Source: a virus
Virus record (IMG/VR): IMGVR_UViG_3300033545_000001
Coordinates: 55,393-119,392 of that record
Length of the DNA stretch: 64,000 bases
Reading direction: 5' to 3' (one strand)
Shown: one piece after another, positions 1-64,000 of the stretch
Layout of the letters: the number at the start of each line of letters is the position of its first letter
Position numbering within the stretch: the stretch's first letter is position 1
Position numbers and translations under genes: made by a program
The notes under the pieces: generated by a model
Told to the model about the DNA's origin: nothing
Databases searched by the model: none
The model's input: the letters and a program-made list of their open reading frames with translations, nothing else

Positions 1-6
1 CACGAG

Positions 7-891
7 GTGCCCATGACGAAGGATGCGATACTTCAAGCAGCCTCTCTGTGCGGCCTCTCGGGGGCTTACGTGAAGAAGACGCCCTCCAAGCTCATTGAGC
101 CCCACCTGAACTACTGGTACGGCTCTCAGGGGCTTGGTAATCGCCCTGCTAAGATTCTCGTGACCAATGAGGTAGCATCGGCTGTCACTCGTCAGAGTAT
201 TAATCCGTTCAGCAATATAAGACTGCTTGACAGCGTGCTGAATGGTATAAAAGATTCTTTTGGTGATGAAGAAGTATTAGTGGACTCTAAGTTCCATCAT
301 TCAGTCACAGGAACCCACATGAGGCTGGTACTTCCACAGAGAAGTTTTATCATTAATGACAGCGGGGTGGATGATGACGAGTGGTGTATGGGACTAAGTT
401 TCCATAATTCGCTTGTAGGAAAGACTAAGACAAGTTTAGATGGTTATTTATTCCGTTGGTGGTGTTTGAATGGAGCTATCGATACTAAGGCTTCTTCAGG
501 AACTTGGACTAGGAGCATAGGACCTTCTGATGAGGATGGTATATACAGTTGGGCTAAAGAGATTGTAGGCAACATTATCAGCCCTCTTGATCAGTCAGCT
601 CATCTCCTCCAAGAAATGACAAGTCAGTCTATTGAAGGAGATGTTAATCAAATTCTCAGTGATCTTTTTGAGGATTACAGGCTCCCTGCAAGAGACCGTA
701 AGGCTATTATTGCTAATATGGTAGAAGAAGATAGTCTTACTATGTATTCTCTTATGCAAGCAGTGACTGAGATAGCCAATGATATGAGTCTTAGTCCTTT
801 AGAACAGGCAAAGCTTATGCATGTAGGAGGAGACTTAACACACTCTTCTGCACACCGATGCGAGTCTTGCCACAGGATAGAAAAGATGTAA
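7..891 (+). CDS. DUF932-like phage protein, probably 5'-truncated by window edge
   Basis: 294-aa ORF, frame open to window start; 'FHNS...FRWWCLNGAI' resembles the DUF932 CxNG motif. Confidence 0.5.
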   Translation: MPMTKDAILQAASLCGLSGAYVKKTPSKLIEPHLNYWYGSQGLGNRPAKILVTNEVASAVTRQSINPFSNIRLLDSVLNGIKDSFGDEEVLVDSKFHHSVTGTHMRLVLPQRSFIINDSGVDDDEWCMGLSFHNSLVGKTKTSLDGYLFRWWCLNGAIDTKASSGTWTRSIGPSDEDGIYSWAKEIVGNIISPLDQSAHLLQEMTSQSIEGDVNQILSDLFEDYRLPARDRKAIIANMVEEDSLTMYSLMQAVTEIANDMSLSPLEQAKLMHVGGDLTHSSAHRCESCHRIEKM

Positions 892-892
892 T

Positions 893-1459
893 ATGAGAAG
901 ATACCACAGGGCTGACTACTCTGGGCAAACATTCGGAGAACTTATGGCTCTTGAAAGAGATTCAGAAAATTCTAAGAAATGGATTTGCGAGTGCAGTTGT
1001 GGAAAAGTTACTTCTGTGTTTGGAGGTAATTTGACTACTGGTAGAACCAAGTCCTGTGGACATCTTCTTGATAGGTATAGAAACAGCTCTCCAGGATATA
1101 TGGGCTATAAAGACATCTCTGGCCGTAAATGGGCCTCCATAAAGGCAGGGGCTGATGCTAGAGGTATAGATTTCATGCTTGATATAGAAGATGCGTGGGA
1201 TTTATTCAGGGATCAGGATAGAAAATGCGCCTTGTCAGGACAGCCTCTGAAGTTTGATGAGAAGTCCTACACCAGGGATGGAAATGCTTCTTTGGATAGA
1301 ATAGACTCATCTATGTCATACACTTTAGATAATGTTCAATGGGTAGATAAGGCTATCAATATTAGTAAGTGGGCAATGTCAGATGCTGAGTTCATAGATA
1401 TGTGCTGCTTGATAGCCGACTACCAGAGGTCTTGCCACAGGTTGAGCACTGTGGTATAA
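893..1459 (+). CDS. HNH-type free-standing homing endonuclease
   Basis: N-terminal 'WICECSCG...TKSCG' domain and C-terminal 'CALSG...SLDRIDSSMSYTLDNVQWV...N'. Confidence 0.8.
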   Translation: MRRYHRADYSGQTFGELMALERDSENSKKWICECSCGKVTSVFGGNLTTGRTKSCGHLLDRYRNSSPGYMGYKDISGRKWASIKAGADARGIDFMLDIEDAWDLFRDQDRKCALSGQPLKFDEKSYTRDGNASLDRIDSSMSYTLDNVQWVDKAINISKWAMSDAEFIDMCCLIADYQRSCHRLSTVV

Positions 1460-1460
1460 T
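1432..1460 (+). promoter_or_regulatory. sigma70-type promoter
   Basis: TTGCCA (1432)-N17-TATAAT (1455) with TGn extension. Confidence 0.65.
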
Positions 1461-1485
1461 GGATTCCTGACATAGACGGTTAACC

Positions 1486-1520
1486 AAAGATCCCACACTG
1501 TGTCAGTGTGGGATCTTTTT
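1486..1520 (+). terminator. intrinsic terminator-like hairpin
   Basis: AAAGATCCCACACTG-TGT-CAGTGTGGGATCTTTTT. Confidence 0.6.
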
Positions 1521-1531
1521 ATGGAGTTAAA

Positions 1532-2446
1532 GTGATTAATAGTCTAGACATAAATAACTTTCAATCTCTAAAGTCTGTTCACATAGAGTTAGGTCCCTTG
1601 ACTGTTATTGTGGGGGATTCTAACTGTGGCAAGTCTGCCCTGGTTAGATCTGTACAAGCTTTAGCTAGTAATGTAAGAGGTAACTCTATAGTAACCCATG
1701 GGTACAAGATTGCTTCTGTGTCAGCTACTACAGATTCAGCTAAAGTCACTTTGGAGAAAGGTGAAGGTCATGGGTCCTACAGAGTAGTTCATGGTGACAG
1801 TGAGAAAGAGTTCACTAAATTAGCTGGAGAAGTTCCAGAAGATGTTTCCAGAGTCTTGGAATTAGATCCTGTTAAAGAGGGTTTATCTCTTAACTTTGCT
1901 CCTCAACATGAGCCTCCATTTCTTTTGACTTCTTCAGGGTCAGTAGTGGCTAGAACTTTGGGGGATTTGACAAAGGTCAGCACAGTTCTAGAGGCTGTTC
2001 GGGAAGCTAATAGACGCAGAACTTCTACTACCAGTGATTTGAAGTTGCGTAGCAAGGATTTAGACAGTCTTAGCAATGCTCCAGAACTACTCAATAGTTT
2101 GAATATTCGTAAAGATGCTGTTCATGCAGTAGGTAAGCTTATTATTGATATAAAGTTTATAGAATCTGAAATTGCCAAATTGGAAATCATAGCAAATTCT
2201 TTAGGCAAGTTGGATATTGAAGTACCATGTATTTATGACATATCTGAATTGGTTAAAGCTTACGAAGATTTCAGTACTCTGTATAAAAGCTTAGAGAGAC
2301 TACGTGAACTGACTATAGAAGTCACAGCTTGCGAAAGATTTTACGACAGTTGGACAGAGAGATCAGAAGTATTGGATAGAGAATTTCACGAAGCGCTAGA
2401 AGAGATAGGGGAATGTCCAATATGCGGTCAGAAGATTTCGAAGTGA
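1532..2446 (+). CDS. SbcC/Rad50-like ATPase, N-terminal half
   Basis: 'INNFQS', Walker A GDSNCGKS, Q-loop 'FAPQHE', coiled coil, terminal zinc hook CPIC; GTG 1532 follows GGAG. Confidence 0.85.
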   Translation: MINSLDINNFQSLKSVHIELGPLTVIVGDSNCGKSALVRSVQALASNVRGNSIVTHGYKIASVSATTDSAKVTLEKGEGHGSYRVVHGDSEKEFTKLAGEVPEDVSRVLELDPVKEGLSLNFAPQHEPPFLLTSSGSVVARTLGDLTKVSTVLEAVREANRRRTSTTSDLKLRSKDLDSLSNAPELLNSLNIRKDAVHAVGKLIIDIKFIESEIAKLEIIANSLGKLDIEVPCIYDISELVKAYEDFSTLYKSLERLRELTIEVTACERFYDSWTERSEVLDREFHEALEEIGECPICGQKISK

Positions 2447-2796
2447 AAGATATTAGACCTAAAGGAATGTATGGAAGTGGTATGGTCCGAGAAGATGAAG
2501 GCGATAGACCTAGATTCGATCTTCTCGTGATTGAAGATATGCCATATGAGCATCAACCTCTTACAAGATGGGCAGCTCTCCTAGCTAAGGGCGCTAAGAA
2601 GTACAGTGCTAGAAACTGGGAGAAGGCTAATAGTCCAGAGGAGTTGGAAAGATTCAAGTCTAGTGCTTTTAGACATTTCATGCAGTGGATGGCTGATGAA
2701 AAGGATGAAGATCATCTTACTATGGCATGGTTTAATATGATGGCTGCTGACTGCACGGAATGGAAGCTTAATGACAAACTACCTTCTGATAAGTGA
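2413..2796 (+). CDS. dATP/dGTP diphosphohydrolase-like (DUF5664) protein
   Basis: 'RPRFDLL...GAKKYSARNWEK...SAFRH...EDHL...N' pattern. Confidence 0.75.
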   Translation: MSNMRSEDFEVKDIRPKGMYGSGMVREDEGDRPRFDLLVIEDMPYEHQPLTRWAALLAKGAKKYSARNWEKANSPEELERFKSSAFRHFMQWMADEKDEDHLTMAWFNMMAADCTEWKLNDKLPSDK

Positions 2797-3727
2797 TATT
2801 CATCTAGCAGATCATCCTCCAGCTTCCCGCAAAGAAGGCTACCTTGATGAGATTGTAAACTTGTTGTGGGACACAGTCAGGGTCGCTAAGCAGTATAACG
2901 CAGTGGCAGTATGGGCTGGGGACGTCTTTCATATCAAAACACCATCTCGTAATAGCCATGAGATGGTGGGATATGCGGTAGATATTGCTAAGTTGTATCC
3001 AAATGGTTTGTATATTGTACCAGGTAATCATGATCTAACTCACGATAGATTGGATTCCATATATTCTCAGCCTTTAGGTCAGTTATTTAAGCATGGTAGC
3101 ATTACCATGTTAACTGGCAAGCAGGCAATGGAAGATGGGTACAATATTTATGGCGTTCCATGGCTACAAAGATTTACAGATGAAGCAGTATACAAAGCTC
3201 TAGAGGGTTATAGAGACGAGCAGTGGGCCTTTGATGAGCATTCTTTGGTAGTTACACATGCTCCTATGTATCCTCCAGGCCGCGAGCTTAAATACGAATT
3301 TTATGATACTCATAAATGGGCTTCTTGCATGGGTAACAGGGGCAGCGTATTCTATGGTCATGTGCACAATCCCCATGGAGTTTACGAGGTAGATGGCGTT
3401 AAATTCTGCAATAATGGAGCTCTCTCTAGGGGATCTTTGGATGAGAGTAATCTTACCCGAGAAGTTGTGGCTACTGTATGGTCTGATATCAATGGAGAGT
3501 TTTATAAAGTTCCTCTAAACTTCATTGATGCTAAAGATATATTCAGAATGGAAGTCAAGAGTACCCGAGAAGCTCAAGTCAAATTGGACGATTTCTTGGA
3601 ATCTATTGGACAGACTTCTCTGGCAATTACTACTTCATCAGCAGTTATGGACCATATCAGATCACTAGGCTTGGGATCAGAAGTGGAAGTACTGATCCAG
3701 GAGCTTCTTGACAGCTGTGAAGTTTGA
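2771..3727 (+). CDS. SbcD/Mre11-like metallophosphoesterase nuclease
   Basis: Motifs SDIH, GDVFH, PGNHD, VTH, GHVH; adjacent to SbcC. Confidence 0.85.
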   Translation: MTNYLLISDIHLADHPPASRKEGYLDEIVNLLWDTVRVAKQYNAVAVWAGDVFHIKTPSRNSHEMVGYAVDIAKLYPNGLYIVPGNHDLTHDRLDSIYSQPLGQLFKHGSITMLTGKQAMEDGYNIYGVPWLQRFTDEAVYKALEGYRDEQWAFDEHSLVVTHAPMYPPGRELKYEFYDTHKWASCMGNRGSVFYGHVHNPHGVYEVDGVKFCNNGALSRGSLDESNLTREVVATVWSDINGEFYKVPLNFIDAKDIFRMEVKSTREAQVKLDDFLESIGQTSLAITTSSAVMDHIRSLGLGSEVEVLIQELLDSCEV

Positions 3728-3736
3728 TGCTAGACT
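3708..3736 (+). promoter_or_regulatory. sigma70-type promoter
   Basis: TTGACA-N17-TAGACT. Confidence 0.65.
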
Positions 3737-3760
3737 GGTCTCCTACCAAGGAGAGACAAC

Positions 3761-4261
3761 ATGCATCTGCCCCCAACGGGTAAGAAATTCAATGAGTTGA
3801 TAGTTTGTGATTTAGATGGAACACTAGCAGATAACAGGCATAGGAAGCACTTAGTGCCAGAACAAGGAGAACTCAGAGATTGGACCCCCTACTCAAAGGC
3901 TTGTGTGGATGACACTCCCATCAATGGAGTGATATCTTTGATTAACATGTTATGGAATCACTATGGCATATTTTTACTGAGTAATCGTGAATCATCTGCT
4001 ATGGATGAGACCCGTTGGTGGCTGTCCAGGCATAAAGTTATGTATGATTTTATTCAGTTAAGAGAGCCTGGGGATGTTGAGGGCAGCTCTGAGTACAAAG
4101 TAAAGGCTATTGACAGTCTTAGAGATGATGGATATACAGTTAATCTTCTCATAGACGACCTGCCTGCTACTTTTACTCAAGTAAGTGCTGCTGGGACGCC
4201 TGTAGTGTGTGTTAATCCTCTATATTCTGATATTAGTGTACCAGGAAAGATTCTCAAATGA
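3761..4261 (+). CDS. HAD phosphatase (polynucleotide kinase 3'-phosphatase-like)
   Basis: DLDGTL, LSNR, K and LIDD HAD motifs. Confidence 0.8.
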   Translation: MHLPPTGKKFNELIVCDLDGTLADNRHRKHLVPEQGELRDWTPYSKACVDDTPINGVISLINMLWNHYGIFLLSNRESSAMDETRWWLSRHKVMYDFIQLREPGDVEGSSEYKVKAIDSLRDDGYTVNLLIDDLPATFTQVSAAGTPVVCVNPLYSDISVPGKILK

Positions 4262-5085
4262 GTGAAGAGAAAATGCTTTCAGTGTCTTGGAGCAGACTGA
4301 AGACTTGGGAGCATTGCAAGCAGAAGGCGTGGCTTCAAAGCGGAGGATTCAAAAGTCCTACTGCCAATACCAGGGTATTTTTCAGGGGTACTGTAACTGA
4401 CCGAATTCTTAGAACTTGGCTTCAGGATGAGAATAGGCAATCAGAGCAAATGCCCAGCATGGTTGAAGAGTACATAGAGCTCTGTGAGCAGGAGCACAAA
4501 GACCAAGGGACTGGTATTGTACGTTGGAAATCTCCAACAGACAAGCAGGAATCTGTAGAGTGGTGCAAAGATCTTCTTACTAATATAGAGCCAATTGTAC
4601 AAGAGTTGGTAGTACCTTATCTGCCTGATGTGTATGCTGATAAGCATCTGAAAGCAAAGATTACTATTCCTGATCGTGAAGGTAATCCCAAGGAAATTCT
4701 CATGACAGGAATTCTTGACATTCTTATAGATTCTCCAGAATTCCTCGCAGTGTACGATTTGAAGGCTACAGCTGACGAATCATATTGGAAGAAGACTATC
4801 ATGCAGTTGGTTTTCTATACTATTATGTTAGAAGCTTCTGGTTATAAGTCTCCTGACGCTACTGCCCTTATTCAGCCTATGTGCAAAGAGCAGATTAAGT
4901 ATATTGATATTACTGATCAACACAGAATGGCTCTTATGCAGAAAATTGTTGCTTATGCACACAGTGTTTGGGCAGCTGATTTCTCCCCAAAAGAGAGTGA
5001 CGCAGGCTGTTTGAACTGGTGCGAAATGGCTCATGCCTGTGTCAAATTTAAGAAGAATGAGAGCGGGCGACTGAATTGGGTATAG
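4258..5085 (+). CDS. PD-(D/E)XK RecB/Cas4-like exonuclease
   Basis: 'SWSRL...C', 'GILD', 'YDLK', 'QLVFY', C-terminal 'CLNWC...C' Fe-S staple. Confidence 0.85.
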   Translation: MSEEKMLSVSWSRLKTWEHCKQKAWLQSGGFKSPTANTRVFFRGTVTDRILRTWLQDENRQSEQMPSMVEEYIELCEQEHKDQGTGIVRWKSPTDKQESVEWCKDLLTNIEPIVQELVVPYLPDVYADKHLKAKITIPDREGNPKEILMTGILDILIDSPEFLAVYDLKATADESYWKKTIMQLVFYTIMLEASGYKSPDATALIQPMCKEQIKYIDITDQHRMALMQKIVAYAHSVWAADFSPKESDAGCLNWCEMAHACVKFKKNESGRLNWV

Positions 5086-5315
5086 AGTCCAGAGTTCAAA
5101 GTCTGAAGAATCAGCATGCTCAGGCACTTGATAAGAAGTACAAGGCGGAGGCTCACAAGGATGCTGCTGAGGCAGCTAAAAATGAGGCTCTGAGCCTGCT
5201 GAAGGAGACTTGGGGCATTGATACCTTGGATGAGGCTAGAACTCTCATAAGGGAAAAGCATCGGGCTCTAGAGGCCCTTCTAGAGGAAGCGGAGGCGCAA
5301 CTGAAGAATGCCTGA
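5076..5315 (+). CDS. small coiled-coil protein
   Basis: 79 aa, Ala/Glu/Lys-rich heptads, overlaps both neighbours. Confidence 0.65.
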   Translation: MGIESRVQSLKNQHAQALDKKYKAEAHKDAAEAAKNEALSLLKETWGIDTLDEARTLIREKHRALEALLEEAEAQLKNA

Positions 5316-6420
5316 AATTCATGTACCTAAGCAAGTGCTAAAGTCTATTGTAGAAAGAGTTTCTGGGGCAGTTGCTACTTCAGGTGGAAATGTGGCTCTT
5401 CAGTGTTTTCATTTCAATGTGACTCCCCAGGCTATTACTGTCACAGCGTCAGATCAATCTAATACTCTGATGGTGACAGAGCCTGGGGGGTTCGACTCCT
5501 CATTCGAATTCATGGCTTTGGCATCTAAATTCAAGCCAATTGTCAGACAGGCAGCAGACGGGCTCATACAGCTTGGAGTGTCTAACAATACTTTGACAGT
5601 AGTAGCTGGAAATACAGCCTGGGATATTAGGATGCCCGCAGTTACATATCCTAAGATATCCAAGTCTTCTGAAGTAGGATGTGAAATTTCCGTACCAGTA
5701 CTTCGTGAAGCTATAAAGGCTACACGCAAGTCTATAGCAGAAGATCCCCTAAGGCCATCATTAAGAATGCTGTCTATTAGAAAAGGTTATATGACAGCTT
5801 GTGACGGTTCTAGATTATCTCAGATATCTTTGGGAGAAGACTTTCCGAAGGATTTCACTACTTCAGTGCCGTTAAATTCTGTAGCTCTGTTGGCAGAGTT
5901 GGTTAAGGATAATGAATTTGATGTTGTGAAGATGTCTACTATAGACAGTCACAACATATTTGAAGTTGGCAATATAAAGCTATTTGCAAAGAAGTTAACT
6001 AACGATTTCCCCAATGTAGAGCAGTTAATGCTTCGTCCAGCTCTTGAGAATAAGCAAGAGCTGCTAGTAGATAGATTAGAGCTTATCAAGGCTATTGACA
6101 GAGTTCGTATCAATGCAGATATAGAGACTGACGCCATGGGACTTTCTCTATCTGCGAAGAGTATTGCTGTGGCTTCTAGAGATAAAGATGGAAACAGTAG
6201 CACTGAGATTATTCCTTCTAGTTGGATGGGCAAGGATAGAGTTTTAGTAGTTAATCATAAGTATTTGACAGCTTTAGTACGAGGAATATCTTCAGACGAG
6301 TGTCACTTCATGCTGGGGGAAGATACTAAGTCTAGAAAATCAGTACTTCTACTTAAAGATGAAGAGAGAGGCTTCAATGGGGTCATTCCACAGTTCTCAG
6401 GAACTGTCAAGATATTTTGA
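5308..6420 (+). CDS. dnaN: DNA polymerase III beta clamp-like protein
   Basis: 370 aa, 'TASD', 'RPSL', 'ACDGSRL', 'FPNV', 'NHKYL' match DnaN layout. Confidence 0.8.
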   Translation: MPEIHVPKQVLKSIVERVSGAVATSGGNVALQCFHFNVTPQAITVTASDQSNTLMVTEPGGFDSSFEFMALASKFKPIVRQAADGLIQLGVSNNTLTVVAGNTAWDIRMPAVTYPKISKSSEVGCEISVPVLREAIKATRKSIAEDPLRPSLRMLSIRKGYMTACDGSRLSQISLGEDFPKDFTTSVPLNSVALLAELVKDNEFDVVKMSTIDSHNIFEVGNIKLFAKKLTNDFPNVEQLMLRPALENKQELLVDRLELIKAIDRVRINADIETDAMGLSLSAKSIAVASRDKDGNSSTEIIPSSWMGKDRVLVVNHKYLTALVRGISSDECHFMLGEDTKSRKSVLLLKDEERGFNGVIPQFSGTVKIF

Positions 6421-7036
6421 TGATAAGAAGAATAAACTAGCTCAAGATATTGGAGCTGCTAAAGTAGTCATAGAACGCAAAGCTGAGTTGGATAAAGAAG
6501 TAGTTCATCTCACTGAACTTGTTGCTATTTTAGAAAAAGCTGCTGGCGTTCTAGCTAAGATTGGCGAAGAACGCCAGCAGGAAGCTCAGAATCAGATAGA
6601 ATCTTTAGTAACCCAAGGATTACAGAAGATATTCGGAGACCATTTAGCATTTAAAGTAGTTCAGTCAGTCAAAGGTAGGACTCCAGTAGTAGAGTTTGTT
6701 ATTCAGACAACTTTGACAGATGGTAAGATTCGTGAAACTGATATTCTCAGCGCCATGGGCGGAGGAGTGTCAGCTGTAACAGGATTCCTGCTTAGACTTG
6801 TAGTACTGCTTCTTGACAAATCTAGGAAAAGCTCTATACTGGTACTAGATGAGACCTTCGCACATGTGTCTGATGCTTACCTGCCAGCTCTGTCAGAGTT
6901 TCTTAGGGAAGTGGTAGACAAAGCGCAGGTCCAGATTATAATGGTAACTCATCAGCATATATTCTCAGAAGTTGCAGATAAGGCTTATAGGTTCTCTCTA
7001 GACTCTAATGGCTTTACTGTAGCTAGACCTTTGTAG
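6359..7036 (+). CDS. SbcC/Rad50-like ATPase, C-terminal half
   Basis: Coiled coil, signature 'MGGG', Walker B 'LVLDE', H-loop 'MVTH'. Confidence 0.85.
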   Translation: MKREASMGSFHSSQELSRYFDDKKNKLAQDIGAAKVVIERKAELDKEVVHLTELVAILEKAAGVLAKIGEERQQEAQNQIESLVTQGLQKIFGDHLAFKVVQSVKGRTPVVEFVIQTTLTDGKIRETDILSAMGGGVSAVTGFLLRLVVLLLDKSRKSSILVLDETFAHVSDAYLPALSEFLREVVDKAQVQIIMVTHQHIFSEVADKAYRFSLDSNGFTVARPL

Positions 7037-7067
7037 GTCGATTGTTTTAGTCTAGGGAAGAGGTTAA

Positions 7068-9239
7068 ATGGACAGTTCGCTAGCATTGAAGTATCGTCCC
7101 AAGACATTTGATGGAGTTGTAGGGCAAAAGGCTGTATCTCAATTACTCAAACTCATGGTTAGCAAGGGAGCAGTTCCCCAAACCATTCTTTTGACAGGCC
7201 CAAAAGGATCTGGTAAGACGAGTACTGCTAGAGTACTGGGAGCTGCTCTTAATTGCGATTTTGAAGATGATTCCCCGTGTGGGAAATGTCCTTCCTGTGA
7301 GGCCGTGTTCGATGGCTCGTCTCTTGACTACCGAGAGATAGACGCGTCCACTAACGGCCTTGTAGGGGACATTAGAAGGCTCCAGGAGGAGCTTCTGTAC
7401 CAGACTCCAGGCAAGTGTCAGGTAGTCGTCCTGGACGAAGCTATGTCTCTGGATACTCCCTTACCTACTCCCTATGGTTGGACTTCCATGGGAGAAGTCC
7501 AAGAGGGGGATGAGGTACTAGGAGCAAATGGGCTTCCTGTTAAGGTTCTAAGAAAGACAGAAGTATTTTATGGTAAAGATTGCTACTTAGTGACACTTCA
7601 GGATGGCTCAAGTGTAACAGTTAGTGGTAATCATCTGTGGAAGGTACGGAGACAGTGGGGTGCTCCTGAAGTTAGAACTACGGAAGACTTAGCCAAGTAC
7701 AAAACTCGGCTCCAGGTTCCAAGGGCACAGCCGTGGGTATTACCAGAGAAGCACTTAACAGTACCCCCATACTTGCTAGGGCTGTGGCTAGGAGATGGTG
7801 ACTCAAATGCCGCACACATTTCAGGTTTGTTGGAAGACGTACTATTTTACCAGACGGTATTAAATACTTTGGGTATTGAGACTAAGTTACTTAGGACACA
7901 GGAAGGGAAAGCTTCTAGACTAAGTTTTGCAGGCCCTAATGGAACGGGGCAAGTAAGGCGCCAAATAAGGACAGAGAAAGGGAAGCAAAGATACGGAAAG
8001 CCAATAGGCTACGCATATCCTCTGCGCGACAAGGCTGGCGATAGTCAGTCTGCTGCGCTGAGAAGCCTACCCTGCTATGGGAATAAGCACATACCTGAAG
8101 AGTATTTACGAGGAAGTTACAGTCAGCGCGTAGAGCTACTCCAGGGGCTTATGGATTCCGATGGGTATGTAGGCAAAGACAGGCACTGCACTTATGTTGG
8201 TAATGATGACCTTACCCTAGGCGTGATGGAACTGCTGGTGAGTCTAGGTCAGACGTGCACAAGGCGATGGGTTCAAGATGACAGGAGTCTACTAGGAGGC
8301 TACTTCAAGGTAGAGTTTTCTACAAGGAATGGTTTAGTTCCAGTAAAGCTTCCTAGAAAGGTAGTCAGGGTAGGGGACACTACAGATTGCTCAGAGTGGG
8401 TTAGCATAAAGTCCATAGAGCGCATAGAGTCTGTACCGGTGCAGTGCCTAGAGGTCGATAGCGAGGACCACCTTTTCCTGGCAGGATTATCAGGCACCGT
8501 AACACACAACTGTCACGGCCTTAGCTCGGCTGCTGCCAATGCTCTTCTGAAGACACTGGAGGAAGCTCCTGAAGGAGTTGTTTTCGTTCTTGTGAGTACT
8601 GAGCCTGAAAAGATCATGTCTACCATTAGAAGTAGATGCATGACATTTCAATTTCGTAGAGTAGCTCCAGATATTATTGCTAAAAGGCTGTATGAAGTGA
8701 ATCAGGCTGAGAAGTTAGATGTATCTACTGATGTGCTTGTCGCCATTGCTGATAGAGTTGATGGAGCGCTCAGGGATGCACTTATGCTTCTTGATCAAAT
8801 CAGTAGGGCCGGAATATCAGATGTTACTTCGTTCAATTCGTTGTTCGGAACTCCTGATTTCGCGCCTCAACTTATTTCAGCGATGGAATCTGGCGACTTT
8901 GTAAGATCATTTGATATATTGGATGATCATATTGCCATTACAGGTAATCCTTCAGCAGTACTTAACTCTGTAGTTGCTGCATTAAGAGATATAATGGTAA
9001 TTCAAGGTGGTGGAAAGACTACTTTAAGATCCTCAGCTTTGAAATCTCGTACAGAACTGTCTAAAAGAATTTCAGCTATGAAACTAATGGCTGCCATGAG
9101 AGTCTTATGGGATCTAAAGGTAAAGCTCAGAGTAGGAGAAGATTCTACGTCTGCTCTGAGTCTAGCTGTGACTATGATGATTTCAGTACTAGCAGATGAG
9201 AGTACATTAGTTCGAGAGAAAGTAAATGTAAGTGTCTGA
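7068..9239 (+). CDS. dnaX: DNA polymerase III gamma/tau (clamp loader) with intein
   Basis: 'LALKYRPKTF', GPKGSGKT, 'PCGKCPSC', 'NALLKTLEE', 'TIRSRC'. Confidence 0.92.
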   Translation: MDSSLALKYRPKTFDGVVGQKAVSQLLKLMVSKGAVPQTILLTGPKGSGKTSTARVLGAALNCDFEDDSPCGKCPSCEAVFDGSSLDYREIDASTNGLVGDIRRLQEELLYQTPGKCQVVVLDEAMSLDTPLPTPYGWTSMGEVQEGDEVLGANGLPVKVLRKTEVFYGKDCYLVTLQDGSSVTVSGNHLWKVRRQWGAPEVRTTEDLAKYKTRLQVPRAQPWVLPEKHLTVPPYLLGLWLGDGDSNAAHISGLLEDVLFYQTVLNTLGIETKLLRTQEGKASRLSFAGPNGTGQVRRQIRTEKGKQRYGKPIGYAYPLRDKAGDSQSAALRSLPCYGNKHIPEEYLRGSYSQRVELLQGLMDSDGYVGKDRHCTYVGNDDLTLGVMELLVSLGQTCTRRWVQDDRSLLGGYFKVEFSTRNGLVPVKLPRKVVRVGDTTDCSEWVSIKSIERIESVPVQCLEVDSEDHLFLAGLSGTVTHNCHGLSSAAANALLKTLEEAPEGVVFVLVSTEPEKIMSTIRSRCMTFQFRRVAPDIIAKRLYEVNQAEKLDVSTDVLVAIADRVDGALRDALMLLDQISRAGISDVTSFNSLFGTPDFAPQLISAMESGDFVRSFDILDDHIAITGNPSAVLNSVVAALRDIMVIQGGGKTTLRSSALKSRTELSKRISAMKLMAAMRVLWDLKVKLRVGEDSTSALSLAVTMMISVLADESTLVREKVNVSV
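7440..8510 (+). mobile_element. class 3 intein (Ala1) with LAGLIDADG endonuclease, 357 aa
   Basis: Starts AMSLDTPLPTP, ends VTHN/C; W (NHLW), C (VQCLEV), T (THN) triad; 'LLGLWLGDG' and 'LQGLMDSDG'. Confidence 0.9.
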
Positions 9240-9900
9240 TCTTCTTACCATAATCCCCACTAGGGGTCGCCCACATGTAATTATGAGTCTGTGGGAATCT
9301 TTTGTGAATAATTCACAGGCATCGGACTTGATTCTGGCTCTAGATGATGATGATCCAACTCTTTCAGAGTATATGCTAATTGCTGAAAAGTGCTCTATAG
9401 ATGTGAGAGTTGGGCAACGTTTAAGGTTGGGAGGAACTCTTAACTCTGTGGCACTGGAGTATTGTGACAAGTATCTTTATTTGGGATTTATGGGCGATGA
9501 CCATAGGCCTAGAACTTTAGGCTGGGATGTAAATTATACAGAGGCACTACAGTCTAATCTGTTCGTATATGGCAATGATCTTCTCCAAAGTGAGAATCTT
9601 CCTACTCAGATAGCTATGAGTTCTTCTGTGGTAAAGACTTTGGGGTATATGAGCCCTCCAATTCTTATCCACATGTTTATAGATAATGCTTGGAAGGCAT
9701 GGGGCGATGGTACAGGAAGTATGAAGTACCTGCCTAATGTAGTAGTAGAGCATCTACATCCTGCTGCTGGGAAAGCTTCTACAGATACCAGGTATGATGA
9801 AGTATGGGCATACATGGATCCTGACTCAAAAAAGTGGCAGGAGTATAATGACTCTGGAGATCTAGAGTCTGACATAGATAAACTGCGAGGATTGCTATGA
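9232..9900 (+). CDS. GT-A (GT2-like) glycosyltransferase
   Basis: 'IIPTRGRP', 'LDDDD', 'MGDD', 'EHLHP'. Confidence 0.8.
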   Translation: MSDLLTIIPTRGRPHVIMSLWESFVNNSQASDLILALDDDDPTLSEYMLIAEKCSIDVRVGQRLRLGGTLNSVALEYCDKYLYLGFMGDDHRPRTLGWDVNYTEALQSNLFVYGNDLLQSENLPTQIAMSSSVVKTLGYMSPPILIHMFIDNAWKAWGDGTGSMKYLPNVVVEHLHPAAGKASTDTRYDEVWAYMDPDSKKWQEYNDSGDLESDIDKLRGLL

Positions 9901-10472
9901 CAGAGATAAGATTTTTTGATGAAGGAGTGGTCCCAGAGTGGACCACTCCTGAGTGGTATGCTGGAAGGGAAACAGCTCCTCATCTAGAACAGGATGGGCA
10001 TAGAGAGCGTTTATTGGCTACAGCTGACATTATCAATACGCTCAAGCCAAAGTCTGTAGTAGATTTGGGAGCTGGAGATGGAGGCTTATTGTCTCAGCTA
10101 GAGTGCGACAATAAGTGGGGGTATGATTTGCAGCAGACGAATGTGGACGTTGCTTGGAGTAATAGGCACGTGGATGTGAGACTACGGGACGTAGTCACTC
10201 ATGGAGATTTCATTACCTGGGGAGATTTAGCAGTTGCTACAGAGATGTTGGAACATCTTATTGACCCTCATGGATTCGTACGGTGGGTATATGGCCATGC
10301 CAAGTATTTTGTGGCTTCAAGTCCATGGCATGAAGTAGATGGTCCTCATTACGAGTTTCACACATGGGCCTGGGATATGGAAGGATTTAGAGCCATGTTC
10401 GAGTCAGCAGGATTCAAAGTATCTCAGCATGTCAAAGTTCAAGGCGCTCAGATAATAGTAGGCGTAAAGTGA
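9897..10472 (+). CDS. class I SAM-dependent methyltransferase
   Basis: 'VVDLGAGDG', 'EMLEHLIDP'. Confidence 0.85.
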   Translation: MTEIRFFDEGVVPEWTTPEWYAGRETAPHLEQDGHRERLLATADIINTLKPKSVVDLGAGDGGLLSQLECDNKWGYDLQQTNVDVAWSNRHVDVRLRDVVTHGDFITWGDLAVATEMLEHLIDPHGFVRWVYGHAKYFVASSPWHEVDGPHYEFHTWAWDMEGFRAMFESAGFKVSQHVKVQGAQIIVGVK

Positions 10473-11344
10473 AGTCTGTACTGATTACAGGTTCTTCAGG
10501 ATTTGTTGGACGCCACTTCATCAAGAAGCTGGAAGATGACAATGAGCTGCATCTTATAGATATTAAAGATGGTCAGGATGCCAGAGACTACTTCAGGTTT
10601 TCAGATAAGAGATATGACCTGGTAATTCACTTGGCGGCTGTTGTGGGAGGCCGAGAAACTATTGAGAGAGAGCCTCTTAAAGTAGCTGTAGATCTTTCTA
10701 TTGATGCTGAAATGTTCCAGTGGGCTTTGCGTACTAAGCCTAGCAGAGTAGTATATTTCAGTTCTTCAGCAGCATATCCAATATCTTACCAGTCATTGTA
10801 TAGAAGAACTAGTCTATGGGAAGATGCAATAGATCTTAACAGTATAATGTCTCCAGATATGACGTATGGATTTGCAAAATTGGCTGGAGAATATCAAGCT
10901 AAATTCTTAGCAGAGGCTGGCATAAATACTCATGTATTCAGGCCTTTCTCAGGATATGGAGAGGATCAGGATTTGTCTTATCCATTCCCCTCATTTATAG
11001 CTAGAGGCGCTAGAAGAGAAGATCCGTTTCCCATTTGGGGTGATGGCAATGCTTGCAGAGATTTTATTCATATTGATGATATAGTAGATGCTGTGCTTAA
11101 GGCAATAGATGAGGATATACGCGTGCCCGTTAACCTAGGGACTGGTATAGCTACTTCTTTCAATTCTCTAGCTTCCACAGTAGCTGAACAAGTAGGCTAT
11201 AGTCCTCAGTTTGAGCATTTGCTAGACAAGCCAGTAGGAGTAGAGTACAGAGTGTGTACTAGCGAACTTATGAGATCATTCTATACTCCTAAGATTAGTC
11301 TTGAAGAAGGAGTAGCTAGATCCTTGAGAGCTTCTGGTGTATAG
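10469..11344 (+). CDS. NAD-dependent nucleotide-sugar epimerase/dehydratase
   Basis: GSSGFVG, 'HLAA', 'SSS', YGFAK, 'RDFIHIDD'. Confidence 0.92.
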   Translation: MKSVLITGSSGFVGRHFIKKLEDDNELHLIDIKDGQDARDYFRFSDKRYDLVIHLAAVVGGRETIEREPLKVAVDLSIDAEMFQWALRTKPSRVVYFSSSAAYPISYQSLYRRTSLWEDAIDLNSIMSPDMTYGFAKLAGEYQAKFLAEAGINTHVFRPFSGYGEDQDLSYPFPSFIARGARREDPFPIWGDGNACRDFIHIDDIVDAVLKAIDEDIRVPVNLGTGIATSFNSLASTVAEQVGYSPQFEHLLDKPVGVEYRVCTSELMRSFYTPKISLEEGVARSLRASGV

Positions 11345-12056
11345 CGTAGTATTTACCTGCTACAACAGGCCAGAATTCCTTAAAGAGACGTTGGATTCTT
11401 GGGCTAATGTCAGAGGTATAGAATCTTGGCGAAAATGGATATTTGTAGAGCCTAGTGATCGTAGAGATGAAGTACTCAGACTTATAGATAAAAGTCCTTT
11501 AGACTTTACTGTAGTGCTTAATGAGTGGAAATTTGGCGTATTGCACAATCCTTGGGTGGCTTTAGACACAGCATTTTATAACGGGTCAGATTTCGCAGTG
11601 CTGGCTGAAGATGATATTATTGTCAGCACTGATACTGTAGAATATTTCACGTCCGCTAGCTCGATGTATAGTCCAGAAGAATTACTTGGAGTATCTGCCT
11701 TCACGTCTAACCTATCAGGAGACGACAGAAAACTAGTCAGGGCTCCTACTTTTGGCGGCTTAGTGTGGGGTGTATGGAAGAAATCATGGTATGATCATCT
11801 TAGGGATACTTGGGACCACGATTACTCCACTCATAATGGCATTCCTGGAGAACAGTCAGGATGGGATTGGAATATAAGTACACGTATAATGCCTCAGCTT
11901 GGCAAAAGATTCATATCTCCCGATGTAAGCAGATCAAGGCATATTGGACGCTATGGAATGCATATAACTGTGCAAGACTTTGACAGTATATCTCCAAGTC
12001 CTAGTTTTGTATTGGATAGATCTCCAATAGAATACTATGATGGAGGTGATTATTAA
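11337..12056 (+). CDS. GT-A glycosyltransferase (GT13/GnT-I-like motifs)
   Basis: 'CYNRP', 'AEDD', 'VSAF', 'FGGLVW', 'WDW', 'SPDVSRSRHIG'. Confidence 0.75.
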   Translation: MYSVVFTCYNRPEFLKETLDSWANVRGIESWRKWIFVEPSDRRDEVLRLIDKSPLDFTVVLNEWKFGVLHNPWVALDTAFYNGSDFAVLAEDDIIVSTDTVEYFTSASSMYSPEELLGVSAFTSNLSGDDRKLVRAPTFGGLVWGVWKKSWYDHLRDTWDHDYSTHNGIPGEQSGWDWNISTRIMPQLGKRFISPDVSRSRHIGRYGMHITVQDFDSISPSPSFVLDRSPIEYYDGGDY

Positions 12057-12610
12057 TGAAATGGTCAATTTTGATATTGACTCAGGTATCTAGAGAAAAG
12101 TATTTACATTATCTATTGCAAACTCTTGAACCTCAAGTAGAGCAGTACTCTGACCAGGTAGAGCTTATCATTAGATATTGTGATAGTAGAATGTCTGTAG
12201 GAGACAATCGCCAGACTATGAGAGAGCAAGCCAAAGGCGAATACTCTAATTTTATAGATGATGACGATCTTGTTTCTACTGCTTACGTCAGAGATCTATT
12301 ACCTTTGATGGATGGAGTAGATTTCATAGGCCATAGAATTAGCAGATATGATGATGAAGTATTTACAGGAGAGTATGAGCACTCTCTAAGACATAAAGGA
12401 TCTTCAAGTCCCCACTCTACTCCTCATGTCAATCCTACTAAAACAGAACTAGCCCTTAAAGTTCCAATGTCTGGAGGCTATGGGGAAGATAGGCGTTGGT
12501 GGTATGAGCTTATGGACAGTAATCTCATAGTAACAGAGAATTACTTAGATGAAGTAGAGTACTCATATTATTATAGATCCAATAAGTCTGATGGTGTAGC
12601 CACAAGTTAA
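12056..12610 (+). CDS. GT2-like glycosyltransferase
   Basis: 'WSILI', 'AKGEYSNFIDDDD', 'GED'. Confidence 0.8.
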   Translation: MKWSILILTQVSREKYLHYLLQTLEPQVEQYSDQVELIIRYCDSRMSVGDNRQTMREQAKGEYSNFIDDDDLVSTAYVRDLLPLMDGVDFIGHRISRYDDEVFTGEYEHSLRHKGSSSPHSTPHVNPTKTELALKVPMSGGYGEDRRWWYELMDSNLIVTENYLDEVEYSYYYRSNKSDGVATS

Positions 12611-12624
12611 TAATAATCCGATTG

Positions 12625-12652
12625 TCCTCCATAGAAACGTTTCTATGGAGGA
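12625..12652. repeat. perfect 28-bp palindrome covering the SD of ORF 12659
   Basis: TCCTCCATAGAAAC/GTTTCTATGGAGGA. Confidence 0.9.
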
Positions 12653-12658
12653 TTTGTC

Positions 12659-13417
12659 GTGTCTGGATTAGATATAGTCGAGTTGGCAGCCGCAGCTGCT
12701 TTAACTCCTACTCAAGCCGTAAGGCTTCAGACTCTTGATGATTACCCATCTTCTGTCATTGGTTGGATGTCCAAACTTCCCTGGGATTGGCCCCATGCTG
12801 TTCCACTAGACAAGATAGATTTCTCCAATAAGGCCAGTTGGAATGCCCAGGCTAATCAAGATAAGATTGAGCATTTCAAGAAGAAGATTACTAAGGGTAC
12901 CCTAAAGCCAGCTATACTTGTGATGCCAAAAGGCGAGACTAGGTATGTAGTAGTGGATGGCCATCACAGAGCTTTGACCTGCTTGGAATTGAATAGGCCT
13001 TTATTGTCTTGGACTGCTGATGCTCCGGAACATGACGGTCCTTGGGATGTAATGCATGATTCTCAGAAGCACGGGTCATCTATAAAGGCTTCTTACAGCG
13101 AGTCAGAGCAGATACTGAGACTGAATAGGGAAGGCACTTCTGTAGAGAAGGCCAGCACTGTTCAGCCAGTAGGCCCCAAGCCTCTTTGGCATAAAACCAA
13201 GCCAAAGCCTTGGCATTTACCAGCCTATATAGAGCATATTGCCAATGCTTTGATAGCTCATGGACATTCTGAGTCTGAAGCTATTCAGATAGCAGTAGGT
13301 GTAGTAAAGAGATGGGCTTCTGGAGGCGGAAAGGTAGATGCCAACACAAGGCAGGCTGCCCAGAAGGCTCTAGGAGAATGGAATGCCGAGAAAGCAGCTG
13401 CTCACGGGAGTAAGTAA
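12659..13417 (+). CDS. ParB/Srx-like domain protein in head module
   Basis: 'KPAILV...YVVVDGHHR' plus helical C-terminal domain. Confidence 0.7.
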   Translation: MSGLDIVELAAAAALTPTQAVRLQTLDDYPSSVIGWMSKLPWDWPHAVPLDKIDFSNKASWNAQANQDKIEHFKKKITKGTLKPAILVMPKGETRYVVVDGHHRALTCLELNRPLLSWTADAPEHDGPWDVMHDSQKHGSSIKASYSESEQILRLNREGTSVEKASTVQPVGPKPLWHKTKPKPWHLPAYIEHIANALIAHGHSESEAIQIAVGVVKRWASGGGKVDANTRQAAQKALGEWNAEKAAAHGSK

Positions 13418-13785
13418 TGATTGATGTAGTTACAACATATCCTATTACGTTTGAGCAGGGAACGCCTTATCAATATACTTATATTTGGTCTACTAACGGG
13501 TCAGTAAATGATCTTACAGGCTATACAGCTCGTATGCATATAGTTACCGATCTTGTTAATAAAGTTCCCATCTTAACACTAACTTCTGATGGCACAACTG
13601 CTCCTAATACTTCCATAACTCTTGGAGGAACAGCAGGAACTGTTACTGTCAATTTAACTGATGCTGCCACTGCTGCTATGAATTACGATACTGGGTATTA
13701 TGCTCTTCTTGTGCAATCTCCAGGAGGCGTCAATTACAAGCTTATGGAAGGCACTGTGACAGTTGCGCTAGGATTGAGCTACTAA
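13417..13785 (+). CDS. BppU-like (Ig-fold) virion protein
   Basis: 'EQG...DLTGYTARM...LMEGTVTV', similar in style to the N-termini of ORFs 43867 and 46629. Confidence 0.6.
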   Translation: MIDVVTTYPITFEQGTPYQYTYIWSTNGSVNDLTGYTARMHIVTDLVNKVPILTLTSDGTTAPNTSITLGGTAGTVTVNLTDAATAAMNYDTGYYALLVQSPGGVNYKLMEGTVTVALGLSY

Positions 13786-14222
13786 TGACTGATATTGCAG
13801 AGCATGCCCAGAAGGTTTCTCACAGTTACACTGTGCACTATCCTCCACATCCTGCCCGTGAAGATGATCCCCACTATAAAGATTTCAATCATTTCCATAG
13901 GACAACTAAGAATGATCCTGAGATTTATCAGTGCGCCATAGGTAAGCACAGAGGTGACTTCTCTGAATGTTCTGTAGACAAGCCTCTTGAAACTCATCAT
14001 TCTCATGTTGAGTTTTCTTTACAGAATGGTATAGATTTACAGTGGTTGGAGAAAGACTATCCAGGTATTTCTAATCCTGATGAATTAGGAGCGTGGGTAG
14101 AATCAGCAGATAACCTTCAATGGCTTTGCGAAAGGCACCATAGAGGTTCGGGCGGAGTTCATGTAGTTTCAGCTGCTGACTATGAGGCTGAACGCTATGT
14201 GAGAAATCTTACTTCTGACTAA
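13785..14222 (+). CDS. HNH-like protein near terminase
   Basis: 'LETHH...NLQWLCERHH...GVH'. Confidence 0.5.
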   Translation: MTDIAEHAQKVSHSYTVHYPPHPAREDDPHYKDFNHFHRTTKNDPEIYQCAIGKHRGDFSECSVDKPLETHHSHVEFSLQNGIDLQWLEKDYPGISNPDELGAWVESADNLQWLCERHHRGSGGVHVVSAADYEAERYVRNLTSD

Positions 14223-14267
14223 TCCGATGGTTAATTCAGGTATACCACTATTTTATTGGAGTTTGTA

Positions 14268-14999
14268 ATGAGCTCATCACAGCTAGAGCTGGTCATTGAA
14301 CTTGCTGCTAGGAAGAAGTTCTCTAAGATCGCTGACGACAACATGAAGGATCAGACAAAGTTTCCAGCTGCGTCTGTTCCTGTAGGTGGCGTCAATGCTG
14401 AAGATGGCTCTTCAGCAGAGACAGCTCCCCCAATTGTTCCAGCCGCTAGTCATGACGATTGGCAGGACAATGAGGATATGCACTCTATGGGAGTGACTAT
14501 TGGTCCTGCTGGTGACGTTATGCATGGTGCTATGAAGATTGGCAACATTGTAACTATTCCCAAGGGTAAGAACCGTTATATCGGTATCCATCACCCTTCT
14601 GGCGCACTGACTGACGCACACCCTAATCGTGCTCGTGCTGCCATGGAACTTCGTACACTTCATCATTTCCTTCCTCATCACAATGAGAAGGGCGCACATC
14701 CTGGCATGGCTTTATCAGCTGAGCAGGAATTTGCCACAGTTATAGCACTTGCAGCTAAGAATCAGGAACGTACAGCTTCTGAAGGAATGGCTAAGTACGG
14801 GGATGTAGAGTATGCAGATCCTAAGAACAAGGCTTACCCTATAAATAATGCTGAGAGGGTAAAAGCTGCTCGGGACTATGTAAATCATCCAGATGATGCT
14901 GCTAAATATCCTCGTAATGGAGTTAGTTTAGAGTCTGTAAAAGCTAAGATAAAGTCAGCTGCTAAGAAGTTTGGCGTAGAGATTAGCGAAGACAACTAG
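14268..14999 (+). CDS. hypothetical head-module protein with DUF6582-like C-terminal domain
   Basis: ATG after GGAG; C-terminal 'YADPKNKAYPI...IKSAAKKFGVEI'. Confidence 0.65.
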   Translation: MSSSQLELVIELAARKKFSKIADDNMKDQTKFPAASVPVGGVNAEDGSSAETAPPIVPAASHDDWQDNEDMHSMGVTIGPAGDVMHGAMKIGNIVTIPKGKNRYIGIHHPSGALTDAHPNRARAAMELRTLHHFLPHHNEKGAHPGMALSAEQEFATVIALAAKNQERTASEGMAKYGDVEYADPKNKAYPINNAERVKAARDYVNHPDDAAKYPRNGVSLESVKAKIKSAAKKFGVEISEDN

Positions 15000-15039
15000 T
15001 ATAAAGTAGAACTAAGCCCAATAATTAGGCCCGGAGCCA

Positions 15040-16926
15040 ATGAGTAAGTTCGCACAACTCTTTGCAGAAGAGCCCCCAGAGCCAATAGCTCCAGTAGGGG
15101 GCTCTAATGCTTATGCCCTTGAAGACCTGCTTGAAGAGATCCCTGTGTCTTTGGAAGTATTCATCAGAGACAAGAAGTACCTTGGGGATGCTACTTTTAA
15201 GCCTAGTGACATTCAAGCAGATGCTATTAAGCACATTGAACGTATATACTTTGCTGACATGTACCCAAGTATGGGCGAATATGAGCCTTATTGGCTAGAT
15301 GATATTAGAATGACTAACTTCCATGCCCTTCAGTGGGGAAAGGGAGCTGGCAAGGATTCTATCTGCCGCATGTCATTCCTCAGGGTAGCTTATCTGTTCT
15401 CATGTCTTAAGAATCCACAGGCTTATTTTGGCATTCCTGATGATGATGATGTTCATATGCTTAATGTTGCTATGTCTGCCAAACAGGCGCAAAGAGCATT
15501 CTTCAATCCTTTGAAGAAGAATGTTAAGAAGGGTTGGTTTAAGGACAAGGCAGATTGCACTGTATCTGAAATCACCTTCGCTAAGGGACTAATTGGAATA
15601 TCAGGACATTCAGAAACAGAGTCTCAGGAAGGTCTTAACCTGCTGCTGGGAATCTGTGACGAGATTGACGGTTTCAAGACTAAGGCAGACTTGGCAAGGA
15701 ATCAAGGAGCTTCTCTAAGAGATTCTACCCGTAGCGCTGAATCCATCATGAACATGATGAGATCTTCTGGAATTACTAGATTCCCGGAAACATTCAAACA
15801 GGTTTACATTAGCTTCCCTCGCTACCTTGGATCTACTATTCAGCAGAAGACTCAGCAGGGTTATGATGATATTGCTGAGAATGGCAGTAATTCAAGATGG
15901 TTTTCTTCTGGACCTTATGCTACGTGGGAAGTAAAGCCAAGTGCCAAGAAATGGCATTTCTCTGAAGAGTACAAAGAGAATCGCCATGAAGCTATGGCTA
16001 AATATGAATGCAAGCCAAGCTTTGCCGCTGACCCTTACTACAAGAATCCAATGGCTGTAGAGGCTTGCTTTAGACATGAAGAAATTCCTTCAGTTACTGT
16101 CTCTTATGTATGCGACGGTAACGTGTGGAGGCCAGATTACGAATTCTCAGAAGATTTCTACCCTATTCAGGGCGCTCAGTATGCTATGCATGCAGACCTT
16201 GCAGTCAAGGGAGACCGTGCGGGTATAGCGATGGCTCATGTAGTAAGGAATGAGTTGGTAGAGAAAGAGATCTTTGGAGAAGGCGGAGAAATCATTCGTG
16301 TGAATGACATGCTGCCCTATGTAAAGACTGACTTTATTATAACTTTTGAAGCCGACCTGTCAGCTGATCCTTTCCGAGAGATTCAGATACGTTGGGCTAG
16401 AGACTTGTGGGCTGAACTTAAGCTTAGAGGATTCAATATTCGTCAGTTCAGTTTCGACGGTTATCAGAGTACAGAAAGTCGTCAAGAGTTAGAGCGCCTG
16501 GGAGTAGATTCTCCAGTTATCTCTACTGACCGTACTGAAGATCCTTGGAAGACTTTGAGAGACCTTATGTATGGTGGTAGAGTATCTATGCCTTATACTG
16601 ACATTCTGCGTAATGAGCTTCTAGGTCTTACTAAGCGTACAAATGGTAAGATAGACCATACTTCCCTAGGAAGTAAGGATATGGCTGATGCTTTCGCGTG
16701 TGCCTGCACAGGAGCCATTATGCTAGGAGGCTCAGAAGCTGCTAGTGGGGCCAGAGCTTACTATTCTAAAGTTGAATTCTCTGGAGATAGTTATGAATCT
16801 ATTCCAGAGTTGAAGTTTGATGATAGAGATGTATTCAACATGGGGCAATTTGGCCATGAGTTTGATAATATGATTGAAGGAGACGGCTGGTCTGGCGATG
16901 GAGGATCTCTAGCTAACTGGTTATAA
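15040..16926 (+). CDS. terL: terminase large subunit
   Basis: Walker A GKGAGKD, Walker B ICDE, nuclease 'ADLA', 'FDGYQS', 'SKDMADA'; precedes portal. Confidence 0.9.
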   Translation: MSKFAQLFAEEPPEPIAPVGGSNAYALEDLLEEIPVSLEVFIRDKKYLGDATFKPSDIQADAIKHIERIYFADMYPSMGEYEPYWLDDIRMTNFHALQWGKGAGKDSICRMSFLRVAYLFSCLKNPQAYFGIPDDDDVHMLNVAMSAKQAQRAFFNPLKKNVKKGWFKDKADCTVSEITFAKGLIGISGHSETESQEGLNLLLGICDEIDGFKTKADLARNQGASLRDSTRSAESIMNMMRSSGITRFPETFKQVYISFPRYLGSTIQQKTQQGYDDIAENGSNSRWFSSGPYATWEVKPSAKKWHFSEEYKENRHEAMAKYECKPSFAADPYYKNPMAVEACFRHEEIPSVTVSYVCDGNVWRPDYEFSEDFYPIQGAQYAMHADLAVKGDRAGIAMAHVVRNELVEKEIFGEGGEIIRVNDMLPYVKTDFIITFEADLSADPFREIQIRWARDLWAELKLRGFNIRQFSFDGYQSTESRQELERLGVDSPVISTDRTEDPWKTLRDLMYGGRVSMPYTDILRNELLGLTKRTNGKIDHTSLGSKDMADAFACACTGAIMLGGSEAASGARAYYSKVEFSGDSYESIPELKFDDRDVFNMGQFGHEFDNMIEGDGWSGDGGSLANWL

Positions 16927-16965
16927 GATCTACCGATGATTTACGTATATAGACTATCATAGGAG

Positions 16966-19833
16966 TTGTCCATGCCTAAGGGTAACGAGGAAGAGATTCG
17001 ACCAGATGACGTGGTTGAACTTGCCTCTCAGCAGGAGAATCCTGGATATGCCAACTCTGGTGTTACCGGGCCAAGCAACATGGGTGCTGTTGGTGATACA
17101 GGCCTGATCATACCCAAGCCACGTAAGAAAGATCTTAATCTAGAACGTGGTGTTACTTTCTCTTACCCATTTTCCACTCAGTACCATGACTTGTGGGAAT
17201 TGTGGCGAACTGAGAAGGTTACTGTAAAGCAGCTTGAAGTAATGCGTCGTACAGACGGACATGCAAGAGCTTTGTACAGTATGATAACTATGCCTATTAG
17301 AGCTTGCCTTAAAACTGCCTCTGTTGCACCTATATCAGGAATAGAAGGTGGTACTGATGAGGCCAACTTCATTAATCTAATGCTTAATCTTCCACCAGCA
17401 GCTGGTGGAATGGTAGTGCCAATGAATCAGTTTATTGCTCAGATGCTTTTGGGTACTTTCCATGGATTCTCTGCATTTGAAATGGTGTACTGGGTTCCTA
17501 GAAAGGGACCTCTTGCAGGTAAGGTTACTCTGAAGAAGGCTTCATGGCGTCCAGCTGATACTATTCACTTTTTGACTAACGATCAGGCTGAATTTGCGGG
17601 TTGGCGTCAAAGATGTCTGACAGGAGATACTAAGATCTCCCTGCTAGACGGCACAGAGCCTCGAATCGATGACATGGTTAAGCGCTGGGAGGCTGGCGAG
17701 CAGTTCTGGGTATATTCCAGCACGCTAGACGGCCACGTGGTTCCTGGTAAAGTTTCTTACGCTACCAAGACTAGTGACAGCGAGAAGCTTGTAGAGGTAG
17801 AGCTGGACAACGGAGAGAAGGTACGCTGCACTCATACTCATCCATGGCTTCTACGGTCAGGCGAGTACAAGCGCGCAGACGCGCTACAGCCTGGTGATAG
17901 TCTAATGCCCCTGTATCGTAAAAACCAGAAGTTGAACTCGTACTCAGGTCAGGAGTACGAGTGGGTTTCTCATCCCGCAGGTACTTGGGAGCCTACGCAT
18001 CGTATGGTGAGCCGGGAACTAGGATTCGGCGTTCGTGGAGGAGAAGTCATCCATCACGGTTTTGAGGGAGAGGGTCATCTTAATAACGATCCTAGAAATC
18101 TTCAACGCCTTACAAGCGCCCAGCACAGAGAACTCCATGAAAAGTTGGGCCAGGAGGGCAATAAGGCTCTCAGGGCTTGGCAGCATAATGCTTCTCCTGA
18201 GACGCTCTCTGCTATTGGAACAGGAGCAGCCAACAAGCGTTGGAGTAATCCTGACTATCGCCAGCTCCGCTCCGAGCAGTTTAGAGCTCAGAGAGAGCAG
18301 TGGATAGCTGATGGCATAGACCTAGAAAATACTAGACGTCATGACATTACTTTCGAAGTCATTGATGAGGCTGCTCGTAAGACTGTCTCTGAAGGTAAGA
18401 AGTTGTCTCAGGCAGTTCTTCAGGAAGAGCTAGGATGTTCCAAGGACGTGCTGCTTGCTCGAATGAGAGAAGCAGGATATCCAGACTGGAAGACGTACAA
18501 GTGGACGCTGGTTCAGAGAGATGCGGATTGGGCTCGTAAGTCAGGCGCTCCAGTTAACCACAAGGTGACTGCTGTCAGATTCTTGGATGAGCCCGAAGCT
18601 GTCTATGACATCGAAGTTGAGGACTACCACAACTTTGCTCTGTCTGCTGGAGTGTTCGTTCACAATACGTTCCAGCATGGTCGTTACATTGATGTTCTGT
18701 TGCCTAATGATACTGCACTTGTTTATACTTGTCGCGCAGAAGAAGCCCCTTTCTATGGTGTTTCTATGTTTGAAACAGCTTTCTGGCATTACGACAAAAA
18801 AGTCAAGATGTACTACTTGGCACACCTTGCAGCACAGAAGGGTGCCATTGGTACACGTATTGGCCACATGCCTCCAAACCCAAACAAGGCTGACGTTGAC
18901 CATTTCCTAGAGCAGTTAGGCAAACTAGGTACTCAGCAGTTTATGGCGATGCCTATTGACTGGGATGTGGATGTAGTTCAAGAAGCTGGTAAGTTCGACT
19001 ACATTAGTTTTATCGAGCATCACAATCACATGATGTCTGAGTCTGTAATGGCTGGATTCATGGATGGTAACGCTACTGGTGGAAATACTCCCCAAGTAGA
19101 CTTCAGTACTCAGGATGATACTTTGTTCATTCAGATGCTTGAAACCATCATGGATGATATTGCTTCTGTTATCAATAATCAGCTTATACCTAGATTCATT
19201 GATTGGAACTTCGGAACTGGACTATACCCAACATTCAAGTGGGGTCCATTTACTGATGAGCAGAAGGACGCCATTCGTCTTGCCTTCAATCAGCTCTCAA
19301 TGGCACCTACAATCAATATGGAGCCTGAACTATGGCAGGCACTTCAGCTTAAGTGGGCTGAAGATCTTGGCATCAACACTGACACTGATATTCTACAGTC
19401 TCGTTGGGATATGCAAAATGCTCAGCAGCAGGATCTTGCAGGGCTTAATTACAAGACTCAGCTTGTGGAGGCTAAAAATGCTTTGGACATGGCTGTTAAT
19501 CCGCCACCTCCAATGCCTCCAGCTGGTCCTGTAGGAGCCCCTACAGCCGCTCCTAAGGCTGCCCCAGCTAAGAAAGTAGCTGCCAAGAAGACAGCTACTC
19601 CAGCCAAAGCTGCGACGGCTCCAGTTAAGGCAGTAGCAACACCTGCCAAGGCGACTCCTGCAAAGACAGCAGCCAAGGTGACTGAGGCCACAACTTCAGC
19701 CTCTACCCATGCTGCTCCGAGCAAGCAGAATTCGGGGAATTCTAACCCTACTCAGGGTTCTAAGCAGTTGAGTCCTAAATCAGCTGCCCAGAAGGATGAA
19801 GATCGTCAGGATGAGAGAAAGCGTGGCCACTGA
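16966..19833 (+). CDS. portal protein (DUF935/Mu gp29-like) with intein and Ala/Lys/Pro-rich tail
   Basis: 'GFSAFEMVY', 'PFYGVS', 'INNQLIP...NFG...YPTF'; position after TerL. Confidence 0.85.
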   Translation: MSMPKGNEEEIRPDDVVELASQQENPGYANSGVTGPSNMGAVGDTGLIIPKPRKKDLNLERGVTFSYPFSTQYHDLWELWRTEKVTVKQLEVMRRTDGHARALYSMITMPIRACLKTASVAPISGIEGGTDEANFINLMLNLPPAAGGMVVPMNQFIAQMLLGTFHGFSAFEMVYWVPRKGPLAGKVTLKKASWRPADTIHFLTNDQAEFAGWRQRCLTGDTKISLLDGTEPRIDDMVKRWEAGEQFWVYSSTLDGHVVPGKVSYATKTSDSEKLVEVELDNGEKVRCTHTHPWLLRSGEYKRADALQPGDSLMPLYRKNQKLNSYSGQEYEWVSHPAGTWEPTHRMVSRELGFGVRGGEVIHHGFEGEGHLNNDPRNLQRLTSAQHRELHEKLGQEGNKALRAWQHNASPETLSAIGTGAANKRWSNPDYRQLRSEQFRAQREQWIADGIDLENTRRHDITFEVIDEAARKTVSEGKKLSQAVLQEELGCSKDVLLARMREAGYPDWKTYKWTLVQRDADWARKSGAPVNHKVTAVRFLDEPEAVYDIEVEDYHNFALSAGVFVHNTFQHGRYIDVLLPNDTALVYTCRAEEAPFYGVSMFETAFWHYDKKVKMYYLAHLAAQKGAIGTRIGHMPPNPNKADVDHFLEQLGKLGTQQFMAMPIDWDVDVVQEAGKFDYISFIEHHNHMMSESVMAGFMDGNATGGNTPQVDFSTQDDTLFIQMLETIMDDIASVINNQLIPRFIDWNFGTGLYPTFKWGPFTDEQKDAIRLAFNQLSMAPTINMEPELWQALQLKWAEDLGINTDTDILQSRWDMQNAQQQDLAGLNYKTQLVEAKNALDMAVNPPPPMPPAGPVGAPTAAPKAAPAKKVAAKKTATPAKAATAPVKAVATPAKATPAKTAAKVTEATTSASTHAAPSKQNSGNSNPTQGSKQLSPKSAAQKDEDRQDERKRGH
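17614..18666 (+). mobile_element. intein with HNH endonuclease in portal, 351 aa
   Basis: Starts CLTGDT, block B 'CTHTHP', ends VFVHN/T; internal 'VIHH...NNDPRNL...H...H'. Confidence 0.9.
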
Positions 19834-20000
19834 TGAACTCGGTGAAGTTTGCTAGAATTCAGCGCAAGATATTTGAACGCTACATGAGCCATTCATTGCA
19901 TTGCCAGAAGAATTCCTCTGGGCAAGAATGCAATGAATGTGGTAGTCATAGATTAAAATATTGCGCTATGTGGCATAGTCGCGGGTTAAGAACTCTTTAG
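19833..20000 (+). CDS. possible 55-aa Zn-binding protein
   Basis: TGATG overlap with portal stop; HxxxC...CxxC; below ORF-track cutoff. Confidence 0.4.
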   Translation: MNSVKFARIQRKIFERYMSHSLHCQKNSSGQECNECGSHRLKYCAMWHSRGLRTL

Positions 20001-20042
20001 TCCGATAAATCAATAGACGTAAACTTTCACAAGGAGTCATCA

Positions 20043-21167
20043 ATGCCTGAAGAGCTAAGTATTTTCCCTTCGCAAGGGGATGACTGGGTAGAGTTGGCTC
20101 GTGTTAAGAGTGGAACTCTATTTCGTAAGCATATTCTCAATAAGGGAGTGCTTATCCATCCTGCTACAAAAGCAAAAATTACTATCGACGATGACTTTGT
20201 TTCTAAGTTGAAGCAGAACTTCGCAAATAATGTTTGTGATATTGTTCAGGTTCCCCTGGCTGACGACAATAATCAGCATTCAGAAAGCCCTGAGCGCAAT
20301 CAAGGTGAAGTAGTAGGTGTGGAAGAAGAGAATGGCAAGGTTTATGCCATTATCGATGCTCGTACTGATGACGCGAAGAAGAATCTAGGTAAGACTTGGC
20401 TAGGCGCATCAGCCATGCTCAGTACTAATTATGTAGATACTGCTACTGGTGAGCGTGTGGGTCCAACCCTTTTGCATGTGGCTGTGACAAATAGGCCTTA
20501 CGTGACAGGCTTAGAACAGTATCAAGAGATTATAGCAGCTTCCAATAGCGATCCAGATTCCACTGTTGTGGTATATGAAACTGAAGAAGTTGTGGAAGAA
20601 GAAACTTCAGAAGAAGTGCAGGCATCTGCCGATAGATTAAATGATGAGACGCTGGAAGCGTCTTCGCCTACTGAGGAGAATAAGACAATGACTCGTGAAG
20701 AGTTGATTGCGGCCCTCGCAGAGCATGGCATTGATGTCCCTGCTCTTCAGGCCGCTGCTGAAGAGGCAGAGGCCAACGCAGCTCTCTCAAATCAGCTTGC
20801 CGACAAGCTTGCTGAGACCCTTGAGCTAACTAACGGTTCAGTAGACACAGAAACCCTAATTGGTGCTATCGCTCAGGTGCACTCAGAGAAGGTTGAACTG
20901 TCTAACCGTGTACAGGGTCTAGAGCGTGCGCAGGCTGAGCATGTAGTAAGTGGCCTAATCAATGAGGGCTATGTACTGCCAGCGCAGAAGGACGTATATG
21001 TTGAATTGCGTCTATCAAACCCAGAGACTTTCAAGCGCCTAATCCCTAGTGAGCCAGTTGTAAAGCTGAGCGCTATGGTGGGCCAGGAATCACTCGATGA
21101 CCAGACGAAGGATGACCTGAACATTGACGACGAGATTACTCGTCTCACTGCTCGTGTAGGTCAGTAA
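20043..21167 (+). CDS. prohead protease (Mu I-like) fused to scaffold
   Basis: Catalytic-type H ('NQHSE') and S ('GASAM'), 'GPTLLHVAVTNRP', helical C-terminus. Confidence 0.85.
   Translation: MPEELSIFPSQGDDWVELARVKSGTLFRKHILNKGVLIHPATKAKITIDDDFVSKLKQNFANNVCDIVQVPLADDNNQHSESPERNQGEVVGVEEENGKVYAIIDARTDDAKKNLGKTWLGASAMLSTNYVDTATGERVGPTLLHVAVTNRPYVTGLEQYQEIIAASNSDPDSTVVVYETEEVVEEETSEEVQASADRLNDETLEASSPTEENKTMTREELIAALAEHGIDVPALQAAAEEAEANAALSNQLADKLAETLELTNGSVDTETLIGAIAQVHSEKVELSNRVQGLERAQAEHVVSGLINEGYVLPAQKDVYVELRLSNPETFKRLIPSEPVVKLSAMVGQESLDDQTKDDLNIDDEITRLTARVGQ
20688..21167 (+). CDS. nested in-frame scaffold protein
   Basis: Internal GAGGAG (20673) and ATG 20688, preceded by GCCGATAG (20628). 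Confidence 0.55.
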   Translation: MTREELIAALAEHGIDVPALQAAAEEAEANAALSNQLADKLAETLELTNGSVDTETLIGAIAQVHSEKVELSNRVQGLERAQAEHVVSGLINEGYVLPAQKDVYVELRLSNPETFKRLIPSEPVVKLSAMVGQESLDDQTKDDLNIDDEITRLTARVGQ

Positions 21168-21195
21168 TTCCCGATTAAGATAGGAAAACGAAGCA

Positions 21196-21690
21196 ATGGC
21201 TAACGACTACACTTCGGGAATTTACACTCCAGGTGATTCATACCAGGAGATTCCAGTTCCCGGATTCATCAAGCCTACTCACACATATGGTGAGACTTTT
21301 GGTGACGAATTCCACGCACCTACAGTATTTGAACTTCTAGCCTCTACAGATGGCGGCTTCACTCAGCGCGGTGTTATTCTAGCTGGTGGGCAGGGAGTTC
21401 TACTTACAGGAACTGTTCTAGGTCAGTTCACATCAGGTGCTAATCAGTACCTATACGGTGTATACAACGCATCTCACAGTGATGGTTCTCAGATTCCTCT
21501 GGGTTTCCTACGTAATGGTGTAGACACTGGTGGCACAAACAGTCCAGCAGGTCTTCCAGCAACAAACGTTGCAGGTCTTCTTGTAGACCGTGGAATTCTT
21601 AACTACAACGTAATTTCAGGACTAGACACTAACGCTATCAACAGTCTAAACGGCCGTCTTGATAACGCTGTTAATCGTTTCTACTTCTAA
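21196..21690 (+). CDS. head decoration protein (lambda gpD-like)
   Basis: 'LLTGTVLG...Y..Y...SDGSQ'; position upstream of capsid gene. Confidence 0.75.
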   Translation: MANDYTSGIYTPGDSYQEIPVPGFIKPTHTYGETFGDEFHAPTVFELLASTDGGFTQRGVILAGGQGVLLTGTVLGQFTSGANQYLYGVYNASHSDGSQIPLGFLRNGVDTGGTNSPAGLPATNVAGLLVDRGILNYNVISGLDTNAINSLNGRLDNAVNRFYF

Positions 21691-21699
21691 GATTAGCAA

Positions 21700-21733
21700 A
21701 AGAAAGACCCTCTCAATTGAGAGGGTCTTTCTT
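21700..21733. terminator. bidirectional terminator, perfect 34-bp palindrome
   Basis: AAGAAAGACCCTCTCAA/TTGAGAGGGTCTTTCTT between convergent genes. Confidence 0.8.
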
Positions 21734-22388
21734 ATTTCTCTGACAGGTATTTAGCAAGGTGCAGTAATCTGTCAGGGTTATCTTTAAAGAAGCCTTCTGT
21801 AATGTTGCATTCTAAATGAAGTAGGCCTCTTATGCATTTTCCACATGATGCCCCTCTCGAACAGCAGGCGTGGTCATGATCTATGACTAGTCTTCTGCCC
21901 TCTTCTGGGGGTTCTAAGCATCCTATGCATACTCCTGCCTGGTTATTTAAAAGCTCTATATATTTATGCGAGCTTATGGAATATCTTTGGAAAGCTTCTT
22001 CTTTTCTCCTGCACTCCCAAGAACAGTAGATTTGCCTGTTTGGCGAATATGTTCTGGATACAATAAATTCTTTGCCGCAGAAAGCATGAGCACATATTTT
22101 CTGAATTATGGGCCTGCCTGGGCAGTGTATCCCGCAGGTAATTTGATTTGAAGCTCTTGGTACGTATTCATTGCCACATACTGTACACACGCTTAAAGTG
22201 ACATAGTTTGCTTTAGACATATCCCTAGCTTTAGCTGTGTACCTACACCTCCTAGGTGAAGGGCAGAACTTTTGACTTTTCCTTACAGGGATGTAGTTTT
22301 CATTGCATACAGGGCAAAATCTTACAGACTTATCCCATATTCTATCTTTTCTGGTTCCCATTTTTCCCTTTCTACAGACTTCTGTCAT
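21732..22388 (-). CDS. endonuclease VII-family homing endonuclease with Zn-finger repeats
   Basis: 'IDHDHACC...CGKCIRGLL..ECN'; repeated CxxC units; only clear minus-strand gene; start taken as ATG 22388. Confidence 0.85.
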   Translation of the reverse strand: MTEVCRKGKMGTRKDRIWDKSVRFCPVCNENYIPVRKSQKFCPSPRRCRYTAKARDMSKANYVTLSVCTVCGNEYVPRASNQITCGIHCPGRPIIQKICAHAFCGKEFIVSRTYSPNRQIYCSWECRRKEEAFQRYSISSHKYIELLNNQAGVCIGCLEPPEEGRRLVIDHDHACCSRGASCGKCIRGLLHLECNITEGFFKDNPDRLLHLAKYLSEK

Positions 22389-22550
22389 ATTAATATTAAT
22401 CGGAAGTTCTGTCAAGTAACTTCCGATAGACTAACTAGGCACTCCTAGTGCTAGGTCAGCTGAGTGGGCTCACTAGAGCGGCGCAGACCGGTCACTGTAA
22501 ATTATTGTGACGCTGCCCTTATTGTCCGTTTATATATAGGAGTCCCCTTT

Positions 22551-23615
22551 ATGCCTAATATTTCACTACTTGAGCCAATGGTCCTTAATGGAGTAGTGCA
22601 GAAGTTCACAGCCCCTCAGAACCTGGCTCTTCTGCCTAATATCCCATCTAGCCCATCAAACGCACCTGACTATGTGACATGGGACGTTCTAAAGGGTAGT
22701 CGTCAGCTTGCAGGCTTCAACCTGCCAGGTGCTGAGGCTCAGACTGTAGACCAGCTTGGTCGTACACAGGAAAGCGCTCAGCTCGCTTACATCCGTCTAA
22801 AGAAGGTTTTCCAGCCACAGCTTATGCACTGGCTACGTGAGCCTGGACAGATTGCTACGACAAATGCTGAGGCTATGGTCCTTCGAGAGCTTCAGGATCT
22901 TTCACAGCGTATTGATCTTGTACAGGAGCAGCTCCTATGGAATGCTCTCCGTGGAACTAGTACAATCACTTACCCAGATGGATCATCAGCAACAGTTAAC
23001 TATGGTTTCCCAAGCTCTCACATTGTTACTCCGTCTGTTGGCTGGGCTACAGCTACTCCAGAGAACATCATCAACGATCTTGTTACTTGGAAGCGTCTAG
23101 TACAGACACACGGTCGCGTTAAGCCAACCACAGCTTACTGTTCAATCTTGACTATTCAGTCTATCTTCAACTCATTCGCAGCTAATGCAACTGCTGTAGT
23201 AACAGTTGGCACACCAACTAATACTCAGGCTGTTGCGCCAATGGGTGGAATGCTTTCAGATCGTATGAAGGACACATACTACACCAACGGAATTCTTCCT
23301 GGATTCGCTGGACTTGACTGGATTCCAGTTGAGGAAGTATACACCAACTCAACAGGTTACCTAACAAGGTTCGTTGGCGATGGTACTTCAAACAACGCTG
23401 AGGTCTTCCTTGGTAACTTCACTGAGCAGCGTCCTTTCGAGGTTAAGCTTGGTAAGTCTGCTGACGACTCAGCTCCAGAAGGAATGTACGGCAAGTTCAC
23501 CAAGACTTGGAAGCAGGAAGACCCTTCTGCTCGTATCGTACTAATGGAACTACACTTCCTCCCAGTTGTGTACCGTCCAGAGCAGTTCATCTATTGCGCT
23601 AATGCATACGCATAA
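22551..23615 (+). CDS. major capsid protein (lambda gpE-like)
   Basis: ATG after TAGGAG; 'VNYG', 'W...DPSA...LPV'; followed by a strong terminator. Confidence 0.88.
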   Translation: MPNISLLEPMVLNGVVQKFTAPQNLALLPNIPSSPSNAPDYVTWDVLKGSRQLAGFNLPGAEAQTVDQLGRTQESAQLAYIRLKKVFQPQLMHWLREPGQIATTNAEAMVLRELQDLSQRIDLVQEQLLWNALRGTSTITYPDGSSATVNYGFPSSHIVTPSVGWATATPENIINDLVTWKRLVQTHGRVKPTTAYCSILTIQSIFNSFAANATAVVTVGTPTNTQAVAPMGGMLSDRMKDTYYTNGILPGFAGLDWIPVEEVYTNSTGYLTRFVGDGTSNNAEVFLGNFTEQRPFEVKLGKSADDSAPEGMYGKFTKTWKQEDPSARIVLMELHFLPVVYRPEQFIYCANAYA

Positions 23616-23629
23616 TAATTAATTGATTG

Positions 23630-23660
23630 AGGACCGGCTTCGGCCGGTCCTTTTCATTTT
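23630..23660 (+). terminator. intrinsic terminator
   Basis: AGGACCGGC-TTCG-GCCGGTCCT followed by T-rich tail. Confidence 0.9.
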
Positions 23661-23693
23661 CCGATTGTTTAGATAGACTTTAAGGAGACTAAA

Positions 23694-24008
23694 TTGAAGA
23701 ATATAAGAGTATTCAATATTGAAGTCGCTTCAAATGGCGTAGTTGGTATGTTCACTGAGACTCAAATGCCTCAGGGTCCATGTAACGTATATATTACCGG
23801 CGGTAATGAAGAAGTAACTCGTCTGTATGTAGTAGATAGTGACGATCCTAATTCAGCAAGGTTTCCCTTCCAGGGTATCTGGATAACAGATGGCTCGGAG
23901 ATTTATATATTGAACGCACATCCTAAAGACAGCGTGACATTACAAGTATTGTTCACTCCTGTAGTATTAGAGCAAACAGCTCCTACACAGGAGACCGAGT
24001 CAGCATAG
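23694..24008 (+). CDS. hypothetical (virion module)
   Basis: SD AAGGAG, upstream CCGAT motif. Confidence 0.6.
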   Translation: MKNIRVFNIEVASNGVVGMFTETQMPQGPCNVYITGGNEEVTRLYVVDSDDPNSARFPFQGIWITDGSEIYILNAHPKDSVTLQVLFTPVVLEQTAPTQETESA

Positions 24009-24022
24009 CACTGGAGATTAGA

Positions 24023-24535
24023 ATGCCTAGAGCATCAACTACTGCACGCACATCTGTCAGAGCTACTAATAAGAAGGAAGTAGTTGAAGAATTGATTGCG
24101 GTGGAAGAAATTCTTCAACAAGAAGTACAGGAAGAGCTAGTAGAGATTGAGAAGATAGAAGAAGCTATTACTGAACTAGAATCACAGAATGATATAATTC
24201 TGCTGCATTTTGTGAGAGATGGTGTAACAGCTTTCGGCACAGTGTGGTATGCTGGCCAGGAGATAGAAGTTGAGAGAGGCTCAGAGTACTTTAGGCAGAC
24301 TCTTGATCGTAATGGAAATTCTTGGCTTGACAGATCAGAAGAAGACAGACTTGAAAAAGGTCCTCTGTCTTGGAAGTTAGGGCCTTCTGAAATTAAGAAT
24401 GAGCTTATAGAATACCCTGAAAACTTTGATCCTCACGGAATGACTTACCATAAAGGTGAATGGCTCGATCTTACAATGCTTAGACTGCGTGCCGAAAAGG
24501 AAGTTGCGAGAGGTCGCAACATTCCTAACAACTAA
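24023..24535 (+). CDS. hypothetical with acidic coiled coil
   Basis: SD GGAG, 170 aa. Confidence 0.6.
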   Translation: MPRASTTARTSVRATNKKEVVEELIAVEEILQQEVQEELVEIEKIEEAITELESQNDIILLHFVRDGVTAFGTVWYAGQEIEVERGSEYFRQTLDRNGNSWLDRSEEDRLEKGPLSWKLGPSEIKNELIEYPENFDPHGMTYHKGEWLDLTMLRLRAEKEVARGRNIPNN

Positions 24536-24544
24536 GGACATTTC

Positions 24545-25150
24545 ATGGGTGACGGATTCCCAACATTTACTGTAGCTCAATTGGCTCAATTCTCTGGCAG
24601 GCCACTACAGTCATATACCCCATATGCTGATCAAGCATTGATTCAAGCTGTAGTAATTTTTATGCTTGTTACTCAGGTAGAGTCATGGCCTACAGATGCA
24701 TTATCTCAGCAGATTGCTACACTGGGCATCCTTCAGTATGCAGATGTATTAGTTCTAGAGCAGCCATTCCAGCAGGTTACTCACAACCCATTCCAGAGTC
24801 AGACAATTGGTTCTACTTCCTACTCTAAGCCAACAGCCTACATGCGTGGAAATGCACAGGCTAATGCTCTTAAGGGTGAGGCTACAGGAATTCCATTCTT
24901 TGACTACGCAGTACAGAAGCTTGCTCTTCGTACAGAGTTCGGCGGAATTTACGGGTTCTCACTAGAGCTTGAAATGGGTCGCGGAGATGGCGATGTTTGG
25001 GTACGTGTAGATCACAAGACTGGTGAAATTAAGCTAGTAGGTCCAGCAGAGCGCGATCGTGAGCTTGGAATCTTCGCTGGTGGAGATATGAATGCTGAGA
25101 ATTGGCCCGCCGATGAAGGTAATGGCAGCTCAGGCGGGATGTGGTCATAA
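24545..25150 (+). CDS. head-tail adaptor
   Basis: Position; 'SQTIGSTSYS' typical of adaptors. Confidence 0.6.
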   Translation: MGDGFPTFTVAQLAQFSGRPLQSYTPYADQALIQAVVIFMLVTQVESWPTDALSQQIATLGILQYADVLVLEQPFQQVTHNPFQSQTIGSTSYSKPTAYMRGNAQANALKGEATGIPFFDYAVQKLALRTEFGGIYGFSLELEMGRGDGDVWVRVDHKTGEIKLVGPAERDRELGIFAGGDMNAENWPADEGNGSSGGMWS

Positions 25151-25666
25151 GTGGCTAGAGTGCAAGAGCCTTACTGTAATCAGCCACACTGTGAAGATGA
25201 GTCTTTTTCCTTAGACATGTGTAGAAGGCATTATTCTAAGCATTTAAAAGGCAGAGGGCCTAAGTCATGTGAGCATTGCAGTGTTCCTATGAATAATTTA
25301 GGCAGAAACCAAGGCCAGCGTAAGTATTGTTCTACATGCTCTCCAGTAGGGGATTCTGAAGCTAATCAGCTTTTATGGAAATACCAATTGTCTCGTCCAG
25401 AGTATGATGCTATGTATGAAGATCAGTTGGGCTTGTGTGCTATGCCAGGGTGTGACAGAGAAGCTAAAGAAGTAGATCACTGGCACGGCTGCACAGAGGG
25501 CCATAAAAATCATAGGGCTTGTAGTAAGTGTGTTAGAGCATTACTGTGTAGGAATTGTAATAATAGACTAGAGCCAGTGGAGGACGAAATGTTTAGAGAA
25601 GCAGCACTGGCCTATCTAGATCAGTTTGAAAACCCTGGCAGTGGCGGAGGAGGTATGTGGAGCTGA
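25151..25666 (+). CDS. endonuclease VII-family homing endonuclease
   Basis: 'VDHWH.C...CSKCVRALLCRNCN'. Confidence 0.85.
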   Translation: MARVQEPYCNQPHCEDESFSLDMCRRHYSKHLKGRGPKSCEHCSVPMNNLGRNQGQRKYCSTCSPVGDSEANQLLWKYQLSRPEYDAMYEDQLGLCAMPGCDREAKEVDHWHGCTEGHKNHRACSKCVRALLCRNCNNRLEPVEDEMFREAALAYLDQFENPGSGGGGMWS

Positions 25667-26136
25667 TGGCTGGCTACAGTAATCTTAGAACTTCATACAG
25701 TTCTATTGTTCAGGTTAGGCGATTGGTAGCTGGATCTGGACCAGGACGTATAAATGGAGCCCCTAACTATACTTGGGGCAATTCTTCAGATATCATTGAC
25801 GACTATTGGGGAGTTCCTGGCCAGATGCAGTGCCGTTTGGACGTACAGTTTGTACGTCCTGGTAGTGGAGCTCCTATGCCTGCTGAATCAGCTACAGTGA
25901 TTCCTCGTGTTGGAACTGTATTCTATGATATTCCAGACGATCCTTCCTATGTAAGGGCTGGAGATCATTTAATAGGTATATCAGGAGCTTTCGCTGGAAA
26001 TACTTTTGAAATAAGAGTTATTCCTGAACCAGCTCAAGACTATTTTGGCCCAACACACATGGAAGCTCAAATAGTAGAGATTGCTATTGATCTTGATCTA
26101 TACCCAGGAGTTGAGCCGGGAAGTATCACGAGGTGA
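25666..26136 (+). CDS. head closure/stopper protein
   Basis: TGATG coupling; 'VRAGD...H.E' pattern; synteny. Confidence 0.55.
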   Translation: MAGYSNLRTSYSSIVQVRRLVAGSGPGRINGAPNYTWGNSSDIIDDYWGVPGQMQCRLDVQFVRPGSGAPMPAESATVIPRVGTVFYDIPDDPSYVRAGDHLIGISGAFAGNTFEIRVIPEPAQDYFGPTHMEAQIVEIAIDLDLYPGVEPGSITR

Positions 26137-26139
26137 TGT

Positions 26140-26886
26140 ATGTCAGAGAAGATACATGTCACTGTTGATACTAGTCAGGTAGATAAAGAGCTTAACAGGC
26201 TTATACAAGCTCCTGATATGAAGACTACAGTTGCCTTCAACAGTCTATTCGCTGAAATTACGGCTGAGGTTATGGCCATCATTCACGTAGAGACAGGTTC
26301 CCTTAAGACAACTGCTAGATGGGAAGTAGATCCTTTTCCAACAGGCTGGCAGGGAACTGTCCATGTCGGTGGAGCAGCTCCAGGCGAGATTAATGATCCT
26401 GCATACTATGGCGTGTTCGAATTGGCACGTGGAGGATCTCACTTTTTCTTCGCTCCTGCCTATGCCGAAGTGCCTTCAAAGATGACAGACATTATTATGG
26501 ACTTCTTTGCTGGTGGGGATGCTGGTATGGCAGAACAAGCTGCCACTCCGACACCAGGAATTGGAGGAGCTGCAAAACTTCTCGGTAAGTCTGTAGAAGG
26601 AACTGCCAGGCATGAGGCTAAGAATACAGAGAAGAAAGTCAAGAAGAAGGTAGAGAAGACTTTCGAGCAGATGGCGAAAGAGGAAGAACGTAGGAATGAG
26701 AAACTATTTCCTGGTGCTTACTCTGGTCGTGGTGGAGAAGGTTTGAAGAGATCTGCCAGTACAAAGGCTGCTCAAGAAGGAGCAGAATCTAGTGATCGTA
26801 CAGCTGAGGCTAGTAAATTGTACGGAATAGATTCCCCTAAAATAAAGCCTCATCGCGTCACTAGGGCACGTAGGAGAAACTTCTAA
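26140..26886 (+). CDS. neck protein (HK97 gp10-like) with basic extension
   Basis: 'HVETGSLK', 'YGVFE'. Confidence 0.55.
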   Translation: MSEKIHVTVDTSQVDKELNRLIQAPDMKTTVAFNSLFAEITAEVMAIIHVETGSLKTTARWEVDPFPTGWQGTVHVGGAAPGEINDPAYYGVFELARGGSHFFFAPAYAEVPSKMTDIIMDFFAGGDAGMAEQAATPTPGIGGAAKLLGKSVEGTARHEAKNTEKKVKKKVEKTFEQMAKEEERRNEKLFPGAYSGRGGEGLKRSASTKAAQEGAESSDRTAEASKLYGIDSPKIKPHRVTRARRRNF

Positions 26887-27437
26887 TGGCTATTATAGCT
26901 GGTAACAATAATTATCCTGATGACATTGTGCGCGGCTGTGTAAAGTATCTACTTGGCATACCTGATGTCGCCAATATTGTAGGAGCTGATTTCAACGGTC
27001 CTTGGATATTTGAAGGTACCTGCGGGGTTAGAATGCAAGGTCAGTCTGTCAAGACTCCAGGCAGCGCAGTGACTTCTCTAGTAGTATACAGGGCTGGTAA
27101 TTGGGGCACTCCAGCGCCAGGCATGACTGCTGAATTTCCGAAGTTGGGATTTGAAATCTGGGCAGATCCTCCCAGAGAGATTAATCCCGATACTGGAAAG
27201 GGAGAAGTAACTCGTCCACAAGATGCTAGAATAGCATCTGACTATCTTTACAGTGCTTTAGACTATTACATGAATAGAACATCCCGAGGATTGGTGATGT
27301 TCGGTGATGTATATACATGGGATTCAGTAAGACTGTCTTCAATGTCTTATCTTCCCACAATGCCTGCTGATGATCATACTACTATGGGCACATGCTCATA
27401 TGGGATACAGACAGCAAACTTCTTTACTCCTTCTTAA
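26886..27437 (+). CDS. tail terminator
   Basis: Synteny and size. Confidence 0.5.
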   Translation: MAIIAGNNNYPDDIVRGCVKYLLGIPDVANIVGADFNGPWIFEGTCGVRMQGQSVKTPGSAVTSLVVYRAGNWGTPAPGMTAEFPKLGFEIWADPPREINPDTGKGEVTRPQDARIASDYLYSALDYYMNRTSRGLVMFGDVYTWDSVRLSSMSYLPTMPADDHTTMGTCSYGIQTANFFTPS

Positions 27438-27463
27438 ATAATCATACTTGAGCCCTGGAGGCC

Positions 27464-28639
27464 ATGATGTTACAGAACGAAGGACCGCTCAAGGTCCTTA
27501 TCTCTGCTCCTATGTCACGATACAGTGGTTACGGATCAGATGGAATTGATATGGCTTTGGCCCTTGCAGGTAAAGGCGTAGATGTTTATTTGCAGCCAAC
27601 CAATGTACAGCCTCCACTTCCACAAGAAGTCGCCAACCTTCTTACGAAGAATCTAGAAGCTCCTTTTGATCTTATGATTCACCATGTAGATCCAGGTCAG
27701 CTTAATGCTCGTGAAGAACAGCGTGTGGCTTGTGACCTAGTTATTGGATGGTCCATGTGGGAATTCTCAACATTGGATAATCTTTCAGGTAAGTCTTCAT
27801 TCAAGAAGCGCACTAAGAACTTTGATGCTCTTGTAGGATACACTGATGTGTGTAAGGGAGCCTTTGAAGATTATGCTCCTAAGAAGATGCCCATAGGAGT
27901 TCTTCAAGGCGGTTTTGACGCTGATCGTTGGAACTACATGGAACGTGATTGGTTCAGTCCTAGATTTAGCTTCATTATGAATGGTCAGCTAGGGGATAGA
28001 AAGAATCCTTGGGTAGCTATTGCTGCTTTCCAAGAATTGAAGGATGAGTATCCTGAAGAGTTTGAACCAGCAGAATTTCATCTTCATACTACAGTAAGAA
28101 CTATTCCTCCCATCATTGAGGAAGCAATCCCCAAGCTTAGAATACATTATCAGACATTTACTGATAATGAGATGCATGCATTCTATAAGAGTGGTCATGT
28201 TCTTCTTGCTCCTTCCAGAGGAGAAGGAAAGAATCTTCCGGCTCTTGAGATGTTCTCAGCTGGTGGAAGTGTAATCTACACTAATTGGGGCGGACATAAA
28301 AACTGGGGCTCTGATATGTATGGCTATCCTATCGATTATAATCTTGTGCCTATCGGTAGCAGCAAGTATCCTGACTGCAAGTGGGCTGAAATCGACAAGG
28401 ATGAATTAAAGGCAACAATGCTTCATTGCTTCCGTAACAGAGACGAAGTAAGGCTTAAGGGATTAAATGGGTCTAGATTCATTCCAGAAGCTTTCTCCTG
28501 GGATACTGTTATGGATCAGTTCTTTAGAAATCTTCCAGACCTTATACCTGGTAAGGGTCATGAAGTCAAGATGAAGTATGATGATGTACTTCGTGAAACT
28601 TCTAGAAGGTATACGAGTCGAGGCGTTAGATATGCCTGA
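27464..28639 (+). CDS. GT-B (GT4-like) glycosyltransferase within the tail module
   Basis: 'SGYG', 'RKN', 'PSRGEGKNLPALE'. Confidence 0.85.
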   Translation: MMLQNEGPLKVLISAPMSRYSGYGSDGIDMALALAGKGVDVYLQPTNVQPPLPQEVANLLTKNLEAPFDLMIHHVDPGQLNAREEQRVACDLVIGWSMWEFSTLDNLSGKSSFKKRTKNFDALVGYTDVCKGAFEDYAPKKMPIGVLQGGFDADRWNYMERDWFSPRFSFIMNGQLGDRKNPWVAIAAFQELKDEYPEEFEPAEFHLHTTVRTIPPIIEEAIPKLRIHYQTFTDNEMHAFYKSGHVLLAPSRGEGKNLPALEMFSAGGSVIYTNWGGHKNWGSDMYGYPIDYNLVPIGSSKYPDCKWAEIDKDELKATMLHCFRNRDEVRLKGLNGSRFIPEAFSWDTVMDQFFRNLPDLIPGKGHEVKMKYDDVLRETSRRYTSRGVRYA

Positions 28640-28916
28640 GGTTGAAATTAGATGCCCTGAAGGGCCTCAGCGATTATTCATGAAGATGAGGCTGAGTGAT
28701 AATGCTGATGAGCGTCCTCATATAATTCAAGGTCTCAACTTGATGGAACTTGCTTGTTCCGATTGTGCCAGAGCTTACCGCAAAAGAGATCCAGAAATAT
28801 TCAGAATACTTCATCGTTATGCCATAGATGGAGATCTGGTAGAAAGCATAGTACAGTATAAAGATGGATCTGAAGTGATTAACAGCATATGGGATGTAAC
28901 TGCCGATTATAAGTAG
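28632..28916 (+). CDS. small Cys/His protein
   Basis: 'RCP...ACSDC...H'. Confidence 0.55.
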   Translation: MPEVEIRCPEGPQRLFMKMRLSDNADERPHIIQGLNLMELACSDCARAYRKRDPEIFRILHRYAIDGDLVESIVQYKDGSEVINSIWDVTADYK

Positions 28917-28970
28917 GAGAGGCCGTGAGCCTCAGCTTACGCACTTTCTGTATAGTGAGGTTTATACAAT

Positions 28971-29579
28971 ATGGCACAGCTCTTCTCAGGGAATGACGAA
29001 GCCTTCTCTCTGATTGCGGCTTCTATTCTTAACGGAACTACTGGCGCTGAAGCTCAGCCCATCTATGGTATCCGTACAGGAACCCTATCTGCTAACATCA
29101 GCCAGTTTGACAATACTGGTAATGACCGTGTGCTATCGCACTGGGTATGGTCAGACTACGCCACAGTGACAATTGAGTCTGGATACATTCCATGGGCAAT
29201 GTATGCTAACATTACTGGTACATCTATTACATCTTCAGGTACAGCTGGCGCTGACTACTACGCCTTGCCTCTCTGGGACTACAATTCGCTGAACCAGCCA
29301 ACTCAGTCAATGCGTCTACGTTCTGCTTCTAAGGATTCCCTTGGACAAGTTCGTACATTTGACATGATTCTTTACAAGGTTCAGTTCAACCCAATCAACT
29401 TCACAGGTCCAGCTTACAAGACAGGTCTTACCTTCTCTTGCTCTGGAACTGCCTTGTACTCTCAGTTTGACGAGGCTGGAAACACTCTAACCAACCTATG
29501 TATTGGTAGAATCGTTTCTTCTCCTGGACAGGCTGGATTCTCAACAACAGCCTCTTACGGTCAAGGTCTTTCTACCTGA
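28971..29579 (+). CDS. major tail tube protein
   Basis: 202 aa upstream of chaperones and tape measure, followed by GNRA-loop hairpin. Confidence 0.75.
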   Translation: MAQLFSGNDEAFSLIAASILNGTTGAEAQPIYGIRTGTLSANISQFDNTGNDRVLSHWVWSDYATVTIESGYIPWAMYANITGTSITSSGTAGADYYALPLWDYNSLNQPTQSMRLRSASKDSLGQVRTFDMILYKVQFNPINFTGPAYKTGLTFSCSGTALYSQFDEAGNTLTNLCIGRIVSSPGQAGFSTTASYGQGLST

Positions 29580-29602
29580 TCTTAGTCAGATGCTCGTGGG
29601 AT

Positions 29603-29622
29603 GGCCCCTCGCAAGAGGGGCC
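29603..29622 (+). terminator. hairpin after major tail gene
   Basis: GGCCCCTC-GCAA-GAGGGGCC, weak U tail. Confidence 0.55.
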
Positions 29623-29680
29623 TCTCCCTTAAAACTTAATATAACATTAATTATCGATAAGCCTCGGAGGCTAGAAACTA

Positions 29681-30253
29681 ATGTCTGAACTAGACGCGCT
29701 TGATCCCGTACCAGGTACTATTACTTTATCCACTGGTGCTGAGGTCAAGCTTCTTGATTTGAAGGCCCGACAGTTCTTCAAGCTGCTACGTATCATTTCT
29801 CATGGTCCAGCTATGGCAGCTCTCTCTAACTCTAATAACCTGCTTCAGGGCGATCCTGAAGCAGTTGTTATGCGTCTAGTCGGATTCCTTCTAGTGAGTA
29901 TCCCAGATGCTTACGATGAGACACTTGCATTCCTTCAGGACATGGTACAGCCAATTGATCTTAAGGAAATTCCTACCAATGGTGACAAGGTATCAAAACA
30001 GTCTGCCACTGAGCATAATCAGGCACAGTGGAATGAACTTGCCAAGGCTTTGGACAATCCAGAGATCGAAGATGTTGTAGATCTAGTAGACGCCATTATC
30101 AAGCGTGAGTCAGCTGATCTGGTGGCCCTGGGAAAAAAGGTAGCCAGCCTGTTCCGAGTAGCGGAGAAGACAGGCCAGTTAGAGAAGCCTACACCCCAGA
30201 AATCCCAGGGTCAGAGTACCTCGGGGGCTTCAGCAAAGCGTTCGACACGATAA
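29681..30253 (+). CDS. tail assembly chaperone (G)
   Basis: Synteny; contains slippery GGGAAAA. Confidence 0.8.
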   Translation: MSELDALDPVPGTITLSTGAEVKLLDLKARQFFKLLRIISHGPAMAALSNSNNLLQGDPEAVVMRLVGFLLVSIPDAYDETLAFLQDMVQPIDLKEIPTNGDKVSKQSATEHNQAQWNELAKALDNPEIEDVVDLVDAIIKRESADLVALGKKVASLFRVAEKTGQLEKPTPQKSQGQSTSGASAKRSTR

Positions 30254-30705
30254 GTTCTGAGTATGGATGGTCAGACAAGAAGGTAATGAATCTGACCATT
30301 AAGCGTATCAGGCAGATCACTGCTGCTATAGCTGAGAGAAAGTTCTATGAGGACAAGAGAAATCGTTCTTACAGTACTTGGACCGTGCAATCTCTAGCTC
30401 ATATTATAGCCTCTAATGGAATGTTGGATGAGAAGAGTTCTAAGAAGATTCATGAGTATATTAGTGAAGACATATTCTTAGAAATCCCAGCTGAGCGTGA
30501 AATCAGAGAGAAGCAGAAGGTCAAGGATATTGCCAATAGTTTCAAAGATCTTGGCGATTACGAGCGTATCATGCAAAATCTTCCAGAAGGCTTTACTGGG
30601 GGAATGGGAGCTATGGGAGGGCTCGCGGCTATTGCTGAAACTTCCTCAAGTGGTGAAATGTTAATTAGTATTGCCGATCTACCTGACGGCCCTCCTGAGC
30701 TGTAA
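30130..30705 (+). CDS. tail assembly chaperone T portion reached by -1 frameshift
   Basis: G GGA AAA at 30130-30136; -1 frame open into ORF 30286..30705. Confidence 0.8.
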   Translation, partial: GKKGSQPVPSSGEDRPVREAYTPEIPGSEYLGGFSKAFDTISSEYGWSDKKVMNLTIKRIRQITAAIAERKFYEDKRNRSYSTWTVQSLAHIIASNGMLDEKSSKKIHEYISEDIFLEIPAEREIREKQKVKDIANSFKDLGDYERIMQNLPEGFTGGMGAMGGLAAIAETSSSGEMLISIADLPDGPPEL

Positions 30706-30737
30706 GAAGGTCGATAGTAGTATTGGATAGACTTAGA

Positions 30738-30770
30738 ACCGACACAGACTATCTGTGTCGGTTTCTTTGT
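30738..30770 (+). terminator. terminator-like hairpin upstream of tape measure
   Basis: ACCGACACAGA-CTA-TCTGTGTCGGT followed by TTCTTT. Confidence 0.55.
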
Positions 30771-30796
30771 TAGAGCGCATGACGCGGAGGTAAGCA

Positions 30797-33700
30797 GTGC
30801 CTAGTGTACCTGGAGATCACACATACGATGTGGTTTATCGCGCAACTGCTGACTTCACAGATCTCTTCGCTGAAGTAGCAGCAGCCAAGGCTGCGATGGA
30901 AGAGCTCAAAGAGAGCACTGACGATACCAACTCTTCTAGTGAAGATGGCGCTAAGGCCGCCGCAGATGCTGAGGAAGCTCGCACTAAGGCGATGCAGGAT
31001 GCCTCAAAGGCAGCCAAGGAATATGAGCAGCAGCAATTGTTGCTCAACAAGGCTGAGAACAATGGCTTCAACACGCCCCAGGAAGCTAAAGCTTTCCGTG
31101 ATCAAGATACTCAGAGTCTTTTACAGCACAACATTCAAGAAAATGGTGGACGCACAAGTCCAGACCAGGCTCTTCAAGATATTCGCAATAAGACTGCTGC
31201 CCTAAATAGTGAGAATGCATCTCTTGCTGAAATGCGAGAGACCATTGATGAGTCCACTAACTCTCTCCAGGATGCCAGTAAGGCAGCTCAAGATTTTCAA
31301 GACAGCCTAGAAGATCTTGAAGAAGGTTCTCAGGATGTTAAGCAGGCTGTAGAAGATACAGGTCAAGCTCTAGATGATTTCTCTTCTAAGTCTAAGAGTG
31401 CTGGAAGTAATGCTTCTCAAACTGGAAACAATCTAAAAGATATTGCTGAGGGAGCTTCTATAGCTGCCAGGGGTATTGATGATGTAAATCAATCTCTTGA
31501 TGAAAGCTCTAAGGCATTTTTGGAATATCAGCAAGCTCGCAAAGATGCCAACTCTGCTGCAAACCAGACTCCTACAACTTCATTAAACACTTCTATTGGC
31601 AATGCCTCAACTGACATTGAAGAGGCCATGCGTGAGCAAGCAGCAGCAATTGCTGCTGCCAATCAGTCTCGCAATAACATGTCAGCTGAATCGTTAGCAG
31701 AGTCAGCTGAAAAGAATGCTGCAAACAATGTCTCTACTGGGCTGTTCTCGGCAGAGGCTCTTAATGGCGCAAAGAACTTTGCAGAAGAAGTAGAGGAAGA
31801 AGTAACTCCTGCTGTCAAGAATGCTGACAGTGCTTTGAAGGCTGCTGGGCAATCTGCTTCTGGTCTAAGCGATGAATTTGAAGCTTCTACTGCTCAAGGT
31901 GTTGTTTTATCAGCTGCTATGGCTGACGTGGACAAGAAGGTAGAAGGACTTTCTAATAACCTCAGCAGCGGCTTCTCTTCTGCTTTTGTTAAGCAGCTGG
32001 GTGGAGTTCTCAAGGATTACAATTCTGTAGCTAAGGCCGCTACTGGCTTAGATGACCCTTCTGCACGTCAGTGGGTAGTTGATACAGGCAATGAACTTGA
32101 CAGTCTGGCTGTGCAGCTTCAGGAGACTCAGAAGGGCATAGAGGGAGTTGGAGGAGCATTTGAATCCTCTGGGGATGATGCTGACAACTTCGGAACTGTG
32201 CTTTCAAAGGTTAATAGTGCGTCTGCTGTAATTCTAGCTAGTAACCTAGAATCTATTGAGAACAAGCTAGCTAAGATGCACAGCGATCTTGAGACTGGCG
32301 GTAATGACTGGGATACCTTTGCATCAAGTATTGCCAAGACTAACTCGCAGCTGAATGCTGCCACAAAGCAAGCAGCTGCACTAGATGATCCTGCTGCTAA
32401 GAATGCTGTAACTGATCTTAAGATTGCATTCGATTCTTTGTCTATGCAGGCATTGGCATCTAGAGATGATGTTGATGTATTCACTGCTTCTGAAATGAAG
32501 AACAGTGCAGCTTCGGTAATTCTAGCTAGTAATATAGAAGCTATTGAAGACAAGCTCACTAAGATGAGCACTGATCTAGAAGCTGGTGGAAACGACTGGG
32601 ATGCCTTCTCAGTAAGTATTGCTAAGACCAACGCTCAGCTTAACGCTGCTTCGAAGCAGGCAGATGCTCTAGATGATCCTGATGCAAAGAATGCTGTCAA
32701 TGATTTGAAGGAAGCCTTTGGTTACCTATCTCAGCAGGCACTTGCATCTAAGGACGACCTAGATGTATTCACTGCTGCTGAGAGCAAGAACAGTGCAACT
32801 TCTGTACTGCTTTCTAGTAACATAGACAGTGTAAGGTCTAAGGTAGACGATCTAGAGAATTCTCTGAAGTCTGGGGACTCTGCCTGGAATGACTTCATTG
32901 TAGCTCTAACTAAGGCCAACACTGAGTTGGCAGGCGTAGGAAAGCAGGCTGGGACTCTAGGAGATACTGAATCTAGAAATTCTATAAATGCTCTACAGCT
33001 AGCTCTTAATGATATAGCTGTACAGGCTCTAGGCTCTAAAGATGATTTGGGAGCATTCAAGACTGCTGAGGATGTGGCAGCTGAGAGTGCTGCCAAGCTT
33101 GCTGCTGCCACAAAAGATGCAAAGACAGCTGCCTATGAGGCAACAACCACTTATAAAATATTCGCTAGTGGCCTTAAGGCAATTTCTAATGAATTTGCAT
33201 CTTTGTCTGCTCAGACAAAAGCAGAAGGCGGAGGAAGTGGATTCTTAGGATTCCTAGGTAATTTCTTAGGTGGAGGACTTAGCGGAGTTTCTTCAGGATT
33301 CAATGCTCTAGCTACTGCTGCTGGAAGCGCACTTCCCCTAGTTCTAGGTCTTTCTGTAGCTATTCCTGCTGTTGCTACAGCTATTGTAGGTCTTGCCACA
33401 ATAGTTGGAGGTTTAGTAGGCGCTATGGCGCCAATGGTGGGTATATTTATCACCTTCTTGCCTATTATTCTAGGTGTGGCAGAGGCTGCTGGAGTTCTAT
33501 ATCTTGCTATTGAACCACTGATCTCTGCTGTCAATGAATTCAGACAGGCTACTACCAAGAGCGGAGCAGAAGCTGCCCTCAAGGGACTTAGTCCTGTCAT
33601 GGCACAGGCAGCTAAAGACATTGCTGGATTTATCAAGGCTCTTACTGGAGCTAAGGGAGCCCTTAAGGATATTGGCACTGAGGTATTCTCTCCTCTCCTG

Positions 33701-36700
33701 GGATCTCTTAGTAAGTTAAGTACTGTAATTAAGCCTGTTGAAGAGGCTTTGAATACAATGGCTGGAGCTGCGGGTAAGTTCCTACAGCCAGTTCTTGCTG
33801 GATTCGTCAATTTCTTGGACAGCTCTAATTTCCAAACCTTGACAAAAGCAGCTGCTGACGGACTTGTGTACTTTGGTGGAACTGTATCCAACTTCCTAGA
33901 TGCTTTGGGCAAGTTGGCAACTGATGCTGCTCCTTACACAGTTCAAATTGCTAAGATATTTGATGATCTGTCAAAGGCTCTAAATACATCTGTATCTGTA
34001 GGATCTAGTGATGGAAGTATCAGCACATTCCTCAATCAGATGATGACAGGATTTGGAATCCTGTTTAACATCATCAGTGGAATCTTTGATATTCTAGCCA
34101 AGTGGGGTCCTGCTCTTGCTCCTATTGGCAATCTTATTGGAAATGATCTAGCTAAGGGACTCCATGATGCAGCTAATGCTGCTGACAGTGTTGACTTTAA
34201 GCAGTGGAACAGTGAGCTTACCCAGTTCATTTCAGGAATTGGAACAGCGGCCAAGGGTATTGGTACACTATTTGCAGCTCTAGTAAATAACAAGTTCCTA
34301 GGATTCCTTGGAGACATCCTTACTGATATTGGACATATTGCTACTGCTCTGGCTCCTATTGTCAAGTTCTTTACTGACATTGTTGCAGGATCTCTACCTG
34401 CTCTACAGAAGATATTCAATGATATCTCTGGTGTAGTAGTGGGCATATTGAAGCCTATTGATGACTTCCTGGATAAGGTAGAGCAGAACAAGGACGCCAT
34501 GAAGGTCCTTTCCGGAATCTTCACTGCTTTGGCTTCTCTGGTTATCGCTGGAAGTGTTCTCTCATTCTTCAGCATGCTGGGAGGATTGGCAGGTAAGGGA
34601 TTCTCAGGCCTTATAGATCTTATCAACAAGATCCCTGGAATCAATCTTCCTGGAGGATCAGGCGGAAGTAGTGGAAGTAGCACTCCCGTAGTAAGCGCTA
34701 TCAACAAGCTTGGTGTTGATGTAAGTGCTAATGCTGATGAGAATGCTGCAAAGATTGTCACAGCTATTACTGGGGAAGAGACTGAAGAAGGAGTAGCAGG
34801 AGAAGGTGAATCAGCAGCTGGTGCTGAAGCTGCTGGTATTGGAGCTACTGCTACTATTGCGGGCATTGTTACTGCTGTTTTGGCATTCCTTGGTGCAGGA
34901 TTCCTTATCTACGAGATTATTCATGGAGCTGCTGATCCTAATTCTACGGTTCACAGGGCTAACAGTTATGTTACTCAGCATGATGGGGCTAATTGGTGGG
35001 ACAGGGAAGTAGCTGGACCCGCTGATAGAGATGTGTATGATCCTACTGGCCGTGGAATTGCTGGCGCCGCTAAGGGTCTTGCTGATATTAATAAGACTGC
35101 TGTTCCTGACTTCTTTACAGATGACACTCAGTGGGAGAAGGATGCTAATAAGGCAATGATCGCATTCTTCACAGGTAACGCTGGTTGGGAGAAGGCATCT
35201 AATACAGCTATTCCTGACTTCTTCACAGACAAGTCTGAATGGGAAAGGACTGCGCAGAGAGCTGTAGGGGACTTCTTTACCAATAATGATGAGTGGGAGA
35301 AGGCTTCTGAAACAGCAGTTGGACATTTCTTCACAGACAACACTGCTTGGGAAAAGGCTGCTAATCATGCTATAGCTGATTTCTTTACAGACAATACTGG
35401 CTGGGAGAAGGCTGCTGATAAGTCTATTTCAGGGTGGTTCAGCAGTGCTGGCGAATGGTTCATGCGTGATGTGTATGAGCCTATCGAGAAGTGGGTAACT
35501 AACGACTTTGTCGGATTCTTCACTAACTCAGTAGCCCGCTGGTTTACTGATGCTGGCTCATGGTTCATGAGAGATGTTTATGAGCCTGTAAAGAATTGGG
35601 TTACTGGAGACTTTGTAAACTTCTTTACTAGCTCTATTCCTCACTGGTTCGATGATGTAACCACTTGGTTCATGAGAGATGTCTATAATCCAGTAGAGCA
35701 TTGGGTTATGAATGATATCCCTGGATTTTTCACTAATTCTATCCCTAACTGGTTCTCCAGTGTGTGGAAGGAATTCCAGAAGAATGTTGTTGATCCTATT
35801 GGTAACTGGCTGACGGGTACTGGAAGTGATTCACTGACAGGATTCTTTGAAGCTGGATTCAAGGATGCTCTTAACGCTGTAATCAAGGACGTATTCAACA
35901 ACGGACTTATCCATCTATTGAATGATGCTCTTGGTGTAGTAGGTCTGAAGATTCCTAACATTCCTACATTCGCAGCAGGAGGCCATGTACAAGGCAACCT
36001 AGGAGAAGCTGATAACAGCGATTCTGTATGGGCTAAACTGACTCCCGGAGAATTCGTTATTCGTAAGAGAGCTGCTGCTGCTCTTGGACCAGACACTCTG
36101 GCTCAATTGAATCAGGCAGACAGGCCAGGAGCTATTGGCAAGCACGCTAATGGAGGATACGCAGGAGCCTTCGCAGGCGGCGGTATAGTAGGAGACGTAG
36201 AAGGCTGGGGAAGCAGCCTGCTTTCAGGTGCTGAGGGCCTAGTAGGAGACGTGGCTAGCTGGGCTTCAAGTTTCGTCTCCGGAGCCCTACAGAGTACGTT
36301 TAATGAAGCTTACAAGGCTATCGTTAATCCTATCCTTGGCACCTTGCCTTCAGGCACTATTCCTACAGGAATGGCTACCTTGGCTGCTGGAAGTGTGAAG
36401 AATGCTGTAGATGTGTTCTTAGGAGCTCAGGATCAGAAGGCTGATGCTGCTGCAACAGGAGCAGTTGGAGGCTCTCTTCCAACTGGAGATCACAAGCAGA
36501 TCATTGTTGAAGCTCTTCAGGCTGCTGGAGTTGCTGCTAATCAATGGCCTGTGTGGGAAACAGGATTGAACACTCTTATTACAAGAGAGTCTAGTTGGAA
36601 TCCATCTTCTGTTAACACAACTGACTCTAACGCTGCTGCTGGGAATCCTTCAGAAGGACTTGCTCAGACAACTGGTACTACCTTCAATGAGTACCATGTG

Positions 36701-37078
36701 CCAGGAACTTCTGACGACATTCTAGATCCTGTAGCTAATGTTGCTGCTGCCATTAAGTATATTGAAGATGTATATGGTTCAATTACTAATGTTCAGCAGG
36801 CTAATGCCAATGAGCCTCCAAAGGGTTATGCTACAGGCGGATTCGTGGGAGATCCAACTTTGGGAATGGGATTTGCTGCTGGAGGTTACAGTATGGCTCC
36901 TACAGCTGGAACTCCTTCAATGAAGTCTCAGGCTGGAATGAATGCTGGTGGAAGACTTTCTGGTCCTGGAGTTCATGTGGAAAATTTGAACATCACTAAT
37001 CCAATTCCAGAGCAGTCAGGCGATTCTCTACAGAGAGCAATGACTCGCTTGCGCGTCTATGACGGGAGAGGCAACTAA
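30797..37078 (+). CDS. tape measure protein with C-terminal lytic transglycosylase
   Basis: 2093 aa helical repeats; 'LTPGEFV'; 'RESSWNP...GLAQ...YI..VYG'. Confidence 0.92.
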   Translation: MPSVPGDHTYDVVYRATADFTDLFAEVAAAKAAMEELKESTDDTNSSSEDGAKAAADAEEARTKAMQDASKAAKEYEQQQLLLNKAENNGFNTPQEAKAFRDQDTQSLLQHNIQENGGRTSPDQALQDIRNKTAALNSENASLAEMRETIDESTNSLQDASKAAQDFQDSLEDLEEGSQDVKQAVEDTGQALDDFSSKSKSAGSNASQTGNNLKDIAEGASIAARGIDDVNQSLDESSKAFLEYQQARKDANSAANQTPTTSLNTSIGNASTDIEEAMREQAAAIAAANQSRNNMSAESLAESAEKNAANNVSTGLFSAEALNGAKNFAEEVEEEVTPAVKNADSALKAAGQSASGLSDEFEASTAQGVVLSAAMADVDKKVEGLSNNLSSGFSSAFVKQLGGVLKDYNSVAKAATGLDDPSARQWVVDTGNELDSLAVQLQETQKGIEGVGGAFESSGDDADNFGTVLSKVNSASAVILASNLESIENKLAKMHSDLETGGNDWDTFASSIAKTNSQLNAATKQAAALDDPAAKNAVTDLKIAFDSLSMQALASRDDVDVFTASEMKNSAASVILASNIEAIEDKLTKMSTDLEAGGNDWDAFSVSIAKTNAQLNAASKQADALDDPDAKNAVNDLKEAFGYLSQQALASKDDLDVFTAAESKNSATSVLLSSNIDSVRSKVDDLENSLKSGDSAWNDFIVALTKANTELAGVGKQAGTLGDTESRNSINALQLALNDIAVQALGSKDDLGAFKTAEDVAAESAAKLAAATKDAKTAAYEATTTYKIFASGLKAISNEFASLSAQTKAEGGGSGFLGFLGNFLGGGLSGVSSGFNALATAAGSALPLVLGLSVAIPAVATAIVGLATIVGGLVGAMAPMVGIFITFLPIILGVAEAAGVLYLAIEPLISAVNEFRQATTKSGAEAALKGLSPVMAQAAKDIAGFIKALTGAKGALKDIGTEVFSPLLGSLSKLSTVIKPVEEALNTMAGAAGKFLQPVLAGFVNFLDSSNFQTLTKAAADGLVYFGGTVSNFLDALGKLATDAAPYTVQIAKIFDDLSKALNTSVSVGSSDGSISTFLNQMMTGFGILFNIISGIFDILAKWGPALAPIGNLIGNDLAKGLHDAANAADSVDFKQWNSELTQFISGIGTAAKGIGTLFAALVNNKFLGFLGDILTDIGHIATALAPIVKFFTDIVAGSLPALQKIFNDISGVVVGILKPIDDFLDKVEQNKDAMKVLSGIFTALASLVIAGSVLSFFSMLGGLAGKGFSGLIDLINKIPGINLPGGSGGSSGSSTPVVSAINKLGVDVSANADENAAKIVTAITGEETEEGVAGEGESAAGAEAAGIGATATIAGIVTAVLAFLGAGFLIYEIIHGAADPNSTVHRANSYVTQHDGANWWDREVAGPADRDVYDPTGRGIAGAAKGLADINKTAVPDFFTDDTQWEKDANKAMIAFFTGNAGWEKASNTAIPDFFTDKSEWERTAQRAVGDFFTNNDEWEKASETAVGHFFTDNTAWEKAANHAIADFFTDNTGWEKAADKSISGWFSSAGEWFMRDVYEPIEKWVTNDFVGFFTNSVARWFTDAGSWFMRDVYEPVKNWVTGDFVNFFTSSIPHWFDDVTTWFMRDVYNPVEHWVMNDIPGFFTNSIPNWFSSVWKEFQKNVVDPIGNWLTGTGSDSLTGFFEAGFKDALNAVIKDVFNNGLIHLLNDALGVVGLKIPNIPTFAAGGHVQGNLGEADNSDSVWAKLTPGEFVIRKRAAAALGPDTLAQLNQADRPGAIGKHANGGYAGAFAGGGIVGDVEGWGSSLLSGAEGLVGDVASWASSFVSGALQSTFNEAYKAIVNPILGTLPSGTIPTGMATLAAGSVKNAVDVFLGAQDQKADAAATGAVGGSLPTGDHKQIIVEALQAAGVAANQWPVWETGLNTLITRESSWNPSSVNTTDSNAAAGNPSEGLAQTTGTTFNEYHVPGTSDDILDPVANVAAAIKYIEDVYGSITNVQQANANEPPKGYATGGFVGDPTLGMGFAAGGYSMAPTAGTPSMKSQAGMNAGGRLSGPGVHVENLNITNPIPEQSGDSLQRAMTRLRVYDGRGN

Positions 37079-37195
37079 CTGCCGCTTGTAGTAAAAGTAC
37101 AGTCATTGCGCAGTTAGGAGCCTTTTATGAAGTGCAGTTCTTGCTTGGAGAAGTATGATGGACGTGGAAACTAATGGAGCCCATGGAGGCGTTAG

Positions 37196-38086
37196 ATGAC
37201 TAACAGCGATAACGAATATTGGTTCGTAGGTGGAACCAGTCTGAATCAGTACTGCTGGGCTGTTAACACTTTTGCTGCTGGACGAGCTGTTCCAGTTCTG
37301 CGTGGAAATAACATTCAAGTAGCTTACATTCCCGGTCAGATTCATCGTCAGAAGTATCCTGACAGTAGAACTTTGGACTTTGCCATGTTTGTGGCTGCTG
37401 TTGATCCCACAACTGATCAGCCTCCATCTCAGGCACAGAAGCTGATGTTCAGCAACAATGTAAAGACATTACAGAAATTGTTCTATAATTACAATGGTCA
37501 GGTTGCTGGACAGCAGATTCCTCTTACACGTCAATGGTACTATTCTCTTCCAATAAATATAGGAATGCCTCAAGGTGTTCCCACTATGGTACAGGCAACA
37601 GCTCAAGCTGAAATAGCTGGGGACCTTCAACTTACTATGAATGGTCCCCATTCGGCTAGTCTTACAGTAAGTCTTTTGTTAGCTGATCCCTATTTCTATG
37701 GGCCAGCTATTACAGGAGCTGTACCAGTTAACACTACTGCCTCAAGTGTTATCAATACTGGTGATGATGTTGCTGCGTATTTCAATAATTCAGTAACATT
37801 GTATGGTCCTTTGCAATATCCTAGGCTATTGAATGCTACAACAAGTCCAAATACATGGTTCCAGCTTAATACTGTTATCTTAGCTGGGGATTCTGTAACA
37901 CTGGATATTGCCAACTTCACAGCTTATAGAGCTTCTGACGGGGCTAACCTGTCAGGACTTCTGAGCCATTCGGGGACTACTAGGTGGATGAGTTATTATC
38001 CAGGAGTTAACAGTCTTATTCTGAGTTCTAATAATAGCGGAGATACAGGAAGTGCTACATTTTCCTTTGTACCTCCTTATGTCTAA
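37196..38086 (+). CDS. distal tail protein (Dit)
   Basis: Follows tape measure; 'ADPYFYG', 'PGVNSL'. Confidence 0.75.
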   Translation: MTNSDNEYWFVGGTSLNQYCWAVNTFAAGRAVPVLRGNNIQVAYIPGQIHRQKYPDSRTLDFAMFVAAVDPTTDQPPSQAQKLMFSNNVKTLQKLFYNYNGQVAGQQIPLTRQWYYSLPINIGMPQGVPTMVQATAQAEIAGDLQLTMNGPHSASLTVSLLLADPYFYGPAITGAVPVNTTASSVINTGDDVAAYFNNSVTLYGPLQYPRLLNATTSPNTWFQLNTVILAGDSVTLDIANFTAYRASDGANLSGLLSHSGTTRWMSYYPGVNSLILSSNNSGDTGSATFSFVPPYV

Positions 38087-38136
38087 TCCGATTGTTTATA
38101 TGATTTTACTCCTAGAGTCCATGGAGACCAGCATAC

Positions 38137-38331
38137 ATGACCCAAAATCGTTCTTTTTCTGCTGATCACGATCACTCTTGCTGCCCAAACCCTGCAAAAA
38201 GTTGCGGAGAGTGTATAAGAGGACTGTTATGTCAACGTTGTAATATGGCTTTGGGTCTCCTAGCTGATAATGTAGAAACTTTATTGAGGGCAGTAAATTA
38301 CCTAAGTGGTGAGTCTAATTACACAGAATAG
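38137..38331 (+). pseudogene. truncated endonuclease VII remnant
   Basis: Only 'DHDHSCC...[14 protein letters not shown]' C-terminal part remains. Confidence 0.7.
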
Positions 38332-39271
38332 ATATTACTCTAATCTAGCTCAGGCAACATTTATTGCCAATACAGGCGGATTAGGTATTTCTACAGCTTC
38401 TCTTCAGGTTACTGCTAATGAGAACTGGCCTACTCAGTTTCCATTCGCTCTTTGGTTAGAGCCGAATACTAACAATGCTGAAGTAGTCCTTGTAACATCT
38501 GGAAGTGGCACTTCTATTAGTCCTTATGCCATTACACGTGGCTATGATGGAACTATTGCCTTTGCTCACGCTTCTGGAGCTATTGTAACCCCTGGCGTTA
38601 TTGAGCTTGACCTGGCTGATCCTCAGAATCATATTAATCTATCAGGATCGACTTCAGGTGCTCACGGTCTTCCAGCCTCAGCTTGGTTGGGAGGACAGCT
38701 TCAGCTTATCAGCACTCAGACTGTCCTCACTCCACAGCCAACTGTGACTTTCAACTCAGCTGTGTTTGCAACTATTCCATCATCTATAAATCACCTGCTA
38801 GTAATGGTTCAGGCTCTGTCCTCTTCCCTGGCTAATAATAATGATTATTTAATGGTACAGTATAATGGATATACAGGCAGCTTTTACTGTGATGAATTCC
38901 TTCTAAATGTCAATGGGACTAACACCACTGGCAACTCTGCCTCTAACACTTCCTCATCAGGTATGACTAACAACTGGCATATCAACTCCAGCATGGCTAC
39001 TTGTGGAGTTATTATGACTACTGATGATGGAATAGCTTCTACAGGATACTGTGAGGTAGTATTCCCTAACTTTAAGAATACTGCAAATACTGCTCCAAGA
39101 GGTCATAACTTCAAATTCGGTGGAAGTAATAACACAGTTCCTTATATAATCTCAGGGAATGGCAGTGGATCTTGTGCTAATGTGACAGCTCCTATTACTT
39201 CACTGACATTCCAGACTATTCTAGGGTATAACTTCACAGCTAACTCTGTATTCCAGCTGTATGGTTTCTAG
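38306..39271 (+). CDS. minor tail/virion protein (paralog A)
   Basis: N-terminal domain shared with ORF 39280. Confidence 0.7.
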
Positions 39272-39279
39272 GGAGAATT

Positions 39280-40209
39280 ATGTCTACTCAGAATAGATAC
39301 TACAGTAATCTTGGCCAGGGGACCTTCATTACCAACACTGGTGGACTGACAGCTAGCGCATCTGCTCTTACTGTTCAATCTAGCGGAAACTGGCCCACTC
39401 AATTTCCTTTCACTGTGCGACTGGAACCAGGAACTGCTAATGAGGAAGTTGCTCTAGTAACATCTGGAGCTGGAACGGCTGCCACGCCTTATCAGCTACA
39501 AAGAGGATATGATGGCACTAATCAGTTAGTACATGCTCAAGGAGCTTCTGTAATTCCTGGATTCTGTCAGCTGGACTTTTCTCAAGCAGGTCAGCACATT
39601 AATTTGACAGGTTCAGCTTCAGGTGCTCACGGTCTTCCAGCCGGAGCGTGGCTTGGTGGAACTCAGCAACTTATCAATAAGTATGCTTACACAGCATTCT
39701 CAGGAACACAGCTTAACATTACTAGCATTCCCCAGACATTCAGTCATCTTAGATTGATTTATAGCCTTAGAGGCAATGGAACTACTACAGGTCACTTTGG
39801 AGCGAGCGTTCCTTTCGGAGATGCTCTCCAGATGGCAATGAATGGTGTGACAACCGCTACTTATACTGGTCTTTACACTATACAGTATCCAGGAACTTCC
39901 ACACCTTCTGGGACTATCACTCCTGGTGCAGCATTCAATTGTGGCATTATATGGAATCAATACTATGCTACTCCAGGTATGGGTAATGGATATGTGGATA
40001 TCTTCTCATATGCTGATACTACAGGCATTAAGCAGGTAAGTTTCAATGGTTCCGCTTCTGATCATGGAAGTGCTTATGGTGCTGTATTTGGATGGGCTGG
40101 TCCTGGAGGATCTTCCAATGCTCATGCTATAACTTCTATACAACTCAGTGTGTCTGGATCTTCTTCAGGATTTATAGCTGGTAACGTCTGGCTTTACGGA
40201 ATTTCATAG
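39280..40209 (+). CDS. minor tail/virion protein (paralog B)
   Basis: '[18 protein letters not shown]...WPTQFPF...RGYDGT...GAHGLPA.AWLGG' shared with ORF 38306. Confidence 0.7.
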   Translation: MSTQNRYYSNLGQGTFITNTGGLTASASALTVQSSGNWPTQFPFTVRLEPGTANEEVALVTSGAGTAATPYQLQRGYDGTNQLVHAQGASVIPGFCQLDFSQAGQHINLTGSASGAHGLPAGAWLGGTQQLINKYAYTAFSGTQLNITSIPQTFSHLRLIYSLRGNGTTTGHFGASVPFGDALQMAMNGVTTATYTGLYTIQYPGTSTPSGTITPGAAFNCGIIWNQYYATPGMGNGYVDIFSYADTTGIKQVSFNGSASDHGSAYGAVFGWAGPGGSSNAHAITSIQLSVSGSSSGFIAGNVWLYGIS

Positions 40210-40214
40210 GAGTA

Positions 40215-40826
40215 ATGATGATAATCGAGCAAGCATCTACCATTAAGTGGACAGCTCATGCTTCTGTACACAAGTGGGATGTTGACCAGTACGATTGGCT
40301 AATTCGTAAGTATGGTCCTGATGCTGATATCATGCAGTACTTGGATCAGGTAAAGCCTTATGAAATTGTAGATGCTCCAGGTAACCTTCTCACTTATGTG
40401 GGATTGGCATTTCTACTGTCTAACCTAACAGGTGTAACAACAACTACTTCATCTCAGCTACTTGCTAATGGCTACATGCCCATAGGAGTTGGAGATGGTG
40501 GAGGAACTGTCCCTACAGCGGCTGTAACAGACTCTGATCTTACAGCTTCTAGCAATAAGTACTATAATCCTATAGATGCTGCATATCCGGCTGTAGGAGC
40601 TGCTGGGGTTACTGCTGGAATCATTACTGTGCAGTCTACCTATACTTCTGCCATAGCTAATTTTGCATGGAACGAGTGGGGAATTTATGGATCTACAGCA
40701 CTATTTACTGTTGGCCAGACTACTACTCCTGCAAATTCTACTATGATCAATCACAAGGGTGTGTCTCTAGGTACTAAGACATCTTCCAATGTATGGACTC
40801 TATCAGCCACTCTCACTCTTTCGTAG
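40215..40826 (+). CDS. minor tail/baseplate protein
   Basis: 'ANFAWNEWG...LGTK...WTL'. Confidence 0.65.
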   Translation: MMIIEQASTIKWTAHASVHKWDVDQYDWLIRKYGPDADIMQYLDQVKPYEIVDAPGNLLTYVGLAFLLSNLTGVTTTTSSQLLANGYMPIGVGDGGGTVPTAAVTDSDLTASSNKYYNPIDAAYPAVGAAGVTAGIITVQSTYTSAIANFAWNEWGIYGSTALFTVGQTTTPANSTMINHKGVSLGTKTSSNVWTLSATLTLS

Positions 40827-40835
40827 GAGGTCTAA

Positions 40836-43832
40836 ATGACTACTATCACTTCTAGTGATGCCTCCAATGCGACTGTTGATTCAGCGAGTGTCATATCAGG
40901 TAGCTTAATAACTAGTTCGGATACCTTTAATAGCACAGTAGATGTTGCTGGTCAGTCAGAAAACACTGGCCGTGCCAATAACATTGAGTATGCTGCTGCT
41001 ATTCCAGGCTCACTTCCAGGCACATTCACCACTTATGGTTTGAATAACTCTAACCATGCAGGCTCTCAGTTTTATATTCCTGGATTTGAAGCTAGTCTTC
41101 CTACAACACTCCCTTTTGTCTTTGACAACTATTGCGGGCCTGCCAATGGTCCCCTATCTCCTAATTACATAACTGAAGTAGGCTGGGAATTAAAAGTATT
41201 CTCAGGCAATGGCTATAATTACATGACAACAATTCCTCGCTATCAATCACTGTCATTCAACTTTGAAGTAAGTAATGAGGGCTCCGGGCAGTTAGTAATC
41301 GATAGGAATGATCCTATTTTTACTCAGATACTTGGTACAGGTGGCCCTGGCACTGATTTGATGGACTATGAGAATTTCTGGCAATGTCTTTACAATGGTG
41401 AGCCAGTATTCGAGTTCTTGGGGACTACTATAGATGAAGTGTTTGTTGACGCATCTTCAGAGCAGCAGCCTATTACCATATCAGGTGCTGGTACTGGACG
41501 CTGCCTGTCTTGGGCCTGTACCCAGCCTCCAGGGTTCCCAAATGTTGTATACAAGCTAGCTGCTTTAACAGACACTTTTCAGTTGACTGAGATTGATACT
41601 CAGACATGGAATCTTACACGTACAGCTGATATTACTGCTGGAAATGTATATGTTGATCTAACTAATAGTGCCGCTGCTGTGAATGGGTCAATGAATTCAT
41701 TCTTGACATCCCCGGCTCTGTCTGCTGGATACTACAATGCATCATCTTCAGCCCTGTCTGCTCAGATTACCCCTCTTAACATGCCAAATCAGCCTGCCAA
41801 TTTAGTGGCTAATGGCTCATTCACTCTGGGTATATCAGGCTGGGATACAGGATCAAGTGCGGTACAGGCTGCTGGAGCCATTGCTACACTCAATACAACT
41901 GAGTCATATCAAGATAGTACTGGGTATTCAGCAAGTGTTGTTACAAGTGCTATTAATCAAGGTATTGAACAGACAGTACCAGCTTTACAGCCTAACACTA
42001 ACTACACAATGACTGCTTGGGTTTATCAGTCAGTGGGTTCTCCAACTATTCAGATAAAGATGTACGACTCTACTAATTCTGTAGCTAGCTTTCCAACTAC
42101 TACTATTGAAACAGTAGGGCAGTGGAATCTTATACAGTGTTCTATTTTAACTGGTGCTCATGCCAACGTTAATTTGATATGCTCTATCAACACAGGAAGC
42201 GCTGTAAACTCATTCCTTGTAGATAATGTTAATTTATTCTCATTCACTCCATACACTTCCAGTGCTATGATTCTGTACTCTCAAAGTGATCCAAATGACT
42301 ATGTTATGATGGAGCTTGACTTCTTCAATCCTGGCAGTCACTTCTGGGCTCAAATTGTCACTGATGGAAGTACGTCAAGTGTGACTCTGGCTTCTACTTA
42401 TGATACTGTAGAGCACATGTACTGGAGAGTTAGAGAATACAGTGATATATTCTACTTTGACTCAGCTCCAGATGGCTCTACGTGGACTAACATGGGATCC
42501 CTACCGCATAGTTGGAGTACAGCTGAAGTATCTGTGTCATTTACTACATGGTATCACGGAGCATATGGAGCTACTCCAGATTTTACTCCTATGGAAATTT
42601 CTAACATAAACAGCTCTAGTTCTACTCCTATTGTACAAGGTAATGGCTCAACAGCTACCAGCGTAAATGAAGGATCTACTGCTTCTGGAAGCTACAATCT
42701 CAACTCGGCTAACCTTGTAGGATTGCAGAATGCTTACATTGAAATTCCCAATGCTGCTCTCTGGTTAGATCTTCTTAATCAGAGTCAGACTAGAGGTACT
42801 ATCCCATTCATCAATCCAACCTTCTCAGTTACTGCCGACTCAGCTGGGACAGTGTGGACAGACCAAGCTTCGTTGGTTATTAGCAACGGATCTGACCTTG
42901 AAACTCAGTTAGAAGCATCTGTTACTGCTTTCAATGGGGACTGGGTTATGTATCCTGGCTTCCAGCTGTATGTAGGTAATGATGGAATATTGGGAAATAA
43001 CCTATCCTCAGATATCATCTTCTACTCCAGCGGACACATTGTAGATCATGAACGCACACGTGTTCGTGATCAGGTCTACAACTACATTGTGGCATCTGAT
43101 GGAACAGGTAATCTGACTTACCAGACAAGTCCTACTTCAACCTCTCAGTGGACTCAACGAGAGAACTTTGTTCAGTCATCACAGGCTACAGACATTGGTA
43201 CTCTACAGCAAATGGCTGCTGCTGCTATTCAAGAATTTCAGAGTGAGACTGCTCAGCGTACTTTGACTGTTCCTCCTAAACTGCCAGGACGTACAGTATT
43301 CGTAGATTACCAGCTTGGGGACTGGATTGGAGTGCAGAATCCTAATCTTAGTACTATTGATTCAGTGAGAGTAGTAGGAATTGCTATCTCTATCGATGGT
43401 ACTCAGGACTATGTAACTATGGAACTGACTCTTGAGACACGTATACAGCTTCTTATCGAGCGTATGAATGTTCTTCTACAGAAGATTGGCGCCAACGCAG
43501 ATGCTCAGGTTATCGCTGCTCCTGGAGCTGTGTCTCAGTTCATTCAGCAGTCTATCAATCAGACTGCTGTAAACACATATACTCAGGTACTTGGTGATGG
43601 AAGTACCACAAGCTTCTACATTGGACATGGCCTAGGAACTCAGAATGTTACTGTCACTCTACGCAATAATTCTACTGGCACTATGTACTATCCCCAGACA
43701 GCCGCTGTAGGAGCAAGCACTACGCCAGGGCTGTACAATGTTGTATCTCAGTCATTGAATCAGGTGGAGATTGTATTCAGTACTGCTCTTCCGCCTACTG
43801 TGAATGAATACACGATAGTAATAAAGTCCTGA
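40836..43832 (+). CDS. tail hub/tip protein with carbohydrate-binding module
   Basis: 'DYQLGDWI' hub motif, CBM-like 'NLVANGSF...LQPNTNYT.TAWV', C-terminal 'HGLGT'. Confidence 0.7.
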   Translation: MTTITSSDASNATVDSASVISGSLITSSDTFNSTVDVAGQSENTGRANNIEYAAAIPGSLPGTFTTYGLNNSNHAGSQFYIPGFEASLPTTLPFVFDNYCGPANGPLSPNYITEVGWELKVFSGNGYNYMTTIPRYQSLSFNFEVSNEGSGQLVIDRNDPIFTQILGTGGPGTDLMDYENFWQCLYNGEPVFEFLGTTIDEVFVDASSEQQPITISGAGTGRCLSWACTQPPGFPNVVYKLAALTDTFQLTEIDTQTWNLTRTADITAGNVYVDLTNSAAAVNGSMNSFLTSPALSAGYYNASSSALSAQITPLNMPNQPANLVANGSFTLGISGWDTGSSAVQAAGAIATLNTTESYQDSTGYSASVVTSAINQGIEQTVPALQPNTNYTMTAWVYQSVGSPTIQIKMYDSTNSVASFPTTTIETVGQWNLIQCSILTGAHANVNLICSINTGSAVNSFLVDNVNLFSFTPYTSSAMILYSQSDPNDYVMMELDFFNPGSHFWAQIVTDGSTSSVTLASTYDTVEHMYWRVREYSDIFYFDSAPDGSTWTNMGSLPHSWSTAEVSVSFTTWYHGAYGATPDFTPMEISNINSSSSTPIVQGNGSTATSVNEGSTASGSYNLNSANLVGLQNAYIEIPNAALWLDLLNQSQTRGTIPFINPTFSVTADSAGTVWTDQASLVISNGSDLETQLEASVTAFNGDWVMYPGFQLYVGNDGILGNNLSSDIIFYSSGHIVDHERTRVRDQVYNYIVASDGTGNLTYQTSPTSTSQWTQRENFVQSSQATDIGTLQQMAAAAIQEFQSETAQRTLTVPPKLPGRTVFVDYQLGDWIGVQNPNLSTIDSVRVVGIAISIDGTQDYVTMELTLETRIQLLIERMNVLLQKIGANADAQVIAAPGAVSQFIQQSINQTAVNTYTQVLGDGSTTSFYIGHGLGTQNVTVTLRNNSTGTMYYPQTAAVGASTTPGLYNVVSQSLNQVEIVFSTALPPTVNEYTIVIKS

Positions 43833-43866
43833 TGATTGCACCGATTGTTCTTGTGAGGGAGGCAGA

Positions 43867-46617
43867 ATGTCATATGCGCCTATATATGCTGTAAGTCAGG
43901 CCGATACACTGCCTCCTTACACAGCGACGCTTACATACAATAATGCTCCTGTAAATCTTACAACTGCCACAAGTGTTACCTTTATCATGGCTAATTACTT
44001 CTCGGGAGTTGTAGCTACAGGAACAGCTACTATTGTCAGTGCTTCAACTGGACAGGTAAGCTATTCTTGGGGATCTAGCGATCTAGCTACTCCAGGAGTA
44101 TACTCTATTCAGTGGGAAGTGACATTTCCTACTGGAAATGCAACATATCCAGCCCATGGATATAACTATTTAACAGTATTGAACAACCTTGCGATAGGAT
44201 ACCCGAACGTGAGCCCAGTATTCAACACAATTCACAGTAGTACTGCTGCTCCAACATCAGCGCAAGGTGTTAATGGAGATTACTGGTACAACACCAGTAA
44301 TACTTACTTTTACGGCCCTAAGGCAGCTGGCGTATGGCCAGCAGGATTTCCTCTGTATGCTTCTGGAGGAGTGCAACTTGCTGGAGACCTTGGAGGCACA
44401 GTAAGCATCCCTGAAGTAATCTCCACTCATCTGACAAGCGCTCTTCCTATCAATCAGGGTGGAACTGGTCAGAATACTGCTCCAACTGCTGGGCAAGAAC
44501 TTGTAGCAACGTCAGGTACTGCTACTCAGTGGGTTACCAGAGATTTCAATGTGCAGGCATTCGGTGCTTTAGGTAATGGCACTACTGATGATACAGCCGC
44601 CATTCAATCTGCCATCAATGCTGTAGGTGCTGGAGGCGGCAGAGTATACTTCCCTCCAACTGCTACTGGCTATCTTCTTAATTCTACTGCTCTTACTGTC
44701 ACTGTAACAAATACAATATTGGCGGGTGGTGGAGCAGAGAACACCTTCCTTATTATTGGAAGTAGTTTTACTGGTGCTGAAGCAATTGATATCACAGCAT
44801 ATAATTGTCAAGTTCAGGATCTGTCTATTCATGGAGCTTCAGGTACGACTACTTCTAATCCCGTAGCAAACGGAATTGAAGTTAGTGGAGCACGTAGAGC
44901 TAAGATCAATAGAGTAGAATTCAACAACATCAATGGTTGGGCCATTGAAGTGGCTGCTACTAACGCATCGTCTACTTCAAACTGCTTGGGAACTCAGATT
45001 GCTCAAGTATTCGGACAGTCCTGTGCTGGCGGAATTCACTTCCTGGGCAACACCACTCAGGGATTCGCTATGAACTGTCAGGCTACTGACATTCAGTTCT
45101 ACAGCACTGGAGTTACAACAGGAGCAAGTGCCAACCTTGATAGCATGCGCGTTGAAGATTCTTGGGATGTGCTTCTAGAAAACTGTATACTATGGACTTC
45201 TCTGGGCACAGGATCTTCCCTTCACATCAAAGGAAATACTGCTGCCTCATTCAACGCCAATATGGACCTTTTAGGACCAACAACAGGACCTTGTGTACTG
45301 ATTGAGAATTCCACTAATGGCAGTCCTCAGAATGTGCAACTCCAAGGCGGAGTTATTCAGCAGGGAGCTCCTGGATTGTCTATCACAGGAGCAGCTTATC
45401 AGGTACATATCTCTACTACTCGTATTATCAATAATCAGACGCATGGTATTCAAATTGGTGGAACTGGAGCGTCCATCTTTATTGTGGATTGCTTCTTCAA
45501 CACCAATGGAGCAGGTGCTTCAGGCACTAACTATGATATAAATTGGTCGGGTACCTCAATTGGCAAGGTTATCGGAGCTGGCCTGAATAGTAACATTGTT
45601 ACCACAGGCTCAGCTGGTGTGCAGACCAGTATTAACATTGCTTCTGCGCAGGCGGTAATGTTCGATCAGTTGACATTCGGAGGAAGTGGAAGCAGCTCTG
45701 CTACTTGGTTTACTAACACTCCAGCAGGTGTTTTAGAATCTGGTAGCGGTAACTTCAACTTTGTCACAACAGCCACTTTCGGAAATGGTACTCGCTCTCT
45801 TGTAGCTCAGCCTTCATCTATTACTAACACAGCTGTGGCTGGTAATGTCAGTGGAACTCAGGCTAACGACAACTGGAGGATCCTGGGTAATGGAACATTC
45901 CAGCTCGGTCCCGGAGGCGCCACAGGTAGAGACACCGTATTCGGTAGAGCAGCCGCAGGAGTGGGTTATGCCACAAATAGCTTGTTGGTAGGTTCAGCCA
46001 CAGACCTCGGGGACAACGGCTCAGGGGAAATAAAACTTGCCAATGCCACAACAGTACCAACTACCAATCCTACTGCTGGAAATTTGCTATATGCTTCAGG
46101 CGGGGAGCTATTCTCCAGAGATTCATCTGGTAATGTTTATCCCTTGACTCTTCTTTCTGCTGCTGGCGGAGGAACTACTGTAACCGGTGTAACAGCTGTT
46201 ACTGCTATAGCTTCTGGAGTTACTGTCCCTGCTAACACATTAGCTGCTGGTCAGGTATACAGATTCAAGGCCTGGGGGGCCGTTACAACTACTGTAGACA
46301 CTCAGACAGTACAGATAGCACTGTATTGGGGAGGAGTTGCTGGAACTTCCTTGTTGAACTGGGGACTTCAAACTCCTAACGCTTCTGCGACTGTTTCAGG
46401 TGCTGCATGGATGGCAGAGTGGGAAGTTGTTGTTCTGTCAACAACTTCTCTGGCAGTTTCGGGCTGGGATGGCCTTAATTACTACTTCAGTTCTTTGACT
46501 GAAAATAACGAGGCTATTACTAGCACATCTTCCGAGCAGTTTGTTGTGGGAGTAACTCCTTCAGCAACAGCTTTGTCCATTACATGCGCAGGATTCTACT
46601 GCCAGAGAGTACGTTGA
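43867..46617 (+). CDS. tailspike with right-handed beta-helix (putative depolymerase)
   Basis: 'FNVQAFGALGNGTTDDTAAIQSAI...VYFP' pectate-lyase-3 start; BppU-like N-terminus. Confidence 0.85.
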   Translation: MSYAPIYAVSQADTLPPYTATLTYNNAPVNLTTATSVTFIMANYFSGVVATGTATIVSASTGQVSYSWGSSDLATPGVYSIQWEVTFPTGNATYPAHGYNYLTVLNNLAIGYPNVSPVFNTIHSSTAAPTSAQGVNGDYWYNTSNTYFYGPKAAGVWPAGFPLYASGGVQLAGDLGGTVSIPEVISTHLTSALPINQGGTGQNTAPTAGQELVATSGTATQWVTRDFNVQAFGALGNGTTDDTAAIQSAINAVGAGGGRVYFPPTATGYLLNSTALTVTVTNTILAGGGAENTFLIIGSSFTGAEAIDITAYNCQVQDLSIHGASGTTTSNPVANGIEVSGARRAKINRVEFNNINGWAIEVAATNASSTSNCLGTQIAQVFGQSCAGGIHFLGNTTQGFAMNCQATDIQFYSTGVTTGASANLDSMRVEDSWDVLLENCILWTSLGTGSSLHIKGNTAASFNANMDLLGPTTGPCVLIENSTNGSPQNVQLQGGVIQQGAPGLSITGAAYQVHISTTRIINNQTHGIQIGGTGASIFIVDCFFNTNGAGASGTNYDINWSGTSIGKVIGAGLNSNIVTTGSAGVQTSINIASAQAVMFDQLTFGGSGSSSATWFTNTPAGVLESGSGNFNFVTTATFGNGTRSLVAQPSSITNTAVAGNVSGTQANDNWRILGNGTFQLGPGGATGRDTVFGRAAAGVGYATNSLLVGSATDLGDNGSGEIKLANATTVPTTNPTAGNLLYASGGELFSRDSSGNVYPLTLLSAAGGGTTVTGVTAVTAIASGVTVPANTLAAGQVYRFKAWGAVTTTVDTQTVQIALYWGGVAGTSLLNWGLQTPNASATVSGAAWMAEWEVVVLSTTSLAVSGWDGLNYYFSSLTENNEAITSTSSEQFVVGVTPSATALSITCAGFYCQRVR

Positions 46618-46628
46618 TATGACTTTGT

Positions 46629-48059
46629 GTGAGAGGAGAAGGTAGTATGGCACCTAGTACATTCTACATTTCTCAAGGCGCTACCGCTCCTGCCATTACT
46701 GCTACTCTTATAGATCAGTATGGCAATGTTGCCAATCTGACAGGAGCGTCTGTCAGCTTCGTGATGACTAATGCCTTCTATGGTAACGCTGTTAATGCAG
46801 CAGCTACTATTGTAAATGCTGGAGCAGGCCAGGTAAGCTATTCTTGGGGTACTACAGATACAACCAATCCTGGATTATTCAGTTGTCAGTGGCAGGTAAT
46901 ATTCTCAAGCGGTGCTCAAGAGACATATCCTCAAGGATATTATAATCAGGTATCTATTTCCCCAGCATTGAATAATGGTTTCCCAGATATTATTGAGCCT
47001 TCTGTCATATTCAACACCATCTGGAACAGTATCTCGGCACCTACTTCTATTCAAGGGAACAACGGAGACTTTTGGTACGATACTGTTACTGGATATTTCT
47101 ATGGACCTAAAGCTATGGGGACTTGGCCAGCTGGAAACTTGATCAGTCCTGCCACTATTCCTCTTAATCAATTTGCTGCTCCAACAGGCAATTTGAACAT
47201 GGCCAATTTCAGTATTATCAACTTGGCTGACAATAATTTTGTAGGCTCTGTAAATACTTCTCAGGTAATCTCAGCTTTAGTTACTGGAGATGCTAACTCT
47301 CGTTGGCAGGTACAAGCTTCTGGAGCGATGAATTGGGGTCCTGGTAATGCTTCTACTGATACTAACCTGTATCGCGCAGTAGCAGGAACACTTAAAACAG
47401 ACGACAGTTTGTCTATTGGAAATCAGCTGACAGTAGCATCTTTCTCTACTTTCAATAACACAGTGACAGCTAATGCCCAGGTGGCATCCGCTAGAACTAC
47501 TGACTCTTCTGCTTTTAATGCCACATATACTACAACTTCAAATGTTACAAATGCAGCCTTTGCCTATACGGCAGTTGCCAGCACTGGACGCTTCCTGTCC
47601 ACAGCGGTAACTGCCGATACTGTAGGTAGGTTCTCAGTTGATGTAAATGGAGCTATGAGCTGGGGATCAGGTAGTGCTACGCGAGATGTGACTCTTGGTC
47701 GTACAAGTGTTGGAGTTCTCTCTGTTACTGGAGATCTAGCTGTTAGTGGGCCTTTGTACCCTAATTCAGGTACAGTTACTAATGGTTCTGCTCCTATACT
47801 TACGCCTACATTTGTAGGAGCTACAGCAGCTCAACTTTCTGATACATCGCGCGATTATATGGTGTACCTACAAATAGGTGCACCCGGATCAGGATTCTCT
47901 CTCTTGATAGGTCCTACAAGTACTCCAGCTAATACTATATTTACTAACGCTACTCCTACAGCAGGCGAATTACTTTCATTCAGGCTGCCTGCTGGGTGGT
48001 ATGTAAAGTGGGCTGGAAGTAGTACTTCTATAACTCATCAAATTGCGATTGGGTGTTAA
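46629..48059 (+). CDS. tail fiber protein
   Basis: BppU-like N-terminus and 'GD.WY...YGPKA.G.WPAG' shared with ORF 43867. Confidence 0.7.
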   Translation: MRGEGSMAPSTFYISQGATAPAITATLIDQYGNVANLTGASVSFVMTNAFYGNAVNAAATIVNAGAGQVSYSWGTTDTTNPGLFSCQWQVIFSSGAQETYPQGYYNQVSISPALNNGFPDIIEPSVIFNTIWNSISAPTSIQGNNGDFWYDTVTGYFYGPKAMGTWPAGNLISPATIPLNQFAAPTGNLNMANFSIINLADNNFVGSVNTSQVISALVTGDANSRWQVQASGAMNWGPGNASTDTNLYRAVAGTLKTDDSLSIGNQLTVASFSTFNNTVTANAQVASARTTDSSAFNATYTTTSNVTNAAFAYTAVASTGRFLSTAVTADTVGRFSVDVNGAMSWGSGSATRDVTLGRTSVGVLSVTGDLAVSGPLYPNSGTVTNGSAPILTPTFVGATAAQLSDTSRDYMVYLQIGAPGSGFSLLIGPTSTPANTIFTNATPTAGELLSFRLPAGWYVKWAGSSTSITHQIAIGC

Positions 48060-48060
48060 A

Positions 48061-48372
48061 ATGACTGAAACTACTCAGTGGACTCCTACTTATGTGAATT
48101 ATGTTGTCTGGTGCTCAGATGCTCAGTGGAGTCTTAATATTAGTTTTATGTGGGATCCCACATACTTAGAGAGTGATTTTGATACTGGCGTAGAGGGCTT
48201 TGCAGCCGCTTACGGCACTTTGCATCCAGTTATCAATATTACCAAGAGTTACACAGCTACTGGCGTGAGTTCTTATGATTATGCCTACACTGATGGCGTA
48301 GGAGCAGATGCTGGTGACGGCATAACTGAGTTTAATGAAGGCTTCTCTGGAATTGAGAATAACCAGACGTGA
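48061..48372 (+). CDS. small acidic protein
   Basis: ORF after fiber gene. Confidence 0.55.
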   Translation: MTETTQWTPTYVNYVVWCSDAQWSLNISFMWDPTYLESDFDTGVEGFAAAYGTLHPVINITKSYTATGVSSYDYAYTDGVGADAGDGITEFNEGFSGIENNQT

Positions 48373-48797
48373 GCAACAGCAAGCTTGTGAGTACTGCTGT
48401 CTTTGGATCGTTTGACGGGATGACCTCCGCAATGGGGGTCATCCTTGCTTTACTGGCGACTCCTCACGCACTGCTCTTAGGAGCTCTGGGTATTGGCATA
48501 GCCGGTGTCATAGGCATGGGCCTAGGGGAATGGCAGTCGGACAGTTCTAGCGGCTGGAAAGCCCCAATTGTGATGGCTCTGGCGAGTGGCACTGGTGTAC
48601 TTATCCCAGTTCTTCCATTCCTATTTTTGGCTGGAACGCCAGCACTCTTAGTTAGTGCTGCCCTCATTATAGTTGTCACTGCTATTATAGCTAAAGTAAG
48701 AGTTTCTGAGGATAGAAGTTATTGGAAAGCAGCAAGAGAGTCTTATACTATTTTAGTGATAACTGCTTTAGCTGTGTGGTTGGGATGTAAACTATAA
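48369..48797 (+). CDS. minimal VIT1/CCC1-family membrane protein
   Basis: 'VFGSFDG', 'GMGLGEW.S', 'G.LIP.LPF'; several hydrophobic helices. Confidence 0.75.
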   Translation: MSNSKLVSTAVFGSFDGMTSAMGVILALLATPHALLLGALGIGIAGVIGMGLGEWQSDSSSGWKAPIVMALASGTGVLIPVLPFLFLAGTPALLVSAALIIVVTAIIAKVRVSEDRSYWKAARESYTILVITALAVWLGCKL

Positions 48798-48810
48798 ATC
48801 TTTTGATTCC

Positions 48811-48996
48811 TTGGATGAATATACAGTGGAGGGATTAATGGATAATTACGGTAAGTTCTCAGAGTGTCTTGAGGAAGCTGATCGAGACTTTAGAACTGAT
48901 GTTTCCTATGCGGTTGCAGTAGCCAAGGCTGCTAGAACCATTGCTGCTAAGAGATCTATGTGGCAGTCACGTCGCTTGACAGACAGCCAAAGCTAG
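48811..48996 (+). CDS. small hypothetical
   Basis: Short ORF; ATG 48838 follows GGAGG. Confidence 0.4.
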   Translation: MDEYTVEGLMDNYGKFSECLEEADRDFRTDVSYAVAVAKAARTIAAKRSMWQSRRLTDSQS

Positions 48997-49005
48997 TGGT
49001 AGAGT
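48976..49005 (+). promoter_or_regulatory. sigma70-type promoter, leaderless geometry
   Basis: TTGACA-N18-TAGAGT, 6 nt before ATG 49012. Confidence 0.6.
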
Positions 49006-49011
49006 AGATGC

Positions 49012-50610
49012 ATGTCTCTACCTGACATTCGTAGACTCTTACCATCCGAACGCAACCAGTTGGCAGATAAGGTCAGAGACCTTCCTGACTTCAAGTTGCC
49101 CGAGCTGAAGTATTTCAACAGTTCCCCTTGTGCTCAACATACGGAAGTAGTTGTAGGCTGTAGGAACTGTGGCATTAAACCACGAGCCCACCAGCGTCAA
49201 GCCGCTGCCTGGGCTTATTTGCGCACTAAAGTCCTTGTAGCTGATCAGACTGGTACAGGGAAGTCCACTATTCTTGCCCTTCTTATTGCCATGCTTAAAG
49301 AGTCTGGGCAATTGGAAGACGGAAAGGTGCTTCTTGTGTGCAGAGCAGCAGCATTGCGTCAGTGGACTACAGAGCTTAATCGTATGCTACCTATGATCAA
49401 GACTGTTGCAGCTACAGGAACAGCTTCAAAGCGCCTGAAGATCATGCGATCTGATTGGGAAGTGATGGTTATTTCCCGAGAGACATATGTCAAGGATCAC
49501 GAAGCTTTTAACCATATTGACATTGTGGCATTGCTTTGTGACGACGTTGATTCTCTGGCTAACAGAGGCAACCAGATCTCTGTACGTCTGAAACAGCTGG
49601 CTAATCATTGCCGCTATGTATGTATTGCTAATGCTACTCCACTTTCCAAGCGTCTTGAGCAGCTGCATTCTGTTATGGAGCTGATCGGAGGAAGAGAATT
49701 CCTTGGAGGAGTGACACAGTTCAAGAACACCTATATTCAACAGGAAAAGATTCAAATGCCAGTCAGAGGTGGTCGAATGATGACTACTATGAAAACTAGA
49801 GGCTATAAAAATCTGAATCAGTTGAAGTCTCTTATACGTCCTATGGTTATTCGTCGTACAGCAGACCAACTTGCTGATGTGGATATGCCAGCTATTTCTA
49901 CTTCTACAGTGTGGCTTGATCTGCATCCTGCACAACGTGCTAAGTACAAAGAGATACAAGCAGGCATTCTCAAGATTATCAAAGAAGGCCGCATTGCTGA
50001 GATCAAGCAGCTTGAGGCTATCACAGTATGGATGAAAGCTGCTGCTACCTGTACCGGTCTTCCAGCACTTGGGGAAGATGACGGGCCAGGAGCTTCGTCA
50101 AAGCTGGATTGGATTATGGACAAGCTTGAAGGTGATCTTTCTGAAGAGAAGGTTGTTATCTTCATTCATAATAAGAGCATGGTGTTAGCAGCTAAAGATA
50201 GAATGGATGCTGCTGGAATAAAAGCTGTTGTTGTTTCTGGTATGGACAGCAATCCTACTCGTAGAGCTGAAGCTATTCAACAGTTCTGGGATGATCCTGA
50301 ATGTAAGGTGCTTATAGGTACTAGCGCTCTTCAATCATCTCTTAACCTTCAAGTGTCGAGACATCTGATTATGGCAGATACTTTGCATAATCCTGCTTCT
50401 ATTCAACAGCTTGCAGGACGTGTTCAGCGTGTCGGTTCACAATATCAGACTGTATATGTTCACCATCTATTGACTAGAGATACCATTGAGGAAGGTTTCC
50501 TAGAAAAGCTTGAGATTGAATCTGCTCTCATGGATCATATGTGGGATTCTTCAAGTGAGATCTTCCAGGCTCTTTCCCCAGAACAGATGATGAGGTTGAT
50601 TATATCATGA
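49012..50610 (+). CDS. SNF2-family helicase
   Basis: 'ADQTGTGKS', 'NATP', 'IRR', 'LNLQ', 'Q..GRVQRVG'. Confidence 0.85.
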   Translation: MSLPDIRRLLPSERNQLADKVRDLPDFKLPELKYFNSSPCAQHTEVVVGCRNCGIKPRAHQRQAAAWAYLRTKVLVADQTGTGKSTILALLIAMLKESGQLEDGKVLLVCRAAALRQWTTELNRMLPMIKTVAATGTASKRLKIMRSDWEVMVISRETYVKDHEAFNHIDIVALLCDDVDSLANRGNQISVRLKQLANHCRYVCIANATPLSKRLEQLHSVMELIGGREFLGGVTQFKNTYIQQEKIQMPVRGGRMMTTMKTRGYKNLNQLKSLIRPMVIRRTADQLADVDMPAISTSTVWLDLHPAQRAKYKEIQAGILKIIKEGRIAEIKQLEAITVWMKAAATCTGLPALGEDDGPGASSKLDWIMDKLEGDLSEEKVVIFIHNKSMVLAAKDRMDAAGIKAVVVSGMDSNPTRRAEAIQQFWDDPECKVLIGTSALQSSLNLQVSRHLIMADTLHNPASIQQLAGRVQRVGSQYQTVYVHHLLTRDTIEEGFLEKLEIESALMDHMWDSSSEIFQALSPEQMMRLIIS

Positions 50611-51341
50611 TTGAAGACAAGTATAAAAGCCTTATAGACAATCATATTGCTCTAGCTATCAGTATAGCGTTGGGAGTGTACAATACAGCTCCTCATGCTT
50701 TGGAACTGGAAGAGTTGAAAGCTATTGCTTTCTTTGGTCTTTGTGACGCGGCTGATCGTTGGCCAAGTTATTGCGAGAAGAAGGGCTATGACGCATCAGC
50801 AATTCAGTATTTCACAAAGTACTCTTCTCTCCGCATTCGTGGAGCTATTTATGATAGGTTGAGAAGCAATGATTGGGCTACTAGGTCTCTGAGAGAGAAG
50901 TCCCGTAAAATCAATCTGGCTAATATTAAAGCAGATGGACTTGACCTGAGTAATGCAGAGTTGGCAGAGATCACAGGATTGACAGAAAAGGAAGTCCGTG
51001 ATACACTTACTGGGATGTCTCGTGCTCCTGTATCGCTTGACAGTGTAGTGGCTCCATGGTCTGAGGACAGCACCAGCCCGACTTCCAATGGAAGATCCCA
51101 GGTGGCTGATTCTCAAGACACGGAAAGTACTGTAGCTGTCAATGATTTGCTGAAGACCTTCGCGGATGCTGTGAAGGCTCTTCCCTTAGAGCAGAGGCTA
51201 GTTATAGTATTGCACTATCATCAAGGTTTGGAGCTTAAGAAAGCAGCAGCCTTGATGGGAGTGACTGATGCTGTGTTAAGTTCATATCACACATCAGCAG
51301 TGATAAAGCTCTTAGAAAGTCTTCAGGAAGCAGCAGTTTAA
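50607..51341 (+). CDS. RNA polymerase sigma factor, FliA/WhiG (sigma28) family
   Basis: 'RIRGAIYDRLRSNDWATRSLR' matches FliA region 2.4; region 4 'LPLEQRLVIVLHY'. Confidence 0.88.
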   Translation: MIEDKYKSLIDNHIALAISIALGVYNTAPHALELEELKAIAFFGLCDAADRWPSYCEKKGYDASAIQYFTKYSSLRIRGAIYDRLRSNDWATRSLREKSRKINLANIKADGLDLSNAELAEITGLTEKEVRDTLTGMSRAPVSLDSVVAPWSEDSTSPTSNGRSQVADSQDTESTVAVNDLLKTFADAVKALPLEQRLVIVLHYHQGLELKKAAALMGVTDAVLSSYHTSAVIKLLESLQEAAV

Positions 51342-51394
51342 CTACTTCGAGTTGGGTCCGATGACTTATATAGTACAGCTAATTTTGGAGAGAA

Positions 51395-51748
51395 ATGGTA
51401 CTGCCAGCATTTACTTTTGAGTCAGTAGAAGAACTTCCAGCAGTGGAGATTCCGGCAGACTCACGTCAGTTCAGGGCTTTGCACAACCCTTGGACTCCTT
51501 TAGAGTTGAATGGTTTGTGGGAAATGCCCACTCAAACAGCTTTAATTTATGTAGCTCTTGGTGATAATACCTGTGCAGACTACATTAAGGTTCTTCAGAC
51601 AATGCTTGAGGTTGAAGTTACTGGGGAACTGGACTGGAATACAGTCACGGAACTTCAGCGAAGATCTCTTATCGCACCGGATGGTGAATGGAATGCCGTG
51701 ACTGTTAGAGGCATTCAGGCAGCACTCAATTCAGGAATATTATTCTAA
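51395..51748 (+). CDS. peptidoglycan-binding-like protein
   Basis: Repeated 'G.W...T..LQ' and 'DGEW..VTVRGIQAALN'. Confidence 0.45.
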   Translation: MVLPAFTFESVEELPAVEIPADSRQFRALHNPWTPLELNGLWEMPTQTALIYVALGDNTCADYIKVLQTMLEVEVTGELDWNTVTELQRRSLIAPDGEWNAVTVRGIQAALNSGILF

Positions 51749-51872
51749 TAGAGTTCCTCCTTTGGGAGGATCGCCATCCGGGCAAACGCTACCACGATGG
51801 CCAAAGCTGAGAATAACGCCCCTTTCAATTGGTCTGGAAAGGGGCGCTCAGTGTCTTCAATTAAGGAAGGTT

Positions 51873-52127
51873 ATGGCTAATAGACTTATAGTGACTCTTC
51901 ATCTCAAGAACGGGATCACTCATATGAGTGATCCTATTGAGATGGATGAGGAAGAAGTAGAACAGATCATGAGAGATGTTCAAGAAGCTCTCGAAGGTGC
52001 TGAAGGCATACTTCAATTTACTTGCAATGAGAAAACAATATTGATTAGAAATGATGCTGTTATGTCATCTACTTTTGATTATAGAGAAGTAATTGAAGAC
52101 ATTTCTAGCCATTTTGCAGGAGCTTGA
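51873..52127 (+). CDS. small acidic hypothetical
   Basis: ATG after AAGGAAGG. Confidence 0.6.
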   Translation: MANRLIVTLHLKNGITHMSDPIEMDEEEVEQIMRDVQEALEGAEGILQFTCNEKTILIRNDAVMSSTFDYREVIEDISSHFAGA

Positions 52128-52128
52128 T

Positions 52129-52347
52129 ATGCCAGCATATGATTACAGGTGTAAGGATTGTGATAGTCCTTACACCTTACAAGGAAAGATTACAGAGGAC
52201 GTTCCAATATCTGATTGTCCTCAGTGCAATTCTGACAATGTGTACAGGGTATTTTCCCCAGCACACATCAAGTTCAATGCTACTGGCTTTTACACTATTG
52301 ACAGCAAGCATGAGCAAACCTATGTGACGGAAATCAGAGGAGAGTAG
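52129..52347 (+). CDS. FmdB-family zinc ribbon protein
   Basis: 'MPAYDYRCKDC...CPQC...F...GFY..D'. Confidence 0.85.
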   Translation: MPAYDYRCKDCDSPYTLQGKITEDVPISDCPQCNSDNVYRVFSPAHIKFNATGFYTIDSKHEQTYVTEIRGE

Positions 52348-52517
52348 TGAGCAGCAAGAACTGGCTTGAAGAAGAGCTGGAAGGTTATGATGATATTGAC
52401 ATTGAAGAAGAAGTCATTGACCATCGTGATTCCAACATTCTCAAAGCCGAGCGCCATCAAAGAAAACTCCGTCGCCAGAGAGAAGCAGAGAAGCGTGAGC
52501 AAGAAGAAGCTTCATGA
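52347..52517 (+). CDS. 56-aa acidic/basic protein
   Basis: GTG overlapping previous stop, SD GGAG; below ORF-track cutoff. Confidence 0.5.
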   Translation: MSSKNWLEEELEGYDDIDIEEEVIDHRDSNILKAERHQRKLRRQREAEKREQEEAS

Positions 52518-52712
52518 CCTGAGAATTAAGGTCAGTAGTTGTAGATCACTTATGGCTTATGCGCCAGCGCAGGATTTAAGCGAATTAAAGCTTAAAGAAG
52601 GCTGGTGGGTAACTGTTGTTGGGGAATGTGAGAAACCTCACATTGCTTATGTTAATAACTATGACGAGAATCTTAATCTGTGGTTCTTTATGGTGGAGAA
52701 GGAGCCTTTGCA

Positions 52713-53744
52713 GTGAGTGGGCACACTAAATGGTCAGATGTAAAGGCGGCAAGAGGGTATGTGTCTAAGCCCAGGATTCAAACTAAGAAGACTACTTACA
52801 CCATGGATTATCCTGAGGCAGTAAAGTTTGCTGAAACTCAGATGGAAGTTTATTGGCTGCCAACGGAAATCAATTTGGAAAAGGATGTTCAGGATGTCCG
52901 AGTCAATCTTACGGATGCTGAGCGTCATGGCGTGGTTACGACACTTAAGCTCTTTACGCTGTACGAACTCCTTGTTGGTAATGAGTACTGGGGCGGGCGC
53001 GTCAAGCGTGCATTCCCGCGTCCAGATATCGAATTCATGGCCACTACATTCGGGTTTGTGGAGATTGGAATCCATGCACGATTCTACAACCGTCTGAATG
53101 AAGTCATGATGCTGGACACTGACGAATTTTATGAATCTTATGTAGATGATCCTGATCTCAAGGCTCGTATGGATTTCGTCACAGAGGTACTGACAGATGA
53201 CAATCTTCCTGTAGCACTAGGTGCTTTCTCCATGCTGGAGGGTGCTGTTCTCTATAGTTCTTTCGCATTCCTCAAGCACTTCCAATCCCAGGGGAAGAAC
53301 AAGCTTAAGAATGTATGTTCTGGTATCAACTTCTCAGTACGCGACGAGAATCTTCATGCTCTTGCTGGATCGTGGCTTTACAACACTCTGATGAGTGAGA
53401 TGGAAGCGTTGGGACAGCTCCCTGCTGAAAAGCTCCATGAGATCACAGTATCTCTTGAGGGAGTAGCTCAGTTAGTTTATGAGCATGAAGAGCGTATCAT
53501 CGATATGATTTTCGAGAATGGTCCTATTGAAGGACTTGAGCCAGAAGATATGAAGACTTTCGTCAAGTCTCGTATAAATCTATGCATGAGAAATCTGAAT
53601 TTGGAAGAGCCTTTCGAGGTTACTTCCAATCCTGTAGCTGACTGGTTCTACAAGGGAATCAATAGCTACCAATTTCATGACATGTTTGCTGGAGTTGGAT
53701 CAGAGTACAATAGAAATGTATCTGCTGATGGTTTTGAGTGGTAA
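52713..53744 (+). CDS. nrdB: ribonucleotide reductase class I beta subunit
   Basis: 'WLPTEI', 'E...HARFY', 'EG..LYSSF', 'RDENLH'. Confidence 0.92.
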   Translation: MSGHTKWSDVKAARGYVSKPRIQTKKTTYTMDYPEAVKFAETQMEVYWLPTEINLEKDVQDVRVNLTDAERHGVVTTLKLFTLYELLVGNEYWGGRVKRAFPRPDIEFMATTFGFVEIGIHARFYNRLNEVMMLDTDEFYESYVDDPDLKARMDFVTEVLTDDNLPVALGAFSMLEGAVLYSSFAFLKHFQSQGKNKLKNVCSGINFSVRDENLHALAGSWLYNTLMSEMEALGQLPAEKLHEITVSLEGVAQLVYEHEERIIDMIFENGPIEGLEPEDMKTFVKSRINLCMRNLNLEEPFEVTSNPVADWFYKGINSYQFHDMFAGVGSEYNRNVSADGFEW

Positions 53745-54297
53745 TAAATTATGTCCTGACTGCCAAGAACACAAAGATTTCACAGAGTTCGGCAGTAATA
53801 AGGCTAGGTCAGATGGAGTTGCTTCTTATTGTAGATTGTGCTACTCCAAAAGGCAGCGAGATATAAGGACTAGCCGTAAAAATAATCCAGAGGCTCCTCC
53901 AGAAAGTAAAAAGTGTCCTCAGTGCAATACTGTAAGGCACAGGGAAGACTTTACAAAGTCTTCTAATAATGTTGGAGGCCTTTCTGGATGGTGTAGAGAA
54001 TGCTCGTCTATAAATCTTATACTTAGAAAGTATAAACTGTCTAAAGAAGAGTATGACAGGCTTTTAACAGCTCAAGAGTATAAATGTGCCATAAGAGGGT
54101 GTGACAGGCGCCCAGAAGCAGTAGACCATGACCACTCTTGTTGTCCAGGAGTTGTAAGTTGCGGTAAATGTGTCAGAGGGATACTGTGCAGCAATTGCAA
54201 CAGAGGCCTAGGGTATTTTTCAGATAGTGTGCCTAGGCTACATGGAGCTATAGAATACCTAAATCTGTCAACCGACTGCTGTTCCGATTTTAGATAG
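53677..54297 (+). CDS. endonuclease VII-family homing endonuclease (true start probably near 53730)
   Basis: Two 'CxxC...F...CxxC' repeats, then 'VDHDHSCC...CGKCVRGILCSNCN'. Confidence 0.85.
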   Translation: MTCLLELDQSTIEMYLLMVLSGNKLCPDCQEHKDFTEFGSNKARSDGVASYCRLCYSKRQRDIRTSRKNNPEAPPESKKCPQCNTVRHREDFTKSSNNVGGLSGWCRECSSINLILRKYKLSKEEYDRLLTAQEYKCAIRGCDRRPEAVDHDHSCCPGVVSCGKCVRGILCSNCNRGLGYFSDSVPRLHGAIEYLNLSTDCCSDFR

Positions 54298-54335
54298 GCA
54301 GCTAGATAAACCCTTCCCTTTTTCAGGAGTGAACT

Positions 54336-56057
54336 GTGGTAAATAAGTATGAGACTCTATCGGAAGAGCGTAAGAGTTTGCAGGCCAGAGGGGAAGTACC
54401 TGAATGGTATACCACAGCTGGCTATCAACTCTTTACAGAGAAGTACACTCTTCCAGGCCAGAGTTTGAAGGATCGTTACGAGGATATTGCGGTTACAGCA
54501 GGATGTCTTGCTGATGAGATGTATTTCAAGCTGAAGCCTGAAGGATTCTATTCTTGGTCAGAAGTATTCTTTGATATGATATGGAAGGGATGGCTTTCTC
54601 CTTCCACTCCAGTATTGGCAAACCTAGGCACTGATAGAGGAATGCCTGTATCCTGCTCAGGCGGAGTTGTAGAGGACTCTGTAGCAGGATTCTATAAGAG
54701 TAGGCTGGAGACAGCTCTTCTCACTAAGAATGGCTTCGGCACCTCAGCTTATATGGGTGAGATTCGTCCTAGGGGATCTGCTATTTCCAGAGGCGGCCAA
54801 GCTTCTGGAACAGTTCCTGTTATCAAGGGATTTGTTCAGGATATGTCTGACGTATCTCAAGGCTCTACCCGTAGAGGTTCATGGGCTGGATATATCGAAG
54901 TAGAGCATGAAGATTTTGACGAAATCATTGACCATCTAAATAGCAGTCCAGACAACTTTAATATGGGTTGGAATATCACTGACAATTTCCTTAAGAAGCT
55001 TAATGCTGGTGACAAAGAAGCTATTCGTCGTTATCAGAAGATTATGAAGACTCGTACCGTTACAGGTAAGGGGTATCTTTATTTTGTAGACAAGGCCAAT
55101 GCCTTAGCTCCTATTGAAATGGCTGAACATGGCCTTAAGATTCATGCTTCCAATTTGTGTTCTGAGATTGCCCTGCCTTCTGATAAGGATCACACGTTCA
55201 CTTGCGTACTTTCCTCACTTAACGCAGCAAAGTATGATGAGTGGATTGACGCTGATTTTGATGTGGTAGCAGCTTCAACTGTGTTCTTAGACTGTGTGGC
55301 TGAAGCATTCATGCGACAGGCTAGAAATGTTGAAGGTCTGGAGAAGGCAGTAAGATTCACAGAGAAGTCTCGCGCCTTGGGACTTGGTGTCCTTGGATTC
55401 CATACTTATGTGCAGTCTCATGGCTGGGCTATGGACTCCATGCCAGCTAATACTTTCAACAATCTGCTCTTCAGCAGGATCCAAAAAAGGGCTCTAGAGG
55501 CCTCGCAGGAGATGGGTAGGGTAGCAGGTACCCCCGAGTGGTGCGAGGGCCGCAGAAACCTAACCCTTCTGGCTGTAGCCCCTACTATGAGCACTGCCAC
55601 GATATGTGGAGGAGTCTCAAATGGCATCGAGCCAGTAGTAGCCAATGTATACAATCAGGGATCTGCTGCTGGAGAGATTGAGCGTATTAATCCTGTGCTT
55701 CTTGATATTATGAAAGAGCGAGATGTATACAGTGAAGACACTATTTGGGATATGATAAATCATCAGGGATCTATCCAGCACGTAGGCTGGCTTAGTGATA
55801 ATGAAAAGAGAGTATTCAGAACAGCGTTTGAAATTGATCAATTTGTACTGTTAAGATTGGCATCCAATCGTCAAAGGTACATTGATCAGGGCCAATCTCT
55901 CAATCTGTTCTTCGCAGCCGATGAAGATCCTAAGTATATCAGCAAGGTGACCAGGGCAGCAGCGGAAGACCCCCGTATCAAGGCGTTGTACTACCAGCGT
56001 TCACAAGCAGGAGTTCAGGCCAGCAAAGATGAGAGCTGTATAGCTTGCGAGGGCTGA
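54336..56057 (+). CDS. nrdA: ribonucleotide reductase class I alpha subunit (no ATP cone)
   Basis: 'PVSC', 'SNLCSEI', 'APT', 'DQGQSLN', 'LYY', C-terminal CIAC. Confidence 0.93.
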   Translation: MVNKYETLSEERKSLQARGEVPEWYTTAGYQLFTEKYTLPGQSLKDRYEDIAVTAGCLADEMYFKLKPEGFYSWSEVFFDMIWKGWLSPSTPVLANLGTDRGMPVSCSGGVVEDSVAGFYKSRLETALLTKNGFGTSAYMGEIRPRGSAISRGGQASGTVPVIKGFVQDMSDVSQGSTRRGSWAGYIEVEHEDFDEIIDHLNSSPDNFNMGWNITDNFLKKLNAGDKEAIRRYQKIMKTRTVTGKGYLYFVDKANALAPIEMAEHGLKIHASNLCSEIALPSDKDHTFTCVLSSLNAAKYDEWIDADFDVVAASTVFLDCVAEAFMRQARNVEGLEKAVRFTEKSRALGLGVLGFHTYVQSHGWAMDSMPANTFNNLLFSRIQKRALEASQEMGRVAGTPEWCEGRRNLTLLAVAPTMSTATICGGVSNGIEPVVANVYNQGSAAGEIERINPVLLDIMKERDVYSEDTIWDMINHQGSIQHVGWLSDNEKRVFRTAFEIDQFVLLRLASNRQRYIDQGQSLNLFFAADEDPKYISKVTRAAAEDPRIKALYYQRSQAGVQASKDESCIACEG

Positions 56058-56058
56058 C

Positions 56059-56087
56059 TTGACAGTGGGACATGATTGGGGTAGTCT
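56059..56087 (+). promoter_or_regulatory. sigma70-type promoter, leaderless geometry
   Basis: TTGACA-N17-TAGTCT, 6 nt before ATG 56094. Confidence 0.7.
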
Positions 56088-56093
56088 CTAATC

Positions 56094-56486
56094 ATGTCCC
56101 GACATGAGAGGTACCTTAGCCGTGCTCATCAAGAAGCTGAAGCTTCTGAACACCCGCGATGGTATCTAGGGGCTGTCCTTGTACGAGGTGGTTCCATAGT
56201 CGCTACGGCTCACAATGTGAGACGTAATTCCCCTTATGTGACTCAGGGTGCTCCAGGTACATCTTTGCATGCGGAACAGGCTGTTATTCGTAAAGTGTTC
56301 TATCAGGCAGATAGAGCTGAAGGTACTACTCTGTATGTTGTACGAGTCAATAATCTTGGACAACGTCGCCTTGCTCGTCCTTGTCATAGATGCTACAAGG
56401 CAATTGTAGCATCAGGCATAAAGACAGTAGTGTACTCTGTTGACGATGCTGCGTTTGGTATGGAAAGAGTTTACTCGAACACTTGA
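56094..56486 (+). CDS. zinc-dependent CMP/dCMP-type deaminase
   Basis: HAE and PCxxC motifs. Confidence 0.85.
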   Translation: MSRHERYLSRAHQEAEASEHPRWYLGAVLVRGGSIVATAHNVRRNSPYVTQGAPGTSLHAEQAVIRKVFYQADRAEGTTLYVVRVNNLGQRRLARPCHRCYKAIVASGIKTVVYSVDDAAFGMERVYSNT

Positions 56487-56511
56487 CAGCAGCTGGCAGA
56501 TGTGCTAGTAT
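56483..56511 (+). promoter_or_regulatory. sigma70-type promoter, leaderless geometry
   Basis: TTGACA-N17-TAGTAT, 6 nt before ATG 56518. Confidence 0.7.
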
Positions 56512-56517
56512 CAGATC

Positions 56518-56763
56518 ATGGAACTCGACAACTGCCCCAAGTGTGGACGCTCTTTTGATGACGGCAAGGGCTATCGTCTGGAGACTTCTGTAGAGATACG
56601 TGGAATGTATGACGGCACAGCCTTTTGGGCTGATGATATTCATAATGGCGGCTGCGGATGGGCTTGGCACAGATTTCCTGAAAATGAGAAATATTGGGGC
56701 AATCTTCGCAGTAGGATTCAACCACATCTCGATAGTTATATAGAGACTAACTACAATAAGTAG
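56518..56763 (+). CDS. small hypothetical (CxxC)
   Basis: 'CPKC...YDG..FW...CG..WHRF'. Confidence 0.65.
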   Translation: MELDNCPKCGRSFDDGKGYRLETSVEIRGMYDGTAFWADDIHNGGCGWAWHRFPENEKYWGNLRSRIQPHLDSYIETNYNK

Positions 56764-56772
56764 TTTATGTAC

Positions 56773-56882
56773 CTGTTTCGGTTACGCAGCGAGCCTGTCC
56801 TTGCTGCGTCCCATTCTCTCATACTAGAGTAATGGATAAGTTGGACCGAACAGTGGACGTTGCAGCAGGAGCGAGACGTCCA
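56773..56882 (+). ncRNA. structured RNA: three-way junction plus hairpin
   Basis: Stems 56773-83/56844-53, 56784-93/56800-09, 56811-19/56826-35, 56854-61/56875-82. Confidence 0.5.
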
Positions 56883-56885
56883 TAT

Positions 56886-56963
56886 GCGCGAGTATCCCCG
56901 CGATCTTATAAGTCGTGCATTGTAGGGTAATGGTGCATGTGGGTTCAAGCCCCACCTCGCGTA
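56886..56963 (+). tRNA. non-canonical D-armless tRNA-Ile(TAT)-like
   Basis: Acceptor GCGCGAG/CTCGCGT, anticodon loop CTTATAA, T arm GTGGG-TTCAAGC-CCCAC, no D arm. Confidence 0.65.
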
Positions 56964-56978
56964 CTGGAAGGAGTCGAA

Positions 56979-57623
56979 TTGAGGGAGGACGATTGCAGCA
57001 AGTACAGAATATGGACAAGTCCAGAAAATGAGGACTTGCTCCGTGAAGCAGTTATTAAGTGTTTAAATTACCGAGAAGTGGTCACCTACATAGGTCTCTC
57101 TTCTCGTGGCAGTACTGTAACTGTGCGTAAGCATATAGAGAGATTAAAATTAGATACTTCTCACTGGATTAAGCCTAAAACTAAAAATAGTTTTACAGAT
57201 GAGGAATTTACTCAAGTTTGGCAGAGTTCTTCGTCTCTAGCTGAGTGCAGCAGGAGATTAGGAATTTCTCCCACCTCCTCCACAGTAAGAGAGATATCTA
57301 ACAGACTTTCCCTTTCCAGAGATCATATGACGCATAACTATAGTAGGAGTGCTAAAAAGCCACTAGAGGACATTCTTATAGAATCTGACTACAGGCCCTA
57401 CTCTTCTAACTTGAAGAAGAGAATTCTTAACGAAGGTCTACTGGATAACAAATGCTCTATTTGTGGAATTTCTGACTGGCTGGAACAGCCCCTGTCTTTG
57501 GAGCTGGACCACATTAATGGAAACCCAGCCGATAACAGAATAGAAAATTTAAGAATACTATGTCCGAATTGTCACGCTCAGACTCCTACTTATCGAGGTA
57601 GGAACATAGGCAGAAATAAATAG
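56979..57623 (+). CDS. HNH homing endonuclease
   Basis: 'LELDHING...DNRIENLRILCPNCH'; TTG after AAGGAG. Confidence 0.88.
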   Translation: MREDDCSKYRIWTSPENEDLLREAVIKCLNYREVVTYIGLSSRGSTVTVRKHIERLKLDTSHWIKPKTKNSFTDEEFTQVWQSSSSLAECSRRLGISPTSSTVREISNRLSLSRDHMTHNYSRSAKKPLEDILIESDYRPYSSNLKKRILNEGLLDNKCSICGISDWLEQPLSLELDHINGNPADNRIENLRILCPNCHAQTPTYRGRNIGRNK

Positions 57624-57632
57624 GGGAATAAC

Positions 57633-57911
57633 ATGGCAGCAGGTAATCTACCTAGCTTTACATCGTCTCGTACTGCGGATGATCCTGAAGAAAAGTATGA
57701 GACTCACAATGAATATACTTGGACAGGAGACTCTGACGTCAACCGTAAACTGAAGAGTATCACTGTGTGGAATGACTTCAAGCCAGACCATAAGCTTGAG
57801 TACATTGCATCAAGTAAGACTGTAAGAGTTCTAGGTTCAGCAGCAGCTCCTCTGAACCTGCATATTCACCTGACTAATCAGCTTGTACGTATTGCCGGTC
57901 AATATAGTTAA
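57633..57911 (+). CDS. hypothetical
   Basis: 92-aa ORF with SD. Confidence 0.6.
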   Translation: MAAGNLPSFTSSRTADDPEEKYETHNEYTWTGDSDVNRKLKSITVWNDFKPDHKLEYIASSKTVRVLGSAAAPLNLHIHLTNQLVRIAGQYS

Positions 57912-57935
57912 GTGACAGGGGACACAATCCCCGAT

Positions 57936-58008
57936 GGCTGTGTAGCCCAATGGAAGAGGCGCCGGATTCAAGTCCCGGTCAGTGAGGGTTCGAGTCCCTC
58001 CACAGCTA
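57936..58008 (+). tRNA. tRNA-Leu(CAA), short variable loop
   Basis: Cloverleaf, loop TTCAAGT. Confidence 0.85.
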
Positions 58009-58009
58009 C

Positions 58010-58969
58010 GTGAAGAAACATAGAGTAGTAGACGCGTCTCCTGGTGCTGGAGGAATGCTCAAAGGCTTCCTAGACTCCGGGCGATTTGATGTGTCTGGAT
58101 ATTATTCAGAAATAGACTCATATGATGAGCAGACTTTAGTAGCCAATCTGCCAAGTTTTAGACAGAAGCCTCCATGTGATGTACTTGTAGGATCTTTTTT
58201 TGATCCCTCTCTAGAGAGTGATCAATACTACAGGAATATCATGAGAGAGTTGAAGCCAGCTATCTCTTTAGTAGAGATTCCAGCCTCAGGATATAAGTGG
58301 TCTAACCCTCCAGGATCTTGTTTCGGCTATGCTCATGAATGGTACGTCCTTGATGCAGTAGACTATCTTGTTCCTCAGCACCGTAAACGTTGTTGGGTTG
58401 TAGCCATTGATAGAAGCCTAGTAGGACCTAATTTCAAGATTGGTGCTCCTGCTCCCAGAAGTCATCCACTTACTGTGCGTGATGCTATAGGAGATGTTCC
58501 TTTTCAAGCTAAGTTTGTCCCCTGGAACCTGGCTAATGAACATTCAGGGATTTCTATGCATAGTATACTTACGCCTACAGTTAATAGGGCAAGGTATGAT
58601 ACTATTCCTCCAGGAAGTTCTGCTGATGCCATTCCAACTGATATGAGACCTTCTTACAGAAAAGATGACATAGGCCCCTCTGATATTTATGGTAGGCTTA
58701 TGTGGGACTATCCTGCTAAAGAGATTACTCCTAGAATAGATGCCAATTCAGGAAGGTTTATTCATCCTCAATGGGTTGATATTGACAGTACTGATAATGT
58801 AAACAGACTTATATCTCCACTAGAGGCTGCCAGGTTGCAGACTTTTCCAGACAGTTACGTGTGGATAGGAAATAGACATTCTGTGCTCAGGCAGATCGGC
58901 CAAGCTACGCCTCCAGCTCAAGCTATGTGCTGGGCTCATTATTTAGCCGACCTACTTGACAACGAGTAG
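58010..58969 (+). CDS. degenerate C5-cytosine methyltransferase homolog
   Basis: 'PGAGG', 'VPQHRKR', 'EAARLQTFPD', 'QIGQATPP'; catalytic PC and ENV motifs missing. Confidence 0.75.
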   Translation: MKKHRVVDASPGAGGMLKGFLDSGRFDVSGYYSEIDSYDEQTLVANLPSFRQKPPCDVLVGSFFDPSLESDQYYRNIMRELKPAISLVEIPASGYKWSNPPGSCFGYAHEWYVLDAVDYLVPQHRKRCWVVAIDRSLVGPNFKIGAPAPRSHPLTVRDAIGDVPFQAKFVPWNLANEHSGISMHSILTPTVNRARYDTIPPGSSADAIPTDMRPSYRKDDIGPSDIYGRLMWDYPAKEITPRIDANSGRFIHPQWVDIDSTDNVNRLISPLEAARLQTFPDSYVWIGNRHSVLRQIGQATPPAQAMCWAHYLADLLDNE

Positions 58970-58984
58970 CAGGTGTGTTAGAGT
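58956..58984 (+). promoter_or_regulatory. sigma70-type promoter
   Basis: TTGACA-N17-TAGAGT. Confidence 0.65.
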
Positions 58985-59024
58985 ATAACTAAGAGAAACG
59001 GCCTATTATGAGGAGGACGTACTA

Positions 59025-59216
59025 ATGAGTTATGTAGATGAATACCGCAAGATGGTTTCCACCAGCAATGTGATTGTTCAGGCTAGTAATGACACTCCTT
59101 TCAAGGTTTTCTCTTACCCTTCCCCTGAAGATGGCTGGGACATGTGGCAGAAGGATTACGAGACTGTAATTTTCACCGAAGATGACGATTGGCTAGAGAA
59201 TGACTGTGCAGGTTAA
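59025..59216 (+). CDS. small acidic hypothetical
   Basis: SD GAGGAGG. Confidence 0.55.
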   Translation: MSYVDEYRKMVSTSNVIVQASNDTPFKVFSYPSPEDGWDMWQKDYETVIFTEDDDWLENDCAG

Positions 59217-59736
59217 CAACCCACTTGCTGCTGCCAACCCTGGAGATATTGGTGTTACCAGTATCTCTGGGGATGTTGGCAAGCTCATTACTTTTGGTGA
59301 GTGGCTTAATGGCAACAAGGACGACAAGTATGACCATGCTTTCATTTATGTAGGTAATGGTCAAATAGTAGAAGCTGAGCCTGGAAAGCAAGGTGCTTGG
59401 CTTGGTAATGTTTCAGAGTACATGGATGGCAGACCTTTGGCATTTTCTACAGGCAAGCTTGCTCTAGATGATGGTCAAGGTCAGAAAATAGCAGATATTG
59501 CTCTCAGTCTTGTAGGTACCAAGTATTCATTCCTTGATTATTTCTCTATTGCTGCACACAGATTCCACATGCCTATTCCTGGCTTGAAGAGTTATATTGC
59601 TTCTAGTAAGCATATGATCTGTTCGCAATTGGTGGATTATGTTTACCAGCAGGCTGGATTCAAGCTGTTTACAGACGGCCGCTGGGATGGATACGTTACT
59701 CCAGCAGCACTTGCTGAGAGAATTGGCGCAAAGTAG
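59200..59736 (+). CDS. permuted papain-like NlpC/P60 (YaeF/YiiX) hydrolase
   Basis: 'PGDI', 'YDHAFIY...EA', later 'ICSQLV...Y', 'VTP'. Confidence 0.85.
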   Translation: MTVQVNNPLAAANPGDIGVTSISGDVGKLITFGEWLNGNKDDKYDHAFIYVGNGQIVEAEPGKQGAWLGNVSEYMDGRPLAFSTGKLALDDGQGQKIADIALSLVGTKYSFLDYFSIAAHRFHMPIPGLKSYIASSKHMICSQLVDYVYQQAGFKLFTDGRWDGYVTPAALAERIGAK

Positions 59737-59744
59737 GATGAGAA

Positions 59745-59990
59745 ATGGCTTACACAAAGTTCTTCCCCCGTGATACTAAGGTCATGGCGCAGGATTATAA
59801 CAATTATGAAGAGAGATCGAACAAGGCGCGTCAAGTCCTCGACTTCGAGCCTCTTGTACGAGTCATTGCTGATGGGGATGCACGAATGACAATGCCTGAG
59901 CTTCTTGCTGAGGCTGTCGCTGCTGAACTCAACTCAGCTTACGACAAGGGCTTTTACGATTCTAAGCATCAGCCTAAGGATATGGATTAG
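59745..59990 (+). CDS. hypothetical
   Basis: 81-aa ORF. Confidence 0.6.
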   Translation: MAYTKFFPRDTKVMAQDYNNYEERSNKARQVLDFEPLVRVIADGDARMTMPELLAEAVAAELNSAYDKGFYDSKHQPKDMD

Positions 59991-60145
59991 TGAAGCGTAT
60001 TAAAGTACGTATATCCCAATGGGATGGTTATGATTCCAAGAGAGTACTATACGCTGGAATTAGTACGTTGATAGGACTAGGGAGCGTCTTTGTGGGCGCT
60101 CCTATAGTTTTAGGTATGTGGGTTGGCTTGCTGATTTATACGTGC

Positions 60146-60174
60146 TTGACAGCCATCGCGTAGCATGCTAGTCT
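60146..60174 (+). promoter_or_regulatory. sigma70-type promoter
   Basis: TTGACA-N17-TAGTCT. Confidence 0.65.
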
Positions 60175-60209
60175 TACTACATCAGCCCGACAAGGGAAGG
60201 ATACAGAAT

Positions 60210-60353
60210 ATGGCTAAGATTCCTGATAAGCCACCAGCAAATCGCTCGGAAAGAGCTGCTGAAGAGGCTATTGCTCAAGGTGGAGGTCCTGCTCAAGGTG
60301 GCGCTCCTGCTGGAAAGCCTCAACCAGTTCCTCCGCCTCGTCCACATCCTTAA
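60210..60353 (+). CDS. Pro/Gly-rich small peptide
   Basis: ATG downstream of AAGGA. Confidence 0.45.
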   Translation: MAKIPDKPPANRSERAAEEAIAQGGGPAQGGAPAGKPQPVPPPRPHP

Positions 60354-60372
60354 TTAAAGATAAGGGGCAAAC

Positions 60373-60723
60373 ATGAAGGATTTTATTTCAGACCACATAG
60401 GCGGTCTTCTGCTGACAGGAGCTGCTACAGTACTTGTGCTGGCAACTGGCGGCTATGATGTTGTACTGCATTCTACTCAGCGTACAGTGACTGCAACTGT
60501 TACTAAGACATGGATTCAGTATTCTGATAATCGTACTATCAATCTCATTGGCACTAACGAAGGTGTTTTTGAGGATGCAGACAGTCCATTCTATGATAAG
60601 TTTAATTCGTCTGACTACTTCAATGAACTTACTGTAGGTAAGACTTACACGTTCGATGTGACTGGTTGGCGCATTCCGATTCTTTCAGCTTGGCCTAACA
60701 TCGTATCCTGTCAAGACTGCTAG
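60373..60723 (+). CDS. membrane-anchored/secreted protein
   Basis: N-terminal hydrophobic helix; 'GKTY...GWRIP...PNI'. Confidence 0.7.
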   Translation: MKDFISDHIGGLLLTGAATVLVLATGGYDVVLHSTQRTVTATVTKTWIQYSDNRTINLIGTNEGVFEDADSPFYDKFNSSDYFNELTVGKTYTFDVTGWRIPILSAWPNIVSCQDC

Positions 60724-60726
60724 AAC

Positions 60727-60821
60727 TTGACAAGTGGAGGAAGACATGGTAGACTTGGGAAATCCAAGGCAAGATGGTCCTCAACTAAGGACTTGACAGC
60801 ATCCGATAGTTCTGCTAGAAT
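60727..60821 (+). promoter_or_regulatory. tandem sigma70-type promoters for the tRNA array
   Basis: TTGACA-N17-TAGACT (60727) and TTGACA-N17-TAGAAT (60793); the second has CCGAT in its spacer. Confidence 0.7.
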
Positions 60822-60934
60822 AGTCTTACAGGCGAGAACCTCTGGTTCTTAACCTGGCTGGGACCGGCAGGAAGCTGGACCTAGAGACTTGGTACTAGTA
60901 TTCTTTTGGTTACGCTAGTACGTGAAGTCAGGCA

Positions 60935-61007
60935 TGCGGGGTACGCTAACGGTACGCGGGAAGGCTCATAACCTTCTGTACGTGGGTTCGAATCCCATCC
61001 CCCGCTA
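60935..61007 (+). tRNA. tRNA-Met(CAT), initiator-like
   Basis: Loop CTCATAA, 1:72 mismatch. Confidence 0.8.
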
Positions 61008-61023
61008 CGTAATAATTTAATAA

Positions 61024-61095
61024 CTGGGTGTGGTGTAAAGGTAAGCATGGCTGCTTTGGATGCAGGCGGATGGGGTTCGAGTCCCCGCTCCCGGA
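61024..61095 (+). tRNA. tRNA-Pro(TGG)
   Basis: Cloverleaf, loop TTTGGAT. Confidence 0.85.
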
Positions 61096-61127
61096 CGTAA
61101 CAGTTTCTATGATTTTAATATTATAAT

Positions 61128-61198
61128 CTGGGTATCGTATAGTGGTAAGACGTCTGTTTTGGGAACAGATGACGGAAGTTCGATTCTTCCTACCCGGA
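61128..61198 (+). tRNA. tRNA-Pro(TGG)
   Basis: Cloverleaf, loop TTTGGGA. Confidence 0.85.
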
Positions 61199-61210
61199 CG
61201 TAGTAACTAT

Positions 61211-61282
61211 GGCCTATTCGTATAGTGGCAAGTACCCCAGACTTCCAATCTGGCGACACCGGTTCGAATCCGGTATAGGTCT
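61211..61282 (+). tRNA. tRNA-Gly(TCC)
   Basis: Cloverleaf, loop CTTCCAA, U73. Confidence 0.9.
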
Positions 61283-61371
61283 CTATGAGAAAGATACCAG
61301 CGATAAAAAAGTGTTCTCATTGTGAAGAAGAGTTTAGTACTCTCAATTTAATCCAAAGTCTAACTAAATAT

Positions 61372-61442
61372 GTCTTAGTGGTGTAGCGGTAACATACTAG
61401 CTTGCCAAGCTGGTGTCACGGGTTCGAATCCCGTATAAGACT
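61372..61442 (+). tRNA. tRNA-Gly(GCC)
   Basis: Cloverleaf, loop TTGCCAA, U73. Confidence 0.9.
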
Positions 61443-61490
61443 CGCAGTATCAAGGAAGTTAAGTAGTGCCAAGAGGCGAAAGCCTCGAAT

Positions 61491-61563
61491 GTATCCAAAG
61501 CTGACTCGGATCAAGCGCTTGGTTGAAGCCCAGGAGAACTCAGTTCGACTCTGAGTGGATGCA
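61491..61563 (+). tRNA. tRNA-Phe(GAA)
   Basis: Cloverleaf, loop TTGAAGC. Confidence 0.8.
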
Positions 61564-61576
61564 CGCAGTAACTGAT

Positions 61577-61651
61577 GGTGGCTATAGCTTAGACGGATAA
61601 AGCGTCTGACTGTGACTCAGAAGACCGAGGGTTCGAGCCCCTCTAGTCACC
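61577..61651 (+). tRNA. tRNA-His(GTG)
   Basis: Loop CTGTGAC, G-1:C73. Confidence 0.9.
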
Positions 61652-61667
61652 CTTATAAACTTCATAT

Positions 61668-61742
61668 GCCTCTGTAGCTCAGCGGATAGAGCACCCGGCT
61701 ACGAACCGGGGTTTTGCGGGAGTTCGATTCTCTCCAGGGGCA
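61668..61742 (+). tRNA. tRNA-Arg(ACG)
   Basis: Cloverleaf, loop CTACGAA. Confidence 0.9.
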
Positions 61743-61773
61743 CTCCTCTTGCCAGGGACTCACAATTAAATAT

Positions 61774-61844
61774 GCCGGATTCGTCTAATGGTAGGGCCTT
61801 TGTTTTACACACAAATGGCGGGGGTTCGATTCCCTCATCCGGTA
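61774..61844 (+). tRNA. tRNA-Val(TAC)
   Basis: Cloverleaf, loop TTTACAC. Confidence 0.88.
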
Positions 61845-61845
61845 C

Positions 61846-61939
61846 GCAAGGGTATAGTGTAACAGCACGCCAGTCATCGGGACTGGTAGAGCCAGTCATC
61901 GGGACTGGTAGAGCCAGTAAAGTCTGGCTGCCCGTGCCA
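61846..61939 (+). ncRNA. tRNA-like RNA copy 1 with duplicated anticodon-type arm
   Basis: Acceptor AAGGGTA/TGCCCGT-G-CCA; 22-nt tandem repeat GCCAGTCATCGGGACTGGTAGA. Confidence 0.65.
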
Positions 61940-61941
61940 AT

Positions 61942-62015
61942 CTCTAGGTAGCTTAGTAGGTTAAAGCCTCCGTCTGATAAGCGGAAGACCGGTGGTTCGA
62001 GTCCACCTCTAGAGA
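61942..62015 (+). tRNA. tRNA-Ile(GAT)
   Basis: Cloverleaf, loop CTGATAA. Confidence 0.9.
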
Positions 62016-62144
62016 CGCTGCCCTAGCCTGAGGCGTATTAATAGCACATCAGGGAGACCAGTAATGCTGGTGAGCCTGTTGGATAGCATTAAAAGAGTAG
62101 TTATTTCTACTCAAGGTTAGCTGAGAGTAAAATCTCAGCGTCAT

Positions 62145-62217
62145 GCCAGCGTAGCCCAACGGTAGAGGCCTCTGACTTAGAATCAGATTGTTGTAGGTTC
62201 GAATCCTATCGCTGGTA
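62145..62217 (+). tRNA. tRNA-Leu(TAG), short variable loop
   Basis: Cloverleaf, loop CTTAGAA. Confidence 0.88.
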
Positions 62218-62218
62218 C

Positions 62219-62247
62219 TTGACAGTCTAGAAGATAGATGCTAGACT
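62219..62247 (+). promoter_or_regulatory. sigma70-type promoter, leaderless geometry
   Basis: TTGACA-N17-TAGACT, 6 nt before ATG 62254. Confidence 0.7.
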
Positions 62248-62253
62248 TCATGT

Positions 62254-62721
62254 ATGACAAGGAGAAAGTACACCAAAGAAGTTTTGCAAGAAGCTGCAAA
62301 TAGTTCTACAAGCTATGCAGGAATTCTAAGAGTTTTAGGAATCAAGCAGGCAGGTGGATCGCAGTCAAATATAATTAAAGCATGTAGCGTCTTAGGTGTA
62401 GATGTCAGTCATTTTACAGGTCAAAGTTGGTCCAAAGATAGAACCTTTAAGAAAAGGGCTGTGGAAGAAATTCTTGTAGTCCTCCCTGAAGGATCACATA
62501 GACCAAAAACAAAGACTTTATTAAACTGCATAAAGGCAAAAGAAGTACCTTATAGTTGCAGCGAATGTGGCTTGGGGAATATATGGAATGGCAAGTCTCT
62601 TACACTAGAGATAGATCATATTAGCGGAGACTGGCTGGATAATAGACTAGAAAATTTAAGATTTCTATGTCCTAACTGTCATAGCCAGCAAGAAACTAAT
62701 AAGCCATACAAAAATAGGTAA
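62254..62721 (+). CDS. HNH homing endonuclease
   Basis: 'LEIDHISG...DNRLENLRFLCPNCH'; paralog of ORF 56979. Confidence 0.88.
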   Translation: MTRRKYTKEVLQEAANSSTSYAGILRVLGIKQAGGSQSNIIKACSVLGVDVSHFTGQSWSKDRTFKKRAVEEILVVLPEGSHRPKTKTLLNCIKAKEVPYSCSECGLGNIWNGKSLTLEIDHISGDWLDNRLENLRFLCPNCHSQQETNKPYKNR

Positions 62722-62722
62722 T

Positions 62723-62795
62723 GGTCCGTTGGAGCAGCGGTTAACTCGTCTCCCTCTCAAGGAGAAGATCAGGGGTTCAAATCCCCTACGGACTA
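62723..62795 (+). tRNA. tRNA-Glu(CTC)
   Basis: Cloverleaf, loop CTCTCAA. Confidence 0.9.
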
Positions 62796-62796
62796 C

Positions 62797-63222
62797 GTGA
62801 AACAATGTATAAAGTGCGGCATAGAGAAAGATGACTCTAGTTTCTTTAAAAGAACTCTTAAGTCAGGCGCAGTAGGTTTACAGTCTTGGTGCAAAGACTG
62901 TAATAAAGAACATAAAGGCACTTGGATAAAAGACAATAGGGATAAAGTAAGATGGAATACTTTGTGGTCAAAGTACAGACTTCGTGAAGAGGACTGGAAC
63001 CGCATGGTACTTCAGCAAGAAAATCTTTGCGCTGTGTGTAGATTTGAAGTTCCTACAATAGTAGATCATGACCACGATTGCTGTCCTACAGTTCCTTGTT
63101 GCGGTAAATGTGTCAGAGGTTTAGTATGTAATAGATGTAACGTGTTTATTGGATATTTAGAAATGAATCCTAATCTTCACGAAAGTGCAGTAGCCTATTT
63201 GGCCCGTTGGTCTAGTGGTTAG
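62797..63222 (+). CDS. endonuclease VII-family homing endonuclease
   Basis: 'VDHDHDCC...CGKCVRGLVCNRCN'; stop lies inside the next tRNA. Confidence 0.85.
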   Translation: MKQCIKCGIEKDDSSFFKRTLKSGAVGLQSWCKDCNKEHKGTWIKDNRDKVRWNTLWSKYRLREEDWNRMVLQQENLCAVCRFEVPTIVDHDHDCCPTVPCCGKCVRGLVCNRCNVFIGYLEMNPNLHESAVAYLARWSSG

Positions 63223-63273
63223 GACGCCTGACTTTCAATCAGGAAAAGACGAGTTCGATCCTCGTACGGGCTA
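63201..63273 (+). tRNA. tRNA-Glu(TTC)
   Basis: Cloverleaf, loop CTTTCAA. Confidence 0.9.
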
Positions 63274-63335
63274 CGTCGGTTCCCCTGTACGCTGGGGATT
63301 AAAGAGGTCGTTCAAGTAAGGCCGCGCCGCCCAAT

Positions 63336-63408
63336 GGTTTGTTAGCTCAGGGGTTAGAGCACCTCCCTGTCAAGGAGGGGGCCACGGGTTCGACTCCCTC
63401 ACGGGCTA
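63336..63408 (+). tRNA. tRNA-Asp(GTC), chimeric or degenerate
   Basis: Loop CTGTCAA; T stem has 2 mismatches; acceptor has 4 G-U pairs. Confidence 0.65.
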
Positions 63409-63518
63409 CGCTGGGTAGGTTTCCCTTGAGGAATTAAATGATACCAAGCCTTCCGTAAGGTTACCTCTAGCCCCTGGGGTATTAAATCTGGCTTTGGAAG
63501 CTAGAGCCTTTAAACTCT

Positions 63519-63591
63519 GGTTCGTTAGCTCAATGGTCAGAGCACCTGCTTGTCACGCAGGAGGTTGCGGGTTCGAATCCCGTACGAATCG
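63519..63591 (+). tRNA. tRNA-Asp(GTC)
   Basis: Cloverleaf, loop TTGTCAC, G73. Confidence 0.9.
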
Positions 63592-63592
63592 C

Positions 63593-63663
63593 GCAGAGGA
63601 TAGTGTAAAGCGCACTCCAGTCATCGGGACTGGCAGCTCCGGGGTAGCGTCCGGTCCTCAGCA
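63593..63663 (+). ncRNA. tRNA-like RNA copy 2
   Basis: GCAGAGGA/TCCTCAGC acceptor, GTGT/GCAC D stem, CCAGTCATCGGGACTGG arm, CCGGG-GTAGCG-TCCGG T arm. Confidence 0.65.
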
Positions 63664-63667
63664 TAAT

Positions 63668-63739
63668 ATGGGTGTAGTTCAATGGCGAGAGCAGCAGTCT
63701 CCAAAACTGCAAATGGGGGTTCGAATCCCTCCACCCATG
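63668..63739 (+). tRNA. tRNA-Trp(CCA)
   Basis: Cloverleaf, loop CTCCAAA, G73. Confidence 0.9.
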
Positions 63740-63810
63740 CGTAGTATGTTTGAGTAGTCTAGCCAGATCGCTTCAGGAGACACGGCTGCCCCTGACAAGC
63801 ATATTATAAT

Positions 63811-63881
63811 TGGAGAATGGTGTAATGGCAGCACTAATGACTTTGAATCATTCAGTGAAAGTTCGAGTCTTTCTTCTCCAG
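63811..63881 (+). tRNA. tRNA-Gln(TTG)
   Basis: Cloverleaf, loop CTTTGAA, U1-A72. Confidence 0.9.
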
Positions 63882-63893
63882 CGTAACAGCAGT

Positions 63894-63966
63894 GCCCCAT
63901 TAGCTCAATGGCTAAGAGCCACGCTCTTGTAAAGCGAAGATGAGAGTTCGATTCTTTCATGGGGCT
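63894..63966 (+). tRNA. tRNA-Thr(TGT)
   Basis: Cloverleaf, loop CTTGTAA. Confidence 0.88.
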
Positions 63967-63980
63967 CGTAATAATTTAAT

Positions 63981-64000
63981 GCCTCTAAAGCATTAAGGTG
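63981..64000 (+). tRNA. probable 5' end of a further tRNA (truncated by window)
   Basis: GCCTCTA-AA-GCAT-TAAGGTG after AT-rich spacer. Confidence 0.45.

Follow-up and report, generated by a model that had tools for sequence, protein, structure and literature searches.

Why should a soil phage whose genome encodes a sigma factor resembling those of flagellar and sporulation genes also carry the pentamer CCGAT just ahead of so many of its own genes? We approached this question in a 64,000-nucleotide stretch of the viral record IMGVR_UViG_3300033545_000001, referred to here as the window. A sequence-only reading of this DNA had proposed that a FliA/WhiG-like sigma controls a late regulon through CCGAT promoters. 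The phage genome does pair a sigma gene, lying behind a predicted host-type promoter, with a motif of its own ahead of the virion genes, and we asked how far the two can be connected.

The plus-strand ORF at 50607-51341 encodes 244 amino acids and is a full-length sigma-70-family protein. Among NCBIfam families, TIGR02479 (FliA_WhiG) fits it best (115.4 bits, E 3e-33, aligned over profile positions 1-223 of 224), with SigB/F/G as the runner-up subfamily at E 3e-9; the score does not reach the curated TIGR02479 cut-off of 189.6 bits, and the ORF is far under the cut-offs of the FliA, WhiG and SigD-type models too. Profile, sequence and fold comparisons all placed the protein, over its full length, nearer to sigma-28 than to other sigma subfamilies, the top PDB entries being sigma-28, WhiG and SigD. 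A profile built from 23 family members gave full-length matches to the sigma-28 factors of Aquifex (E 4e-33) and E. coli (3e-30) and to WhiG (5e-30), and the first fold matches of an AlphaFold model (pLDDT 78.5) were SigD, sigma-28/FlgM, P. aeruginosa sigma-28 and WhiG. Pfam recognised r4_2 (34.5 bits) and r4 (24.2 bits) above their cut-offs, with r2 (16.7) and r3 (19.1) under theirs and both of these regions aligned in the full-length matches. The architecture is that of group 3, with domains 2, 3 and 4, helices modelled for all three, no region 1.1 and a disordered linker between domains 3 and 4 (residues 143-168). Region 2.3-3.0 can be aligned with E. coli FliA, and the protein carries a family-specific nine-residue insertion, W52-G60, in which W52, Y55 and C56 are invariant. 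Judged from its sequence, the ORF is a sigma factor of the sigma-28 (FliA/WhiG/SigD) lineage, in agreement with the earlier assignment. The further proposal of a developmental, WhiG-type ancestry found no support, as an origin from FliA, WhiG or SigD is not separable either by NCBIfam score (FliA 101, WhiG 98 and PRK07670 89 bits) or by PDB E-value (WhiG 1.7e-16, FliA 2.8e-16).

Directly upstream of the sigma gene lies a SNF2-family helicase gene (49012-50610, plus strand; PF00176 95 bits, PF00271 51.5 bits), whose stop codon overlaps the sigma start codon in the tetramer ATGA. The same helicase-sigma pair is found as gp46-gp47 in the nearest isolate, the cultured phage Magritte, which infects Microbacterium. 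Ahead of the pair, a sequence match to a host-type (primary sigma) promoter, TTGACA-18 nt-TAGAGT with TG before the -10, spans 48976-49005 on the plus strand. It ends only 7 nt upstream of the helicase ATG, so the helicase-sigma message is probably leaderless, and the layout TTGACA-17-TAGnnT-6 nt-ATG is repeated at 56059, 56483 and 62219. Promoter matches of the form TTGACA-16/18-TAnnnT occupy gaps in the early region and also lie at 48976-62219, and none was found in any gap of the virion block. By these sequence matches, the operon is most likely read from the host-type promoter.

All 13 CCGAT sites named in the sequence-only reading exist, and 12 of them fall in gaps on the coding strand, each 25-68 nt ahead of the next gene; the genes behind them are phage genes. 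With coordinates that run from the box (-14 to -10) to the predicted +1, all on the plus strand, they precede a ParB-like gene (12618-12633, 41 nt before 12659), a DUF6582 gene (14224-14239, 32 nt before 14256), the portal gene (16933-16948, 33 nt before 16966), the head maturation protease gene (20002-20017, 41 nt before 20043), the head decoration gene (21171-21186, 25 nt before 21196) and the major capsid gene (22423-22438, 41 nt before 22464). The next box (23661-23676) comes immediately after the capsid gene's terminator hairpin and 33 nt ahead of ORF 23694, and is followed by boxes 68 nt before ORF 28971, PHROG 36442 (28903-28918), 49 nt before ORF 38137 and one base past a stop codon (38088-38103), and 26 nt before a tail-spike-like gene at 43867 (43841-43856). 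The remaining two are at 51358-51373, 17 nt past the sigma stop codon and 37 nt before ORF 51395, which opens a block with the small ribonucleotide reductase (RNR) subunit gene, and at 54284-54299, where an uncalled endonuclease-like frame (53638-54297) is in its final codons, 52 nt ahead of the gene for the large RNR subunit at 54336. Several boxes come just after terminator hairpins. A hairpin hiding the ribosome site is clear at one of the 12 boxes, that at 12618, where the predicted start falls in the 5' arm of a 13-bp hairpin covering the site, and is modest or absent at the rest.

The thirteenth site, given earlier as 20628 and as upstream of a gene, does contain CCGAT but begins at 20629 (20629-20644, plus strand) and lies 586 nt inside the protease ORF (20043-21167). 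Its flank score of 3.31 exceeds the 95th percentile (1.50) of CCGAT copies inside ORFs, making it an uncertain candidate for an internal promoter. The scaffolding gene of Magritte also contains an internal box. As for the TCGAT variants named alongside, those at 7038 and 30711 are present, but TCGAT is not enriched as a class (14 sense, 11 antisense) and neither copy is among the 12 best by flank score.

Intergenic enrichment of CCGAT depended on how it was counted. Over the whole window and both strands there was none (41 copies found, 48.5 +/- 6.7 in shuffles), and in oriented gaps of the whole genome the 14 sense and 4 antisense copies were not significant (mononucleotide-shuffle mean 9.7, with 218 of 2000 shuffles reaching 14). 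The expectation was borne out, however, by gap placement on the plus strand. Between 12000 and 55000 of the window, 12 of 20 plus-strand copies fall in gaps that make up 4.19% of the sequence (binomial p 2.7e-12, the strong p-values resting on a block picked after inspection, with the same test repeating in the related phage G001), while none of the six minus-strand copies does so. Across the whole window, half of the plus-strand copies (14 of 28) lie in the 7.08% that is intergenic, and CCGAT ranks first of all 5-mers for gap enrichment.

We then aligned 40 sites from three genomes on the box. T occupies -7 in 26 of them, G occupies +1 in 23 and A occupies +2 in 21, and leave-one-out flank scores averaged 2.0 for boxes and -6.1 for 167 in-ORF CCGAT copies, values that are inflated because gaps are richer in A+T. 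At the same 40 sites no column between -44 and -29 carried more than 0.13 bit, confirming the earlier remark that no consistent TAAA -35 accompanies the boxes, and in a -35 search by 3- and 4-mers the best word, ATTA (9 found, 2.5 expected, p 7e-4 over 256 words), fails multiple testing. We estimate from sequence that +1 is the tenth base after the T of CCGAT, in agreement with the 8-10 nt anticipated before. ATAGAC, which often follows the boxes, was rejected as a spaced second element, its distance from CCGAT varying from 0 to 12 nt; we read it as the initiation region together with a likeness to the phage's host-type -10, TAGACT.

The identity of the pentamer is what ties it to the protein. 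Bacterial sigma-28 promoters have the form TAAA-N15-GCCGATAA. CCGAT is the core of the sigma-28 -10 element, GCCGATAA, as given in PMC12784957. Only 4 of the 1024 possible 5-mers fall within the GCCGATAA octamer. Beyond this core the phage boxes depart from GCCGATAA, in that -15 is not G and -9/-8 are not AA.

The DNA-contact residues show a comparable mixture of retention and change. Five of the 11 -10 contacts reported for E. coli sigma-28 are identical in the phage protein (R51, R76, R86, R96 and R100), and Y76, D66 and R97 of P. aeruginosa sigma-28 are retained as Y72, D62 and R93, with R101 changed. R51, R76, R86, R93 and R96 are invariant among 37 family members. The arginines touching C-13 and the extended -10 and the aromatic residue stacking on A-11 are kept. 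The other six E. coli contacts are changed, including those reported at -12G, -11A and -9A (Q73 to L75, Q63 to A65 and T69 to K71). In region 4.2 the helix reads D221-A-V-L-S-S226 where FliA has E218-S-R-V-S-Q223, exactly as had been noted from the sequence. Both residues that read the -35 in P. aeruginosa sigma-28 are substituted (S224 to A222 and Q228 to S226), as is R220 of E. coli sigma-28 (V223), and the loss of the -35 readers fits the absence of a conserved -35.

The phage has 130 relatives found in metagenomes; no near-identical DNA was found in the phage collection. Two related 126-kb phages were compared, G001 (sigma 48% and capsid 62% identical) and G003 (sigma 41% identical). In G001, CCGAT ranks first of 1024 5-mers, with 19 of 117 copies in 70-nt upstream windows, and within its virion block 13 of 25 plus-strand copies lie in the 4.16% that is gap, against 0 of 14 on the minus strand. 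In G003 it ranks third of 1024, after two ribosome-site words (20 of 121 copies). Apart from its FliA-like sigma, G003 shows a single weak match to a sigma factor (19.5 bits). In G001, too, a box precedes the capsid gene, and the 28903 box and its flank are kept in both G001 and locus L002. Nine more low-GC loci contain CCGAT 15 times in sense and twice in antisense orientation, in matching gaps with diverged flanks, whereas high-GC relatives with the same sigma family, in which plus-strand ORFs were filtered by GC3, showed no CCGAT enrichment (17 sense, 24 antisense). Locus analyses omit the duplicates L016, L019 and L033 and loci shorter than 8 kb, and L087 was additionally omitted from the tree and the column comparison. 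The boxes are thus strand-specific, placed in gaps, often after terminators, conserved at matching positions and free of a -35, sequence properties that support the view that they would behave as promoters of the phage sigma.

Taken together, these observations suggest a cascade. The sigma gene and the upstream helicase gene would be co-transcribed from the host-type promoter, and the sigma would bind host core RNA polymerase. The resulting holoenzyme would initiate at about a dozen -10-only promoters (C-14 C-13 G-12 A-11 T-10, any base at -9, a purine at -8, T-7), with transcription starting at a purine 10 nt past the T of CCGAT. Such promoters would turn on a middle and late programme comprising the portal, protease, decoration, capsid, tail and other virion genes and the ParB-like and RNR genes, the early region and the tRNA/replication side being served by host-type promoters. 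The late regulon proposed before would therefore include the virion genes as claimed but would not be purely late, because boxes also precede the ParB-like gene, the large RNR subunit gene and the block with the small RNR subunit gene (51358). Metatranscriptome contigs from four runs span the decoration, capsid and 28971 genes, which marks presence in RNA libraries only, with DNA carry-over possible; two such contigs already extend upstream of 28917, where transcription is predicted to start, although contigs cannot show transcript starts. We infer that the boxes are promoters, that the phage sigma rather than another reads them, and where and when transcription would begin. Overall, we put the probability that the phage sigma-28-like factor, with host polymerase, drives CCGAT -10-only promoters in this cascade at roughly 70%.

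A different sigma might instead read the boxes, either a host sigma-28-type factor or a phage ECF-like sigma, with the FliA-like protein having other targets or a helper role. This phage does carry a second sigma-like gene, of ECF type and outside the window (G000:C1:39897-40454, 41.6 bits with a cut-off of 42.9), G001 has three sigma-like genes, and six of the 11 -10 contact residues are unlike those of E. coli sigma-28. Given the second sigma-like gene, we infer the assignment of CCGAT to the FliA-like sigma from the likeness of the boxes to sigma-28 promoters. ECF sigmas generally depend on a conserved -35, however, and none was found at the CCGAT sites; G003, although enriched in CCGAT, lacks any homologue of the ECF-like gene at E <= 0.001; and the FliA-like sigma is the one common to all 38 loci examined for it. 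We consider a different reader unlikely. Still less likely, in our estimation, is that CCGAT is no promoter at all but the target of a regulator that binds DNA or RNA, a signal for RNA processing or part of an element controlling translation at gene boundaries. The hairpin over the ribosome site beside the 12618 box and the presence of a ParB-like gene would suit such a role, but the box is 5-8 nt long, is specific to the sense strand, lacks dyad symmetry, comes after terminators and matches the -10 element recognised by the same sigma family to which the phage's own factor belongs, and in Magritte its distance to the start codon is fixed and fits +1.

The sigma might also act chiefly on the host, mimicking WhiG or FliA to hijack a regulon for development or motility, with the phage boxes secondary. 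The -10 core is common to cellular sigma-28 promoters, so those of the host could be bound. According to PMC12784957, however, promoters of this cellular type rely on the -35, and the -35 readers are the residues substituted in the phage sigma. The boxes overwhelmingly precede phage genes, and a search of 185,579 prokaryote genomes with one signature pattern found the phage-type sigma in 0 of 8 candidate stretches. The associated idea of a Streptomyces host whose development is affected was unsupported, with a genome of 46% G+C and the nearest isolate growing on Microbacterium, and a check of the phage genome for the WhiB family found no member. We regard a sigma aimed chiefly at the host as highly improbable, and we retain the phage sigma acting at phage CCGAT promoters as the preferred reading.

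The relatives allow a wider proposal. In Magritte, of which 90,000 of 133,228 bases were read, [C/T]CGATATCCC occurs nine times on the plus strand and never on the minus strand, T at -14 does occur, and in three of the nine sites an ATG falls exactly at the +1 of sigma-28 geometry, two of these being the annotated starts of genes 19 and 98. In a high-GC clade the counterpart would be cGGTA(G/T)A, placed exactly 12 nt before start codons, which would put G at -11; the flipped base at -11 is an A in nearly all sigma-70-family promoters. A large, so far unstudied family of roughly 120-140-kb soil phages may have let a sigma-28-derived factor and its -10-only promoter diverge together, to CCGAT in low-GC members, YCGATATCCCTG in Magritte and cGGTA(G/T)A in the high-GC clade, a proposal that we hold tentatively and at less than even odds. 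If true, nature would have provided in this family a collection of mutually orthogonal sigma-promoter pairs, whose mRNA is often leaderless, and a test case for the evolution of -10 specificity unaided by a -35.

Timing gene expression through a phage sigma factor is a classic device, studied in depth in only a small number of model phages. In the present case about eight informative bases appear to be all that a sigma of the flagellar/sporulation lineage uses to run the virion programme throughout a family of soil phages. This reading predicts where transcription would start for about a dozen units of this genome. It also suggests a function for Magritte gp47, annotated only as 'DNA binding protein', and makes that function testable at the bench in a cultured phage. 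If the clade-specific motifs are real, they would provide small, mutually orthogonal sigma-promoter pairs for use in Actinomycetota, as well as a natural experiment in how the -10 is recognised.

Compared with bacterial sigma-28 (FliA of E. coli and P. aeruginosa, SigD of B. subtilis, WhiG of Streptomyces), the phage factor shares the group 3 architecture, the CCGAT core and the predicted distance to +1. It differs in falling under the family cut-off, in its nine-residue insertion, and in its substituted -35 readers and lack of a conserved -35; its boxes have a free -9 and prefer T-7 where sigma-28 promoters have A-9/A-8, and it is phage-encoded, with virion and nucleotide-metabolism genes as targets. 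SPO1 gp28 and gp33/34 and the ECF-like sigmas of phiEco32 and 7-11 belong to different sigma lineages, and the promoters of the SPO1, phiEco32 and 7-11 phage sigmas have two elements. The order of events would resemble theirs, a phage sigma being made from host-type promoters and then turning on middle or late genes, as PMC13401047 and PMC4331800 describe. The sporulation-type sigmas of Bacillus phages are likewise phage copies of host alternative sigma factors; these resemble SigF, SigG or SigE and act on host dormancy, and a term search of the preprint describing them (bioRxiv 10.1101/2021.11.12.468384) gave neither FliA nor WhiG. In a literature search covering few subscription journals we found no published description of a sigma-28-like phage late switch, suggesting that the known phage strategy of an own sigma with matching promoters takes a form here that is not yet described. 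The comparison with T4 gp55 drawn in the sequence-only reading applies to the outcome only, in that the phage sigma would redirect host polymerase to late promoters with a -10 alone. The T4 late promoter, TATAAATA, is an unrelated motif, and gp55 has only a domain-2-like part, lacks domains 3 and 4 and needs gp33 and the sliding clamp, whereas the factor described here is a complete sigma that retains domains 3 and 4.

The window covers the right end (64 kb) of a virus record of 119,392 bp and 46% G+C, and its gene order was assigned from PHROG and Pfam matches. Nearly all genes lie on the + strand, running from a ParB-like gene (12659) and a DUF6582 gene (14256) through the portal (16966), head protease (20043), decoration protein (21196) and major capsid (22464) genes, a 2093-aa ORF (30797) and a tail-spike-like gene (43867) to an SNF2-type helicase gene (49012), whose stop codon overlaps the start of the phage sigma gene (50607-51341). 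Right of 50607 are the large and small RNR subunits, a cytosine methylase and a tRNA block, with 19 tRNA genes at the window's right end. Between the two RNR subunit genes, we also observed a cysteine-rich open frame of the endonuclease VII/HNH type (53638-54297, +) that the ORF caller had missed and that is probably a homing endonuclease. The closest isolate is the Microbacterium phage Magritte (capsid 44.8% and sigma-like gp47 26.6% identical).

Pfam, NCBIfam, profile and fold matches together establish the 244-residue product of ORF 50607-51341 as a divergent group 3 sigma factor of the sigma-28 lineage. Its sigma-70 region 4 scores above the Pfam cut-off, and regions 2 and 3 fall below theirs. 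The best NCBIfam model is FliA_WhiG (E 3e-33; profile aligned from position 1 to 223 of 224; 115.4 bits, short of the curated cut-off of 189.6 bits), followed by FliA (101 bits), WhiG (98), PRK07670 (89) and SigB/F/G (37). A profile of 23 family members hit the solved chains of sigma-28 and of WhiG with E-values between 4e-33 and 5e-30, and an AlphaFold model (mean pLDDT 78.5; linker 143-168 disordered) had a SigD model, sigma-28/FlgM, P. aeruginosa sigma-28 and WhiG as its top fold matches. Descent from a developmental (WhiG-type) sigma, which the sequence-only reading inferred, is not singled out by these data, which do not separate WhiG from FliA or SigD ancestry. Compared with cellular sigma-28, the protein has nine extra residues (52-60; window 50760-50786) separating regions 2.2 and 2.3, of which W52, Y55 and C56 are invariant in 37 family members.

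DNA-contact residues were mapped via pairwise alignments, with chain numbering that agrees with the residue names in the papers. The preprint on the E. coli sigma-28 complex (10.1101/2020.01.02.893370) places 11 residues at the -10 element, of which five are identical in the phage protein (E. coli/phage R58/R51, R74/R76, R84/R86, R94/R96 and R98/R100) and six differ (H26/S19, R34/T27, Q63/A65, T69/K71, Q73/L75 and R95/E97). In the P. aeruginosa sigma-28 open complex as described in PMC12784957, the flipped A-11 is stacked on by Y76 and touched by D66, R97 recognises the extended -10, and R101 makes a backbone contact; the phage equivalents are Y72, D62, R93 and E97. R51, R76, R86, R93 and R96 are without variation across 37 family members. 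Within region 4.2, both residues that give P. aeruginosa sigma-28 its base-specific reading of the -35 are changed (S224 to A222, Q228 to S226) and E. coli R220 is replaced by V223, with K208 retained as K211. The DAVLSS seen in place of ESRVSQ in region 4.2 on first inspection matches this replacement of S224, Q228 and E. coli R220.

All 13 CCGAT pentamers proposed earlier as -10-only promoter elements exist, and 12 are intergenic, on the coding strand and 25-68 nt ahead of a start codon; the one assigned to 20628 is at 20629, inside the protease ORF. It is the gap placement of CCGAT, not its overall count, that is exceptional. Over both strands the window holds 41 copies against 48.5 +/- 6.7 in shuffles, which is no enrichment, and a whole-genome oriented-gap test (14 sense, 4 antisense) was not significant, 218 of 2000 shuffles reaching 14. 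Between 12000 and 55000, 12 of the 20 + strand copies fall in gap amounting to 4.19% of the sequence (p 2.7e-12), as do none of the six on the - strand; since this block was picked post hoc, replication in other genomes counts above the p-value. Over the whole window, half of the 28 + strand copies (14) are in the 7.08% of gap, ranking CCGAT first among all 5-mers, with TAGAC second. Genome-wide, in 70-nt upstream windows oriented by gene, it ranks 10 of 1024 (15/95), the nine words above it being ribosome-site words plus TAGAG, ATAGA and GATAG. Among the tRNA genes (61876-61902 and 63623-63627, - strand), CCGAT also occurs three times as CCAGTC-CCGAT-GACTGG, a short inverted repeat bearing no relation to gene starts; two copies form part of a tandem 22-nt repeat.

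The anatomy of the element was drawn from 40 aligned sites in three genomes. A -35 sought at -44 to -29 gave at most 0.13 bit per column, with no short word enriched after correction. Position -9 is unconstrained (T20, G11, A8, C1), -8 is A17, G11, T11 and C1, T occupies -7 in 26 of the 40 sites, and C is scarce at -6 to -1; ten nucleotides past the T of CCGAT, 23 sites have G, and at the following base 21 have A. Taking the register of the P. aeruginosa sigma-28 -10 element, (-15)GCCGATAA(-8) in PMC12784957, CCGAT therefore corresponds to -14 to -10 and the predicted +1 to the purine 10 nt past the T. Because this +1 falls there, the ATAGAC that had been noted after many boxes, at a gap that varies from 0 to 12 nt, is best taken as the start region. 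Several boxes are immediately 3' of terminator hairpins, such as that of the capsid gene at 23616-23660. A perfect 13-bp hairpin at 12618-12662 takes up the ribosome site of gene 12659 in its stem and has the predicted CCGAT-driven start in its 5' arm; computed as unpaired at 0.21 in read-through RNA versus 0.62 in RNA begun at the box, the site is predicted to be under a T4-like translation lock, and such masking is clear at only one of 12 boxes. Metatranscriptome contigs from four runs in four studies (leaf litter, root) cover 20562-21691, 22519-23802 and 28888-29587, with ends that are not readable and DNA carry-over possible. They span the decoration, capsid and ORF 28971 genes at an identity of at least 99% for most pieces, and thus place the phage or close kin in RNA libraries.

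Among 1149 candidates, 58 proteins belonged to the sigma family at E <= 1e-5, 40 of them 35-99% identical and several labelled FliA by JGI; relatives are encoded on 130 metagenome stretches, many on 120-140 kb contigs, from which 80 loci were retained. In one relative, G001 (126 kb; sigma 48%, capsid 62% identical), CCGAT is the most enriched pre-gene 5-mer (19/117), and its virion block has 13 of 25 + strand copies in 4.16% gap and 0 of 14 on the - strand. Another relative, G003 (125.6 kb; sigma 41%), has CCGAT in third place behind two ribosome-site words (20/121). L002 (capsid 72%) has three gaps with boxes, one of which matches, with its flank, the box ahead of ORF 28971 and its G001 counterpart. 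Co-directional gaps of nine more low-GC loci hold CCGAT 15 times in sense versus twice in antisense, and in low-GC loci it recurs at two shared gene boundaries with diverged flanks. Seven low-GC relatives (L022, L032, L034, L041, L052, L067 and L073, at about 6590-6640) conserve ATACTTACCTACACTT 10-45 nt 5' of the CCGAT box that precedes a ~360-aa ORF.

For Magritte, which is cultured and annotated, the check covered 90,000 of the 133,228 bases of OR553905, where [C/T]CGATATCCC (equivalently [C/T]CGATATCCCTG) occurs nine times on the + strand (5339, 11980, 18360, 18888, 21965, 29540, 43604, 68580 and 70405) and never on the - strand. At three boxes an ATG stands precisely at the predicted +1; for two of them, those of gene 19 (scaffolding protein) and gene 98, this ATG is also the annotated start. 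One box lies within the scaffolding gene, 17 nt 5' of an in-frame ATG that may mark a nested product. The gp46 helicase and gp47 'DNA binding protein', a sigma homologue, are the counterpart of the pair at 49012-51341; the terms sigma, promoter, motif, repeat, DNA binding and leaderless are all absent from the Magritte genome note. The 27 high-GC loci show no CCGAT enrichment (17 sense, 24 antisense); enriched there is GGTA(G/T)A (GGTAGA 12 vs 2, GGTATA 8 vs 1). In 12 of 20 gap occurrences there, cGGTA(G/T)A begins exactly 12 nt 5' of the start codon (for example L029:16167-16203, L035:14049-14087 and L061:14241-14390), a spacing that again fits a leaderless start. The motif resembles a divergent class of leaderless promoter that keeps C-13 and G-12 in register and has G for the usual A at -11. 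The sigma tree puts the 11 low-GC rows on one side of a branch (support 90/85), and clade-specific residues concentrate in regions 2.3-3.0. Because motif, base composition and phylogeny are confounded, we keep co-divergence of sigma and motif between clades as a hypothesis.

A host-type promoter, TTGACA-18-TAGAGT with a TG, occupies 48976-49005 (+) and ends 7 nt 5' of the helicase ATG. Matches to TTGACA-17/18-TAGnnT at 48976, 56059, 56483 and 62219 (+) each end exactly 7 nt ahead of an ATG, which makes leaderless mRNA probable for several early or middle genes. The pattern TTGACA-16/18-TAnnnT has 45 matches genome-wide; those in gaps fall within the leftmost 51 kb or between 48976 and 62219 of the window, and the same search found none in virion-block gaps. 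Host holoenzyme would produce a leaderless helicase-sigma mRNA, after which the phage sigma would bring core polymerase to the CCGAT boxes. The boxes at 51358, right after the sigma gene, and at 54284, in the last codons of the uncalled endonuclease-like frame and ahead of the large RNR subunit, mean that the class, described earlier as late, is not purely so. Three features suggest an actinobacterial host: the leaderless promoters of host type, the Microbacterium relative and the many relatives with 59-73% G+C. No WhiB-family gene turned up when the phage genome was searched for one.

We consider it probable (roughly 0.72) that the phage FliA-like sigma reads the CCGAT promoters. That another sigma does so is unlikely, even with a candidate in the same genome: an ECF-type gene of 185 aa about 15 kb left of the window start (G000:C1:39897-40454, +), scoring 41.6 bits against TIGR02937 (cut-off 42.9). 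Its homologue in G001 is 38% identical, and at E <= 0.001 G003 lacks one; a third sigma-like gene occurs in G001 as well, and a weak second one in G003. Host sigma-28 could likewise read the boxes. A TTGACA-18-TATGAT promoter lies ahead of the ECF-like gene, and the presence of this second sigma-like gene suggests a sigma cascade. A non-promoter role for CCGAT seems to us improbable, and that the phage sigma serves mainly to mimic a host regulon very improbable.

In the literature searched, which was incomplete in coverage, no description of this switch was found. T4 gp55 works like the proposed CCGAT switch, whereas the sigma described here is of the sigma-28 lineage and keeps a complete domain 4. 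SPO1 gp28 and gp34 and the phiEco32-type sigmas are classical phage sigma switches that are alike in mode of working and differ from this one in its sigma-28 lineage. Compared with sigma-28 promoters themselves, the CCGAT promoter retains only the -10 core and has dropped the -35.

Follow-up and report, generated by a model that had tools for sequence, protein, structure and literature searches.

The tRNA array and its two tRNA-shaped elements

The window analyzed here, a 64,000-nt stretch of DNA from a soil phage (IMG/VR record IMGVR_UViG_3300033545_000001), ends in an array of tRNA genes, which also holds two tRNA-shaped elements, designated E1 and E2. The features of this region are as follows.

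60793..60821, plus strand: promoter-like site upstream of the array, TTGACA-17-TAGAAT, TG-extended (consensus match only)
60935..64000, plus strand: tRNA array holding E1 and E2 (18 ARAGORN tRNAs from 60935 to the contig end)
61846..61939, plus strand: E1, 94 nt and tRNA-shaped, made up of a 72-nt cloverleaf and an internal tandem duplication of 22 nt (sequence, fold, ARAGORN -ps80)
61869..61912, plus strand: 22-nt unit GCCAGTCATCGGGACTGGTAGA, repeated in tandem as two perfect copies (TRF)
61870..61886, plus strand: 17-mer arm, copy 1, at the anticodon-arm position of E1 (exact match)
61892..61908, plus strand: 17-mer arm, copy 2, the duplicated copy in E1 (exact match)
62219-62247: second promoter-like site (consensus match only)
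62254-62721: HNH gene inserted in the tRNA array
62797-63222: endonuclease VII gene inserted in the tRNA array
63593..63663, plus strand: E2, tRNA-shaped element of 71 nt, with a copy conserved in the relative L046 (sequence, fold, ARAGORN -mt)
63617..63633, plus strand: 17-mer arm of E2 (exact match)

Both elements are fitted closely between canonical genes: E1 begins 1 nt past the end of tRNA-Val (61774-61845) and stops 2 nt short of tRNA-Ile (61942), and E2 follows tRNA-Asp (63519-63592) directly and stops 4 nt short of tRNA-Trp (63668). All 19 tRNAs of the window are Rfam matches as well, at 42-72 bits, and the array runs on for 12 further tRNAs in L046, a near-identical metagenome contig. 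CCA is not encoded in E1 and E2, nor in the other tRNAs of the array. No cloverleaf folds were found in the other array spacers, and a consensus scan of 60300-64000 detected no terminator-like site on the plus strand.

Structure of E1 and E2

The minimum-energy fold of each element is a four-arm cloverleaf, at -47.4 kcal/mol and a z-score of -5.98 for E1 (none of 200 shuffles as good) and at -27.5 kcal/mol and a z-score of -2.02 for E2 (equaled by 8 of 200); for E1 in its 72-nt form the z-score is -3.85 (1 of 300). The D stem GUGU/GCAC is identical in all four pairs, and so is, at 17/17 nt, the arm in the anticodon position, CCAGTCATCGGGACTGG, a near-palindrome with 6-bp arms and a 5-bp spacer. 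This 17-mer occurs three times in the window (at 61870, 61892 and 63617, always on the plus strand) and in none of 100 dinucleotide shuffles. Folds, exact matches and the table of pairs thus bear out the first-pass annotation, which had described two cloverleaves with a common arm and D stem.

The same table confirms the departures from tRNA that had been listed there. The D loops, AACA in E1 and AAAGC in E2, lack GG; the T stems are of 5 bp in both, and the 6-nt T loops, UAAAGU and GUAGCG, lack TTC. The anticodon-position loop is CAUCGGG, with A at position 33 in place of the U33 that makes the anticodon U-turn, and shrinks to AUCGG if C32 pairs with G38. The four helices that define a tRNA are present in the folds, in the ARAGORN drawings and in the table of pairs; U33, G18G19 and a 7-nt T loop with T54-Psi55-C56 are all absent. 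The variable loops are of 4-5 nt in E2 and in the 72-nt E1, that of E2 being of 5 nt. An A-purine mismatch had been placed at the same acceptor position in both elements; each indeed contains one, but counted from the 5' end it lies at pair 4 in E1 (A.G) and at pair 3 in E2 (A.A), so homology of the two requires an extra pair in E1, A3-U68, that is, a 1-bp indel. The acceptor-plus-T stack comprises 14 layers in E1 (9/5 or 8/6) and 13 in E2 (8/5).

Rfam assigned no family, the tRNA clan included, to 61830-61955 or 63580-63680 at E<=10, neither element reaching the 29-bit gathering threshold of RF00005 in clan CL00001, and default ARAGORN called neither. The earlier view that these are not standard tRNAs, to which a known-family assignment would have been contrary, is upheld by these results and by the anticodon loop discussed below.

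Apparent sequence constraint, and the duplication and absence of E1

The differing stems had been said to keep their pairing, and they do: on the basis of two paralogs and one ortholog, six of the 12 acceptor and T pairs shared by E1 and E2 differ, five of them on both sides, and all six still pair, including two in the acceptor stem, the strands of which are ~55 nt apart. Differences number ~11 among the ~25 nt of these stems and 0 in the 25 nt of D stem and arm; the variable and T loops, the D loop and nt 24 differ as well. Two other pairs of tRNAs in the array have an anticodon in common, Pro1/Pro2 and Asp1/Asp2, and their anticodon arms are not identical (overall, 48/73 and 54/74 columns are shared). 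The acceptor-T helix appears to be constrained in shape only, and the D stem and whole anticodon arm in sequence. A wholesale replacement of the T arm is conceivable, as is partial gene conversion as the origin of the identical arm; on balance, the RNA fold of E1 and E2 is probably under selection.

E1 contains a feature absent from the first-pass annotation, a perfect tandem repeat (61869-61918 in TRF, period 22, 2.3 copies, 100% match). The T-arm start, GCCAGT at 61913-61918, repeats the beginning of the 22-nt unit, and this flanking direct repeat fits an origin by replication slippage. A contig of run X4 carries E1 with 22 nt left out at 61869, i.e., the 72-nt form, and in a contig of run X2 position 61845 is joined to 61959, so that E1 is absent. 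Because E1 is missing from one relative and internally duplicated in this phage, at least one copy is dispensable or damaged, and indispensability is not supported. The E2 ortholog in L046 (5961-6031, minus strand) differs at 2 of 71 positions, and its single stem change, C to T at 63639, leaves a G.U pair; each of the three copies, E1, E2 and that of L046, retains its four helices undamaged. Along the 582-nt overlap with L046, all four differences fall at 63637-63665, in the 3' part of E2 and just after it, with none in the other 500-odd nt; this clustering suggests that E2 may evolve faster than its neighbors.

Decay is one way to read this pattern. An inactivated tRNA-Arg copy would have been duplicated, both products would be drifting and being lost, and gene conversion would account for the shared arm. 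The loss of every tRNA hallmark, the absence of Rfam tRNA-clan matches at E<=10, the presence or absence of E1, its slippage duplication, the differences clustered in and beside E2, and the lack of homologs outside the lineage (in IMG/VR, GenBank phages, GTDB and 499 kb of loci) all agree with decay. Contigs of the RNA runs X5 and X8 cover 63199-63506 only, none lying over E1 or E2, and, being contigs alone, are evidence neither way. However, the helices are intact in all three copies and every changed stem pair still pairs, even across the ~55 nt that separate the acceptor strands; uniform drift cannot give the contrast between the variable acceptor and T stems and the invariant D stem and arm; and the D loop and nt 24, which differ between identical stems, do not suit a single conversion tract. 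We therefore consider decay an unlikely explanation.

Probable kinship to tRNA-Arg, and possible decoding

Relaxed or mitochondrial settings of ARAGORN read both elements as tRNA-Arg(tcg). With -ps80, E1 is called as tRNA-Arg(tcg) at 61848-61939, the sole extra plus-strand call that does not overlap a tRNA; with -mt, E2 is called as mtRNA-Arg(tcg) at 63593-63663, the sole extra call in that mode over 60900-64000. E1 and E2 thus appear to be tRNA derivatives, and independence from tRNA is not supported; that they are tRNA-derived paralogs is very likely. Across phage arrays, 16 non-redundant extra calls adjoin same-strand tRNAs, compared with 3 in an opposite-strand control.

Of the 7 positions of the loop CATCGGG, 5 are shared with CTTCGGA, the canonical Arg(tcg) loop in L039, and only 33 and 38 differ; C32, U34, C35, G36 and G37 are kept as in canonical Arg(tcg) and Arg(ccg) loops. 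The identity elements recognized by arginyl-tRNA synthetase (ArgRS) are C35 and G36 (or U36) in a 7-nt loop, plus A20, and G36-G37 is the TrmD motif. U34-C35-G36-G37 is present in E1 and E2 when the stem is read as 5 bp, and position 20 is unassignable in their 4-5-nt D loops.

The window and L046 together contain tRNAs for all 20 amino acids, with a U34 tRNA in the four-codon boxes of Leu (tag), Val (tac), Ser (tga), Pro (tgg), Thr (tgt), Ala (tgc) and Gly (tcc). Arg CGN, served by acg alone, is the only four-codon box without one. By standard wobble, a UCG tRNA would be the sole reader of CGG in the phage set. No gene for ArgRS, a CCA-adding enzyme or PylRS was found in the 119-kb record, the completeness of which is 89%. 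The product of a deaminase gene at 56094-56486 scores below every NCBIfam cut-off; it is read here as a nucleotide deaminase rather than TadA.

These data leave room for a deviant but working tRNA-Arg(UCG) with a reduced core, which host ArgRS would charge via C35/G36 and which would read CGG and CGA, its odd loops perhaps evading tRNA-attacking host enzymes. A tRNA of this kind would fill the one gap among the four-codon boxes of a set that spans 20 amino acids, retains the canonical Arg loop at five positions, and could use A residues of the D loop in place of A20. Microbacterium phage Magritte, the nearest isolate, has a canonical Arg(ccg) beside Arg(acg), and tRNAPyl, as described in the available part of PMC7609411, works in bacteria with a 5-nt D loop that lacks GG and a T loop that lacks TPsiC. 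Several observations weigh against such a decoder. Of 363 phage tRNAs (non-redundant default-ARAGORN calls in the loci examined), none has A33 and 1 has C32:G38, the former count being biased in that ARAGORN itself may favor T33; it is on these counts that we argue against an ordinary decoder. The stacks of 13-14 layers exceed the canonical 12 and are unequal between the two elements, both copies have an A.purine mismatch in the acceptor, and E1 is dispensable. Demand would be small, because CGG (64 occurrences) and CGA (137) are used least of all Arg codons in 155 crudely called ORFs with 33,302 codons in total, and the phage set is not otherwise complete, as UUA also lacks a phage tRNA. In view of this evidence, we regard a decoding role as doubtful.

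Searches for homologs

The new RNA family that had been suggested is not supported as a broad class: outside the window, copies were found only in near-identical relatives (L046 and runs X2 and X4), and among the sequences searched the E1/E2 pair is confined to one phage lineage. The suggested covariance search was run with a model built from E2 only (R1) on 499 kb from 39 sources, mostly phage tRNA arrays. It recovered E2 at 105 bits and E1 at 29.5 bits (misaligned through the duplication) but no further homolog, the next matches having E >= 6.5. R1 found no match in phage Magritte, and in L046, with filters off, it ranked the E2 copy first, followed by ordinary tRNAs (tRNA-Gln at 21 bits).

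Searches of IMG/VR with a pattern of D arm and stem and with a 22-mer from the flanking tRNA-Trp gave 0 matches each; the exact 17-mer gave two (L001 and L002), which were treated as chance, since they show no tRNA and no similarity beyond the 17-mer. Among GenBank phages, megablast and blastn of the array returned generic tRNA and HNH sequence only, and blastn of E1 alone and of E2 alone returned nothing below E = 3. In GTDB genomes, the D-stem-plus-arm pattern had 0 matches and the arm plus NAG had two, L049, which looks like chance, and L050, a Hyphomonadaceae metagenome-assembled genome with 26-nt identity to the E1 unit in a trpS leader. For six relatives identified by ribonucleotide reductase (L006-L011, 49-59% identity), no array was found near that gene; four whole records were searched, and two of them have tRNAs elsewhere. 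The literature covered has no description of an E1/E2-type element or of A33 tRNAs in phages, supplementary files, e.g., those of PMC5389517 and PMC10690425, lying outside that coverage.

Could the 17-bp near-palindrome act as DNA, as a protein-binding or recombination site, with the cloverleaf incidental? It is an inverted repeat of operator-like size, present three times in the window and there only in the array, which also holds homing-type HNH and endonuclease VII genes, and the L050 identity lies in a leader. Such a site explains neither the co-varying acceptor and T stems nor the flush fit between tRNAs; the X4 relative retains E1 in the absence of the HNH and endonuclease VII genes; and the L050 match is not conserved, with a single exact occurrence, in its own genome, among the 121 family genomes searched. 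A DNA-level role is accordingly highly improbable.

Comparison with known RNAs

Canonical tRNA-Arg(UCG/CCG) of phage arrays (RF00005) resembles E1 and E2 in its four helices, flush operon placement, loop positions 32 and 34-37 and lack of CCA. In contrast to it, E1 and E2 are without G18G19 and T54-Psi55-C56, have a 6-nt T loop and a 4-5-nt D loop, and carry A33, a G38 that can pair with C32, and an 8-9-pair acceptor with an A.purine mismatch.

Reduced cores are known elsewhere. According to the available part of PMC7609411, tRNAPyl and mammalian mitochondrial tRNAs of types I and II likewise have a 4-5-nt D loop without GG, a T loop without TPsiC and a short acceptor-D linker, and their anticodon stem can be of 6 bp. 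In the same source, the 6-bp stem of tRNAPyl keeps a 7-nt loop with U33 and anticodon CUA, and PylRS is required; in E1 and E2, unlike tRNAPyl, the sixth pair consumes positions 32 and 38, A stands at position 33 and the triplet is UCG, and the 119-kb record contains no TIGR02367 match that would indicate a cognate PylRS. For tRNASec (RF01852), we looked for a 13-bp acceptor-plus-T branch, a long variable arm, a UCA anticodon and a match to the model. E2 does have an 8/5 branch of 13 layers, but its variable loop is of 5 nt, its triplet is UCG and there is no RF01852 match at E<=10. Allo-tRNAs and other 8/4 and 9/3 tRNAs, some of which lie in phage tRNA clusters, have a lengthened acceptor and a 12-bp branch (Mukai et al., PMC5389517, in the part available); the non-canonical cloverleaf with a lengthened acceptor is common to them and E1/E2, which differ in combining 5-bp T stems with acceptors of 8-9 bp.

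RNAC and RNAD of phage T4 are described, in the accessible portions of PMC3014915 and PMC9697503, as small non-tRNA RNAs that come from a phage tRNA cluster and to which no role is yet assigned. Set beside E1 and E2 by description only, they are alike in their position in a phage tRNA region and differ in that E1 and E2 clearly have a cloverleaf shape and derive from tRNA. Finally, the available parts of PMC10264068, PMC11464382 and PMC11555353 describe phage tRNAs that counter host tRNA-targeting defenses. The idea that anticodon-loop changes relate to host tRNA-cutting nucleases is common to both cases, but those are working tRNAs that replace or resist. The part of PMC10264068 available to us does not mention U33, position 33, tRNA-Arg, or the terms decoy, non-canonical or pseudo.

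Proposed function

We propose, with a probability of roughly 0.35, that E1 and E2 form a lineage-specific pair derived from tRNA-Arg that functions as a structured, non-decoding mimic. They very likely descend from a phage tRNA, most probably tRNA-Arg(UCG); GG in the D loop, TTC in the T loop and U33 are gone, and the four helices remain. Being flush with canonical tRNAs in what is predicted to be one transcription unit, they should be excised by host enzymes, presumably with a 5' cut by RNase P, trimming at the 3' end and addition of CCA, which would yield small RNAs of ~71-72 nt, or of 94 nt for E1 in this strain. Since A33 and a pairable C32:G38 should abolish the normal anticodon loop, the RNA would no longer decode but would be a tRNA-Arg look-alike with the anticodon arm as its working part, for example as a non-cleavable or non-productive ligand of a factor that recognizes the anticodon arm of tRNA-Arg. 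E2 would be the maintained copy and E1 a dispensable paralog with a slippage duplication in this strain.

A more specific version of this proposal, which we put forward as a rather improbable speculation, is that of a purpose-built mimic, in which the tRNA body is kept for maturation by the host and the sequence-frozen arm, closed by A33 and C32:G38, acts as uncleavable bait for, or an inhibitor of, a host factor (an anticodon nuclease, a modification enzyme or ArgRS). The pair would then exemplify a larger class of tRNA-shaped RNAs with reduced cores that goes under-annotated in phage arrays. The current view of phage tRNA arrays is largely one of counter-measures to host tRNA-destroying enzymes; if true, a sealed, sequence-frozen Arg-type arm on a tRNA body would represent bait or an inhibitor and not a spare-part replacement tRNA, a claim limited by the tiny size of the family, one phage lineage. 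Even on the plainest reading, Rfam and default ARAGORN miss tRNA-derived genes in phage arrays, and turnover of these genes is visible among near-identical strains, with one copy gained or lost and one carrying a slippage duplication.

Genomic setting of the tRNA array

The source record is linear, 119,392 bp long and 89% complete by the IMG/VR estimate, and the window is its final 64 kb. Over the whole window, ARAGORN and Rfam called an identical set of 19 tRNAs (42-72 bits). The tRNA array carries two inserted protein genes and two tRNA-shaped elements, E1 and E2.

60935 to contig end, + strand: tRNA array (ARAGORN, Rfam)
61846-61939, + strand: element E1
62254-62721: HNH gene, inserted in the tRNA array
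62797-63222: endonuclease VII gene, inserted in the tRNA array
63593-63663, + strand: element E2

Upstream of the array are ribonucleotide reductase, sigma factor and SNF2 helicase genes. By terminase, the closest isolate is Microbacterium phage Magritte (45.8% amino-acid identity), and no close DNA relative of the array was found among GenBank phages. The array continues in a 6,204-bp metagenome contig of a near-identical relative (L046), and the tRNAs of the two together serve all 20 amino acids, with a U34 tRNA for each four-codon box save Arg CGN (acg only).

Sequence and fold of E1 and E2

E1 fills the gap between tRNA-Val and tRNA-Ile nearly exactly, and E2 that between tRNA-Asp and tRNA-Trp; in both cases the distance is 0-1 nt to the preceding tRNA and 2-4 nt to the following one. 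The four-arm cloverleaf drawn for both in the first-pass annotation is indeed their minimum-free-energy fold (z -5.98 for E1, -2.02 for E2), and its parts were found as described: D stem GUGU/GCAC, D loops AACA and AAAGC, loop CAUCGGG, and T arms with 5-bp stems and 6-nt loops UAAAGU and GUAGCG. The arm at the anticodon position, the 17-mer CCAGTCATCGGGACTGG, is present in three copies (61870, 61892, 63617), whereas 100 shuffles yielded none. The initial finding holds and lies far above chance.

E1 owes its 94-nt length solely to a perfect tandem duplication of a 22-nt unit made up of the arm and 5 further nt (61869-61918; period 22, 2.3 copies, 100% match). The direct repeat GCCAGT bounds this unit, a classic setting for slippage, by which the duplication may have arisen. 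Both elements have the A-purine mismatch reported for the acceptor stem, but not at the same position: E1 has it at pair 4 (A.G) and E2 at pair 3 (A.A), and the two would be homologous only given an additional pair, A3-U68, in E1.

Detection by tRNA search programs

At E<=10 Rfam returned nothing from the tRNA clan and no other convincing family for E1 or E2, and default ARAGORN calls neither. With 80% thresholds ARAGORN reads E1 as tRNA-Arg(tcg), in metazoan-mitochondrial mode it reads E2 as mtRNA-Arg(tcg), and both modes detect E1 in its 72-nt form. Over 60900-64000, E1 was the sole added + strand call clear of known tRNAs with -ps80, and E2 the sole added call with -mt.

Across the compared loci the mitochondrial mode added 146 non-redundant calls, 16 of which lie no more than 10 nt from a canonical tRNA on the same strand (opposite-strand control, 3). 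Among the 16 is an element of Magritte that is of His(gtg) type, lacks GenBank annotation and has no RF00005 match. The element of locus L015 has a D arm and a T arm like those of E1 and E2 (67-68% identity).

Mitochondrial-mode elements, deviant in the D or T loop and not called by default ARAGORN
L012, 5514-5585
L013, 6984-7055
L015, 10187-10258
L027, 5360-5430
L031, 4816-4884
L033, 3330-3400
L048 (Magritte), 1416-1490 (OR553905.1 69615-69689)

Relatives and polymorphism

L046, the one matching metagenome contig, agrees with the window at 578 of 582 positions over 63420-64000. All four differences fall at 63637-63665, two just 3' of E2 and two within it, where one affects the variable loop and the other, C to T, turns a C-G pair of the T stem into U.G. 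A contig from public run X4 has E1 with exactly 22 nt left out, that is, in the 72-nt form. In run X2, one contig joins tRNA-Val directly to the next tRNA, without E1, and a second, of equal depth, carries E2 in its L046 form. Within the lineage, E2 thus appears to be kept and E1 to be gained or lost.

The exact 17-mer has two matches in IMG/VR, both rejected as lacking a tRNA and any further similarity; neither the D arm plus stem pattern nor a 22-mer from the flanking tRNA-Trp had any match there. The D stem plus arm pattern was not found in GTDB genomes, nothing was found in GenBank phages for E1 alone or E2 alone, and a covariance model built from E2 recovered only E2 and E1 over 499 kb of other loci, mostly phage tRNA arrays. 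By these results E1 and E2 are confined to one phage lineage as far as the collections show, and the new RNA family first proposed was not borne out in any broad sense.

None of the RNA contigs from public runs lies over E1 or E2. Two metatranscriptome contigs from different studies (X5, 308 nt; X8, 302 nt) match within 63199-63506 with 0 differences; they span tRNA-Glu(ttc), the first tRNA-Asp and most of the next 109-nt spacer, end just before the second tRNA-Asp, and may represent a stable precursor or DNA carry-over.

A Hyphomonadaceae MAG contig (DASZSI010000086.1, 5162-5187, - strand) shares a 26-nt exact identity with the E1 repeat unit (arm and flanks), a length unexpected for chance; the match lies some 15 nt before an ORF that resembles tryptophanyl-tRNA synthetase. 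Among 121 genomes of the family, the sequence has an exact match in that same genome only.

Selection or decay

We consider it probable (about 0.65) that the RNA fold is under selection. The stems do differ yet keep pairing, as had been claimed: when the 72-nt form of E1 is compared with E2, 6 of the 12 shared acceptor and T pairs differ, five of them on both sides, and all six still pair; two belong to the acceptor stem, the strands of which are widely separated in the sequence. All four D-stem pairs and all 17 nt of the arm are identical, and the D loop and the intervening nt 24 differ, a pattern more readily accounted for by selection on the stems and arm than by one tract of gene conversion. 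The two tRNA pairs of the array that share an anticodon have a comparable divergence (48/73 and 54/74 identical columns), and in both the anticodon arms differ. Against selection stand the dispensability of E1 and its duplication, the concentration of the L046 differences in and beside E2, and a sample of two paralogs and one ortholog; pure decay we regard as unlikely.

Origin and decoding capacity

At 0.76 identity E1 and E2 are paralogs; against the 19 tRNAs their global identity is 0.53-0.65, no different from that of the tRNAs among themselves (mean 0.63). The tRNA-Gln(ttg) of the phage has an identical D stem but a 7-nt loop with GG, which points to deletion as the source of the short D loops. 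Only positions 33 and 38 distinguish the loop CATCGGG from CTTCGGA, that of the canonical Arg(tcg) of locus L039. Given this match and the missing U34 tRNA for Arg CGN, descent from tRNA-Arg(UCG) would be the simplest origin.

The proposal that the elements are not standard decoders is supported by A33, C32:G38 and the long stack, and a working decoder keeps a small share of the probability. Among 363 non-redundant tRNAs called by default ARAGORN in the compared loci, position 33 holds T 356 times, C six times, G once and A never, a count possibly biased by a preference of ARAGORN itself for T33, and C32:G38 occurs once. E1 and E2 combine both rare states, which would close the loop to a 6-bp stem with five unpaired bases; their acceptor-plus-T stack has 14 layers (E1) or 13 (E2) instead of the canonical 12; and CGG (64) and CGA (137) are the least used Arg codons among 33,302 codons. 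These observations make decoding doubtful. E1 and E2 are a lineage-specific pair of tRNA-derived, core-reduced look-alikes that probably do not decode.

Proposed processing and role

Sequences resembling promoters occur at 60793 and 62219; the array itself yielded no terminator on the + strand. Judging from their flush position, E1 and E2 would be excised by RNase P and the 3'-end machinery that frees the neighbouring tRNAs, with CCA added after excision, since it is not encoded. Genes for ArgRS, a CCA-adding enzyme and PylRS are absent from the phage record (89% complete), which would leave the work on both elements to host enzymes.

In the acceptor-T helix the apparent constraint is on shape alone, which would fit maturation and stability; in the D stem and arm it is on sequence, as expected if a specific factor recognises this half of the molecule. 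Our best guess, a tentative one, is that E1 and E2 could serve as bait or inhibitor for a factor that reads the tRNA-Arg anticodon arm.

In architecture E1 and E2 are closest to tRNAPyl and reduced mitochondrial tRNAs (PMC7609411); they are excluded from tRNAPyl membership because their anticodon and position 33 do not match and no PylRS is encoded. Nor are the elements 8/4 or 9/3 allo-tRNAs (PMC5389517). T4 RNAC and RNAD (PMC3014915, PMC9697503) provide a precedent for small RNAs of unassigned role in a phage tRNA region.

Other features of the array and its surroundings

Beside the ribonucleotide reductase genes, 56094-56486 encodes a 130-aa CMP/dCMP-type deaminase (PF00383 at 6e-18) that scores under every NCBIfam cut-off, TadA and anti-phage dCTP deaminase included. 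The HNH and endonuclease VII genes are missing from the X4 contig, where 62335 is joined to 62721 and 62798 to 63200. The HNH protein has relatives at 31 IMG/VR loci, 30 of which have tRNAs by default ARAGORN.

The 128-nt Ile-Leu spacer (62017-62144) has a fold of several hairpins at -41.4 kcal/mol (z -3.4 relative to mononucleotide shuffles), and its CCAG...CTGG hairpin is like the T arm of E1; relatives have other sequence there, 30 nt in X2 and 113 other nt in X4. From approximately 63971 to 64000, and on into L046 (5571-5642, - strand), runs a tRNA-Lys(ctt) whose T loop lacks TTC (Rfam, 44 bits), and similarly built Lys(ctt) elements occur in the unrelated contigs L012 and L013. An ARAGORN tRNA-Ile(aat) with G at position 33 (L046 4722-4795, - strand), not among the L046 Rfam matches at E<=1, is probably a further deviant member of the array. 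Beyond the window end, 83 nt of L046 (1658-1740, - strand) match the tmRNA model RF00023 (61.6 bits, E 1.2e-22); since they cover model positions 1-374, this is the tRNA-like domain only, with the middle absent, and adds one more tRNA-like oddity to the array. The same stretch also gives a weak mascRNA match.
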